Shown one piece after another: positions 1-64,000 of a DNA stretch of 64,000 nt (its first letter is position 1; the number at the start of each line of letters is the position of its first letter). The stretch spans positions 6,696,001 through 6,760,000 of the forward strand of contig OZ241830.1 of NCBI GenBank assembly GCA_965202585.1, in the 5' to 3' direction. Made by a program: the position numbers and the translations under genes. This DNA is from Thalia democratica. Lineage: Eukaryota. The notes under the pieces are model-generated. The model did not search any database and was not told the origin of the DNA. It saw only the letters and a list, made by a program, of their open reading frames with translations.

Positions 1-136
1 TCTTTTAAAAACATTTTAAATAAAATAAATGCTATTCGTATATAAATAGAAAAAAAATAACAACTATAAGAAACTTTGTTATAAAACTTATTCTTTGTAA
101 AAATAGATCAAATAAATTACATATAAACAAACAAAC

Positions 137-3100
137 TTCGGTTTCAAGCGAGTCAATTTTATTGGATTGTTGCTGAAACAAAGACGTCTTTTCACAACTC
201 TCGTTGTCATTGCTTGTTTTTATTTTGTTTATCTCCTTTTCGTGCGCTTTCTTTATTTTCTTTTAATATAACAAATGTTATAATAAATTATTTAAAAATC
301 AAATTAGATTGCTTACTGGTATTTAGTTCGTAAACTCTTGAGTTTATTTCAAAACATAAACTTGATCAAGTTAAACATAGGTGACGTTAATTTATCCTTG
401 GCATCAGTTTACAAATCTTGTATTGAAAAATAGTAAAACTATAATTTAATCTAATATATTTGTAATTACTACATCAGCTAGAAAAAAAAATTAAACTTTA
501 ATTTTTTCGTCATAACTGTTGTCTATCTGCTCAATCTGTTCCTTGTGACTGGCATCCAGTTTCTGTTTTTCCATCTTCAATTTATTCAGGTCTGTTTCGT
601 ATTTACTCTGCATTTTATTTCTCAACTCATTCATCTGATTTTTGAATTTATCGTTGGTTTCCTGAATAAAACAAACATTTTTATAAGGTCTTATTTTATT
701 CATGAAATTCCTAATCGTAAGTATTAAAGTGCTTAAAGGGAGAAAAGTACATCTTTGTTACATATGAAGATTACAGGACTTTCAACTAAAAAGTTATTAA
801 AATACTTAAAATCATTATGTTTTTTTTATCACTTATTTTTGTATTTATTAGAAAATTTAAACGTTACGATAAAATTTAAACGTTATGATACTCCAAAGTT
901 CAGTATTTTTGTAATTGTTTTTTGTAATGTATAAGTAAGTAGTTTTGAAAAAAATTCATTTAAAATTTGTAACATTTAGGTTTAACTTAATAAGTTTTAG
1001 AATATATTAAACATTCAAAACAAAGTATTATTTTAAAAATTACAACTAACACCAACCTTCAGTTGCTTCTGTAACTTCTCTTCCTTACTCCTACTCTCCT
1101 TTTCCTTCAACTCAACCGTCTTCTCGAGCTCCGTCAGCTTCTGATCCTTCACCTCAATCTCCTCCTTCCTCTTCTGCAGCAGGTTGTTCAGATCTATGTC
1201 CTGCTTCTCCAACGCAGCCATCTTGTTTAGCTCCCTCTCCTCAATCGCCAGTCGCATCTCCGAGTCCTTCTCTTCTAACGCCTGAATGTATAAAGATGAC
1301 ATAAAATACTATGTCATCATAAATATTTTGTATAACTTTTTTATTGGAACTGTTATAATACCATTACATAACTTAATGCCTGTTTATTGAAAATATATGT
1401 CTAAAATTGTGTGTAATATCTAAGCGCCTGAAAAAACAAAGTCAGATTAAATATATTTTTTGTGTAGAAAATAAATTTTATGCAACGTGCATGTATATAC
1501 AGATTTATCTTTTGTTTTTCGAGTTTCTAAAATTATTTATAAAAACAATTTTATGTCCATTATCTTTATATAAATCATGTCATTTTATACAGTAATCTCT
1601 GAATCCTTCTCTTCTAATGCCTGAATAATGTATAAAGATGACATAAAAATACTCTGACATCATAAATATTTTGTACAACTCAATGTTATTATTCAATGAC
1701 TGAACTTTAATTTTGTAGCTACTTAGCTAATGCTGCTTTTAAGTAAGACCAAAATGTATTCAAAGGATGAACTTTGCATTTTGAGTCAATACTTTACGAA
1801 TGAACATCTAAAACAAAAAGTCATTTGATAACAACTTAAAGATACTTCAAAAATCTAACATGTATGCTTTCTAAATCCCTGGTATATTTTTATACACTAA
1901 TGTGTTGGTTTAAATATTGTTTACGCCATTCTATACAACATACAACCGTTATAATATACTTTTGTTTTTTGAATTTTACCGAAGTTAACTACCATGATTT
2001 CAACTTCAAATTGTCAACTTATATGCATTTAGCTAGTATATATTTACCTTTTTGAATTTATTTTCCAGCTTATTCTCAAGTTCGGATGTTTTGTTTTTAT
2101 TATTTTCTTCAGTTTCTTTTAATGTTTTAGCGAATTCGCATCTCAGTTTTTCTATTTCCTGTAAAAAATATTAGATTTTAAGTTAACTGCGATATCTTTT
2201 CACTAAAAAATTCTTGTTTAAATCAGCTGTTTTAAATTTTTTAAAAGTAAGTCTAATTAAAGCAGCAAAACATTTACAAATACTGTATGATGATGATACT
2301 AATGTAAAGATTTTTTTTTAAGTTTTTAAAACTTATATAGTCTAAGGGAGATAAGATATACTTTTGACATATTCATAACAACTCAAAAAATAATAATTTA
2401 TTACAACAAAATAAAAACTTGAATGTGCAGCTGGTCTCTTTCTTGAAGATTTTGTTCAAATTTTTTATTTGCTTCCTCAAGAGCAACTTCTTTTTCTTTG
2501 CCTGCTATCTCCAACCTTTCTTGGGATTGCCTCTGTGTAAAAATTACATTATATACATTTCTAAAATTATTATACAACCTACTACAAATTATTAAAAGTT
2601 GTGGAAATTGGTAATATTATTGGGTCAGACTTTGAGTTTTAACTTTTATGTTGTGTTTAAAAGGATAAGATTTTTAGATATAAAAATTTTTTTAAATCAA
2701 TTAAGAAAATTAAAGACACCAAACACTTAGTTTTATAAGGTATGGTAACTTTGGTCAATTGCTTAACTTATTCCAAAGTTTTATGAATAAAATATTTCAC
2801 TCTTAAAAACGTAACTTATAAACAATAAGAGCTGAAAATTTTATTTCAATAAAACAAAATAAAACGCAACCAAGTTTTTCAGTTGATGCAGATTGGTAAA
2901 CCGTCAATTCCAATCTAAAAATAAAAAACATGCATTCTAAATTATTATCAAATAATTGTTTTCAAGGTGTTTAATTTAAAAATTGTGTTTCTAACTAAAT
3001 TACGTTTTCCAAATTAAGGTAGATTTCAAAAGCTTTCTTTTACTTACCATAATAATAAAAATTATAAATTTTAATATAGTTTTGTATTTAATAAAAAATA

Positions 3101-6100
3101 ATTTTTACACCAAAAATAATATTTTGCTTTTATTATTTAAAGTTCAGCCATCAAAATAAAAGTCATGCTTTAAAACCAAAAAATTAAAACTCCACAAAAA
3201 TTTATGATAAACTTGAATTTTTAAAATCTTTATAAAAGTCTTTTAGATTCAAACGACTTTATGACTTTAAATTTCAAATTTTAAAACCATTGTGAATTTT
3301 ATGAAAGTAAAGACTTTTATTCTAAGTATTTTAGGTTTAAAAAATCTTAAAATTACAAAAGTTATTATGACGTCATAGTACCTGCATCAGCTTCAAAACT
3401 TGGGCCTTTCCCCTGCTAACATCTTGTATAAGATTTTTGCGTTCCTCATCCAAAGTTTTTTCTACCTGTTTTATTTCTTCACGCATTCTTTTCTTCACTT
3501 CTTCTGTTTCCTTGTTGGATTTTTCGATTTCTTGTTGCATCTTCAATTTGATTTCTTCCTTTTCTTTATTGGCAGCTTCGATGTTTGTTTGGAGTTCTGA
3601 GTTCTCCGATTCCATCTTTGAGATCTTAGCTTCAAGTTCTTTTCTCTGTGTAAATATGTGTAGTTTTTATGATTTATTCTTCTAAGTTGTCTAAAATTAT
3701 TTTTATGTTGCTTGGCACTTTATAAAAGAAGCAGAGTAATTTATAATGTGAAAAAATAAAGACTATCTTTACTTATGTTTTGAGTTTATTTTATAGTTTT
3801 TGATAAAAAGTTTTACACCTTAAATTTTATATAATTATATATTAAGACAATTATGAACCAGTTTATTATTTTCTTCTTGATTTTTTGCCATTTCTTTTTT
3901 CATTTCAGCAACAACAGATCTTATTTCAACAACCTAATTTTTTTTAATAATTTACTAATAATTTATTTTCTTAGAATATATTTTTTAAATATTTTATAAA
4001 AAACAATACTTTATTTGGTCTTGTAGTCTTTTAACTATTTTTTTAATTTTACAGATAAATGATTTAATATATACAAAGATTAATTATTTAGTATCTTATT
4101 TAAAGAAATCAAATACTACAAACCAAACTTTTTTAAACTTATTATACATAAAATTTCCAAGTTGATAAAAGAGACTTTGTAGTATTAACAATAATAATAC
4201 TAACAAAAATAAAATAATTTTTTTAATTTTCCTTAGTTTACTAGAACATAGTTTGCAAACTTTGCTATATACTTTATACAAATAAAGATATCAAAATAAG
4301 TACTAGGCTTATTCAAAGACGTTAAATATATATCATTTATGTATATCAAAAATATATATCGTTTGTATAAATATCAAGTTGCGATTTTAACCTGAATTGT
4401 ACTGTTTAAACAAATACATTATAAACAAGGTTAACATAATTTTAAATTAATACATTTAATTTCAATTACTTCGTTATCTTTTTCCAGTATAGTTTTATGA
4501 TTTTGCTGCTTAGTCTCTGCAATTGCCATTGTTTTTTCCTCGGTTACTTTTAAAACTTGCTCTTTTAAATTTTCTATTTCTTTTTGCATTTCTGACTTTT
4601 GCTGGGCTGATTCAGTCTAAAAGTGATTTGATTGTTTTTTAATTAGTTCTGTACTAATTTCAATTACATATTTCTTTAGAATAAAAATATTCAAGTTTTT
4701 TAAACTAATTATTACTAAATACTCTATTTTAAAATTTGTGACTATTTTTATTTTATTACTATAGGAAACAAAAACATCAGACAAAAACTTTAAAAATTTC
4801 ATAAATTAAGCATTAAAAACAAAAGATGTTATTTACTAATTTAATGGACAGAAAAAATTTACCTCTATCTGTTCTTTTTCCTTTTTAATACTTTCAAGTT
4901 CTTCAGGTAATTTAGGATCACTATTTTTCAAATTTTCTTCCAATTTTAGTTTCACTTCTTTTTCACTGGTCTTCAGCAAATGAATCTACAAAATTTGTAG
5001 GTCATAAGCTACTTTATTAAACAAGCCACTTAAATAAAAAATCAAGTAGAAGCTTAGGGAACTTTTTTATTTAAAAAAATATTTTTTCTAACATAACTTG
5101 TTTCTGTACTATAATACTTCCGAATAAAAAAACTTAATAAAATAATCTGTTGTTGAAAGTAGCATAAATGTTTAGTTTAAAAGTTTTTGTTTAGAAAAGA
5201 CCAAACATTTTTTTTTTGTTGATACGAAAAGTATAAATAAAAACCTTAGCAATTTTTACTTGTAGTAACAGTAGTTAAACGTTAGATTTATTATTTACTT
5301 TTTATTATTTTAATGTGCACACTTGTAAAACTTGACTATTTTGTCTTATTTTTCTAATGTAATTAATTACTTGTGTTTGTAGCACATCTATGTATTGGTC
5401 TTTTTCTTCGATTGTGGCTGTCATTTCTTCTTCTAAGTGCATTTTTGATTGTTTCTCCAAATCTATCGTCTGTAAAACATTTAAATTAAATATATTAAAT
5501 TAACAGTAGAGTATACGAAAACCATTTAAGCTTAAGATTTAAATTTATACGAACACTTATAGCTTGAGTAAAACTGTAAAACAAATTAAATTTTTTAATA
5601 AATAAAAATATGTTATATATTTAACTATCAAAGTTTTCTATTTATGTCCTCTACATAAAAACAAGCTTATATTCTCAATTTTATTAATTTATATCACCGC
5701 ATTTATTGGCTTGTAATTTCGTTAAACCTGGTTTTCCAAATTTTTTTTAGAAGGCCCACTTTAACGAAATTTCCTAAAAAATACCATTAAATGCGCCTAA
5801 GACCTTTTTTTTGCTAGTCATTATCAACTTCAGACTATCTAGCGTGAGATTTAAATCATAGCCTTGTACCCTTTACACCTTCTAGCCCCCTAAACTTCTA
5901 AAATTTTCCTACCATATCTAGCTTAAATTCAAAACTTCCCTTTAAATATAATTTTTTTTTGTTGTCTATTTCAACTCCAAAATATCTAGTGTAACATTAA
6001 AATTCCTCATGCCCCCTACAGACCCTTTACTACTCACGGTCCTATTCACACATAGTTTTAACAGAAAAAACTAGTCTTACTACTGGTATACCTTCAGAAA

Positions 6101-9100
6101 AATTAGACCTAATAATAATTTATATTATGACATCATACTTCAGTGACGTCGTTCAGCTTTCTCTTCATTTTTTCTTCCACCTGTTTCACTTCGATCTTTG
6201 TTTTTTCGTTTTCCTTCAGCAACCCCTGAAATTTGCTCATCAGTGTTGAGTACCTCGTACGATACTTGGCCATCGTTTTCTCATTTCTGTTTATAAAAAA
6301 AATATTGTATTTGTTAATTAAATATATAGGTTATACACCTTATCGTTGCTTTCTCGTTTCTATTAAAAATAAACAGATTAAAATCATAAATTGTTTAATT
6401 TTCATTTAAGTTGTTAAGATTCTTCATTTTGCCATTGTGTTTTTGTTTTTAAACTTTAGTATTTAAATAAATATAAATACAAGTTTTTTTTTGTTTTCAA
6501 TGTTCTATAGAAAGTTAAAGCTTATATACAAACAAAACTAGTCATTATGTATTGAATATTATAGAAATTTAATGAGAAATTACTTTTTGTTAACATCAGA
6601 TTTTAAAATGTACATTAATCACAAAATATAAAGTTGTATTGAAGTAAAATACCATAAAACTTTTGCTTATTAAAACTTAATAATTGTAAATTTGTAGCCT
6701 ACTTTTCATAAATATAACAAATATATAAAAAAATAAAAACAAACTGAAGTATTTTTTCGATGAGTTGATCTTTTGGTATTTCTTTTATATCAACTTCACT
6801 TTTGTTAGATTTGCTGTTTGAATTGTTTGTAGCCTGTAAAAAAAAAACTTAAAAAAAAAAAAAATATATATAACTTTCATAAAGTTCAACTTTTTTTAAG
6901 TTATAACTCTGACTGCATAACACGACAATCCTATATAATTTGTTTTGTACTTAAATTGCAAATATAGACAAAGAAATAGTTCCTCATACAAAATAACATT
7001 CTCTTCTGCGGTACAAATTTAACATTTTAGTATAATAAACGTATAATAACCAAAAAAAAGTTAAACTACATCACTTGTAGGACAATCGCCTTAGTTAATA
7101 AAAGTTAATAAGTAGTTTAAACAAAAACCTTTTAAAAATAAACATGGTCACATTTTTAAGTTTAAAAGTTTTCAAAAGAAAAAACAAATATTTTAGTGTT
7201 ATTTAAAGCTTGCTAATTGACCACATAACCGCATATAAATTATTCGGAAATATTGATTTTTTTATTGAATTAAAACTTACTCAATGCAAAATTAATTACC
7301 TAAGAATAAAGTTTAAATTTGCATAAAATTAATCGATATATTTGTGCAAGTAATTTATATACTATTAAACTTAACCAGCTTTTTACTTAGTGTTTTAATG
7401 TTGAAATTTAGTAATAATTACAAATATTAATGACTTATTTTTTTTCTACAGAATGACAAAAAAAATCAAATTATTGGAAAACATAGACATTTAAAAGTCT
7501 AAAACAATTTACAAGCTAATCATAGAGTTATATTTTAAACTATATTTGATATTTTTTATACTGGACCGACTTAAGTTAGAGTTATATTTAAATTTTTAAA
7601 AGCTTGTTTTCAGTTTTTAATAATTTTTAAAAGTTATATAAAGTTATTACAGGTTTAAGAAAGCTACAACTCAATCAAAATTTTGTTATACAAAATCCAT
7701 AAGGGGGTCCACCTTGTTAATTACAAGTTGGTGTTTAACATCATCGTTTAACTTGGTTATCCTTCACTTTTAACTGCCCAACATTACTCAAAGTATTTTT
7801 TAACATACACGCAACTAGAACTGGCGTGTTCAATAGGTTCCTTTTGGAAATCGTAAACTAAAAAGGCAAGCAAATCTTTGAAACTTAAAATATATTTTCT
7901 CTTTAACTTTTAACCCATATTGTTTATTTTTACAACAAGTCTATTGTTAATATTTAAATAATTTTGGCAAAGGAAATGTTTTAATTTTGAAAAAAAAAAT
8001 TCTAGAAATATTTTAATTTGTGTAAGCAGTATGTACTTCAATATGCATTAACATATTATCATACAATAAAAAAAACAGTTATTTAATTAAGTCTATTCAT
8101 TTTATTTCACACAAAAAACCTAAAATCCAATTTAAACTACTTAATAACGAAAATATTATAAGCACAACACTATATGTTGTTGAGTTGGCGAATATAATTA
8201 CTTAATAACTAACATTAATATTAATCATAACATACCACATTGTTACCAGCTTGCTGTTAAGGTGATTTAATTTAGTACAGTTACATTATAAACAATATTA
8301 GTATTTATTATAACTCACCAAACTAATATTATGGTTAGCTTGTTGAGTTGGCGATTTAATATAACTATTAATAAATAGTATCAATACTCATTATAACGAA
8401 CCACACTATTATTAATTTGTTGAGTTGGCGATTTAATATAACTATTAATAAATAAAACCAATATTTATTATAACATACCACACTATTATTAATTTGTTGA
8501 GTTGGCGATTTAATATAACTATTAATAAATAAAATCAATATTTATTATAACATACCACACTATTATTAATTTGTTGAGTTATCGATTTAATATAACTATT
8601 AATAAATAATATTAATACTTATTATAACATACCACATTGTTACTTGCTTGTTGAGTTGGCGATTTAATATAACTATTAATAAATAGTATCAATATTTATT
8701 ACAACATACCACACTATTACTTGCTTGTTGAGTAGGTGATTTGATATCTTCCATCATCGAACTGATAGATTCTCTACTTTCATTCAATTTCGCAGCCATC
8801 TGTAAATTTAATGTTTGTTGTTATTTAACACAAATTATTTATTGTACAAAAATGATGTCAAAAATTTTCAAGTTAACTAACATTAGTGGTCTACCAAAAC
8901 CGGCCTTTTTCAACAAAAACAACATTTATTCAACATTATTGTTATATTTCAATTAATCTTTCAAGGTTAAATTACCATAAACCATGATTTCCCAAAGCGG
9001 GCCATAAACTGCAAAGAGGCCAAAGGGGGCATGACCAGGCCATAAGGCCACAATTTGAATGTGCTTTCTGGACTTATAGATTCTAGAGTTCGAGATGAAG

Positions 9101-12100
9101 ATCAAAAAAGACCTTATGCGTTTTAAAGGGTAGTTTTGAAACTTACATTAGGTGTTGGAGGGGGAATTTTAAATATGTTCAAAGGGAGCACTACAAAATA
9201 GCTTGGGTAACCCTGTCATAAACATTACCTATAGCTACTTTGTTATAAGGTTTTAACATAACTTGTATTTTGTTGACTTGAAATATGTAAGCAACTGTAT
9301 CTGAGCTTCATCAAACTAACACAATAGCTCTAACTAATACAATAACACATAACATGTTTTCTTTTTGGTTGTCAAGTTTTGAAATTCTGTGATATAATAA
9401 TAATTTTTATATTATTTGTGGTTACAGATTTGTTTCAAGGACTGCTTTTAACTTAAAGCTTCACAAATTTATTGGCAATATATACTTCTTTAAACCATGT
9501 TATTATAGATTTAATTATGAGCAAACAGTTCTTTTTGTTACACTTGACAAAAAACTTGATTTCAAATTTAATCTACTCACTACAAAACCTAACTTTAGTG
9601 TTTCTTATTAATTTTTAGATGATATATGTGCTGTTAGTATTGTCAAATACATATTTTTTTATAAAACTGGCTAATAGAATAGACCACACCACTGTCCCAA
9701 AAAATCCCAAAGATAGTAACATAATTTTCAATGAAATAGTAAGAACGTTTAGGAACAATTGTAACCATTTCAAAGTAAAAAACGCTCAATATTTTTTTAA
9801 ATGAAGTTATAAGTAACCTGATTTTTCAATTAGGTTAATATAAATTATAAATCTTTAGAAAAAATAAATTTGTAATGATTTAAAATAAATATAACACTTT
9901 TGTAATCATTACAGGCTATTTTTAAACTATTAAAATCTATTTTTCTTTGTTTCTTGATTTTTTTTTGTGTTAATATGTTTCAATGGTATGATAAATTGAA
10001 TAAAAAAGTTACAAAAAATAAGTATTTCTTTGAAATGTGCACAATTTTATTATTATTAATATTTTTATTACAAATAATAATTACCTGATCTTTCAACGGC
10101 GTAAGAAACTCGAGTCTTTTGAAGAACCCGGTTGAAGACTGTGGAGCAGCGTGGGATGGAACTTGCTGTGCTGGAGTTTGATTGGCTGACGAGTCTGATT
10201 CCGACTCACTGGTGCTGCCTAGCGGATGGAAATAAAATTATTTTAATATGTAAAATGTTTGAGTGAAAAGCAACTGAACAGAAATCGAGATGGCTTTCAA
10301 ATGCCACTTGTAAGAATGTGCTTATGCTTAATGATAAATATAAATCAAAAATATAATAAAAACATAAAATTGCTGATAAATTTTGTTTTGAAACTCTTTA
10401 CATAAAATGCTTCAATAAAAAAATCACTCTACACATAATAAAATTTTTATAGCAATATTTACAAGAGTATGGATTAATAAAAAAAAATATCTATAAATAT
10501 CATTATTTCAGTAAGCACTGCAAAAAACACCAAATGTTTAAAATGTTTTTTATTTATTACTAGTATAATTAAAAGTGTTGTACCATTTAAAATATACTAA
10601 AGGTAAACCTTATCAATTGTAAATATGTAAAACTTTTGTCCCAACTACATGTTTAACATTTTATTTAGAAAAAAAAACATATAAAAAGATTTAAAAGTAC
10701 AAACAACTTCTTGGGATTTGAGACAACAATCCTTTTGAAAACAACTATTGAAATAATTAATTTTATATATATTTAATCATTAATAAATTTTTCATATAAA
10801 CTGTTTAAAACTTTTATTTTGAAATTCTGTACATAAAATTTTTCAATAAAAAAAATCACCCAATACTCAATAAAGTTTTTATTCCAGTATTTACAAGCGT
10901 ATTGATAAAATAAAAAAATATTTGTCATTACTTTAACAAGTATTGCAATAAACACAAAATGTTTAAAAAACATTTATTTATTGCAAATATAATTAAAAGT
11001 GTTGTATCATTCAAAACATGTTGAAGGTAAACCTTACTAACTGCAAATATGTAAAACTTTTATTCAAATTACATGTTTAATTTTTTCTTATTTAAAGGTT
11101 AATAAAAATATATATAAAGATTTAAAACTACGAACAATTTCTTGTAATTTAAGGCAATGATCGTTTTGAAAACAAACATTCAAATAATTAATCTTGTTTA
11201 TTATTTAATTAACATCAAACTTACTTTTTCCATTCCCATTTAAACTTTCAGGTTTTGCAGGAGCTGGATGCTTCGGTTCGTTCTAAAATATAAAACTAAA
11301 ATTATGTATAGTTTTTTATTGAGAAAACTATAACAAAAAGTAAGAACAACACAGAAGCTGTTTTGTACAATCACGCAATATTTTGAAACCATTCGAATGT
11401 AAAAATTATACAGCTCCGTAGAGGGGGTCCAACTTATTCAATATACCAGATTTCCCTAAAACAAAGGGGGATAAAGAAAAAAATCGCTGACGTAGAATCA
11501 ACCCGAAAACACTATTGTGCGATATGTCCACCTTGATTTAAGGTTTGCGACTAGGTATTAGTGCAACTTAAAAAAAATCCAAAAAATTTACTTTGAGATA
11601 AAAGAGAGCAGAATAAACACTAAAGAGCTTTTTGTCAAAGAAAGCAAACTAAAAAGGCAAAAAGACTTTCCGAGAGATATAAAACATGCTTATTACAGTA
11701 GCCTTGAAATTGTTTCTTTTTTTCACAAAGTTTTTCGATATCCTTATCAATAAATAAAGAAATTAAATTACTTTATAAGTAAAAAAAATACTTTAGTAGG
11801 CATAAGATTTTGTGAAAAAACCTTTTCACTATATAACATATAGAACATATGTATTTTGAATAATCTCTCACCTTTTCCAAAACAGTTAGTTTTATTAAAT
11901 TAAAACCTTTTTTTAATAATAATAATCTTATTTTATAAAATTTTACTGAAACATTTAGATCCTTAACTCTTTAATAGATAGGATGATATATATTTTAATG
12001 AACTTTTTGTTTTCACATAAAATTTAAAATTAAGAAATATAATTCTTAAGTTTGGATAAAAAAGCTTTTGCAAAACAGACTTTAACTTAAAAGTAAAATT

Positions 12101-15100
12101 CATTTTTTAATTAAAGTAAAAAATAGTTTATAGTTCATACTTTAAGCTTCCATTAAGTTCAAATGTCAGTTTTTGTGGAAAAAAACTGTTTAACCTTCAA
12201 GTTATAAACAAAAACTAATTTTACATAAAAAAAGTAAAGTTATAAAAAATAAAACAACATTTTCAGACACTAAGTCTTTTGATAGGTAAATTTTTTTAGA
12301 TTATGAAAAAAATATCTAAAATACATTCGACTTTATATTAGACATTTACATTTTACATTTGTTCGAATTTATTTTTTGCAAAAATATTTTGTAAAATTTT
12401 TATTAAACTTGGGTTTTCCTGTTATCGCATCGCTCAATATATCTTGATATTGTTCCTCGATATTACAACAATTTTGACCGCTCTTAATGCTATATGCTGT
12501 CAAAATCTGTATCATATTGACAAACAATTTGAAGCTATTAAAAGATGCGATGACAGTATAATTTAAAGAACAAAAGCAAAGAGAAAAACGCGTTTAAGAA
12601 AATTTGATTCTTAGTAAAAAAACGCGTTTAAGTTTATAATTTGATTTTTTTTCAGGTTTTAATTTGTTAACAAAGTTTTTGGTTAAAAATTATATTATAT
12701 TAAAATTGCTAACAAAATTATTTAAATCATGAAACATCAACTTAATCTTATAAGAATAAGTATTGTTTTTTAAGCAACAACTTAAAGCCTAATTTTATAA
12801 ATTAAAAGAAAACAACTTAAATACAACAATTAAAACTTTTTTTTTGTTATAACTGTACTTTTTTAAGTTAATAAAGTCTATAGTACTTTACACCTAAGAG
12901 ATTTTTTTTTCTATAACTTCAGACAAATAACTTTACTCTTTTTTTTTTACTTTTTATTTATATATACAACACATATTTGTAAAAATTCTAGATATTTTAA
13001 GTTTAGGTGCAACATATAAATAAAATAAAAACTGTTATACAATTATAAAAGCTAGAAGTGAACAACAGTTAGGCTTATCATAAGTTAGATAAAATCTTCA
13101 CTATATAGTATAAAAGAATATAAATCTACTTTATTGTTAATTATAGATTCATTTATTAAAAATGTAAGCAAAATTAAATCCTGAAATTTACTAACTTATA
13201 GTAGTTTACTACTTAGTTTCTTAAAATAAATAATTTAAACAAATTTTGAATTTCCTAGTAATTTCAAAGTAAAATTCTACTAAACTTCTTGACTCATTAC
13301 GTAGTCATTATACAATAAAATTCCTTCAAGTTACTTTAGACTTTCATTAATAAAAAAAAAATTATATGTATAAGATCAAAATGATATTTAAAGGTTACTT
13401 GCTTAAGTTAAGAATAATTATAAAAAAGTTTAGAAATACAAGTTTAAAGCTTGCTTTTAAATAAGTTAAAAGTTGAATTTAAAACTTACTTTTGGCTTGG
13501 ATGAGTCATCACTAGTTTTTGCTTGTAATTTAGCACCTAAAAAATGAAAAATAGTTTATATTTTGTTGCAAAAAATTTAAAAAAAATACGATCGATTTTT
13601 AGATTAATTTCTTACCTTTAACTAAAAGTTAGTATTAAGTTTGCAACTTAATAAAATTATTCTAATAACACTTAAAACAATAATAAATATAAACATTTAA
13701 CAATAATTTCAAAGCTTTCAAATCATTTTAACTATAAAAAGTTTTAGGTTTGCAAATTAAATACTATAAGGAACTCGTTCAAAATCCACCAGCGATCAAA
13801 ATTCACGCTTACTGATCAAGGGTAAGGGTTAGGGGTAACAGTGATATGAAAATAAATAATAAAAATTCAAAACATATATAAAATATATTAATAAATATAG
13901 AAAATTATTTTAAAAATAGGGTGGATTTTGAAGGCGGGTGAACTTTGAGAGTATACCAAATATAAACAAAATTATTTTAAACTACACTTAATTTTTTATA
14001 ATAAATATGAAAATTTCAAACCTTTCAATAACTTTGAGTAAACTAAAATTTTATGGATTAAATAGTATAAGTATTTGATAGTTTACACCAAAAATATTAA
14101 AAAAATACTATCAACATTGCAGATCTATGTTAAAAATTAATTAACATTGCTTAGGTGAAGTAGCTTTTTATTTAATTATGAGAGATAGTTTTCGGCAATT
14201 GAAAACCAAGTAACTTTCTAAACTATTTAAATAACTATTTGGCCAATTTCATAAGTTTTAAAGTTAAAATGGAATTTAGCATACCTTAATTTTAAGTATG
14301 AACAACTGTAAAAAAACAGTTATACATATACAAAGAATAAAAATAAGCTACTGAATGATTATAGATACACTCTGAACTTATTTTATATTTTAATATTTTC
14401 TTCCACAAACATACCTGATTTTTTCTGGGCAGGTGTATTCCCATCGACTTTTTGTCTTTGTTGCTGTGATAAAAATAAAATGAATTTATTAGAAATAAAC
14501 ATGGGTAAATTATTCTATCTTTCTTTAAAGTTTGTTGTGATAAGTTCTGTTGTTTAAATAAATACACAAAACTTTACTGTCATTGTATTGTTTCAAAACT
14601 AACACAACTAATTCATGCCAATATATTTCAAAGACATAAATGTCTTTTTTTTTAAACTTCACAAATTATTTTAAAAAAAATGATCTAGTCAATTTAAGTG
14701 TTACACCAGAGAACTTAATGACAACGCATAAGCTACTATGAGTAATTTAAGTGCTAATATCAGGTTGTCAATTTTTTTGAGAAATTTTTTCAAGGTTTTT
14801 TTAATTTCTTCCAGGTTTTTAAAAGTACACGTTTGTATTCTATTTTTAGTTTAAAGTTAAGTTTAAGGTAAAAAACTTTGTTAAATAGTATTACAACATT
14901 AAAACGATATTGTAAACATACTTTAAATGTGGTTTCTAATAAAAAAAATTCAATGATAAAAAATAATTTCATCATAATAGATTTTTTGTATCAAATTAAA
15001 ATTTTACAACTTATTATTAAAAAATTGTTTAAATTTAAAGTTTTTCCAGGTTTTTTTTTGTGGTTTTTGTTCAAAATTAAAGGTTTTTTTCAAAATTTCT

Positions 15101-16071
15101 CGAATTCCAGGTTTTTTGGTGACCCTGTATAAACATAAAAGCACGAAATAAATTTATTAAAATAAGCAAAACATATGCCTTAAAATTGAAAAAAAAAATT
15201 ATGACTAATTTGCGTAACAGAAAAAGTTGCATAAGTTACAATTAAAAATATAATTTTAGATACTAAGTAAAGGTATTTCAAAAAACACAATAAAAGGTAA
15301 TGTTTAACAAAATTCAAGCTTATTATGCATTTAAAAAAACATTTGATAAAATTTATTAGTATTATGCATATATTAATAAATATTAAAAAAGTGTTTCTAA
15401 TAAATTTTAATTATTTTTCGAAAACATAGGTTTAACAAATATTTTTTGGATACATTTGCCTTATGCAGGGTTGCCAAACGTTTTTGGAAAATTTCCTCCA
15501 GGTTTTAAAAGGTAATCATTTTTGGGTCTAATTTAGTTTATTTAGTTTAAAGTTAACTTTGAGGTAAGAAACTGTGTTAAATAGTAAAACACTGAAAAAA
15601 TACTCGTAAGCTACTTTAAATGTGTTTTCTAATAACAATATTTTTGATCTATATGGTAGATTTATTGAGTCAAATTGAAACTTTTCTACTTAAGATATCA
15701 ACATTTTTGAAAATTATTTTTCCATTTTTTTTTTTAATTTCTCAAATTCCAGGTTTTTCCAGGTTTTAAGGTTTTTTGTAAACCCTGATTATGTGATAAA
15801 CTTTATTTGCTATTAAATAATCTAATGGTTTTATAGCAAGTACTTACTAATCTATGTAAAATACTAAACTAAAAATATTATTTTGTTGTTTTATTTAAAC
15901 AAAAATTATTTAGTTTTTCAAAAGTATAAAACTTTTTTTTACACTCAGTTTTTAATAAAAGAGGTTATGTAATTGCCATTATTTTTTAAAACAAGTGAAA
16001 CTAACTCTGGGTTTTTGAGGAGTTGCAGCTTTTTTTTCAACTGCGATTTTATCTTTCAAACTTTTGAACAT
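137..16071 (-). CDS. GOLGA4: Golgin subfamily A member 4 (golgin-245)-like coiled-coil protein; 5' part of the gene, continues beyond the left edge
   Basis: Hand-assembled 18 coding exons, all GT-AG and phase-compatible: 16071-16006, 14463-14415, 13536-13490, 11282-11225, 10218-10085, 8799-8710, 6833-6745, 6286-6139, 5469-5371, 4985-4863, 4616-4470, 3933-3859, 3645-3382, 2532-2419, 2158-2048, 1281-1057, 661-497, 259-137 (709 codons). N-terminus MFKSLKDKI resembles golgin-245 MFKKLKQKI. KDQLIEKILQNEKTMAKYRTRY and SKMHLEEEMTATIEEKDQYIDVLQTQ match recalled human GOLGA4 segments KEQLIQRLRRMERSLSSYRGKY and AKKHLQEEFDASLEEKDQYISVLQTQ. The GRIP domain is not in the window. Confidence 0.85.
8178..8745. 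repeat. 77-bp tandem minisatellite (~8 units) built from the 3' end of a GOLGA4 exon plus its splice donor
   Basis: The tgttgagt anchor falls at 8178, 8341, 8418, 8495, 8572, 8649 and 8726, with a degenerate copy at 8255. The last unit overlaps coding exon 8799-8710. Confidence 0.9.
8983..9215. mobile_element. hAT-like MITE with 8-bp TSD
   Basis: Termini catgatttcccaa / ttgggtaaccctg; flanks ccataaac (8975-8982) and tcataaac (9216-9223), 7/8 identical. Confidence 0.7.
10370..11220. repeat. Old ~430-bp tandem duplication in a GOLGA4 intron
   Basis: Collinear shared blocks, e.g. ataattaaaagtgttgta, aaggtaaacctta, aaatatgtaaaacttt, aaagatttaaaa, ttttgaaaacaa, recur ~430 bp apart. Confidence 0.8.
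12419..12556. repeat. Short inverted repeat (possible MITE remnant)
   Basis: ctgttatcgcatc versus gatgcgatgacag (12/13 complementary), with further partial pairing inside. Confidence 0.4.
13769..13958. mobile_element. Small inverted-repeat element with subterminal repeats and a telomere-like core
   Basis: caaaatccacc (13780-13790) versus ggtggattttg (13920-13930); a second subrepeat tcaaaattcac / gtgaactttga; internal gggtaagggttaggggtaa. Confidence 0.5.
14761..15127. mobile_element. MITE family with CAGGGTTGCCA-type TIR, copy 1
   Basis: Starts caggttgtca and ends ggtgaccctg; internal ccaggtttt subrepeats and a ctactttaaatgt-like core are shared with the copies at 15466, 19757 and 60449. 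No clear TSD. Confidence 0.7.
15466..15787. mobile_element. MITE family with CAGGGTTGCCA-type TIR, copy 2
   Basis: cagggttgccaaac ... tgtaaaccctg; same internal sequence as the other copies. Confidence 0.75.
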
Positions 16072-16162
16072 TCTCAAATTTATTTAACATTATCTGCAAT
16101 AATATAATCCTACCACTTAAAATAAAACACATCAAAATGATTAACGCACAAAAGGTAAATCA

Positions 16163-16169
16163 TGATTGG
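16163..16169 (-). promoter_or_regulatory. Possible CCAAT box upstream of GOLGA4
   Basis: CCAATCA on the minus strand ~95 nt upstream of the ATG; motif match only. Confidence 0.25.
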
Positions 16170-17034
16170 TAAATTTAAATTACCGAGCACAACAACAGAA
16201 ACAGCATAAAACATTTCAAACTTTTGTGTACTAGTTTTTAAGCAAATAATTATCTTTTTTTTCTAATTGAAGACAGTGGTGATTAACTTAAACTTTGAGC
16301 ATAAAACTGAAAAAAATTTCAAACAGTTGTACTTTTTTATTAAAAGTATAAACTCAAACATTGTTGCTAAAAGTAAAATGACTTTTGAAACTTAAAATTT
16401 TGAGAAAGAACTCTAAAGTAAATGGCCACTAGCTAAAACAGTTTGAATAAAAGCATGTGTACAAATTGAAAAATATATATTTTTAACAATTACCCTTTAT
16501 AAAACGTTAGACTTGTAAAAACATGTAGATCAAAAGTTAACACCTAAAAACAAGATTCATTTTTCTTTATTAAGTATAAATTAACAATAATTAAAATTAA
16601 ACCATGAAGCTTTCAACACTATTGTTTTTTTATCAGTAGTTATTCAGTAGCAGTAGGTTTAAGTTATTCACGGCTTTTTTGTTTTAACTATTTTGATTTT
16701 ATAAAAATGCATAGAAGTATACTTAAAAATGTTTAGTCATCAGTGCAAAACAAAGTCATAAATAATCAAGCAAACTCAGTTATGTTGCTATATAAATCAA
16801 GCATAATTTGATTAGGTTTTATTTAAATTAATTAAAATGATACCCTACTCTAGAGAAACAATTAAAAAGTTTTAAAGATTTTACAGTACATGTGTAAATT
16901 TTTTGAATCCAAACACAAAACTGAACACATCAGACAAAAAAAAAAACATGTGTGCAAAATACAAACTTCAATTAAAAAAAAAGTTTCATTAATTCTAAAA
17001 AGTCTTATTCTATCTAACAAAAAGTACTTTGTGT

Positions 17035-17697
17035 TCACATCGGCAGTCTGGGCTGACTGAACAGTCGCAACCTAGGAGGGCCCTGGACCATTATCATGGG
17101 CCTCATTTGCATATTTGGGGCCAGGTGCGTCCTGGCAGGCAGGTTCAGCATCTGGGGCCTGAAAATGAAGGGGGACTGCTGAGGCATCCTGATTATCTGA
17201 GGTTGCCTGGTAACCATCCTGATGTTCGGAGCTTTCAGGACCTGAGGTGGTTGTCTGGTGGTTGTCAAGATGTGGGGCCTGGTTGTCAGTATTTGTGGTC
17301 TTGTGGACAGCAACTGCGTCCTGGTGGTTAGCAACTGGGTGGCGTTGGTGACCACTTGGGCCGGTTGGGAGCTGATTATCGTGGGTTGGGATGAAGCAAC
17401 AAACTGCTGTGTTGTCACGACAACCCTTTTCTTTTTTGGCGGAGGTTCGGGTTTCTTGCTGCTGCCGCACACAGGCTGTGAGGTCAGTCCGGGCACGTAA
17501 GTGTTGTCCAAAACCTGCCCTTTCTCAAAAGCCCGCGTGGTCTTGTTGACCATCTCCTGGGCCTGCTCTTCCACCCACTGCTGGTAGTACAACCTGACGT
17601 TGTCACGGTGCCTCCTTCCCCCGCAGTGCGTCTTCCTGACGGAGGGCGAGTCGTGAGTGAGGTAGGTGTCGCAGTAGTCGCAGAAATATTTTGGCAT
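17035..17697 (-). CDS. SNRPC: U1 small nuclear ribonucleoprotein C (U1-C), single coding exon, 220 aa
   Basis: N-terminal matrin-type zinc finger [41 protein letters not shown] is nearly identical to the canonical U1-C start. C-terminus is Pro/Met/Gln-rich; codons are GC-rich. Confidence 0.97.
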
Positions 17698-19756
17698 TTT
17701 ACTTTTCTGAAAATTTGTTTTTTGTTATTTTTTGTTAAACTGTGAGAAAAAAAAAACATTTATAATTGATTGTCATGAAGTATTTTTTAGAGTTTCTGAA
17801 GTAATAAAACCTTTTTTTTTTGTATAAATCTTTGTTTAGAAAAGTTGTATAAAAGTTTTATAATAAACAACTTTAATTTATTTACACCTATTTTATAATC
17901 TTGAAAAATAACATTTTAATACTACTGAAATACACCTGTGCTTCAAAAAATCTTAAATAAAAGTTCAATAACTTTAGCATTTAACTTGAGAGAAAATAAA
18001 ACTATTTAAAGTAACAATAGTTTTCTTGCAGAACCAATATTTTATTTAGCTTGCTTACCAAGTTAGTAAATTTAGTTAATAAAGGTCTAAGAAGTTGGAT
18101 TTAGACTCAGCCTTTATACTGGTTTTTCTCCAAATGAGCTCAGTAGTATGTTTTATAGTAAAAAGAAAACTTGATTGAAGTGTAATAAAAAATTCTTAAT
18201 GTTGTTTTAAACTAGATCAGGGCTGTCATTCTTTGAGGCAAAATAGCCAAGCCAATAAGCATAAAGCTAGCCTGAGCCCTCCTGAGTTAAATTTAATTTA
18301 GAGCAAAACGCAAAAAAAAAAAGATAAATAAATTTATAAAAACTATTCTTATAAACAACTTGAAACAATTAAAAACTAGTCTAAGTTTCAAGAAAGTTTT
18401 CAATTAGTCTGAGTTGTCTGTGTGTTTGTCTGATACTCCTGAAAAGTCACAGTGTGTATCATTTAACAAACTGTAAAAATTTTAAAAGTAACTCACTCAA
18501 ATTTCAACAATACTTTCTATATTTTTATTCTAAAAACTTTTGTTACTATTCATAAAAATTCTTATACAATTTTTTCTATTAGTTTATAAAACTATAGAAT
18601 TGCTTTGAAATGATTAACTTTTATATGATAATTTCTTCTCAATTTTTTAATGTGTTTTAGTATTAAACCTAAGTACTGCTTACTTATGCTTAACTGAAAT
18701 CTGTATAGTTTTTTTGTTTTATAAATTTATTTAAATAGTATGTTTTGAAATAGATATGTTTTGAATTTGACTATTGTGTCGAAAACTGCTTAATTCTTTT
18801 ATAATTTAAGCTAAAATTCTTATTTTACTAAACTAGGGCCTCTGTTTGATTAAAAATCATTAATATAAAAAGATTCTTTAAGTTTTAAAAGTACCAGTTC
18901 CTAGATTGATTAAAGATTTTAATTTAGAAATTTAAAATTGTATTTTAATACAAAAAACTGAATGAAAACTAAAAATGTAAGGTTTGATTACATCAAACAA
19001 ATTACTGAATTGTTATCATTAGACAAGTATACTTTTAGTCATTATTATTACAGACATTAAGTTTACAGTGTAAGTAACTCAGGAGTCTGAGAGTTTCTAA
19101 TTTCCTGAATTGTAAAACAAATTTCTCAACCTGTCTTTTCTATAGCAGATATTTTTTAAACATAATTAAGTGCATAGCAGTAAAAATGAATAACTATAAC
19201 AAAACTTAAATATAACTAAATTTTTCCAACTGGTAATCAATTCATTTCTCAAGAACAAATTTGTTTGAGTAAAAAAAACTATAAGGTTGTTTCATGAACT
19301 TTAAAAAAAAAATGCCAACAACTTTAGTCATTGCTAATGGCTTTTTATAACTTGGTTCTTATAGATATCTTGCACTTGTTTACAAAAACATTTTCATAAT
19401 GTTTTTTTAAAACATATCATTCCAAAAAGGTGAACTATGACTGTGAGTGTGTTTTTTCAACTAGCAATAAATTATATATTTTATTCATAATAAAAATGCA
19501 CCCATTTGATGACCATTTTGTTTTTCATAAATTGATACAATCTACACTTTATTATTAGTTTATAGTAAATCATTAAAGCATTATAAGAAGGATTAATTAC
19601 AAAAAGTTAAAAATTAACAATTAAATTAAAAATCATCACATTGACCTATTTATCAGCATAATTTTTCTTAAAACTCATTAAATAAATTTATTCAGCAACA
19701 ATAACAATTTGATTCAAAAAGCATGCATTTAAAATGTAGATCAGCAAAGCTTAAAG

Positions 19757-20078
19757 CAGGTTTGCCAAAGATTTTTTGAAAAAAAACAGGTTTTCTAAAT
19801 TTCTTCCAGGTTTTGAAAGTACAAGTTTATTAGTCCAATTTTAGTATAAATTAAATTTAAAGTTATAAATTTATTTGCTACTTTAAATGCGTTTTATAGT
19901 GAAAAAATTCTAAACAATACAAATTTTTTGTACATGATAGATTTTTCTTATCTAGTCTTAATTTCTGTTATTCTACATGCAAAATTTATTTAAAATTCCA
20001 GGTTTTTCCAGGTATTTTTGCCTAAATTGTCAAAATCCAGGTAGTTCTAGGTTTTTCCAGCTTTTTTTGGCAATTCTG
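19757..20078. mobile_element. MITE family with CAGGGTTGCCA-type TIR, copy 3
   Basis: caggtttgccaaag ... ttggcaattctg; same ccaggttttt subrepeats. Confidence 0.7.
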
Positions 20079-21852
20079 TTAAAAGTATCAATTTAAATTA
20101 GGAAATGTTTTTAGTTTACTTATAGCAAGGAATTTTGGGTAGCAGTTCAGGCTTGTAGGCCAAATCAAAAGGAAATAGTATTTTGGTGGAGAAGTTAATT
20201 AATGTTAGTGAAAAATATTGATTCTTACTCTTCCCTATTCAAGATAAATGTTGTGCTGATTTCAAACTTTCATCATTTCATGATATTTAAGTAATTTCAC
20301 TTTTTATTTTTTGATGTTTTTACTTAAAGTATCTGTATAGGAGTAAATTTGTGATGAAATAAAAAAACACATACAGCACTGTTAACTCACAAGAGAAACA
20401 TAAGCATATTTGTTATTTTTCATTAGAAAACTTAAAGTTGCTCATTTTACATTAGTTGTATTTAAGCTAAAAAGCACCTCACAGACCAAAAATTTTTGCA
20501 GAAAAAACAAAGTTTGAAAAACCCGACTTATAGCTTTAAAATAAAATTATTAAGATGATTTTTTTGTAATTTTTAAAGACTGGTGAACTTGAATATTGCA
20601 CATTTTTAATCATTAGAATTACATAAACTATAACTCCTTCAAATTTGTTATTTGGGAAATGCTTACAGCAAACCATACTACCAGTTTTACTTTTTGTTTA
20701 GGAAATAATTTTCAAGCATGTGGATTGCTTTAAAATGTAGAGGCGCTAAAAAACGTAACTACTTTAAATTTTATATACTTTTCTTTTTTCTTAAAGCGAT
20801 AGTGTAGTAGTGCTGAAGTTTTTTAGTTTTAAAATTGAAAACAAACGATCGAAAAAAAAATACTTGTTAGATAGGTTAAGAAAAAATAGCGGTATGTTTA
20901 AAAAATAAACTTCGAAAGTAAACTTAAACAATATATTATTTAACAACTAATTTATTAGCTATGAATTTTGAAAACTTAGGAGTGTATTAAAATTTTAAAA
21001 TATTTTAAAATTTTAATTATTTTAAAGAAAAAATTGTAATTTTTTTTTTCAAAACACCAGTATATTTTCATCAGTTTAATAACAGTAGCAAACAAATAGG
21101 TATAATGCTGTCTAAACAGTATTTTAATAGGCTTTAAGACAGTTATTAAATATTAACATATTCATTTTTTACCAAATTATGTGTTTTCTAAACAACTTAA
21201 TGTGATTTTTCTAGTGATGTTGGTTTGATTTTCTTGTTGGTGAACATTTGCATGGGGGTTTGAGCTTCATGCTTTTCCCACACTTTTTGGTTTTTCGTTT
21301 TGAAATTTTAGCCTTGTGAGTAGGTGATCTCCAAATGGCGTGTCAACCAAAAGTTTTTTATAAATTTAAAATATAGATTTTTTTTTTGATAACTTAAATT
21401 AAACAATAATAAGGCAGGTAAAATTACATATGATGTAACACACTAGCTTTTCCCAAAAATAAAACGTTTAACGTTGCAAGGGGTAGAATTTAAGACTAAT
21501 GTTTTTTTATTATCAAAAAATATTAATTTTGTTTTTAATGAATTTGAGAATATAATACAAAAAAGAACTTCTTTATAAATTTTTTTGTTTATGCTTTTAC
21601 TAGTACAAAATTTTAGAAAATAGTACGCTTGTAGTCGTAAAATTCATTAAAAAAATGCTTCCAAACATCAATAGTGTACTTTTATATTCTTTGAAAAAAA
21701 AGAGTTTTTTTTATTGAGTTATGTTTAACCAAACAAAATCCTTAACACAAAAAAAAAGAATTTTTTATTCTATCTTATTTTTGTTAGCTATGTTTGTTTT
21801 GTTTATTTTTTAAAATGTAGCTAATGACCTAGTTTAAGGAAATACTCTAGAC

Positions 21853-21970
21853 CAGACTTGGTAAAAGGTAAAGTTACAAGTGTTAAAAAGGCCCACGGCA
21901 ATAAGGTTTAATTAAATGAAGTAAGATTAAAATATTTTAATACTTTTAACATTACCTTTTACCAAATCTG
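21853..21970. mobile_element. hAT-like MITE (118 bp) with 8-bp TSD
   Basis: TIR cagacttggtaaaaggtaa / ttaccttttaccaaatctg; flanks ctctagac and ctctagga, resembling the NTCTAGAN target typical of hAT-Charlie elements. Confidence 0.75.
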
Positions 21971-24900
21971 CTCTAGGATTTCAATTTGGTTCAATAAAAA
22001 CAGCCTCTGTAAATAAAAGTGATGTGTCTGTTGTTAAGGATAAATAATTTAATGTATCTATGAAAAATTAAATAAAAGGTAATAAAAGTAAAATCAACCT
22101 TTACGACAGTTGCTTTTGTAGTATAGTCAAACAAAAGCTATTTTGTAAGACTATAATACCCCTAGTAGAGGACAAATTGCTGAAGCTAAAACAATTTTAT
22201 TTTACTATCTTCTACTTTTAAACTCAAACACGCTTTTATAATATAACAACCCTTATTAAGTTTAGTACACTAGATACAGTTTAATTTTTTCGCCTTCCAC
22301 TTAGGTGGAAAACGGTTTCACACCTCGAATAAAATTCAAGACTAGTGCCAACATCTTTTTCAAAACTTTTGATTACGGAGATGTGGTATCCTACATCTCT
22401 TAACTTTAAATAATTAAATAAAGTTTTGTTTTGGAATAAGAAATATCTTGATACAATTTTTTTTCTTCTAATACAGTTCTAGAATTTAATTATTTAGCCT
22501 CACAAGTCTACCATTCAACTTTTTCACTTAGATTTAAGTTTTACTAATTTAAAGTATATAGTTTTTAATTAGGTGTTGCTTAACTCTAACAAAATGATAT
22601 TTATATTCGATATCTAATCGAATAATTTTCTTTTGAAATATACTAGTTACAAATTTTCAAAAGATTGTTAAAACATAATGTTTATTGTTTTGGCTTATAA
22701 CTAGCAAAGTTTCTTAGCTTTTTTTCAATAACCAACTTTTGAGTTATGAAAACTTTAACTACTATCCAAACTTGGTGTCGTTTATAATTGCAAAATGGTA
22801 AGGTAAAGTTTCGCAGATATAAAAAGTAAAATAGTTGGATTTTTAACAGTTTTTGTACCTTCATTTTATCATAGTTTTAAATATCAATTTAAATCTTGAG
22901 ACTTTGTAAGCTTAAAGTCAAAGAATTAACTGAAAGCTAGTTGACTTTATTGCTTTTATACTTTTATCAAATAAAAAAGGTGTACTTATGACAATGATAA
23001 ACAAATGTTAAGGAGTAACAAAAGCGTTTGATTTATAAAATTAAGTGAGAAATTCTTAGAAAAAATACTATATGTTCAGTATACTAACTTGAAAATTAAA
23101 TGCTTTACTTACTTTTGACAAAAAAAATCTTTTTTTCCGAGGAAACTCGACATTTTAACATAAAAATAAATGGAATAAAATATGTATTGCAGGTCAATTT
23201 GTTTAACTTAGTAAAAGAAAAAGTTAGTTAGAGACATTATTGACACAATAATTCTACATAACTTGCGAAAGTTTGTAAATATAAAAGTATATTTTAACAA
23301 ATAAACTAACTAACTTAATGTTAGCCTTTACAATTAAATAAAAAAAATAAAACAAATATAACATTATATTTTTTAAGCTCTTACATATTGAAGGCTTATA
23401 ACTTTTTTTTTATATAATCTTAAAAAAAGCAAACAAAAAATCAAAGCAGTAGTTAGTATAACTACTGGTTATAACCATACCTATATTTTTTTACTTAGCT
23501 TATTAAGCCTTTATACTCCTTTTTTAAGAGTTGAATGCTTAAGTAGATAAATAGAAATAAAAACATTTTAACTATTGTTTATTGAACGACAAAAAACTCT
23601 TAAAATATTTGGTTCTAGGACCTGGTAAACTATTTTTTCGGTTGTCGAGTAGTACACCACTTTGAAACATTTTACCTTCTTGTCCAGAATAAAAATATTT
23701 AAAATAAAAGGTTATCAAAAAAATTATAAGCTAAAACTTGAACCGAATTAAAACTTATAAAGATATTTTTAACCGTTTTAGCGATGAGTTCATTGATATA
23801 AATTCACTGTTAACAAACTTTTTGTATGTAATTGCGAATTACTTGCAAAAACATGTCTTTCTAAACTCTTTTTTACAATTTTCGAGTTACTTTTACTTTT
23901 TAGACTCCGTAGAACCGTGTTTTTACAGAAATTGTCAATAGTTTTGATAAATTACTTTAAAATAGTTTGTTTTATTTTATTCTAACTAAGTTATTTTTTC
24001 GGATATTTAAAAAAAGCATAGGTTGTAACTAATATTTTAAAAACTTTATTTTACACAAACTTAAAAGCTATTGATTCTAAATATTACGTTTTTTAAATAG
24101 AAACTTGAATAATAGTTCTTAAATTAAGTATGATTAGTATTAAAAAGTGTCTTAATATTTTAATAGTTTCGTTTTTACAGTTTAACAATTTTGTTTTTAT
24201 AGTTCTACTAGAATAAACTTATTTTAGTTATCTAGAGTAAAACAAAATTTAAATTTATTATTAAACTTTAAAACTATTCTAATAAAAATAAATCTATTAG
24301 TTGTTTTTCATATTAGTTTCAAAACTTCTTAAAAGTCCTGGTATAAAAGTTTTATGATAGTAATACAATTATGAAGTATTGTCCATTCAATAGCTTAAAC
24401 AAACTGAAATAACACTTCTACTTTGAACTAGTTTAAGCTTTTTCATAGCGATGTTGTGTCTTTAATTTTTAAATTGGTATTTACTTAAAAAGTTCTTTGT
24501 TTTATAGCTGAAACTAGATAACTACAAAAGAAACAAGTTCAAATGCAAAGTAAACAATTTCAAAACTAAACAGAGTAATTCAAATTTATTTAGAAGCTTT
24601 TTTATTATTACGTCACTATAAGCAGTTTCAAATTTGGAGATAACAATTCAGTTTTACTTCAGTTTAGATTGAAATTGTTGCTTATTATACAAACTTCTAA
24701 ATTAAATGTATTTGAAGTACAAAAGTAAAATAAAAACTTTCTGGATGGAAATAATTACTTAAAATGGATCAAGTAAACTTATAAAAGGTTTGTGAAAGTT
24801 GTTAACTGTATAAAATTGATTTTTTTTTTAAGTAAACATAAGAGAAATAGTCTACTTGTCTTAGTGTGTATTAGTTTAAGTATAAAACTAATACAAGTTA

Positions 24901-26518
24901 ACCAATAATTGTCTAACATAGTTTTTTATCAGTACAAAGTATAACTTTTGCAGTCAAGAGTTCAAAAATGGCGAGTACTTAGGTATTAACATAGTTTAAT
25001 TATAAATTTAATGTTATGTTAAAATTCTTTTACATTCAATTAAGTATAACATAATTAGTAATACTTTACACCCACATTTAGATCTTTTTTACTTATTTCG
25101 CAGCTTAGTTTTTACAAATTAAATGCTAACTTCTATTAGTTTTCAAAACTATTTTTAATAAAAGCAAGCTGAACACATAGACTCGCATATAAATTAAAGT
25201 GTTCGTCTGCTGCATTTCGTTCAAACCTATTTTAAACTTAACTTTTAAAATAAGAAAAAGTTTAGATCATCAATTTTTCTTAATGTAACCCAAATTGTAG
25301 ACATGCCCTAGATGTATAGCAATATGTGTAAGGTTTAATAAGTAAAAATTTAAATTTATTCAGTTAATCATAGTTAGCTTAAATGCATTTGAGTTTTGCA
25401 CCAATATTATTACATTTTTGCTTTTCAGAGAAAATAAAAGTTTAGCTTTCCTGTAAGTAACTATTATATTTTTTAAACTTTATTTCATATTCATTTGTAG
25501 ATAGATTATAAAATTTATTTTAATCAATACCATAATAAGTTTTCTGAAGTTCCAAATCAAGTTTATAGAGCTTGCCATTTATTCACTGATGCAACTATAA
25601 AATACAATAGATAAAGATGTTCATAATTTAAAGCTTATTGAAATTGATACCAAAATTTAGCGATCACAACAGCCTTGTACTTAAGTGTCTTAGACAAAAG
25701 CTCAATATTTTATTACTCTAGTTATAATTTTATCATTCTTAAAATAATATAGAAGTACTATTAGTAATACTTGTGCTTACATAAACATTTATACTTAAAC
25801 TGTTAATTTTAAGCATAATAAATGGTGAAGTAGTTTTGTAAGGCAAGGCTCCTACAGTTAAATTTCTTAGTTTGAAATTTTATTTATCAGAAAACTATGT
25901 TAATATTTTTTGCTATTGTTGACTCATGCTGTTGAAATCAATCTTAGGTCTTTTTAGTTAACTTATCAACGTCGATATAACACTGAACCCTACTAAATAT
26001 AGAAATACTTATTTTATACGTTTTTAAGCTGACTGGAACTATAGTTAGTTTATACTTTGGTATAAGTTATGTTGTCATAAATAATACCTGATACTGTAAG
26101 TAATAAAACAGAAATTTATTAAAGAATAAACAAGATTAGAAATAAAGGAAAAAATAAAATAAATTAAAATATACTAGAAAATCGTAGAGAAACAACAAAA
26201 GAAAACAACAAGGAACAAAATATAAACATTGAGTGCACACCATTAGGTAGTAATTAAATTTTAGATTATGGGCATTTCAACCTAATAAACTTTTTAATAA
26301 TTTGTTTAAATTCTATGTACTAATTGGCTTCTATTGATCAAATATAATTAGTCTGAACACTTTTCACATGAAAACTGTTTTAAAGAACAAGATTCACGTC
26401 AGAAATTAGAATAAATAGTTTTGTAATATTTTATATAGGATACATAAGATAAGATATTCCAAATAAAGTTGTGCACAGCTGGTTGAAGCATCTAAAAAAC
26501 TTCATAGCATTTTATAAA

Positions 26519-29500
26519 TTAGTTCCTTCTTTTCCTCCTGCCCTCTCTGCGCTTCCTCCGGAGGCTCCTGTTGTTTTCAAGGCGCTGCCTCCACCTCTCC
26601 TCAGTTTCTCTCGGCTTCCTCCTCTTCCACGTCTGCCTCTTGTTCCTGCTGTTCCTCCACTTCTGCCACCTCGCGAACGACCATCCCTTCCTTATCTCCC
26701 GCAAACCTCTCCTCTTGGCCCTCCTTCTGTTCCTCCTCTCAACTCTCGCGTTCCGCTCTTCCGCCGTCTCGTTCTGCCTCGTCACCTTCAACGCGGCTCT
26801 TCTCTCGCTCCTCAGCTTTCGCTGCTTCACCCGCCACTGCTTCTTCTGCTGGTGGAGGCTCGGGTCCGAGGTGTCCAGCCCGCTGCTTTCGTCCGCGCTG
26901 TCCGAGCAGATGTCCACGTCCAATTCGGACTCAAGTTCGGATTCTGAGTCGTCTCCGGAGCTTTCCGAAAGTTCTTCTTCTGTACCGTCGTCATCTTCTT
27001 GCGAGGTGGCAACTGCGTCCCTCCTCAACTTTCTTCTGGTTATACGCGACCGTCCCCTCGCCGCAACTCTCAGCCTGCAGTGGTTTTCACTTTCGTTTTT
27101 CCTCCTGCCTCGCCACCTCCTTCTTCTGATAGCTATCCGGTGTCTCCTTCTCCACTGAACTATGTCCTCCCCTTTTCTCTTAAGCCTCAACTGTCTTCTC
27201 CTGTTCCGTCTCAAAGTTCTTTTATCAATCCTGGCCGTTCTTGCTTCTGCAGTTTCGTTTGCTCTGGCAAGTTTCAGTTCTGCTCTTCTCTGGCTTCTTA
27301 TTTCTCTTTTCTTCTTTCTATACTCTATAATATCTGCGTGCAAAGACGTGTCTGTGATGTCCAAACCACTGCTTTCATCATTACTGTTGGAGCAGATGTC
27401 AACATCGAAATCTGTTTCCAAATCGGTTCCACTGTAATCACTGTCTCCGCTTGAAGAACTTGACTCTTCAGTGATTTCGTCATCTCTCGCTATACCTCTT
27501 CTTCGTCTTCTGATTATTCTTCTGTTTCTGCGGCTCCTTCTCTTTCTTCGAAGACGACGCTTCCACTTTTTATCTGTCTCATTTCTCCTTCTACGCCTCC
27601 ATCTACGACGCCTCAATCTTCTTTTGTTTCTTCTTCTCCATTCTAATAATGAGCAACCTTTTCGTTTTAGTCTCAAGCTTCTTCTCTTTGTTCTTCTACG
27701 AGTCCTCCAAGCAATTCTGACTTTTCTTTCTTCTTCAGCTTCGTTTTTACGAGCAACTCCCAGTTTGATTCTTCGCTCGCTTCTTAGTTTTCTTTGTTTT
27801 GTTCTCCAGTCAATGATCTCTTTGTGAAGACTTGTATCTGTTATATCAAGTCCGCTGCTTTCATCGTTACTGTCAGAACAAATATCTACATCAAGATCTG
27901 TTTCCAATTCTGACTCGCTATCATAACAACTGTCTGAATCAGATTCGTCATCATTGAGACCTTCTCTGAAATTTCTCAACCTTGTTCTTCTGTTTCTGCG
28001 TTTGGTTCTTCTCTGCTTAATTCTCAACTTCCAGTGAGTTTCAGTTTCATTTTTCCTTATCAACCTCCATTTCCTTCTTCTCAGTATCTTGTTTTTGTTT
28101 CTTCTCCATTGAACAATCGTCTGTCCTTTCCTGGAAAGTCGCAGAGTTCTCCTCTTAGTCCTTCTAAGAGTTCTTTTATCAACTCTAACTGTTCTGACGT
28201 CAGCAGCTTCGTTTGTCCTGTCAACTTTCAACTTGGCTCTTCTTTCGCTCCTGGTTTTTCTCCTCAAGGTTCGCCAATCTTTGATTTCTTGATTGAGATT
28301 CGGATCATTGACGTCCAAACCACTGCTTTCGTCATTACTGTTGGAACAGATGTCAACATCAAAATCTGTTTCCAAATCGGTTCCACTGTAATCACTTTCT
28401 CCGCTTGAGCTTGAATAGTCAGTGATTTCGTCATCTTTAGCTAAACCTCTTCGTCTCCTTCTAATCAATCTTCTGTTTCTTCGACTTCTTCTCTTTCTTC
28501 GAAGACGACGTCTCCATTTTCTATCGGTCTCATTTCTCCTTTTTCGTCTCCATCTGCGACGCCTCAGTCTTATTCTATTTCTTCTTCTCCATTCTAACAA
28601 TGAGCAACCTTTTCGTTTTAGTCTCAAACTTCTTCTCTTTGTTCTTCTACGAGTCCTCCAGTCAATCCTGACTTTTCTTTCATCTTCAGCTTCGTTTTTA
28701 CGAACAATGCGTAGCTTAAATCTCCGCTCGCTTCTTAGTTTTCTTTGTTTTGTTCTCCAGTCTATGATTTCTTTATGAAGACTTGTGTCAGTTATGTCAA
28801 GTCCGCTGCTTTCATCGTTACTGTCAGAACAAATATCTACATCAAGATCTGTTTCCAGTTCAGACTCGCTATCATAACAACTGTCTGAATCAGATTCGTC
28901 ATCATTGAGACCTTCTCTAAAATTCCTCAACCTTGTTCTTTTGTTTCTGCGTTTGGTTCTTCTCTGCTCGATTCTCAACTTCCAGTGAGTTTCAGTTTCA
29001 TTTTTCCTTATCAACCTCCATTTTCGTCTTCTCAGTATCTTGTTTTTGTTTCTTCTCCATTGAACAATCGTCTGTCCTTTCCTAGAAAGTCGAAGTGTTC
29101 TTCTCTTAGTCCTTCTGAGAGTTCTTTTATCAACTCTAACTGTTCTGACGTCAGCAGCTTCGTTTGTCCTGTCAACTTTCAACTTGGCTCTTCTTTCGCT
29201 CCTAGTTTTTCTCCTCTGGGTTCGCCAATCTTTAATTTCTTGATTGAGATTCGGATCATTGATGTCCAAACCACTGCTTTCATCATTACTGTTGGAACAG
29301 ATGTCAACATCAAAGTCTGTTTCCAAATCGGATCCACTGTAGTCACTTTCTCCACTTGAGCTTGAACAGTCTGTGATTTCGTCATCTTTAGCCAAACCTG
29401 TCTTTCTCCTTTTAATCAATCTTCTGTTTCTGCGGTTTCTCCTTCTTACACGAAGACGACGCTTCCACTTTTTATTAGTTTCGTTTTTCCTTTTTCGTCT

Positions 29501-32500
29501 CCATCTACGACGCCTCAGTCTTCTACTATGTCTTCTCTTCCATTCTACTATTGAGCAACCTTTTCGTTTTAGTCTCAAGCTTCTTCTCTTAGTTCGTCTA
29601 CGAGTCCTCCAGGCTATTCTTACTTTTCTTTCATTTTCAGCTTCGTTTCTACGAACAATTCGTAGTTTAAATCTTCGCTCGCTTCTTAGTTTTCTTTGTT
29701 TTGTTCTCCAGTCAATGATCTCTTTATGAAGACTTGTATCAGTTATGTCAAGTCCACTGCTTTCATCATTACTGTCAGAACAAATATCTACATCAAGGTC
29801 TGTTTCCAGTTCAGACTCGCTATCATAACAGCTGTCTGAATCAGATTCGTCATCATTGAGGCCTTCTCTGAAATTTCTCAATCTTGTTCTTCTGTTTCTG
29901 CGTTTGGTTCTTCTCTGTTTAATTCTCAACTTCCAGTGAGTTTCAGTTTCATTTTTCCTTATCAACCTCCATTTTCGTCTTCTCAGTATCTTGTTTTTGA
30001 TTCTTCTCCATTGAACAATCGTCTGTCCTTTCCTAGAAAGTCGCAGAGTTCTCCTCTTAGTCCTTCTGAGAGTTCTTTTATCAACTCTAACTTTTCTGAC
30101 GTCAGCAGTTTCGTTTGTCCTGTCAACTTTCAACTTGGCTCTTCTTTCGCTCCTAGTTTTTCTCCTCTGGGTTCGCCAATCTTTGATTTCTTGATTGAGA
30201 TTCGGATCATTGATGTCCAAACCACTGCTTTCGTCATTACTATTGGAACAGATGTCAACATCAAAGTCTGTTTCCAAATCGGATCCACTGTAATCACTTT
30301 CTCCACTTGAGCTTGAACAGTCTGTGATTTCGTCATCTTTAGCCAAACCTGTCTTTCTCCTTTTAATTAATCTTCTGTTTCTGCGGTTTCTCCTTCTTAC
30401 ACGAAGACGACGCTTCCACTTTTTATTTGTTTCGTTTTTCCTTCTGAGTCTCCATTCACGTCGTTTTATTCTTCTACTATGTCTTCTCTTCCATTCTACT
30501 ATTGAGCAACCTTTTCGTTTTAGTCTCAAACTTCTTCTCTTAGTTCTTCTACGAGTCCTCCAGGTTATTCTTACTTTTCTTTCCTCTTCTATTTCGTTTC
30601 TACGAACAAATGTTAGTTTGAGTCTCCGCTCGCTTCTTAGTTTTCTTTGTTTTGTTCTCCAATCAATGATCTCTTTGTGAAGACTTGTATCAGTTATGTC
30701 AAGACCACTGCTTTCATCGTTACTGTTAGAACAAATATCTACATCAAGGTCTGTTTCTAATTCCGATTCTGTATCACAGTAAGAATCAGAGCCTGATTCG
30801 TCACTAAACTCTGCTCTAGCTTTCTTTTTCTTACGCCTTAGTCTCTTGTTCCTCCTCATGACCTGCTTTCTGTCTATTCTCTTCTTCCACTGTTCTTCAG
30901 TTTCGTTCTTACCTCTCTTTCGCCATGTCCTTCTAACTAACCTCTTATTTATACGTGTTCTCCATCTGGTAATACACTCACTTTTCCTTGAAACACGCAA
31001 CTGCTTTCGTTTAACTCGTCTGCGGTTTCTCCTGGTAATCCTAACACTTCTCTCACTTTCAGTTTCGTTTGTTCTCGTAGATTTAAGCTTCAACCTTCGC
31101 TCGCTTCTCATCTTCCTCTGCTTCACTCTCCACTCTCTAATTTCTTCATTCAAATTCTCATCTGAGATATCTAGTCCGCTGCTTTCGTCTGCGCTATCAG
31201 AGCAAATATCGACGTCCAAATCTGTTTCCAATTCAGATTCTGAGTAGTCGCTGTCTTCACTCGAGCTTGTTACATGTTCTGCGGTGAAATCTCCGATCTT
31301 TACGGTTTCTTTACTTACTGTCTTCTGTTGCCCTCTCGTGCTTGGTCCACACTTGCTCCTGCGATCCTTCCTCCTGTTGCTCAGCCTAAATCTCAACTCC
31401 ATATTCGTTTCATCATCCACCTTCACCTTCCAAGTTCTTCTCTTGGCCTGCCTCTCCCTTCTCGCCCAACAGAGCTTCGCTTCTTCCTCCTTCCTCTCTT
31501 CTCTCAGCTGCTTTCTCTTGTCTCTCCTCCTAGTTCGCCTGATCTTTCTCAGCTTCTCCTCTTCCTTGCTCTCGTTTTTGCGCGTAACAGCTAAGACTTT
31601 TCTCCTTTTAGAGCGAGTATTTCGTTTCTGAGTGCGGAACTCCTTCTCTGCACTGGTCAAGTTTTCATCATTAATATCCAAACCTTCGCTTTCGTCTTTA
31701 CTCTCCGAACAAATGTCCACGTCCAAGTCTGTTTCCAACTCCGACTCGCTGTTGTCGCTGTAGCTGCCGTCGGTTACCAAACCAGACATTCTCTTCACCT
31801 TCCTACGCCTCAACCTCTTGGTCCTGCGTTTGGTTCTCTTCTTCAAAAGTCTCAGCTTCCAACGCTTCTCAGTCTCGTTGGACCTCCTCAACTTCCAAGT
31901 TCGCCTTTTAACTCTCCTTTCCTTCCTAACTCTCCACTGCTCTATGGTTTCTGATTTTCTATTCTCCCTCAAAACTGTTCTCTTGCTCCTTCTAAGAGTT
32001 CTTCTTTGTATCCTCACATTTCGCTGTTCTTCTGTTTCAGTCTTCCTGACCGATATCAGCAGCTTTCTCCTCTCGGAACGACGCTTTCGCTCTTTGATTC
32101 TCCAATTTTTGACTTCCTCATCCAGACTCGCGTCTTCAATGTCGAGTCCCTCACTTTCGTCTGCGCTGTCGGAGCAGATATCCACGTCGAGATCAGTTTC
32201 AAGCTCGGACTCGCTGTGGTGAGAATCGCCGCTTGAGGAGCTCGACACGTCAGCAATGTCGTGTTCGTCGCCGAACAAATTGAACATAGCAACTCCGCGA
32301 CGATTGCTCATCCTCTTGTACCTCTGCTTGATCCTGTTCTTCTCTAGCCTGAGCTTCCAGTGGTTCTCGCTTTCATCCTCTCTCTGCAGCTTCCACTGCC
32401 GCCTTCTCAGCCTTCTCTTGTTCCTGACTCTCCACTGCACTATGGTCTGTCTGGTTCTCTGCACTCTCAAAACTCTTCTCTTTTGTCGTCTCAATGTTCT

Positions 32501-34330
32501 CCTCTTCACTCTCTCAGTTCTCTGTTCTGCAGTCTCACTTTTTCTGACGATCTTCAGCTTGGATCTTCGCTCGCTCCTCAACTTTCTCTGCTTGACTCTC
32601 CACTGCTTTATTTCGGCGTGCAAGCTTTCGTCGTCAACGTCCAAACCTTCGCTTTCATCCGCGCTGTCCGAGCAAATGTCCACGTCCAAATCGGTCTCCA
32701 GCTCGCATTCGCTGTGGTCGGAGTCCCCGCTGGAGCTCGACTCTGAGGTGATCTCGATGTCCTCGTCAAACTTCACTCCCGCAATCACCCCCTTCCTCCG
32801 CAGCCTCTTGTTCCGCTGGCTGATCCTCTTTATAGAGCATCTGAACTCCCACGCTCCCGAGTCCTCGTCGGTTCGGATCTCCTTCCAGTCGTGTCTCTTG
32901 TTCCTTCTTTCCAGCCTCGTCGTCCACTGCTCGATCGTGTCTCCCGCCTTCTGTCTCCTCAGCCGCACCTTCCTTCTCATCTCCCTCCTCGCGTTCCTTC
33001 TCTCGATCCTGATCTTGCGCTCTTCCTTCGTCTCATCCTCCCTCTCCTCTTTCAGCTTCAGCCTCCTTTCGCTCCTTTTGACCTTCTGCTGGTTTCTCCA
33101 CTCCCTTTTCTTCTCGTGCAAAGTTTTGTCTGACACGTCCAAACCCTCGCTCTCCTCTTGGCTGTTGGAGCAAATGTCCAGGTCGAGATCAGTTTCCAGC
33201 TCCGACTCCGTCCAGTTAGAATCTCCGGTTCCGCTTGAAGAGCCGTCGGTGTCCACGGATATGACCGTTTTTACGTCGGCTTCATCACCGTCTGTGGCGT
33301 CGCTATCACTTCCAAGTATAGATCTGCTTCTGTGGCTGGCCGTGTTGGAGATGCTGGTCGCTTCCTCGATCTTTTGGAGACGTTTAATTCTGCGTATACG
33401 GCGGATCTTCTTTCTCTTGACAATCCTGGTGTTCCATTGCTCTGTAGTTTCTTCACTTCTCTGCAAGTACCATTTTCTCTTCTCCGTAATTTCACTCGTT
33501 CTGGTTTTGAACTCCTGTACTGTTTCGCTTCTAAGAATTCTTATCTTCCTTCTTTCCGACCTTCTCATCGTTCTGATCTTGATTCTAAGAGATCTCTCTT
33601 CGGCTGTTTCCGTTTGACGCGTTACCGCCAGTTCTCTCCTTCTCTGACTTCTGGTCTTTCTAAGAGTCTTTCTCCATGTTCTCTGCTCTTCAGTTAAAGC
33701 TGCATCCGTGGTGTTTAAACCTTCGCTTTCATCGTTGCTGTTGGAGCAGATGTCATCATCTGTATCAACTTCTGGTTCAGATTCGTCTGAACTACTAGAT
33801 TCGTCTGAAGAAAGATCGTCAAAGATGCTTCGCTTGCTTTCTGTGGTTTCTTCCTCGACTTGGAGACGTTTAATTCTCCTTATGCGACGAATCTTCTTTC
33901 GCTCGGTGACTCTAGTCTTCCACTGCTCTGTGGTTTCCGTACTTCTTTGCAAGTACCACTTGCTTTTTGTCTCTATCTCGCTTGTTCTGGTTCTGAACTC
34001 TTGTATTGTTTCGCTTCTAAAAGTTCTTATCTTCCTTCTTTCAGACCTTCTCATGGTTCTAATCCTGATCCTGATGGATCTCTCTTCAGCTGTTTCGCTT
34101 TGACGCGTTATTGCAAGCTGTCTTCTTCGCTGGCTTCTGGTCTTTCTTACAGTCTTTCTCCACGTTCTCTGCTCTTCAGTGATCGTTTGATCAGTGATAT
34201 CGAGTCCTTCGCTTTCATCGTCGCTATTGGAGCAGATGTCATCGTCTGTATCGACCTCCGGATCTGATTCGTCACTACTTGATTCATCCGAGGAAAGATT
34301 GTCAAATATGCTCTGCTTGTTTTCGGTGGT
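26519..34330 (-). repeat. Coding tandem array of 16 modules (~155-170 aa each), each an acidic Ser/Asp/Glu block plus an Arg/Lys/Trp-rich block
   Basis: The motif D-I-C-S-x-S-x-(D/E)-E-S-(E/S)-G-L occurs 16 times in the 3535-aa ORF translation, each followed by a basic block. A 17th copy spans exons 9-10. Confidence 0.95.
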
Positions 34331-37300
34331 TTTACTGACGGTACTTTCTTGGTTGATGTTAGTTTCAGTTGTTGTTTGTTCAGTTGTCTGTTCAATTGTC
34401 TGTTCTGTTGTAATTTGTTCAGTTGTTGTCTGTTCTGTTGTTTCAGTTGTTGTTTGTTCTGTTGTCTGTTCAGTTGTCTGTTCTGTTGTTTCAGTTGTTT
34501 GTTCAGTTGTGGTTTGTTCTGTTGTTTCAGTAGTTGTCTGTTCTGTTGTTTGTTCTGTTGTCTGTTCTGTTGTTTCAGTTGTTTGTTCAGTTGTATGTTC
34601 TGTTCTTTCAGTTGTTGTCTGTTCTGTGGTTTGTTCAGTTGTTTGTTCTGTTGTTTCAGTAGTTGTTTGTTCTGTTGTCTGTTCAGTTGTGGTTTGTTCA
34701 GTTGTTTCAGTTGTTGTTTGTTCTGTTGTCTGTTCAGTTGTTGTCTGCTCTGTTGTTTCAGTTGTTGTTTGTTCAGATGTCTGTTCTGTGGTCTGTTCTG
34801 TTGTTTCAGTTGTTGTTTGTTCAGTTGTCTGTTCTGTTGTTTCAGTAGTTGTTTGTTCTGTGGTTTGTTCAGTTGTTTGTTCTGTTGTTTCAGTAGTTGT
34901 TTGTTCTGTTGTCTGTTCTGTGATTTGTTCAGTTGTCTGTTCTGTTGTTTCAGTTGTTGTTTGTTCTGTTGTTTCAGTTGTTGTTTGTTCAGTTGTCTGT
35001 TCTGTTGTTTCAGTTGTAGTTTGTTCTGTTGTTTCAGTTGTTGTCTGTTCTGTTGTTTCAGTTGTTGTTTGTTCAGTTGTCTGTTCTGTGGTCTGTTCAG
35101 TTGTGGTTTGTTCTGTTGTTTCAGTTGTTGTTTGTTCTGTTGTTTCAGTTGTTGTCTGCTCTGTTGTTTCAGTTGATGTTTGTTCAGTTGTCTGTTCTGT
35201 TGTTTCAGTAGTTGTTTGTTCTGTTGTCTGTTCTGTTGTGGTTTGTTCAGTTGTTTGTTCTGTGGTTTGTTCAGTTGTTTGTTCTGTTGTTTCAGTTGTT
35301 GTTTGTTCTGTTGTTTCAGTTGTTGTTTGTTCTGTTGTCTGTTCTGTTGTGGTTTGTTCAGTTGTTTCAGTTGTTTGTTCTGTGGTTTGTTCAGTTGTTT
35401 GTTCTGTTGTTTCAGTTGTTGTTTGTTCTGTTGTTTCAGTTGTTGTTTGTTCTGTTGTCTGTTCTGTGGTCTGTTCAGTTGTTGTTTGTTCAGTTGTCTG
35501 CTCTGTTGTTTGTTCAGTTGTCTGTTCTGTTGTTTCAGTTGTGGTTTGTTCAGTTGTTGTTTGTTCAGTTGTTGTTTGTTCTGTTGTCTGTTCTGTGATT
35601 TTTTCAGTTGTCTGTTCTGTTGTTTCAGTAGTTGTTTGTTCTGTTGTCTGTTCAGTTGTCTGTTCTGTTGTTTCAGTTGATGTTTGTTCAGTTGTCTGTT
35701 CTGTTGTTTCAGTTGTGGTTTGTTCAGTTGTTGTTTGTTCAGTTGTTGTTTGTTCAGTTGTTTCAGTTGTTGTTTGTTCTGTGGTCTGTTCTGTTGTTTG
35801 TTCAGTTGTCTGTTCTGTTGTTTCAGTTGTTGTCTGTTCTGTTGTTTCAGTTGTTGTTTGTTCAGTTGTCTCTTCTGTGGTTTGTTCAGTTGTTGTTTGT
35901 TCAGTTGTTTGTCCTGTTGTCTGTTCTGTTGTTTCAGTTGTTGTTTGTTCAGTTGTTTGTTCTGTTGTTTCAGTTGTGGTTTGTTCAGTTGTTGTTTGTT
36001 CAGTTGTTGTTTTTTCAGTTGTCTGTTCTGTTGTTTGTTCAGTTGTCTGTTCTGTTGTTTCAGTTGTTGTTTGTTCAGTTGTCTGTTCTGTTGTTTCAGT
36101 TGTTGTTTGTTCAGTTGTCTCTTCTGTGGTTTGTTCAGTTGTTGTTTGTTCAGTTGTTTGTCCTGTTGTCTGTTCTGTTGTTTCAGTTGTTGTTTGTTCA
36201 GTTGTTTGTTCTGTTGTTTCAGTTGTGGTTTGTTCAGTTGTTGTTTGTTCTGTTGTTTGTTCTGTTGTCTGTTCAGTTGTTGTTTGTTCTGTTGTTTGTT
36301 CTGTTGTTTCAGTTGTGGTTTGTTCAGTTGTCTGTTCAGTTGTTGTTTGTTCTGTTGTTGTTTGTTCTGTTGTCTGTTCAGTTGTTTGTTCTGTTGTTTC
36401 AGTTGTTGTTTGTTCAGTTGTGGTTTGTTCAGTTGTCTGTGATTCAGTTTGTTCAGTAATTGTTTTTGTTTCAAATTGTTTTGATATTTGATTAGAAGCA
36501 TCAGATTGGTGATATGCAGTCTGTTTAGAAACATTTGTGCTAGATTGCTGGAAAGTTTGATCACTGAACGAAACTTGCTTCTGCTGCTGACCCTCAAACC
36601 CGATCGCTTTGAAGTTGTAAACATCGCTCTGCCTGATCAACGCCCCGCACCCGCCAATTCTGTGTCTCATAGTCTTGCTCTTGGAACACTTGTACTTGGA
36701 ATAAGCTCCGCAGCTCAGATTCAACCCGGTGCTCTGCTGGATCTCGTTCCTCCTGATCATCCTCCGCACCAGCTTCTCCTGCCTCCTCAGCATCTTCGAC
36801 ATCGACCTCTCTCTCCTCTGCACCCTCCTCAACCTCCTGCTGTGGAACCTCTCCCTCTTCTCTCCGCACCTCACCTTCCTCTCGTGACGAGTCTCGTTCA
36901 CGTTTCTTTCTGTTCTCGCCACCAGCTTCCTGTCTTCTCTCGCTTGCCTCCTTCCAAGCTTCTCCTGCCTGCTCGTCTGCTTCATTTCAATCCTCAACTT
37001 GTTCCTCGCTTCCCTCTCTGCTCTTCTCTGTGCTTTTAGCGCTTTCCTCTCTGCCTTGTAATCGCTCGTCTTTTTCAACCTTGTTTGCTTTTCTTCCTCA
37101 GTTTCGTTTGCGATCACTTCTTTCATTATGCTGAGCTGTAAAATGATAATACGTTTTGAATAAGGTTTTTAAGTTTTTTACATATTTTATATAAACACAG
37201 TAAATTATTTTTTTCATCCTCTTTTTTCGAAAACAGATTTTTTTTCATGTTAAGTGGTGTTGTTAATTATAAGTTATTAATTCAAAAATTCTCGTATAAA

Positions 37301-40300
37301 ATAAATTTTTTACTCAGCTAATTATTGAGATCCTCATTTACTTTATTGTTTTCTTAATTAGCTCAACATATCAACCTACCTGTTTGAAATAATTCTTTTC
37401 TTCCCTCATTCTCACCACTCTCTCGTATTCTGTCTCGTTTTTCATCACTTCTCTCACTTCCCTCCTCCTCTCTCGTCTTGCACTTCTCCTTGCAATTCTC
37501 ACTCGCCTGTCTTCCGCAGATTCGGTGCTTCTCTGTTGCGTCAGCTCATCTCTTCTCTTTGATCTTTCCTTCTTCTTTGCCATGCGTAAAGTTTTCGTTT
37601 CAACGCTTATTGCCTCCTGGAAAATGTGTTTGCTACGTTTGATTTTCTTAGAAGATATTTTTATCATAACGTGCATTACGTCTCTTTGTATAAGTAGCTT
37701 TCAAGTTTAAAAAGTAATTAGAAATTAAGCGCAGGTATCTAGTTTTGATTAGACTTGAAGTGTTTTGTCAATAAGTTTTGAAACTATATGTTATTCAAAA
37801 AAAAAACTCCAAACAACATTTCTTAATAAACTTAACACACAAACTTGTAGGTAATCATGGTAACTGTTTTGATGTTCATACGAATTATTTTTAGTATTCT
37901 AAAGACAAATAAAACTTATAAAAATACTAATAGGACATATAATCTTGTAAAACAAATACATGTTGTAAAAACAAGCTTATAAATTAATTAATAATTGTGA
38001 TCTAAAATGTCCTAAATCTGTCTAACTGGATTTTTTATACCAGCTTAAAATTTTAATATTTTAGTTCAAAATCTATACTTTAAGTAGCTTTTTAAACATA
38101 AGCTTTGTAAATATATACACTTCAACACCCACTAATTTAAAATACTATGATCATACTTGCTTAGACCTTCAAATAAATTAGAAATATTAGCTGATATTTT
38201 TATGAAGTTTTCTATAAATTTAATTTTTTTGCTTAAGACCTAAATTATGATAATAAATAAACTAAAAACTTCTAAAAGAAAATAGTTGTAACAATGTTGT
38301 CAAGTAGCAATCGCAATTAGTTTAATGATGTTTGTTAAAATTGAAAAATAAAAACTTAACTTTTAGAAATAACTTTCTCATTTAAATATTCTATATACAA
38401 GATGTGACATACTTTAAAGCGAAATTGAAGTTCCATGTTTAATTAAAGTTCAAAAGTTTGTACTATTTTAGTAAATGTTTGTTTATTTAACAGGTTCCTG
38501 ATTTAAACATGGCTTGAGATGTTAAACTCACACAGCAAATTTTTCAAAATATAATGAAACATAATACTGTGTTACTCTATTCCCACCATAGTATGTTTCA
38601 TTTTTTCAAACTGAATGAATTTATATCTATATTGTTGTATCAGTATGAAAGGAATTTTTTTTCTCCTAGCTTTATAAATAAAAAAAACGTGATGAAGTTT
38701 GGCTCTTTGATCAGCTAGGTTTATCAATGTTTTTAATAATAAGTTTGTAATTATTTAAAATTTTGTATACTATATTTTTTTAATGACAGCTCAAAAAGTT
38801 CGGTCGAACGACCTAGTATACAAAAAACCCTTCAGTTAGCGATCATACAGCTAATTTCAAATCTGTACTATGTTTGTTTATACAAATTTTTACTTAGATA
38901 TAAGTTATCTATGTTTAGTTTTTGTTGATAAATTAACTAACAGTTCTAAAGGTAATTTTTTAGTAGATGTTTTCTTGATAAACATAGTTTAATCTAAAAT
39001 AATGAACTCTAAAATACGATGCCGTGTAAAAAACTTTAAAATAAAAAATGAATTCAAAGATTTTTGTCCTAGACCTAAAAGTGTAAGTTGTAAAACTTAT
39101 TTCACGGCGTTTTAAAACTTTAAATTTTGCTAGAGTTTTTTTAAATAGTTAATACCATTTCGTTTATTAATGCAGCATTGTATATGTTAAGAAAAAGCTT
39201 TATGTAATCAAAACAAGTATTAGTTTAAAAACAAAACTAATTATGAAGTCATAGCATTAACTCATCAACCACAAGTTCTGTCTGTTTTGGTTTTTTATTA
39301 ACAACTAATTTGCCTTGTTTATCATAAGTTACTTAATTAAGTATAAGTTAATTTAATAAAGTTACTTTATAAGTATTTTTTCTTACAACGAGTTTTACAA
39401 CATTTGATAACTTTAAAATATTTAGCATTTAATACCAACTTAAATTCTAGGTTTATGTCATATGAATAGTTTTAACAAAAACAACTTAATATTAATTTTG
39501 AGGACATACTCAAAAGTTATAAAATAACTAATATCACATACTACAAAATTTGAAATTAATTATTATTTTAATAATTAAAATCAATTATACTTTCAAAAAC
39601 AACCTATGTGCGTTACCTAAGTCACTTTGCTTAAGAAACAAAAAATAGGTTTTCCTGAACTAATGCTAATTTAAAAACTTTATAAAACACTTTAAAATTT
39701 TCATAACTTTTATTAGAAAATGTTGAGCTAATTTTTATCTACTAAAGACTAAACTTAAGTTTTATACACTTCTATGACAGAATATTTATACAGTTATTTA
39801 AAGTACTTATGAATTTTTTTATTTTCTCAAATCTTAAAATTAGATTAAGATGTTATTTACTCATAACTAAATCTGATTTTTACTTCTTAGGATTAAATTG
39901 TTTTTGAATTTCAAAAAATACCAATTTAACACGAATTCATAGCCAAATTTATTCTTACATGGCAAAAAAAAGTATAGTTTTATTGCAAAATGTAACTTGA
40001 GTTTCAAAGCAGAATATTTAGAAATAAAGCAAGCTTATGTTCAGCTGTCTTTAAACTTAATACTTATCAAAAAAAAAATAATAAATATTATTAACAATTC
40101 ACCTCATCAACATTACACCCTTCGCTCTCGTCCTCACTGTTACTGCAAACATCATCGTCAGTTTCACTGTAACAATCAGACTCTCCGCTAGACGATGACG
40201 AAGAGAAGTCAGTGCTTGAAGTTGACGATGAGGAAGAGGTTGAAGATGATGACGAAGACTGAGATGAGGATTGAGAGCAGTGAAACGACGAAGATGAAGA

Positions 40301-43300
40301 AGATCTCCTCAGTCTTCGGGTGAAACTGTTTAAGTTTTATATTACGACAAGATAATAAACTAGTCTTTCATTAGATCCTAAAACAAACTACATATGACCG
40401 AGAGACTGATAAGTTTTAGAAATTTTAGTCTTGCCTCGCTACTTAGAAATTGTAAAAACTTTTTACAAGAACATTTCTACTTCCTCAACTCAGCAAATTA
40501 GCTCCATTTTTTAGATAGTCTTATACTAAAGCATTTTAAAAAAACTACACTTAAAAATCATTACACGAAAATAGCATTTAAGCATTTAAAAGTTTGTTGA
40601 AAAATTATAAAGAAATTTAATTTGTTTGTTACCCATTTATGGAACGACTACTAACCTGCTAGTTTCAGTAACTATAAGGTTTCTGTACTCTGATATTTCC
40701 CGATCCAGGGAAATTTTAATGTAGTTAAGCTTTTGAAATCTTACTAAAAATTCGCTCAAACTCTGCCTGGATTTAGTCAGCTGTAATCTCAACGATTCCA
40801 TTTCCTTGTAATCATATTCGTTTGTTGATTCCAGTCGAAGTTCGAGTTCTGAGATGTGCTTTTCAAGAGCCAGTTTCTGTTAAAAGTAAAAATTACTGTA
40901 AATGGTCTAAAACCATACATTAGTATTAACTCTGTTCTAAAAATTAATAAGCTAAGAAACTATTACATTTCAACAAGTTGCTTTCATTATAGTTTTGTAT
41001 TTAACTAACATCATTTCCAACGTGTCAAATAAGTGCAGCTATATCGTAAAAACAGTTGTTTATGTTAAAGTATTTTTACAAACCTTTTCTCTGAGTGGGC
41101 TCAGTTCAATTTCGATTTTGTCCAATTCGTCTTGTTTTTCTGAATTTTTCCCTTGCATCACTTCTAACTTCAATTGCAACGTTTCCAAGTGCTTCGTCAG
41201 GAAACTTACCTTCAGATTTAAATTGGAAATTTAATACAGTAGTAATTATGTGTGATATTTGAAAACGAATTAATTCATCTATAAACAATTGATAAGAAGT
41301 ACTTAAATAAGCATAATAGTTTCTCTAACTTAAAAATGCTAATTCCTAAAAAGCTAAAAATAGATCGTATTAAATTTAGTAGAACTTCCAGTTTGTTTTA
41401 TACTATTATTAGATAAATTTTAGTGCTATATAATAACATATTTTGTATGAAGTTTATCCTACGTGATTTATTAAAATCTTTTATATCTAAAAAGGGATTT
41501 CAAACCTTTTTCTTGTAGTATTTGTCAAGTTCGTTGAGATATTTAGCATTAAAAGTTTCGTATTCCCTTCTTATATTAGCAATTGATTCTTGTAAGTAAG
41601 GAGCCATAGAAGGTCTGACACCTTCCCAGATCGATGCACATTCACAAGTTAGTTCTTCTCTCAGGGTTTCGATTTCCTTTGATAAGTTAACAAGAAATAA
41701 TAACTGCTGTAATCATTTAAGTATGTATTTGCGCTATTAAAATTATTTTTACTTTTAATTAGTTACTTGCTATAGTAACAAAAAAGTTCAAACATTCTCA
41801 AAGTGGCATTTATCAAAAATAAAAGTTTTACAGCTATTTCTGCAAAACAATGTTAGTAAACAGTAATATTTTAATACTCTTGCATAAAATTTTTAGTTCT
41901 TTTTTAATTTAACTATTAGTAGATAATTTATTTTCTTGCTTTTAAAATTTTTAAAAATAGGTTGCTTTTAAAAAACCGTTTTAAAGTGCTTTTTCTGAGA
42001 AAGTTTTTCAAGTTAAAGGTATAATTTTAAATATTACCTGAAAAATAGAAACTTTTAGTTCACAGTATACAAAAATTATGTCTTTTTAATTTTTATAAAA
42101 ACTAACAGTTCTGTGAATTTCTTTTTCTTTTCCGATTTGAATTTCTAAATTTGCAATTCTTGTTTTAAATTCGTCTGCATCAATAACTGCTGCATCACTA
42201 TCCTAAAAATTTTTGAAACCATTTAACACTAATATAGTTTAAAATGTTATGCGTTTTACTTCTTAGTAAACAAATAAAGAGATTTCAACTAATAGAATAA
42301 AAATATAATATTTATTCTTTCAAGACTTTATTATACAATTAAGTTTCGGTCAAAGACCTTGTCAGTGCTGAGAAAAAATCTAAAAAGATATTTAACAGCA
42401 ATGAAGAATTGTATTTAAACAATTAGATAAAAATAAATTTTTACTTTAAACAAATTAAAATTAATCTTAAGAATAAATTTATGGTAAAGTTTAAATTTTA
42501 GTTTCGAATTTTTTTCAGGACTTTTATATGCAAACTAAGTTTCTTGTCTCGAAACTTTACCATAAATTTATCCTTAAGATTAAAATAAAAGTTGTTTTGT
42601 TTTTTTGCAAAGATTAATTTTTATTCAGTTGTTTAAACACTATTTTCCATTGTCACATATCGTTTTATATTTTTATATAAGCACTGACGGTGTCTTTGAT
42701 CGAAAATAAGTTTGCATAACAAATTTTTAAAAGAATAATATAGTTTTAGTTGTATCAAAATTGTGAATAAAAAGTTGATAGATATAAAATCAAAAATGTC
42801 AAACTGTTTTTATTACAGTTTAAGGTTACAAAGACTAAAAAAGTTATTTAACTTGAATAGAAATATTTTTTATTATTTTTAGGCTAAACATTAAGTAGTA
42901 AACTAAACCTTTGTAAGTCTATCTATTTCTCGTTTGTAAACTAGAGTCCTGTTCTTCAAAGTTCCAATTCTGAAATTATTTTCATTAAAAAAGTGTAATT
43001 TAAAAGTACTAGTCATAAGAAAGCAATACATATATATATATAAATAATAACACTGAGTAAAACTTAAGAGTTATTTCCAAACACTACAACAAACTAATAT
43101 TTTAACAAAAAGTACTTTTGAAGAATTTCTTTGACTTTGTAATCTTTATTATCTCTATCGATTTGAACTTCACTATTCAGAACTTCGAGTTCAGTTAGTT
43201 TGTTGCGCAGATTCTAAAAATAGATAAAAAGTTATACTTTTTATTTTAAGTTTGTGCTTATGGCTATCTAAAAAGATCTACAGTTTTACTTTTTGTACCT

Positions 43301-44581
43301 TGTAAGCACACATTTGTAGTTGAGTTGAAAAAATCGAAAACTTTAATCAAGTTTAGATTTTTTGTACTTTTTAGCTTTGAATTCATTTCCAAAATTTAAA
43401 CTTTTTACACAAACTCAAATTTAAATCGTGTTTGTAAATATATTTTACTAGTTTCAAATTTTTTATTCTCTAGTTTCAAACTTAACTTAACATGTTAATT
43501 TATAAGCTTTCAAAGACTTACTTTTAAGTTTTTCAGTAAATTAATTATATACATATTTCATATGTTGTTAAACTTGGAGTTTAAATGGTTTTATAAAAAC
43601 TCACTTTCAAATCATCCTTATAAATTGAGTAAAAATCTAGTTCCAAAGGTCCTTTGCTGCACTGTTTATAAAGTTTCTTGTTTTCGGCCGTCAACTTTTT
43701 TATCATCAGTTTAAGTTCGTGAACTTTGTCAATGTAAGTTGCTAGTGAGCAGTTTAAAGTTTGTAATTGTTCCCTACCTCCTACCTCTATAGTCCTAAAA
43801 GTTTTGATTAAACTAAACAACCAGTTAAATTTCTCAAATACTTTTAACATTTTTCATCATCAATGTAGTGATAAAATAATATTATTGTAAGATGTCAAAC
43901 TTACATTTAATTATAAATAGTATAAACTTATAATTTCTATTCAGTTAAAACATTTATTTGTAATAAAATAAGTAAAATATTTTAAAGTTAGAGTTTATAA
44001 GTCTAAAGTTTTAAGTTGTATCTTCTAACCAGTATCTATTTCGGCCATCATCAATAAAGTTGAGATGTTCGCGCCATCAATAATAAATAATTAATTTCAA
44101 CCAAACAACCAACAACAGCATCCGAATTTATGGAATTAGTCCTAATAAGGACGAAACCGGTCGTAGGTTGCCTCGGATGCTGTTGTTGTTGATCGTGTGG
44201 TGAAGTTAATTATTTATTATTAAGTTGATTCTTTCTAAGTCTTTATTTCGTATAGGGTTCCATAAACACAAAGTTTTGTATATAAGTTAAATAATAGTAA
44301 ACTGCTACTTGATTGCCTAAAAAACTTTATGTAGATACTGAATAGATTAAAAACAGTTATGACGTAACATACCCGCCAATAGTGGCGTCAAATTCCTCGA
44401 CGGAGTAAGTCCTGTAACTGGACGTTCTCGCTTGGAGTTGTGTTGTGGTTGCCATGGTAACTTCCTCCTGGTTGCTATGGAGTATGTCCCTGTTGCTAGG
44501 GAGCACCTCCCCACCTCCGACCCAGTAGCAGGTCGCCTCCGAGTCGGAGGAGTAGCTGTCTGAGCTGGAAGAAGATGACAT
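26519..44581 (-). CDS. Giant cytoplasmic intermediate filament protein (~4,082 aa): head, IF rod, ~3,700-aa repetitive polyampholyte tail
   Basis: 11 GT-AG exons with consistent phases: 44581-44373 (209 nt), 43794-43605 (190), 43213-43116 (98), 42969-42909 (61), 42202-42107 (96), 41676-41506 (171), 41209-41084 (126), 40876-40656 (221), 40325-40103 (223), 37616-37380 (237), 37135-26519 (10,617); total 12,249 nt. IF hallmarks: EQLQTLNCSLATYIDKV (coil 1A), LQESIANIRREYE (coil 2 start), IKISLDREISEYRNLI (rod end). Exon 9 already encodes the tail repeat motif (ETDDDVCSNSEDESEG). Confidence 0.85.
34362..36440 (-). repeat. Coding low-complexity repeat (TTEQ/TTTEQ/TTTET)n, ~690 codons
   Basis: Mixed 12- and 15-nt units (e.g. 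ACAACTGAACAA, ACAACAGAACAG), visible directly; open in frame within the giant exon. Confidence 0.97.
44076..44229 (+). ncRNA. Decayed minimal (Penelope/retrozyme-type) hammerhead ribozyme motif inside a ~50-bp-arm hairpin
   Basis: Stem II GTCC-TAATAA-GGAC (44139-44152), then GAAAC-CG-GTC (44153-44162). Stem I candidate TTTAT/GTAGG, with exactly 7 nt between stems I and II but reading GGAATTA instead of CTGANGA. Outer arms 44076-44125 and 44173-44229 are inverted repeats. Confidence 0.55.
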
Positions 44582-47500
44582 AAATGTCTAAACTACCAGC
44601 TGTATTGAAAATTGAATCGTTTGAATTTAATATGATATATATTTATACACCATATTACGTATGTCTATCACACAAACTTTGATAGTCTATCAGGATTTCT
44701 CAAACTAATTTTCAAAATTGCCTCCTTGCTAAAAATTTTAAAAATATTAGTTCTTATTTATTCGATATTGTCCTTTTACTACTTTATTACCATTTACTAT
44801 TTTTAGTCGCCGTACGCATTTGATAATATGGTCCTGGGATATTTTGATCGTTTTTTTGTCGTTCAATAGAAAAACAGTAATAAAAATAACGACAACCTTA
44901 ATTGCCCCTAAAGGAGTAAATAATATATAGCGGTATTTATTGTCTAAAACTCAACTGTAACTGTCAAGAATTGATTTACAAAAATGTAGGTATTAAGCTT
45001 TAAGCAGATACAAATTATTGAAATTTTTTTATGTGATAAATATTTACCGAGAACTTAAACTAATTTTGAATTTAAAAAGAATCATTTAGTAAGTACTTAG
45101 TTAATTATATTGGTTTTTGAACTATTTTTGGTTTTGTAGTTTAAGATTTTTTGAGTACATACTTTTGTTCGTAAATGTTGTAGTTATACAAGTTTAAATG
45201 TTTTGTATAGTTTATGTAAAGTTACTCCATCTGCTAAACAGAATTTATTGTTGTTTGTAAAACTTTTTTAATTAATAGTTTAATAAAACTTAAACAAAGC
45301 TTAATGTTTTATATTGCTCGATATGAAACTCGTACTATATAAATTGTTTAAAAATGTTTCAAGTCAAGGGATGCTTACTTTTTATTATTTACATTACAGT
45401 ATCTAATAAATTTAAAACTGAATTGAACATAACAATTGTCCAAAACTAGCAATAGTTTAAACATTTCTAAACATCAACGTATTTTGAAAAATTTAAAGCT
45501 TTGAATTCTTATATTGTTTTCAAATATAATTTACTTGTTGTGTTTTTAAACTAAAAACTAAAATAACCGATGTTTGATAAGTAAAATTTTTGTATAATTT
45601 GAAATTGAAAGTTTTTTTTGCGTGTATGAAACTATAATTTTAAAACACGTATATAAAAATGTATGCTTTATAAACTTAATTTTATCTGAATTTGACAAAT
45701 ATATTTTGCTATAAATACTTCATACAAGTTATAAACATACATTCTGAATATTTTACCCATTTCTAGAAAGCTTTATTTAAAGCTTTTTTTTGTAATTAAT
45801 TAAAAGAAAAAAGGTAACATGATAAATCTTATAGGAAGATTTCCTAATTTTTAAAACTCATTTACACCTATGAGTGGCTGTTTTGTAAAATACTTAACGA
45901 TAAATTATCTTACAATAAAAGATTAAATCAAAATTTCTAAACTGTAATTATAAAATCTAGTTTCATAGCAAGTTTGTAATAAGAAAACATTCTTTTTAGT
46001 TGATTTTATGACATTAAACTGTCGTTTTAGTTTTACTTATAATTTTAAGTAACGAAAAAAGCTTTGAAACGAAGTAACTTATCTTATACAATTAAAAAAA
46101 GTACTATAAAAACTTTAGTAAACTAAATTTTAAAGAAACTGCTTAAACAAACTCTCAGAATCTTTATAACTATTTTGAAGTGATTTTAAAACTGAAAAAT
46201 AAAAATTGCCTATTTTATTTTTTAATCTATTATAGAGTTGATAACAACTTAGCTAATCAAAGTTAAAACTTTCAACTTAAGTTTTGGTTGTTTAAGTTAT
46301 TTCACCAAGTAAAGTTTGTTTTTAAATGTTATTACTGTTAATCTAATCTTGATTCCACCATAAGAATACAATCTAACAACTAAAAAAAAAACTAGTCAAT
46401 CTACTTTGTCTACGCTAACTTTTTTGCTGTAGTTTGACTAAATACAGTGTAACTGTACTGTTTGTATATGATATAGACTAACTAAAAGTTTCAATTAAGT
46501 GAGTGGGCTCTTACTAATACATGAAATTCTCATACTCATGCATTACAAGTAAACAATAACAAATCTGTATTGCATTACTGCTTTGTAGTGTAATGAATTA
46601 CTGTTTTTTATAAATTTAAAAAAGTTATTGGTTTAAGCTTTAAAATTACAACTGTTAATCCAATTGTTTACAGTCTTTTTGTTTAAAAAAGACTAATAAA
46701 AAAACAAATCTTTGTATTTTAGTAGTAAATTTTAAGAATTATAATTTATAATATGGTTTAGATTCAACTTATTTACAACTGGTTTTAGTAAAGTAAAAGA
46801 AACAAGTTAAAAGTTATGGCTGCTACAAAATGAAAAACCAGGTATTAAATTTTCATTAACTTAATTTTAATTAACATTATTTTCGAGTGCATTAAAAGCA
46901 TATTTATACTTTTATAATTTTAATTTTTTTACCTAAAATTAGTCTGTTTGTTTTTAGCTAACACTAGCGTTTTCAAAACGTTAAAATTAAAAAGCAAATT
47001 TAAAATTCATGTACATATATTAAAAAAGTTTTTAAAACTAATAAAAAGGTTAAAAAATGATAACTTGAACAATAAATTTAAAAAAAAGAACTATATATCA
47101 AAATCTTTCGAAATTTGATTTGTTTAGACTTTGAAACTAGGTTCTACAAAAAAAAATTATTAAGATTTAAGTTCTATCAGACAATGCACTAATATTTCAA
47201 TGAACAAACGTGCTTGTAGATAACTAATTATAGAATGTTTCCTGTTGAAAAACTGCTAGACTAAACAGCGGTGAGATAGACTTAACAGTGTTTTGATAAA
47301 ATTTTAAAAACTATTTTTGGTTTAATACTAACGTAAAACTTATACTTCAAATTAGTTTTCCTAATTTAATTTCAGTAACTTTAATTTTAATCGAACATAA
47401 TCATTCTTATATAACCCAAATACTCAAGCCTCACAAAATTATCTTTATATCAAAAGCACAATAAATGTTGCTTTATGCATTAAACAGATCGATTGCAACA

Positions 47501-49015
47501 ATTTTGTATCACAAGTCGACTTTCTGTATTTATCTAAAGTTAAATGTACACAAAAACATGTTTAAGTTATTAACTTTTAAACTTATCATGCTTTTTATTA
47601 ATTACATTTTTTAATTTAATATATCACACTCGATCTTGACCAAAAAACAATGGTTTCATAATTAAGCTTTAAGATTTACAGTCAGTTAAAAATTGTTTTG
47701 TCAAAAACAAAATATCGATGTTGTAACAAAAATTTAGGTAGTTGTAATAATTCTGTTATAGAATATTATTTTTTCTAGCTAGATTTTTTTTACTTAAAAT
47801 AGTTTATTAAGTATTTTAGTTATTAAAAAAGTTAGCATTCCATTTATTTCCAGTACTAAACTTCATATTAAGTAATAAGTTTTCTAAGTTTCTAATTTGT
47901 TTAGTAATTTTAGATACGTTTGCTACATATAAATAAGTTTAACACTGTTTTGAAATGTAACTAACTGATAAAAAGTTATACAAAAAGTTTAGTTGTAAAA
48001 CTTTTTTAAATATTTCTAAAGTACTAAAAACTTTCTATACAAAAGATGTAGAAATAAAAACTGAAAAATTATTTTTATTAACTTTTTCTAAGTAAGCGAT
48101 CGTTTGTAAAAACTTACTTTTCATGTATTTCTATAACTAATCTATAATCAATATAAAACGAAGAACTTTTTTCTTAAGTATAAACAGTAAACTATTTAGT
48201 AGTTAAAGGTTTCAAGGTTCTTTTAAATTACATGACGATTATTTGAATTACAAAAATTATTTTTCTCCCAACCAAATCTTTTAAACAAAGTTGAGAAGAA
48301 TTTTTTTATTGGTAATCTATTTAAAAAAAATAGCTAGTTTTAGAACCAATACACTATTTTATAAAACTATTTCTACTAAAATAAAAATAAAGGTCACTTA
48401 ACTGGAAACTCATGGCTACATTTGTTAGTGCTCAAAAGTCCATTTGTAACTGACAAAAAATACATTTTTTTACTACAGGAGTAGGTTTTGCTTGAAAACT
48501 ATAACAACTTTTTTTGAAACCAATAAAATTTTAAAGCATATAATATTTCAAAACAAGTTAAACTGCAATTTGTCCATAAAAGTAATTAAATACCAAATTT
48601 GTAAAAAATTAATTATTTAGTTTGGCAGTTAACCACTAACTTAAATGTTTTTTTGGTAAAACAGTACTCAATTCAAAATTCCAGTATACTATGTTTTATA
48701 TGTAATATTAAAACTACATTGGTTAACTTTTTGTGTTATAGACAATCTTTTTTTAGGTAAAAATTAAATAAAAATCAAAAGCAATAGCTGATAAAATAAT
48801 AAAATATAAACTTATTAACAGAATAGTTTTTTAAATAGTATGTTTACTAGTCTGTTACAAAACAAAATGATTTTAAAATTTTACAACTAATTTGAAGCTT
48901 AAGTAAGTAAATCCAAGAATAGAATAAAAAGGATAAAAAATAATTCAAATAAACTTGTATAGTTAAAAAAGATAAAGCTTGATTATACGGTCTTAGACTT
49001 AAAGCTTACAAAATG

Positions 49016-49086
49016 TAGCAGGGGATAATTTCGATCCATCGACCTTTCGGTTATAGCCCAACACGCTTCCGCTACGCCACTCTGCT
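49016..49086 (-). pseudogene. Initiator tRNA-Met pseudogene
   Basis: Minus strand reads AGCAGAGTGGCGTAGCGGAAGCGTGTTGGGCTATAACCGAAAGGTCGATGGATCGAAATTATCCCCTGCTA, with the iMet A1:U72 pair and ATCG T-loop. The anticodon loop has lost one base (6 nt, no intact CAT), and the anticodon, T and acceptor stems carry mismatches. Confidence 0.85.
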
Positions 49087-51637
49087 CAATTATAACTAGT
49101 AAAGAATATATATACTCAAAACTCACTGTATACACTACTAATATTCGTATTTAACAGCTAGCTTGAGATAACAGTTTAGATGTCTAATTTTAGAAATACG
49201 TTTAATTTTAAACAAACATAGATTAAAACTAATTTTAATCTTCTCCATACTTACTAATTTTACAAAAACATTTTTAAATTTTACTACTAGACCTCTTAAT
49301 TTATTTATTAATTATTATTTTTTAAGTTTTCACAATCGCTCAGTGACACAAGTGTTTTTACTAATATACATTTAATAATTTAGTTAAGTTTTCTAAGTTA
49401 GTAATCGTATAAAGATAAACTACGTAATTTAAAACTAATAATAATGAAAATGAGTTCGTAAAAGGCTAATTATGAAATTGTTTCATATAGGTTAATTTAT
49501 TAATTTATATCTACCAAAGTTTGAAAAGATAAATTCAAACATTGTTGTTTTAAAGCCATTTTTAATTAAGGTGGGTATTTTATTTGTAAACTTTCGAACA
49601 ATAAGTAATATCACCTTTTAGTTTGTTAATAAAACCGTAAATGGAAAATTATAATTACTTTTACTTTATATACTTTTAGTACATTAGTTGTATATAAAAA
49701 TTAAATCTTGTTCGATGAAATTAATTTATTCAAAATGTATAGAAAACTGCATGTAAAGATTTCTATCTACTTTATAAAAAAAACATTTTTTTTTCAATTG
49801 CTTTTAATTGTTTAGAAGCCTAAAGTCTCTTTAGGTTTAAAGCAAAAATATAGTTTTGTTGCCAAATTAAAAAAAGTCACAAAAATACAAATTCTGATGT
49901 ATCAAATAAACTTAAGTAAACTTAAGTAGCCTATTATGAAAATAATTTTTGCACAAGTAAACTTATCTTTTCTCTATTTTTATTTATTCTTTTATTTTGC
50001 TTCTATGTAACTTCTTTTAAAATGATATATTTTATAAACACAGATTATTTGAAAATCGATGAAAAGGTGGTTCTTGTTTGCAAAATAGCAGAACTAATAA
50101 ATAAATTTTAACGAAGAGTGTAAACATAATTAAAGGTATAGTTTCTTTTTAAAGTTCATACTACAAGTTTTAAAGATTAAAAAAATTAAACAACTACATT
50201 AGTTAGATTTGTATACCAAAGTTTCAAGCTTTCTAATCCAGTAAAAATTAAAAAACTATCATTATTTTTTTAACGTAATATCTAACACTTTATAGCAATT
50301 AAAACTAACCTAATAAAAAAACTCTTAATTTCTACTAGAAATTTAAAAATATCTAAAAAAAACCTAATCAATTTAAATTCAAGTTTAAAAAAATATTCAA
50401 AACAATTTCGATTTAATTTACGTCGTAAAATGTAAATTTTATTTTAAATAATTTCCTAACCGTTTCTAAAAGGCCCTGATTGAAACTGAATGCTGAATTT
50501 ATGTATTGTGTAACTCCAGTTTAGGTAATTTACATTATTGTCCTTAAGCTACATAAATGATAAATGGAAAATTGCCAACATAGAAACCATGAAAAATTAA
50601 TAAAGTTTATTGCTCTATATGGAAATTCTGTTACTGTTAATGAGACTGCCTAGTCTTCTTTTCATAAAACGCTTGAATGTCAACACTTTAAAATTTGATA
50701 GATAAGACCTTTCTTAATCTAACAGTGCACAATTTTCAAAGGTATAAAAACATCAGAACTCAATCTACCATCTGCAACAAAACAAAACGTTTTCTTAAAG
50801 TCAAATGAGTGAGTTTGAGCTCATCATGTGTTGTTCCACCTGTCCTATCTTTAGATTTATTTAGAAAAAATTTACATTTTAATTAAAAAATAAAACTAAA
50901 TCTATCCAAAAAAATGCATAGTTTTATTTTTAACTAAACAAGTAAAAAATAAAAACTAATGCTAACCCTTTACTGAAAAAACCCTTGGTGACACGTTGTT
51001 TAGCAAACACTCACAAGGTAAAAATCTCAACATTAAAAACCACATAGTGTGGAAAAATATTAAAGCTTAAATCCCCAAGCAAGTACTACCAACGTTCTGA
51101 ACAAAACAACAATAACAACAATTCATTTATGATATCACTGCCACCAAAGTAATTCCACAATTAGCTGTTGAAATTTAAGTAGCGAATACCAATAAGTAGT
51201 ATACATTAAAAACAAACAACTACAAAACAACAAACTTCTGAAAGAAAAATAAAAACTAATATATTTTATTGCTAGCAATAAGTTTACACAAATTTTGATC
51301 AATATTTTAAACTTGACAAATAATTTCTCTCATAATAAAGTTTTATAAAAACAAAGTGCAACATCTGAACAAAAATGTTCTATTATATAATAAAAATAAG
51401 ATAAATAACATAAAATATTCAAACTTAATTTTGTACAAAAATCAAAAGGGAAAACAAAATATACAATTAATCTAGTTTATACACAAATGCACAAAATTAT
51501 AAGACAATAAAATTATACTCAGACATATGATTAAAAGCACTCAAGTTTTACTTCTTGTAGCAAGTTAATAGAAAATTTTTATAACCTCATTTAAACTCAT
51601 CTTTTTTAGTTCTTTTGAATTTTTTAGGATACTAGAC

Positions 51638-51821
51638 CAGGGGCCATATTAATTTTTTTTCAACTAGTTAAAAATATCAATATTCTCAAAAAACAAAAAT
51701 TAAGTTTTAGTGCTATCTTTAAAGAATAATCTATCGCCAATTTTTTTGTTCCAAAAAATTATCTTTAAATATGTTATTTTAAAGCAATTAAAAAATGTTT
51801 TTTTTGACCTGTGGACCCCTG
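51638..51821. mobile_element. hAT-like MITE (184 bp) with 8-bp TSD
   Basis: Termini caggggcca / tggacccctg; flanks tactagac and cactagac (7/8). Confidence 0.7.
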
Positions 51822-53231
51822 CACTAGACCAAAACCTTGGACCCAAATACCTAAAGGATTTTAGGCCAAGTCTTGTTCTAGGTCTTTCAGTTATGAAATT
51901 TAATTTTTTAGAAAACCTTATTTAGTGTGAGTGAAGAGAACTAACAAGAGTAAAACTTTTATGCTCAACATCAAATCCAGTCCATAATATTCTGAATCAA
52001 TTTGCAATTTAAACAAGTCATTTAATTTCAGCAGACTAGTTTTCACAAACTTTGGAAATATTGCCTTAAACAACTTAAATATTTTAATTTAAGTTTTTAG
52101 AGTGCTTGGTAACCAAAAAGTATACTTCAATACCCTTTAAACATACTTAATTATAACTAACTTTTTTCATTCTTATTTTAAATTGTTTTTATGTTCAAAA
52201 AACTACTATGAAAAAAATCCACATCAATCCACTGACCATAATTTTTTGATAAAAAATTATATTAAAATAATTAGAACTAAAATTTGAATGTGGCCTGCTG
52301 CGGCAGTTTGCCCACTTGGATTATAAGTTTTATGGTTAAATAAGTTTTGCAATACTTACTAAAAATTTTATGTATTTATAAAAATACTATGTTAGTCCTT
52401 TTTACATACCTTTGATAGAAGAACATTTCTGGTTGAAAACAAAAACCATACTTTTGTAAAATCTCAGCTCATAAAGTTTGAAAATTTGTATGTATATTAT
52501 TAAGGACCTTTATGTTATAGTATTTAAATTGCAAGTCAATCAAGATGTCAAAACTTAATAAGAGTAATCCACAACTAAAATTTTATTGTTAAATTGATTT
52601 AAAATTAAACAGAAAATAATTTTTCAATGCTATATATGTAAATTTTCATACTACATTGTAGTAACTTTGGAAATATAAAGGCCATAGAGGGGTGCATATT
52701 TTTTAAAATAAACAGTAGACATAATAGGAAAATTATTATTAAATACTATAAGATACTTTTCAAAAAACAGAAAAATATTTTATAACTATTTAGATATTGT
52801 GTTTCCAATACAAACATATAAAGGAGAAATTAGAAACTGCTGATTTTCTTGGAATTTTTAATACCACTAAAAATCTGTCTTTTCCTTCATTTTTGGGTCA
52901 ATGAATCTCAAATTTTTAGGAAATTTTCTTTACATTGATAAAAATAATTGATATTAAAAAAAAAATAAGAATAATTTTTTGACCAACAAAAATAAATTAT
53001 AATTGATAAAAGAATATTTTTGCTCAAAAAAAATCCTACTATAGAAATGTTTTTTGTTTCGTTAAGATTTAACTGAGAAAGTTTAACAACAATTGCTTAA
53101 AAACTAAAGTAAGAGATATATTTTTATTTATAGTTTATGTAACATAATAGTCCTCAGCAGTAATTATACGAAATTTCATAACTACTATTTCTGCAATAAC
53201 TTTAAAAATAATGAGCCCATTAATCAGAACT

Positions 53232-53285
53232 GAACTCTAATTTAACTCTCATAAGAACTCTAATTTAACTCTCATAAGAACTCTC
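53232..53285. repeat. 23-bp exact tandem repeat (2.3 copies)
   Basis: Unit gaactctaatttaactctcataa starts at 53232 and 53255, with a partial copy at 53278. Confidence 0.85.
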
Positions 53286-54858
53286 TTAGCTAAATTAAGT
53301 GTAGACATTGTGGCTTAGAAATCTTATTGAAAGTATAGACTAGTTTGAAAGTATTATAACAACTAATAAAGTTTAAAAGGATATGTGTAAATAGTATTAG
53401 CTATTTTTTTAACATGTAAAATTTTACCATTTATTATTCCAGTTCCATTTAAATAGCTGAGTTAACATCTTAAAGAATTAAAGCATTAAATTAAAAGTAA
53501 AACAAATCTGAGTGATACAATATGTAAAATTTAGTTCATAAAATACCTTAATGATTGTTTGAAGTTACATAGTTTTCTATCCTGATGTCATAATTACTGT
53601 TTAGATTAAAATAAAATTAAAAAGTTGCTAAAAATATTTTTAATAGTACACATACACCCAAATGTGCAATAACTTTACTTTTCCTCTAACCAATAAAGTT
53701 AACTATTAAATATTAACTAATTAGTTTTAGTTTGCAAAAATATAGTGAACATCTTATTAATTAATTATTAAATTTTGTGTTTCCTTGAAATTCTTTCCCA
53801 ATATTTTTGCCAATAAACTCAGGCAACCTTGTAAGGTGGTTTTGCAATGAGCAAATATTATGTCACAACATTTAAAACTTCTCCATACAAAATAAAAATT
53901 TATTGATTAGCCACAAAACAAACAAAATTGAAAAAAAAATATATTGAAAGACAAATATTTGCTTTAAGTTACAACATATGTAGTTTTTGATAATTTAAAT
54001 TTTTATTCAACTGAATTCTAATGCAACAAATTCAATGATGCCAAGTTCAATTTTAATAGTATACAAAATTGTTTATTCAGTTTTTAAAAACAAAAAAATA
54101 CTAAATTCTCATGTACAACTTATTATTATGTATTGACTGTTTGAATAAAATTAAAGTAATTTTTTTTTGAAATTGTTAGAGGTAATTCAGACAAATAATT
54201 TTCACAACAAATCTCTTTTTTTTGTGAGTTGACAACCTATACTAACAAAATATTTAAGTAAAGTTTTCTGTTTATGTATGCATATTCAAATATTGTAGAA
54301 AATAGGAGTTTTACAAAAAATGTTTAAGTTTTCATAAATTTTTGACTCTAATAAATACTTGGTTATGCATCTTATATATATTTTTAAATTTTTTCATTTA
54401 ACTTACTAAATCAATTTCTAAACAAAGGCAATCAGGAATTTTACTTTATTTTTTAAATTGGTCCTAGCAAGGTCTTTAGCCAAAATACCTGGTATCCTGT
54501 AATTTGATAAATTTTGAAAAAAATCTGTATTTTGAAAAAAAATCAGTAAAAAACCTTGAGATTTAAAGAAAATTTACATGTAAATGAATTTAGATTACAT
54601 ACACATAAATTTATCTTACAAAAAAAACTATCATTTAATTTCATTATCAAAAACACATTTAAACTAGCTTTTCAGTATGTTTAGAAATTGTTTAAGAATC
54701 TGTTGTTGTTATACTCTTCAAGACAGTACTTTACCCTAAATTTAATGTTTTTTTAAATAAACCAAAAAAATTTTCTTTAAAAAACCTAGATAAAGTTTAG
54801 AAAACTTAAAAAAGCATTTGAAAAATACTTTTGTCAACCATGTCTTGTATTTTTATAT

Positions 54859-55110
54859 GACCCACCTAATACTTTTTTGTAGCTAAACAAAATTTAGATA
54901 GTGTTGAAATATAAGATATTAAAGTTAGTAAATTTCATAGTTTTTGTATATAAGGTGCAAACAAAGAAAATAATATTTAATCTGTTTCATTTTTAACCTT
55001 TTTTTTGATCCACCTAATACTTTTTCTAAACAAAAATAAATTAGATAGTTTTGAAATATAAGAAGCAAAGGTGGTAAGTTTCATAGTTTTTGCAAAGTCA
55101 AAAAATGATA
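54859..55110. repeat. ~148-bp tandem duplication (second copy partial)
   Basis: ccacctaatactttttt...ttagatag..ttgaaatataaga...tttcatagtttttg occurs twice. Confidence 0.75.
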
Positions 55111-55127
55111 TTTAATTAACTAGCTAT

Positions 55128-55668
55128 CAGGGTTTGTGCGAATCAGGCTAAATCAGTTTTTTATTTAAAAATTTGAGAATCTCAGTTTTTATCAGCTCAA
55201 TTGCAAAAAATTCTTAATAAAAAATTAAGAATTTTTTTAAAGATCAAATTGAGATTTGAATTTATTTTTAGATATAAATTTAGCTATTAAAGACAAAATT
55301 AGTCAGTACATATTTCTTAAAATAAATGCTTGAAACTTTTTGAGTTTCTAATAGAAATTTGAGTATTTTTTATCTTGTTTTGAGTAGATTATATACATCA
55401 TAATTATTTAAGTTTATTAAGAATTATACAGTTTAAACATTACAGTTGGGGTGCACAACAATTCAAATTCCGACTATTTAAATTCTGATTTTTAAAGCAA
55501 AACTCAAATATATATTTTTAAATTTATTTTTTGTCATTATGATTTTAATAATGAGACCTATGTGTGCAATTTTTATTTTTTTCAACTCAAAATGCGTATT
55601 TATTGAGAAGTGCGTACTCAAAACAAATACATCAGGCTAAATTTCTAAAAATTTGCGAACAAACCCTG
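55128..55668. mobile_element. Putative MITE (~540 bp) with CAGGGTTTGT termini
   Basis: cagggtttgtgcgaa ... ttgcgaacaaaccctg; atcaggctaaat is repeated near both ends; no TSD recognised. Confidence 0.5.
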
Positions 55669-56388
55669 ATCTATCTTCTTAAATTCTTAACCTCTTTTTC
55701 AAGCTATAACAGTTTCATCTTTAATAAATACTTATTAATTAAACTCTGGAAAAAATTACTTAATTTACTTTATTCTTTTCAGTGTTATTGATTTGTTTTT
55801 GATAACCATTGTCACAAAAAATATTTTTTAAATTGAGTATGTTAAAGTTTTGAAACTTGTAGAGTTAATTTTGAAAATAGAATTCTTACTGAGCAAACAA
55901 GTCAGTAGATAGACTTTTAAATGATCTTTTAAATTTCTAAAAAGAAGGCAAACTTGTACAAAAGTGTTTACTAAAGTGACAATGTTTATCTAAAATATTT
56001 AATGAAAATTTTATAGTTATGACAATAGTTTATACTTTGAACTTTCATATATAAGCATACATAGCTTTATATAAGAAACCTTAAAAACAAAGAGGTAAAA
56101 AATTGGTTGATTAAAATATAAAAATTTGTAAAAGATTAAAAATATTTATTGACTTTTATATTTCCATATTTTACAAAAGTAGCTTGGTACAAATGTTATT
56201 TATTTTGAAATTGATTTAAACAACTATATCCGGTATTGTATATAGAACAATTAATTTGCTAGTCAAACCAGTTTTAAATTATATGATATTTGTAATTGTT
56301 ACAAACACACTTAGCTGACTAAAAGTTTAAAAAAAGTTGTAAGTACTTCTTAAGTAAGGAAAACAGAAAAATTTAAATTGATATTTAA

Positions 56389-57081
56389 GGGCATAGGGGG
56401 GGGGGTAAACACCCTTTTTTGGTTTTTGATCTTATTTTATATAGTTTTTACTAAGCTACAAGATGCTTTTTACAGATTTTAAAAATTCAAAATAATTTTT
56501 TAGATATAGCCGGTCAAAGTTGGAGGCTACAATAGGATCCTTATGGGAGGCGCAAACTAAAACGGCAAATAACTAGAAATCACTAAAAATCTATCTCCTC
56601 CTACGTTTTTTGAGCTAACTACCTCAAATTTTCAGGAAATGTTCCTTGCAATATTTAGAAAATTCTGTCGGAACAGAATTTTAAAAAAATTAAAAAATAA
56701 AAATTTTATAATAAAAAAACTAAAAAAAAACTGTTTTTTTTGTTTATTTTTTTTTTTAAATTTTTATTTTTCAATTTTTTAAAAATTCCTTCTGACAGAA
56801 TTTTCTAAATATATCAAGGAACGTTTCCTGAAAGTTTGAGGTAGTTATCTCAAAAAACGTAGGAGAAGATAGATTTTTAGTGAAATAGTCTATTTTTGCT
56901 GTTTTAGTTTGCGCCTCCCATAAGAAACCTATTGTTGCCTCCGACTTTGACCGGCTATATCTCAAAAATTATTTTGAATTTTTAAAATCTGTAAAAAGCA
57001 TCTTGTAACTTAGTAAAAACTATATAAAATAAGATCAAAAACCAAAAAAGGGTGTTTACCCCCCCCCCCCCCCCTATGCCC
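56389..57081. mobile_element. Non-autonomous foldback DNA element, near-perfect ~690-bp palindrome with TTAA target-site duplication (Kolobok-like termini)
   Basis: Left arm gggcatagggggggggggtaaacacccttttttggtttttgatc... is the reverse complement of the right arm ...gatcaaaaaccaaaaaagggtgtttaccccccccccccccctatgccc. Pairing continues ~330 bp inward to an A-rich/T-rich centre. TTAA lies at 56385-56388 and 57082-57085. No ORF. Confidence 0.9.
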
Positions 57082-57555
57082 TTAATTGTAACTAGGCAAT
57101 ACGACTATTTATAATATATTATTACAAAGGTTTAAAACAGTCTTATGACTACAATTTGCAAAAGCTTACATAGTTTACAAATGGATAGAAAAACATATAA
57201 GTAGAGCACATTAGCTGTAAATTGATGTATGATATTTTTTACACCTCAAATTTAATCTAATATTAAGAAATGACAAAAAGAGTTGTGTTTTAAAAGCCAT
57301 AAAATAAGATAAGTAAATCTGAAACAACTTTTCTAAAAACTTGTGCCCACTTTGTTGATAAAATAATATCAAACATGTCATAATACAAAACATATATTTT
57401 TTAGGAATTATTTTGTAGGAAACTTCATGTCTCATAATTTTAATAAATAAAATAAAGTTTAAGTGTATATATATATACAATATTTTTTGTTAAGTAGTGT
57501 ATAGCTTTTTTATCCAAACTATTTTATATAGAATCATACTAAATAAACTATCAGC

Positions 57556-63331
<5,776 letters not shown>

Positions 63332-64000
63332 ATTAACAAATATATAATGGTGTAGTTTGGTTATAAAGCTGTTGATGGTTTAAAAAATTAATTATTAAAA
63401 AGTACTTGAATTATACTTAATTTTATTGCTCCAATTAAATTTTTTAACAATTTTAATATTGTATAAAAAGTTTTGAAGCAATAAATTTTACTACTTTCTT
63501 AATAAAAGTTGTTTAAGCTTAAATATTTTAATATTTTTAACACTTACGTTTTATCAAGTACTATGAACAACTGTACATTAAATAAAAGCATCACAGCTTA
63601 TATTTTTAAACCAATCAACATCAGTATATTGTACATTACTGAACTATTCACTTTATATACAGAGATTTACACAATACTATGACTTCTAAGTTAGTTTCAA
63701 CTTAATTAAAACACCTTTATATTACTTCTCCTTAAACTGAAGCAAAAATGTTTAATTTATTTATTCACCCACAATAACACCCCTAATCAAAACAAAATCC
63801 CCTTCTTTTCAAAGTTAAAAATACGTAGGAAATTTTTCAGGGTCGTTTTAGAAGCACTTTTTTTTATTGGTTATTTTACCGCTTAGGGTTTGAAATTGTA
63901 GCTGTCGTGTTGTTCTGTTGTATCGAACTAATAAACTTATTAAATTAAAAACAAAAAAAAAATATGTAATAATTTTATGGAAGACTATATATGTATAGTA

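Follow-up and report, generated by a model that had tools for sequence, protein, structure and literature searches.

The tails of intermediate filament (IF) proteins govern filament spacing, bundling and partner binding. To our knowledge, vertebrate IF tails reach at most ~1,300-1,400 aa, and for cross-linking roles vertebrates use separate proteins such as filaggrin, trichohyalin and plakins. A short coil 1B is specific to chordate cytoplasmic IFs, and the rod exons of vertebrate type III genes measure 61, 96, about 162, 126 and 221 nt, the 61/96/126/221 pattern being that of type I-III genes and differing from type IV/VI. In the tunicate IF-F group, Ciona intestinalis IF-Fb is described as an IF-annexin fusion (Karabinos, Zimek and Weber 2004, Gene 326:123, cited in PMC5603733).

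Here we describe a locus in a 64,000-nucleotide stretch of Thalia democratica DNA (the window), whose minus strand contains an open reading frame (ORF) of 3535 aa at 26519..37126. With a probability of about 0.8, this giant ORF forms the terminal exon of a single minus-strand IF gene with 11 exons, extending from 44581 to 26519, and the encoded product is very probably a cytoplasmic IF protein of 4,082 aa and ~488 kDa. The first-pass annotation had already read the ORF in this way, and its reading is now supported by five independent lines of evidence: the continuity of a repeated module across the junctions, the tail plan of paralogues, the mRNA of a paralogue's orthologue, a metatranscriptome fragment (P0011) and coding constraint.

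Gene model and rod domain

The 11 exons of the proposed model (Table 1), all GT..AG, join in frame into 4,082 aa with a single terminal stop, and the frame of the giant exon stays open across 3,538 codons despite the AT-rich DNA. The model as a whole is read from sequence, and the full 12.2-kb coding sequence, the presence of all 10.6 kb of the giant exon in one mRNA and the exon 10-11 junction of this gene itself are predictions. Faced with such a gene, gene finders would probably annotate an IF gene and, separately, an orphan giant ORF. Besides the polyadenylation hexamer in Table 1, a second one, ATTAAA, occurs at 26293-26298; such hexamers are common in the AT-rich DNA here.

Table 1. Predicted exons, tail regions and 3' signal of the proposed gene, in window positions
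Feature	Position	Strand	Description
Exon 1	44373..44581	-	Start codon and head domain, aa 1-70; head motif ARTSSYRTYSV
Exon 2	43605..43794	-	Coil 1A (LQTLNCSLATYIDKV) and linker L1; Pfam Filament profile 3-54, 30.9 bits
Exon 3	43116..43213	-	Coil 1B; GT..AG sites and frame; equivalent 99-nt block in paralogue mRNA mapping
Exon 4	42909..42969	-	61 nt, coil 1B; ~61-nt block also in paralogue mRNA mapping
Exon 5	42107..42202	-	96 nt, coil 1B end; frame and splice sites, paralogue mRNA mapping
Exon 6	41506..41676	-	171 nt, linker L12 and coil 2 start; Pfam Filament profile 161-197
Exon 7	41084..41209	-	126 nt, coil 2; frame and splice sites, paralogue mRNA mapping
Exon 8	40656..40876	-	221 nt, coil 2B end (ISLDREISEYRNLIVTETSR); Pfam Filament profile 242-309, 27.5 bits
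Exon 9	40103..40325	-	Poly-Ser acidic tail segment ending DDDVCSNSEDESEGCNVDE; acidic half of module 1
Exon 10	37380..37616	-	Basic half of module 1 (EAISVETKTLR...RSTESAEDRRVRIARR...); module HMM 39.8 bits; homologous exons in paralogues
Exon 11	26519..37135	-	10,617 nt including stop TAA at 26519-26521
Exon 11 start	36728..37135	-	Lys/Arg/Glu-rich basic region with repeated NET-x-EE-R, aa 545-680; collinear with last exons of paralogues P1 and P2
Cys motif (CGAY...RIGGCG) and Gln/Ser-rich stretch	36443..36727	-	aa 681-775; motif common to P1, P2 and P0012
Thr/Glu/Gln short-repeat array (TTEQ, TTTET and similar)	34358..36442	-	695 aa, net charge -165
Sixteen intronless modules	26522..34330	-	About 155-192 aa each; 52% mean column identity in alignment
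Candidate polyadenylation signal AATAAA	26115..26120	-	~400 nt past stop; pattern match only

The Pfam Filament matches of exons 2, 6 (16.6 bits) and 8 are collinear, every single exon scoring below the whole-protein cut-off of 40 bits when scanned alone. The model is also collinear (38.8% identity over 804 aa, model residues 41-828) with P0012, a marine metatranscriptome contig of 820 aa that represents the spliced mRNA of one paralogue's orthologue and scores 161.7 bits on Pfam Filament (PF00038; profile 2-313). The head motif of exon 1 aligns with SRPSSYRKSYGV of P0012. Exon 2 carries a coil 1A signature of the LNDRLASYIDKV type, aligning with vimentin LQELNDRFANYIDKV, and its best match among solved structures is vimentin coil 1A; for exon 8 the best matches are keratin 5/1, lamin A and vimentin 2B fragments. 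At the end of coil 2B, which aligns with keratin LALDVEIATYRKLL, NLIVTE stands in place of KLLEGE (KLITGE in the paralogues), and with this divergence of YRNLIVTE from the usual YRKLLEGE, a point against the gene model, the protein's competence to assemble is putative.

Coil 1B is short, with ~109 residues between the points at profile 54 and 161 (107 profile positions), and by residue spacing against the Filament profile the lamin-type 42-residue insert is absent; the rod is of the chordate type. The lengths of exons 4-8 follow the conserved chordate rod exon pattern, and the same blocks recur when paralogue mRNA is mapped to the genome. That the exons at 40.1-44.6 kb encode an IF rod, as first proposed, is thus borne out by collinear matches from a Filament search run exon by exon. 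The protein probably belongs to the tunicate IF-F group, an assignment by nearest-relative matching made with the paralogue mRNA P0012, whose named matches among the 8,000 scored candidates with the most shared words are Ciona IF-Fb entries at 40% identity.

Continuity between the rod exons and the giant exon

Exon 9 ends in ...SSSSGESDCYSETDDDVCSNSEDESEGCNVDE before a gtgaat donor, exon 10 lies between a ttttccag acceptor just before 37616 and the donor CAG/gtaggt at 37380, and exon 11 begins at 37135 directly after ttttacag. When a module HMM is trained solely on the giant exon's 16 internal intronless modules, it recognises a single domain at model residues 425-578, spanning both junctions (82.1 bits, E 1.6e-27). 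Exon 9 alone scores 10.6 bits and exons 9 and 10 joined score 77.7, with none of 100 shuffles of each sequence above 4.2 bits. The first-pass annotation had specified the junctions at 40103/37616 and 37380/37135, the in-frame entry into the giant exon, the module motif at the end of exon 9 and the exact register of spliced exons 9 and 10 with the module text; the junction details match, the 4,082-aa frame closes, and the HMM domain spans exons 9 to 11.

Transcript data point in the same direction. In the Tara Oceans metatranscriptome, fragment P0011 runs from the exon 9 orthologue straight into exon 10 with no gap (...ESEGCNENE-EGISFETKTLR...) and is 66.7% identical to this gene versus 48-54% to paralogue sequences; its source is a protein-level short-read assembly, which may wrongly join similar sequences. 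Ten further fragments of the Tara catalogue, from one plankton metatranscriptome run, cover modules at 43-83% identity, and judging from these sequences the modules are expressed in a relative.

When the giant exon is compared with the DNA of a related organism, 24 of the 36 listed substitutions fall at third codon positions, 23 are synonymous and none is a stop (binomial p = 4e-5). The sole indel across 3.6 kb is +9 nt, and introns show many 1-nt indels. All five listed variants of exon 9 are synonymous and its one indel, of 3 nt at 40227, is in frame, while exon 10 has 3 differences in 173 nt versus 18 differences and 5 gap positions in the mostly intronic flanking record. These alignments support the view that exons 9, 10 and 11 are under coding constraint in the proposed frame.

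This genome contains two paralogues (G000, C5:32.68 Mb and C5:59.58 Mb) whose exons 9, 10 and 11 are homologous to those of this gene, with identical splice sites and phases. Together with the orthologues P0012 and P0015, they share its 11-exon plan and its tail order of poly-Ser acidic block, intron, basic block, intron, basic region, Cys motif and Thr-rich repeat. In contrast to this gene, their last exons encode 313-327 aa, with ~5 Thr-rich repeats and without additional modules, so that the whole proteins measure ~820-950 aa. The paralogue-orthologue mRNA joins the rod to the family tail through the corresponding junctions, and metatranscriptome contig L042 splits into 11 exon blocks when mapped to the C5:59.58 Mb locus. 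An IF-annexin paralogue is also present in this genome, and its orthologue shows a short isoform, P0016, produced by intron read-through.

Could the rod and the giant ORF nevertheless belong to two transcription units, with the IF gene stopping in intron 9 and the giant ORF, alone or together with exon 10, having its own promoter? If intron 9 is retained, the frame continues as ...CNVDE-VNC-stop, three codons beyond the exon 9 donor; possible start ATGs lie at 37676 and 37126, and P0016 offers a read-through precedent. Yet this arrangement would split module 1, which aligns as one domain, between two genes; P0011 joins its two halves in a relative's RNA, paralogue mRNA links the rod with a homologous tail, and exon 11 opens with sequence homologous to paralogue last exons that lack an independent start. 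We consider two units very unlikely. From the intron 9 stop and P0016 it also follows that a short isoform may coexist with the long form or even dominate it. Dominance of a form ending after exon 9 or 10, with a real giant tail that is rare or tissue-restricted, would further suit very long last exons, which often undergo alternative polyadenylation, but purifying selection on the giant exon and the ten module fragments expressed in a single plankton run indicate that the long part is in real use, and we regard such dominance as an unlikely alternative. As for a functionless repeat that decays or expands neutrally, or a size created by the assembly, low-complexity repeats can expand neutrally and the near-identical last eight modules are hard to assemble. 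Against this stand the long open frame, the third-position bias with its single in-frame indel, the expression of modules in a relative and the unique modules 2-8 backed by independent short-read contigs, and we find such an origin scarcely credible.

Tail architecture and possible function

The tail of the 11-exon gene product comprises 3,692 residues. Its initial ~400 residues are the family-wide tail, in which a poly-Ser acidic block ending DDD[IV]CSxSxDE is followed by NET-x-EE-R basic helices, the Cys motif CGAY...GGCG and a short Thr-rich repeat; the gene-specific parts are only the Thr/Glu/Gln expansion and 16 extra modules. The whole basic segment (aa 466-680) has a net charge of +37. 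Where paralogue P1 has ~5 copies of TTETTTNQ, this gene alone has a Thr-rich repeat grown from ~40 to 695 residues (12-nt period, 166.5 copies in Tandem Repeats Finder), followed by 16 acidic-plus-basic units. The initial description of the tail as unlike any known holds for the expansion and the 16 modules and fails for the first ~400 residues, which the paralogues have in common.

Anchored on D[IV]C[SN]xS, the modules number 17 in total, module 1 being split by two introns. The sixteen-module array amounts to 2,612 aa with a net charge of +316, and each module consists of an acidic Ser/Asp/Glu block, carrying an invariant D-x-D-I-C-S-x-S-x-x-E-S-x-G-L in every intronless copy, and then an Arg/Trp-rich block of ~110 aa. 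Modules 2-8 are diverged, unique sequence covered by independent short-read contigs, and the last eight form a two-module repeat of ~951 nt with 80-92% protein identity in two-module steps. Such near-identical steps are hard to assemble, and repeat copy numbers depend on the assembly. A genome-wide search found the module nowhere else in the 801-Mb genome, and Pfam, structure and profile comparisons gave no fold or family match. Structure prediction gives the module a disordered acidic part and then four helices (pLDDT 75). On the first two predicted helices Arg is strongly one-sided (helical moments 0.72 for helix 1 and 0.63 for helix 2, p <= 0.001), and the modules contain 128 S/T-x-x-D/E sites.

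How might such a tail work? Since the module matches no fold or family, composition and predicted helices are the sole basis for a mechanism, which we put forward tentatively, with odds somewhat short of even. The rod would form 10-nm filaments, probably with a partner of the same family, from which the tail would project as a side-arm, the Thr/Glu/Gln stretch serving as an extended charged spacer. The modules would act as multivalent stickers, binding polyanionic surfaces through arginine ladders on one side of two helices. Their likely partners would lie in adjacent tails, namely the Thr/Glu/Gln spacers and the acidic blocks, which are probably phosphorylated; RNA or other cellular polyanions would be the alternative. 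Tail-tail binding could then cross-link filaments into a gel-like matrix; a self-associating matrix or cross-linker is also the function that the first-pass annotation had proposed. A broader and doubtful proposal is that this is the largest protein of the IF family (we know of no larger one), a subunit carrying its own matrix, so that filaments might condense into a charge-driven gel, or bind RNA, with no need for a distinct linker protein. Because the intronless modules follow the order of exons 9-10-11 as spliced, the array may have started when part of an mRNA of this gene or its ancestor was reverse-transcribed and inserted into the last exon.

Other roles are conceivable for the same gene product. 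The Arg/Trp helices could tether RNA, ribonucleoprotein or polyanions such as tubulin tails and acidic lipids to filaments with no cross-linking, given that some RNA-binding elements are known to be arginine-rich helices, that the modules are strongly basic and that the ladders come with a conserved Trp. However, family and structure searches recognised no RNA-binding domain in the module, and since each basic block has a conserved acidic partner block, self-neutralisation or self-association is the better fit; a pure tether appears rather improbable. The array might also be a polyprotein cut into ~160-aa units freed from the filament anchor, just as profilaggrin is processed into units. Such cleavage would suit the sixteen units, which are near-regular and have poly-basic stretches at their boundaries (RRRRRG, KRRKTG), but no protease site or linker was recognised, a signal peptide and S100 head are absent, and the boundaries are no better conserved than the remaining module; we give this processing little credence.

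A block-charged tail of this size would stretch the known IF tail range nearly threefold and provide a natural test case for polyampholyte side-arms, charge-patterned condensation and filament cross-linking. For the evolution of the family, it would mean that an ordinary tail of one acidic/basic unit and a short Thr repeat can be inflated inside a single exon.

Relation to known filament and repeat proteins

Ciona IF-Fb, the nearest named relative found for the paralogue mRNA P0012, resembles this family in its rod (40% identity to P0012), head motif, short coil 1B and Ser-rich segment directly after the rod. In contrast, its tail runs into annexin repeats and has no DDDICS acidic motif, NET/Arg-helix block, Thr/Glu/Gln array or module array, and the protein described here is ~5x longer. 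Nestin, synemin and neurofilament M/H also combine a rod with a long repetitive, charged and largely disordered side-arm tail with phosphorylatable repeats, whereas their tails are unrelated in sequence, mostly polyanionic or KSP-type, and lack alternating acidic and Arg-helix blocks with net positive charge. A Pfam scan of the exons gave no KSP- or nestin-type tail family match, and the missing tail homology together with the 61/96/126/221 rod intron pattern sets the gene apart from the type IV/VI long-tailed class.

Nopp140 (NOLC1) and treacle likewise alternate many acidic serine clusters (casein kinase 2 sites) with basic stretches, but they are nucleolar proteins without an IF rod, their basic parts are rich in Lys/Pro/Ala and not Arg/Trp helices, and the Pfam scan found no match to their family. 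Filaggrin and trichohyalin are separate proteins with an S100 calcium-binding head and no IF rod, and the Pfam scan found no homology to them. An S100-fused type was rejected for this gene, whose N-terminus is an IF head and rod with no S100/EF-hand match in any scanned exon, and the trait shared with S100-fused proteins is limited to the giant repeat exon. The likeness to filaggrin and to the Arg/Glu-rich, helical trichohyalin, functional only and putative, lies in very large, highly charged tandem repeats encoded by one giant exon, which in those proteins bundle or cross-link keratin filaments.

Gene model and rod

The window has ~23% G+C outside genes and 37-50% G+C between 26 and 38 kb, a rise that coincides with an ATG-to-stop ORF of 3,535 aa on the minus strand (26519..37126). 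Upstream of the giant exon that carries this ORF, ten exons were placed on the same strand from open frames and splice signals. All ten introns of the resulting model are GT..AG, and the joined exons encode 4,082 aa with a single, terminal stop, reproducing the length proposed for an intermediate filament (IF) protein in the first-pass annotation, whose quoted junction texts proved right to the base. One junction peptide of the spliced model is CNVDEEAISVETK and a second spans NYFKQ-LSIMK. That the giant ORF is the last exon of an IF gene is backed by module continuity, paralogues, the mRNA of a paralogue's orthologue, the RNA of an orthologue and constraint. The observation is confirmed, and the gene model for a 4,082-aa IF protein is well supported.

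Exons of the IF gene (window coordinates)
Exon	Position	Strand
1	44581-44373	-
2	43794-43605	-
3	43213-43116	-
4	42969-42909	-
5	42202-42107	-
6	41676-41506	-
7	41209-41084	-
8	40876-40656	-
9	40325-40103	-
10	37616-37380	-
11	37135-26519	-

The small exons had been claimed to encode a complete IF rod, and an exon-wise scan with Pfam Filament (PF00038) bears this out with three collinear matches, exon 2 to profile positions 3-54, exon 6 to 161-197 and exon 8 to 242-309. The best solved match of exon 2 is vimentin coil 1A, and those of exon 8 are coil 2B of keratin 5/1, lamin A and vimentin. The spacing of the matched profile points is too short for a 42-residue lamin-type insert, and coil 1B is therefore short, of the chordate type. 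The rod exons of vertebrate type III IF genes follow the pattern 61/96/162/126/221, which is repeated here by exons of 61, 96, 171, 126 and 221 nt, with 171 nt in place of 162. The end of coil 2B is divergent (YRNLIVTE).

A hammerhead relic in the long hairpin of intron 1 (44076-44229) was considered and rejected, as no Rfam match reached the gathering score; the sole match was a partial HH9 (44135-44169, 16 bits, E = 0.37). Elsewhere in the window, a single-exon 220-aa ORF within a G+C-rich island (17035-17697, minus strand) combines a zinc finger of the U1 type (Pfam zf-U1, 73 bits) with a long tail rich in Pro, Gln and Thr, and is an apparent homologue of U1 snRNP C. Exon-sized ORFs at 59090-61756 (plus strand) resemble, by eye, a NAD-dependent isocitrate dehydrogenase subunit, and several Glu/Lys-rich coiled-coil exon ORFs of a neighbouring gene lie at 491-3615 (minus strand).

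Architecture and possible working of the tail

Serine makes up 47% of exon 9, which ends in the acidic motif DDDVCSNSEDESEGCNVDE. Next is a strongly basic segment (aa 466-680, net +37) that takes in exon 10 and the first 136 residues of exon 11; it is followed by a Cys motif (CGAY...RIGGCG), a Gln/Ser-rich stretch and then 695 aa of short TTEQ/TTTET repeats with a net charge of -165, in which Tandem Repeats Finder detected a 12-nt period in 166.5 copies. The end of the tail consists of sixteen modules of 155-192 aa each. The acidic part of a module is a Ser/Asp/Glu block of ~48 aa (net -9 to -21) with the invariant core D-x-D-I-C-S-x-S-x-x-E-S-x-G-L, and the second part, ~110 aa long, is Arg- and Trp-rich (net +20 to +49). 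There are 128 S/T-x-x-D/E sites in the module array, and the tail as a whole amounts to 442 kDa with a pI of 10. In the sequenced sample, the second haplotype is 3 nt shorter in the poly-Ser tract (40227, exon 9), and module 3 of a related organism carries 9 inserted nt (33287, exon 11); both changes keep the frame.

Given the sixteen modules as alignment, AlphaFold2 predicted that the acidic part is disordered and that the module has four helices (pLDDT 75, pTM 0.40). Arginines are one-sided on predicted helices 1 and 2, with helical moments of 0.72 and 0.63 (p <= 0.001 versus shuffles). Of the tail, Pfam was run on exons 9 and 10, on the beginning of exon 11 and on two stretches of modules, and gave no match; a two-module piece had no usable match in the ESM Atlas, and a Foldseek search with the module model returned nothing in PDB and nothing better than E = 0.5 in AlphaFold clusters. 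No other locus in the 801-Mb genome carries the module.

These features suggest a way in which the protein might work. The rod would place it in 10-nm filaments, perhaps with a family partner, and the tail would project outward from the filament, with the Thr/Glu/Gln array as a long spacer that is solvated and negatively charged. The modules would be multivalent, each pairing a flexible acidic block that bears S/T-x-x-D/E sites with predicted arginine-ladder helices. Blocky polyampholytes of this sort may bind one another and polyanions, and the tails of neighbouring filaments could zip, basic helices docking onto acidic blocks or onto Thr/Glu/Gln spacers. Under phosphorylation control, such zipping could yield a cross-linked matrix. 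The modules might instead bind RNA or other polyanions, a property that polyampholytes of this kind may also have, or might be released through proteolysis. We favour the cross-linked matrix as a working proposal.

Joining of exons 9, 10 and 11

A profile built from the sixteen internal modules alone aligns residues 425-578 as one domain (82.1 bits, E 1.6e-27), crossing both junctions without a gap at 465/466. Separately, exons 9 and 10 score 10.6 and 39.8 bits, and joined they reach 77.7, versus at most 4.2 for shuffled controls; the exact register with the modules that had been read into the exon 9/10 join therefore holds.

RNA from a relative covers the same join. P0011, a 108-aa orthologous fragment of exons 9 and 10 (SFHCSQ...DDDVCSNSDDESEGCNENE-EGISFETKTLRITKRKERSERR...), comes from run ERR1712096 of the MERC catalogue, an assembly of eukaryotic metatranscriptomes from Tara Oceans (bioRxiv 10.1101/386110). 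The identity of P0011 to this gene over the exon 9/10 junction, where no gap opens, is 66.7%, versus 48-54% to the paralogue sequences. The frame of genomic DNA or unspliced RNA would stop three codons past this junction. Ten further MERC fragments match modules with 43-83% identity (the three checked are all from run ERR1712096), and the module array is therefore transcribed in that relative. Metagenome contig scans with the tail-start alignment and with P0011 returned nothing, and no contig record encoding P0011 was found. This gene may plausibly also have a short isoform, since intron 9 contains a stop close to its start and the orthologue of the IF-annexin paralogue has a read-through short form (P0016).

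The sequencing runs found were DNA only, two (X1, X2) from the sequenced sample and one (X3) from a related organism; DNA contigs matched to the window cover the introns and contain no splice joints. For this gene, the join of exons 10 and 11, the inclusion of all 10.6 kb in a single transcript and the ratio of isoforms are accordingly inferred. X3 differs from exon 10 at 3 of 173 nt, versus 18 differences and 5 gap positions over 183 nt in a record that is mostly flanking intron. The 36 substitutions listed for X3 over 3.6 kb of the giant exon fall 6/6/24 by codon position (p = 4e-5); 23 are synonymous, none creates a stop, and the sole indel is +9 nt, whereas 1-nt indels are numerous in the introns. 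Variants in exon 9 are synonymous in 5/5 cases, with one indel of 3 nt. Plus-strand ORFs within the giant exon (e.g. 32256-33617 and 34194-36491) were rejected as genes because the substitutions track the minus-strand codon phase.

The genome contains at least five related IF loci. Two paralogues, P1 (C5:32.68 Mb) and P2 (C5:59.58 Mb), have exons homologous to exons 9, 10 and 11, with introns at identical sites and phase. Their poly-Ser exon ends in DDDICSxSxDEGxSCxENE directly before gt, their basic exon carries RKTE[TS]AEQ, and their last exon starts L[RK]..KE....E[TS]E.EK. The tails of all three genes align over ~400 residues, past the Cys motif into the Thr-rich repeat. In contrast to the giant exon here, the last exons of P1 and P2 end after 313-327 aa, and P1 has ~5 TTETTTNQ units at the place of the 695 residues. 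A JGI sample contains a contig of 2,654 nt that encodes, unbroken, P0012, an 820-aa protein (Filament, 161.7 bits); because the ORF is uninterrupted, we read the record as a metatranscriptome contig. This contig maps to the P2 locus in eleven blocks with 74-94% identity, three tail exons included, and is therefore the spliced mRNA of the P2 orthologue in a related organism. Our model is collinear with P0012 over residues 41 to 828 (38.8% identity).

The head exon of P1 (L036:1424-1801, minus strand, in a genome excerpt) has its own Thr/Glu-rich stretch (TTTTVETTTTTTTTTTV...), so Thr-rich low complexity recurs outside the tail in this gene family. A 406-aa ORF upstream of P1 (L036:8781-9998, plus strand; G000:C5:32694780-32695997) appears, by eye, to be non-LTR reverse transcriptase-like.

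Origin of the giant tail and its relation to known IF proteins

Modules 2-17 lack introns and are collinear with the spliced 3' part of exon 9, exon 10 and the 5' part of exon 11, and the introns of module 1 are common to this gene and its paralogues. The last eight modules are built on a two-module unit of ~951 nt with 80-92% protein identity. The internal modules are most simply explained by a processed, reverse-transcribed copy and its later tandem amplification. In a tree, modules 2-17 are split with 100/100 support from the intron-bearing first modules of both paralogues, P0012 and this gene. The narrower claim that modules 2-17 arose from this gene's mRNA after the paralogue split was dropped, because the tree does not place them beside its own module 1.

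To our knowledge, no other IF protein approaches this size. Length-bounded word searches for full-length relatives, using region 1900-2700 of the giant ORF or the beginning of exon 11 (region 1-250 of a 912-aa query), returned nothing, and two very large protein libraries yielded only fragments of this protein. From the named relatives and the IF-annexin gene described below, the host is judged to be a tunicate, and it may be a pelagic one, as close relatives occur in open-ocean plankton metatranscriptomes.

For P0012, the named relatives that were recovered are entries of Ciona intestinalis IF-Fb (Filament + Annexin, 40% identity), the IF-annexin fusion described by Karabinos et al. 2004, as cited in PMC5603733. 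The counterpart of IF-Fb in the present genome is a gene at C4:52.53 Mb (G000:C4:52534000-52543999, excerpt L038) with a Ser-rich and then basic tail followed by annexin repeats (one at L038:8414-8740, Pfam Annexin 47.5 bits). P0016, a 508-aa protein on a JGI contig, matches L038:6544-6984 as the apparent mRNA of an IF-annexin orthologue and terminates within the intron downstream of the basic exon, after reading a few of its codons (...LYAEIVKKGKLQ-stop). Such a product would be an annexin-free short isoform and demonstrates the use of read-through termination in this gene family. The gene described here has both a DDDICS motif and an Arg-helix block, neither of which is present in the tail of Ciona IF-Fb. 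We regard its protein as an extreme new variant inside the known IF family rather than a new kind of system.

Follow-up and report, generated by a model that had tools for sequence, protein, structure and literature searches.

The tails of intermediate filament (IF) proteins are the least understood part of these molecules, yet they decide filament spacing, bundling, and the binding of partners. In neurofilaments, the tails make up a charged brush with a presumed role in network formation (PMC11626179), and filament spacing and network formation are both thought to be set by them (PMC11626179, PMC2120120). Trichohyalin, an Arg-rich and helical IF-associated protein, associates with keratin filaments (PMC2114164, PMC2119783). 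Here we describe a minus-strand gene in a 64,000-nt window from Thalia democratica (the whole stretch of DNA analysed, to which all positions refer), in which 17 highly charged modules very probably form the C-terminal tail of one cytoplasmic-type IF protein of ~4,082 aa, as judged from exon structure and homology. The tail may tie filaments together by charge, and we assign this identity and mechanism, taken together, a probability of about 0.5. We know of no longer IF protein, and its ~488 kDa subunit is, to our knowledge, far larger than nestin, synemin, or NF-H; a full-text literature search for a giant intermediate filament returned no match. The gene is a natural extreme, in which a conserved tail element that is single in two paralogs occurs in 17 copies under purifying selection.

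Gene model and intermediate filament identity

Eleven exons, joined throughout at GT-AG junctions, give a single open frame of 4,082 aa (about 488 kDa, pI 9.8; Table 1). The gene runs upstream to 44581, and the eight exons at 40656-44581 encode an IF head and a 312-aa rod ahead of the module-bearing tail. Three of the rod exons match the Pfam Filament profile (PF00038) colinearly at positions 3-55, 140-198, and 240-311 (29.9 + 19.6 + 27.9 bits), each singly below the cut-off of 40 bits and together reaching 77 bits. The motifs marking the two ends of the rod are both present in the spliced model, that of coil 1A (LNxxLAxYIDKV type) as LNCSLATYIDKVHEL and that of the coil 2B end (LDxEIxxYRxLI type) as LDREISEYRNLI. 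The model was also compared with P0012, an 820-aa intronless ORF on a 2,654-nt metatranscriptome contig, which comprises a head, a rod, and one module just after the rod, bears PF00038 in its precomputed annotation, and aligns colinearly with exons 2-11. Exon 2 is 58% identical to P0012 residues 64-125, and exon 10 is colinear with residues 463-541. Exons 3-8 were placed from the second and third Filament matches and a colinear tblastn alignment of P0012, and a single splice combination leaves the frame open throughout the rod.

The joins between exons 8, 9, 10, and 11 are based on splice signals, frame, and homologous mRNAs. Exon 9 has the acceptor ttaaacag/T and the donor GAG/gtgaat, its phases match those of exons 8 and 10, and P0011, a transcript fragment from a relative, crosses the exon 9/10 join. 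The ORF within exon 11 (26519..37126) encodes 3,535 aa. When reads were compared to the reference, 28 of the 40 listed differences were synonymous; these reads, short-read unitigs of two runs from one sample, confirm the sequence piecewise and do not span the array. A sequence-only reading of this DNA had ended the array at 40325, which coincides with the acceptor of exon 9; absent from it were the IF head and rod upstream and the descent of the modules from one tail element that two paralogs also have.

Other assignments were considered and rejected. Nuclear lamins are marked by a long coil 1B (+42 residues), a lamin-tail Ig fold, and an NLS plus C-terminal CaaX; here the rod of 312 aa is of the short type, no lamin-tail domain was matched, and the C-terminus, RRKRRN, has no CaaX. 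A transposon or retro-element origin was discarded as no such domains were found, and so was the idea that the Thr-rich region is a secreted mucin, as there are no mucin-type domains and no signal peptide context, and an IF head and rod lie upstream.

Table 1. Features of the gene and its tail (window positions)
Feature	Position	Strand	Remarks
Exon 1	44373..44581	-	Start codon and Ser-rich IF head; ATG at 44581, donor CGG/gtatgt after 44373
Exon 2	43605..43794	-	IF rod coil 1A, containing LNCSLATYIDKVHEL; Pfam Filament positions 3-55, 29.9 bits
Exons 3-8	43116-43213, 42909-42969, 42107-42202, 41506-41676, 41084-41209, 40656-40876	-	Remainder of rod; rod end LDREISEYRNLI
Exon 9	40103..40325	-	Poly-Ser stretch and module 0 acidic core, containing ETDDDVCSNSEDESEG
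Exon 10	37380..37616	-	Module 0, first basic helices; acceptor ttttccag/G, donor CAG/gtaggt, phase 0 at both ends
Exon 11	26519..37135	-	About 3,538 codons in one open frame, to stop codon; acceptor cattttacag/CTC at 37135, phase 0
Proximal basic K/R helices, then short Cys/Gly-containing stretch	36482..37135	-	Aligns to P0012 residues 542-700, E 3.7e-18
Thr/Glu/Gln repeat (TTEQ/TTTE), ~705 aa	34367..36481	-	56% T, 24% E, 18% Q; net charge -165
Modules 1-16, with acidic Ser/DICS block preceding four-helix Arg/Trp block	26522..34336	-	
Module 1-16 boundaries	33851, 33275, 32777, 32279, 31814, 31307, 30836, 30353, 29885, 29402, 28934, 28451, 27983, 27497, 27011, 26522	-	
Modules 8-14, A/B two-module super-repeat of ~317 aa	27497..30835	-	Youngest copies; dS 0.1-0.7, dN/dS 0.08-0.28

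Tail layout and origin of the module array

The tail is 3,694 aa long and carries a net charge of +184, with +317 in the module region. It begins with module 0 and continues through the short Cys/Gly-containing stretch and the acidic Thr/Glu/Gln repeat to 16 further modules. The alignment of the proximal segment (the first part of exon 11) identifies it as the putative ancestral tail common to the paralogs, which have the same layout there. At the DNA level the Thr/Glu/Gln repeat is a 12-nt tandem repeat of 166 copies (Tandem Repeats Finder), and in one paralog (L017) the corresponding position has five NQTTETTT units. The ~480-nt module period escaped the same program, since the DNA of the copies has diverged too far; the array is demonstrated at the protein level, where the motif D[DVL]DICS occurs 16 times in the exon 11 ORF at intervals of 155-192 aa. 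Module 0, the seventeenth, is split by an intron, with its acidic block on the exon at 40103-40325 and its basic block shared between that at 37380-37616 and the beginning of exon 11, and its core takes the form DDD(V/I)CS within a poly-Ser acidic block. The alternation of acidic and basic blocks over 17 modules, described beforehand from the letters, thus holds for 16 copies in one exon plus one intron-split copy.

The 16-module alignment is nearly free of indels, with a mean column identity of 53%, and the modules are 39-56% identical overall. Residues E27, D31, D33, I34, C35, S36, S38, E41, S42, G44, L45, and D49 are invariant, as are many Arg and W128, so that the acidic core has 12 invariant positions and the basic block about 18. 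The ~40-aa acidic blocks have net charges of -8 to -21 and contain 4-10 S/T-x-x-D/E sites apiece, which agrees with their description as dense in CK2-type sites around one invariant Cys (C35). Every basic block has 27-46 Arg and 2-6 Trp and carries +19 to +49 per ~110 aa, and the description of the array as a block polyampholyte is supported; the basic run quoted in the sequence-only reading, WRRRNKRRLRRRRWRRRRRNET, was located in module 14. The core is the slowest-evolving part, with a pN of 0.147 compared to 0.34-0.40 elsewhere (synonymous divergence is saturated) and a pN/pS of 0.16 compared to 0.40 for the rest. The modules are under purifying selection, and the core more strongly than the rest, as had been suspected from its better conservation.

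A search of 1.84 billion proteins with the module profile recovered no known domain family. Its matches were confined to the module's own family, namely the 820-aa IF mRNA described above and fragments, from Tara Oceans metatranscriptomes, of the ortholog in a relative. The Tara fragments could be assigned to specific modules at 67-83% identity. The array is therefore older than a species split and is expressed as RNA in that relative, and at least one related species retains it module for module. Some of the relative's transcript fragments are without exactly the acidic core, through either alternative splicing or an assembly artefact. In-frame GT..AG pairs that could form an exitron are present here, and they are weak and of a kind that Ser/Glu codons yield by chance.

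A genome search with the A/B module pair found copies only inside the exon 11 ORF, and a later search with P0012 led to two paralogs in the same genome (L017 and L018). Both are shorter, with one diverged module each and the same three tail exons (acidic, basic, last). The module therefore appears to be amplified only in this gene and not unique to it. A version of the core is retained in both paralogs and in P0012 and P0015; a search with the P0012 tail region returned these last two alone, and the module profile gave no confirmed relative among metagenome contigs. The single module with the same exon layout in two paralogs suggests that module 0 is the old tail element, and each array module scores best against module 0 of its own gene. 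Together, these results suggest that the array arose through amplification of the module 0 element within this gene.

Predicted structure and proposed function

In AlphaFold2 models of the module, the acidic block was disordered (pLDDT 31-53) and not docked on the helices, and the basic block formed four helices (pLDDT 94, pTM 0.54). The basic block had been likened to protamine; it is Arg-rich, yet the likeness fails, since four amphipathic helices with conserved Trp/Ile/Leu are predicted with high confidence. A complex prediction for the acidic and basic blocks of module 10 scored 0.00, from which no verdict was drawn. The module matches no known domain or fold in the searches made. Pfam gave nothing above cut-off for any of the pieces, with zf-HIT and TLP-20 at noise level. 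Foldseek against the PDB returned 0 and 1 matches at E <=10 for the whole-module and basic-block models, respectively, none of them real, and a fold search of AFDB clusters gave E values above 1. The best score of the VIA wide fold search was Z 5.0, to generic helical hairpins that include ribosomal proteins, and similarities of Z <=5 are noise for helical models. Matches in the ESM Atlas were unrelated by shape (TM <=0.51) and unusable by features.

We propose, tentatively and at somewhat less than even odds, that charge-driven cross-bridging of filaments is how the protein works. The rods would assemble into 10-nm filaments from which the tails project outward, with the Thr/Glu/Gln repeat as a long, acidic, extended spacer, and in each of the 16 distal modules a disordered, Ser-rich acidic block (-8 to -21) would stand next to a helical Arg/Trp block of +19 to +49. 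Electrostatic pairing of the two kinds of block, within a tail or from one tail to another, may cross-bridge filaments into a gel or into bundles, so that the subunit itself would do the work of a filaggrin/trichohyalin-like matrix. Phosphorylation of 10-17 Ser/Thr per acidic block would bring its charge near that of the basic block and could make the attraction tunable, and the invariant core (ELETDLDVDICS-S-DES-GLD) may be a specific contact or modification site. Among the roles suggested beforehand for the charge pattern, bundling is the most natural in the context of an IF tail, whereas coacervation, a CK2-type phospho-switch, cross-linking or metal binding by the Cys, and nucleic-acid binding are conjectural. 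Against cross-bridging stands the net positive charge of the tail, which might make tails repel one another unless they are phosphorylated or a polyanion is present. More doubtful is a self-cross-linking IF in the full sense, whose subunit would carry its own matrix as sixteen distal modules on a ~700 aa spacer, zipping filaments into a gel that is possibly switched by kinases and phosphatases, and perhaps by redox at the invariant Cys.

The excess charge of the module region could instead mean that the Arg/Trp helices bind RNA, DNA, acidic lipids, sulfated glycans, or tubulin tails, with the acidic blocks as autoinhibitory competitors and the filament as a multivalent platform (e.g., for RNP storage or membrane attachment) and not a self-cross-linker. 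This we consider unlikely. The charge, Arg content, and conserved Trp of the basic blocks, their predicted structured helices with a very basic surface, and the ribosomal proteins among the weak fold matches are in its favor, but neither Pfam nor the fold searches detected a nucleic-acid-binding domain or fold, those similarities are at noise level, and an invariant acidic core beside every basic block would be superfluous to a pure polyanion binder.

That core, of 23 residues in 17 copies, might alternatively recruit, or be processed by, one specific partner, with the basic helices as spacers, which we regard as rather improbable. Its slow evolution, its 12 invariant positions in modules otherwise so diverged, and its retention in the paralogs and in P0012 and P0015 would fit such a role, and it may resemble a phospho-regulated SUMO-interaction-type strand (alternating L-D-V-D-I and then a Ser/acid run), a caspase-type site like IDVD/V of vimentin, or a Ca2+/metal site of DxDxD type that includes the invariant Cys. 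These assignments are, however, conjectural; the core misfits canonical SIM patterns, which need two adjacent hydrophobic residues, and the basic block, with its own purifying selection, invariant positions, and confidently predicted structure, is more than a spacer. Finally, it is highly improbable that the large ORF is separate from the IF rod gene or a runaway coding repeat without a function of its own. The gene model rests on DNA of this species, repeats can expand neutrally, and some of the relative's fragments lack acidic cores. However, the splice phases are compatible, and the order rod, acidic, basic, last exon recurs in homologous mRNAs and in two paralogs. Chance cannot produce an open frame of 3,535 codons where the background GC content is 23%, purifying selection is seen between modules and in the read differences, and a second species shows module-by-module conservation.

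If self-cross-linking is true, the protein would provide a tunable, protein-only mechanical network for a gelatinous planktonic animal, and the module and its helical Arg/Trp domain would be new protein families; if the modules instead bind RNA or a specific partner, this would be a new use of the filament as a multivalent scaffold. The paralog copy series of 1, 1, and 17 is a ready-made dose series for tail-module function, and the module, with its disordered CK2-type acidic block, invariant core, and predicted four-helix domain, offers a clean model for charge-patterned assembly of a structural polymer.

Comparison with known systems

Similar to neurofilament M/H, the giant IF has a long tail off an IF rod, blocks of opposite charge, and many phospho-acceptor Ser residues. 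It differs in having 0 KSP, 1 SP, and 13 Pro in 4,082 aa, and a type IV neurofilament H/M assignment was rejected on the KSP and SP counts. Its tail of 3,694 aa, compared to roughly 600 aa in NF-H, has separate 160-aa modules whose basic domain is predicted to be helical, and no sequence similarity was detected. Nestin and synemin are built on a similar plan, with a very long, repetitive tail after a short IF rod, but their tails are about 1,200-1,300 aa long and either acidic or heptad-like. The tail of the giant IF is ~3 times longer, net basic, and made of a module not known elsewhere, and neither protein was matched in any sequence search.

Two resemblances lie outside the IF family. An acidic stretch followed by a basic one also characterizes the N-terminal region of YL1/VPS72 (PF05764), the sole Pfam family to come near its cut-off, which matched one third of the array only (28.0 bits, E 2.9e-6, compared to a gathering cut-off of 29.2; 12.9 bits in another piece), and this match is best explained by composition. 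In Nopp140 and treacle, CK2-type acidic Ser clusters alternate with basic segments as in the giant IF tail, but these proteins are nucleolar, with disordered Lys/Ala/Pro-rich basic parts and LisH/SRP40 domains, whereas in the giant IF Arg/Trp helices make up the basic part and the array, which has no Pfam match, is joined to an IF rod. They were rejected as candidates, as a scan of the pieces at E up to 1 gave no LisH or SRP40 match.

An S100-fused-type protein was likewise rejected, as Pfam gave no EF-hand or S100 match in the head, rod, or tail pieces and the N-terminus is an IF head and rod. Trichohyalin and filaggrin resemble the giant IF in their tandem, Arg-rich, and highly charged repeats; they are, however, separate proteins with an N-terminal S100 EF-hand, whereas here the array is fused to the filament subunit.

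Gene model and intermediate-filament rod

Nearly all 2-kb bins of the window outside 26-38 kb are AT-rich (GC 21-29%); within that stretch, GC reaches 37-50%. This GC-richer region holds an open reading frame (ORF) of 3,535 aa on the minus strand (26519..37126), and coiled-coil exons lie further upstream of the module array on the same strand. Three Pfam Filament matches are colinear with the profile, and the rod-end hallmark motifs LNCSLATYIDKVHEL and LDREISEYRNLI are present in the coiled-coil exons. We enumerated GT-AG sites around every open piece to obtain a splice model. The rod exons had a single frame-preserving solution, and exons 9 and 10 had a few alternative acceptors, from which 40325 and 37616, respectively, were chosen because they have the best polypyrimidine context and also reproduce homologous mRNAs. 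Joined, the eleven exons give 12,249 nt in one open frame, encoding a predicted protein of 4,082 aa, ~488 kDa, and pI 9.8. These results show an intermediate-filament (IF) architecture with a modular tail.

Features of the IF gene in window coordinates
Feature	Position	Strand	Detail
Exon 1	44581-44373	-	GT-AG model
Exon 2	43794-43605	-	GT-AG model
Exon 3	43213-43116	-	GT-AG model
Exon 4	42969-42909	-	GT-AG model
Exon 5	42202-42107	-	GT-AG model
Exon 6	41676-41506	-	GT-AG model
Exon 7	41209-41084	-	GT-AG model
Exon 8	40876-40656	-	GT-AG model
Exon 9	40325-40103	-	GT-AG model
Exon 10	37616-37380	-	GT-AG model
Exon 11	37135-26519	-	GT-AG model
Filament match, profile 3-55	exon 43584-43853	-	29.9 bits
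Filament match, profile 140-198	exon 41503-41712	-	19.6 bits
Filament match, profile 240-311	exon 40640-40879	-	27.9 bits
Module 0, acidic block	open piece 40094-40336	-	..ETDDDVCSNSEDESEG..
Module 0, basic block	piece 37374-37700	-	
Part of module 4	~32600-32720		compared with P0001/P0007 gaps
Part of module 10	~29740-29800		compared with P0001/P0007 gaps
Part of module 13	~28300-28360		compared with P0001/P0007 gaps

The neighbors of the gene have no evident IF link: downstream lies a multi-exon Lys/Glu-rich coiled-coil protein (35-3700, minus strand) and upstream NAD-isocitrate-dehydrogenase-like exons (59075-61753, plus strand). An apparently intronless, GC-richer ORF at 17038-17724 (minus strand) encodes a zinc finger of the U1 snRNP C type and, C-terminal to it, a repetitive part rich in Thr, Gln, and Pro. 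No Rfam family reached its gathering score anywhere in 26000-45500.

The module array and its relatives

The 3,535-aa ORF contains 16 occurrences of the motif D[DVL]DICS, spaced 155-192 aa. Modules delimited at these anchors align nearly gap-free, with 53% mean column identity. Twelve positions of the 23-residue acidic core are invariant (E27, D31, D33, I34, C35, S36, S38, E41, S42, G44, L45, and D49), as are about 18 further positions in the basic part, mostly Arg, plus W128. Two module types alternate across modules 8-14, forming an A/B super-repeat of ~317 aa. A 17th, intron-split module (module 0) lies upstream of these 16; therefore, the sequence-only reading of 26519-40325 as an array of seventeen modules was correct in count, period, motif, and coordinates.

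When searched against 1.84 billion representative proteins, a profile built from modules 1-16 matched only 14, 11 of them short fragments. The four fragments traced to their source (P0001, P0002, P0005, and P0011) came from one Tara Oceans metatranscriptome run. Fragments matched particular modules best, namely module 0 (P0011, 67% identity), modules 3-4 (P0008, 79%), modules 6-7 (P0003, 70%), and modules 9-10 (P0004, 83%), and P0011 also spans the predicted exon 9/10 join. The matches indicate that a related species transcribes an ortholog with an identically ordered array. A metatranscriptome contig of 2,654 nt carries P0012, an 820-aa intronless ORF that encodes an entire IF protein: a head, a rod, just one module (..DDDVCSRSEDE.. 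followed by basic helices), and then a Cys/Gly/Arg- and Asn-rich C-terminal end. P0012 aligns colinearly with exons 2-11. Tail relatives outside this lineage were found neither by the module profile among the 1.84 billion proteins nor in metagenome contigs or by a search with the P0012 tail region.

Searching the 802-Mb assembly of T. democratica with P0012 revealed two shorter paralogs at about 59.58 and 32.68 Mb of another contig, C5. Both share the three-exon tail layout of the window gene: the acidic exon, which in the paralogs ends in ..DDDICS.S.DEG.SC.ENE, is followed by a basic exon and then the last exon. L017, one of the two, carries five NQTTETTT units in the place of the 705-aa TTEQ repeat of the window gene. 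Open frames of 825, 765, and 275 aa at 34147-36624 on both strands were rejected as genes, being by-products of the 12-nt TTEQ coding repeat. Each array module scores higher against module 0 than against the module of either paralog, the similarity to module 0 being highest for modules 1-2. Together with the single modules of P0012 and the paralogs, these similarities argue that the module is in all probability a tail element ancestral to a small IF subfamily, amplified 16-fold only in the window gene.

Selection and predicted structure of the module

Among ten diverged modules, synonymous sites were saturated (pS ~0.8-0.98). The pN/pS ratio was 0.16 in the acidic core (pN 0.147) versus 0.41 in the Ser stretch before it (pN 0.40) and 0.40 in the first 55 aa of the basic block (pN 0.34), bearing out the earlier proposal that the core is selected above the rest. 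Between young A/B copies dN/dS was 0.08-0.28, and invariant residues use different codons in different modules. Short-read unitigs, which come from the only runs containing window DNA, differ from the reference by ~2.7% (22 differences in an 814-nt unitig, modules 5-6), and 28 of the 40 listed differences are synonymous. Therefore, purifying selection acts on the basic block and, more strongly, on the core.

At 30678-31953, the unitigs of short-read run X2 (same sample as run X1) differ from the assembly by this ~2.7% mostly through transitions, suggesting high heterozygosity or a second haplotype.

The acidic block (~50 aa) has a net charge of -8 to -21, 10-17 Ser/Thr (25 in module 0), and 4-10 S/T-x-x-D/E sites; the basic block (105-119 aa) has a net charge of +19 to +49, 27-46 Arg, and 2-6 Trp. 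AF2 with the 16-module alignment predicted residues 1-50 to be disordered (pLDDT 31-53) and four helices at 54-79, 83-108, 112-125, and 137-160. The basic block alone (20 sequences) gave pLDDT 94.1 and pTM 0.54. Comparing its two halves with hhalign gave an alignment (E 1.7e-4, probability 50%) that is suggestive of two helix-NET-helix units in which 'NET..E' resembles a helix N-cap. Structure and shape searches with the predicted module and basic-block models gave no known-fold match.

Possible tail function and comparison with known systems

We propose, tentatively and with a probability of about 0.4, that the tail cross-bridges filaments through the charge of its modules; the analogy is to neurofilament side-arms (PMC11626179) and to matrix proteins that are rich in Arg and associate with IFs (PMC2114164, PMC2119783). 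The tails would project from the filament with the acidic Thr/Glu/Gln repeat as a spacer, and the acidic blocks of distal modules would pair up with basic helical domains of the same or of other tails, thereby cross-bridging filaments. A fully phosphorylated acidic block would roughly match the basic block in charge, so phosphorylation would be a plausible switch. That the tail instead serves as a scaffold for polyanions or RNA seems unlikely, and we consider it somewhat less probable still that the tail is a multivalent motif for docking or processing, with the invariant core at its centre. In P0001 and P0007, transcript fragments of the related species, gaps of 39 aa or of 19-21 aa remove exactly the acidic core from some modules. 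In-frame GT..AG pairs are weak in the window DNA, and the missing cores could reflect exitron splicing or an assembly artefact.

IF proteins with annexin-repeat tails (PF00038 + PF00191, 745-785 aa; P0017, P0019, and P0020, from transcripts of relatives) are among the closest rod homologs, with possible counterparts in the T. democratica genome at G000:C4:52535204-52540381, C1:62086369-62093867, and C6:76692549-76692803. We know of no earlier description of an IF-annexin fusion.

By rod criteria, the protein belongs to the IF family. A lamin was rejected, since the 312-aa rod is of the short chordate type, the pieces scanned had no Pfam lamin-tail match, and CaaX is absent from the predicted protein. 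Together with the open-ocean origin of the homologs, this rod type is compatible with a pelagic tunicate. Type IV neurofilament proteins were rejected by their defining feature, KSP, which occurs 0 times in the 4,082 aa (Pro only 13). The protein also lacks the defining features of S100-fused proteins, Nopp140/treacle, and YL1. By analogy, the protein would work most like the long-tailed IF proteins NF-H/M and nestin; compared to these, its tail is ~3 times longer, and neither the module nor the helical domain that make it up has known relatives.
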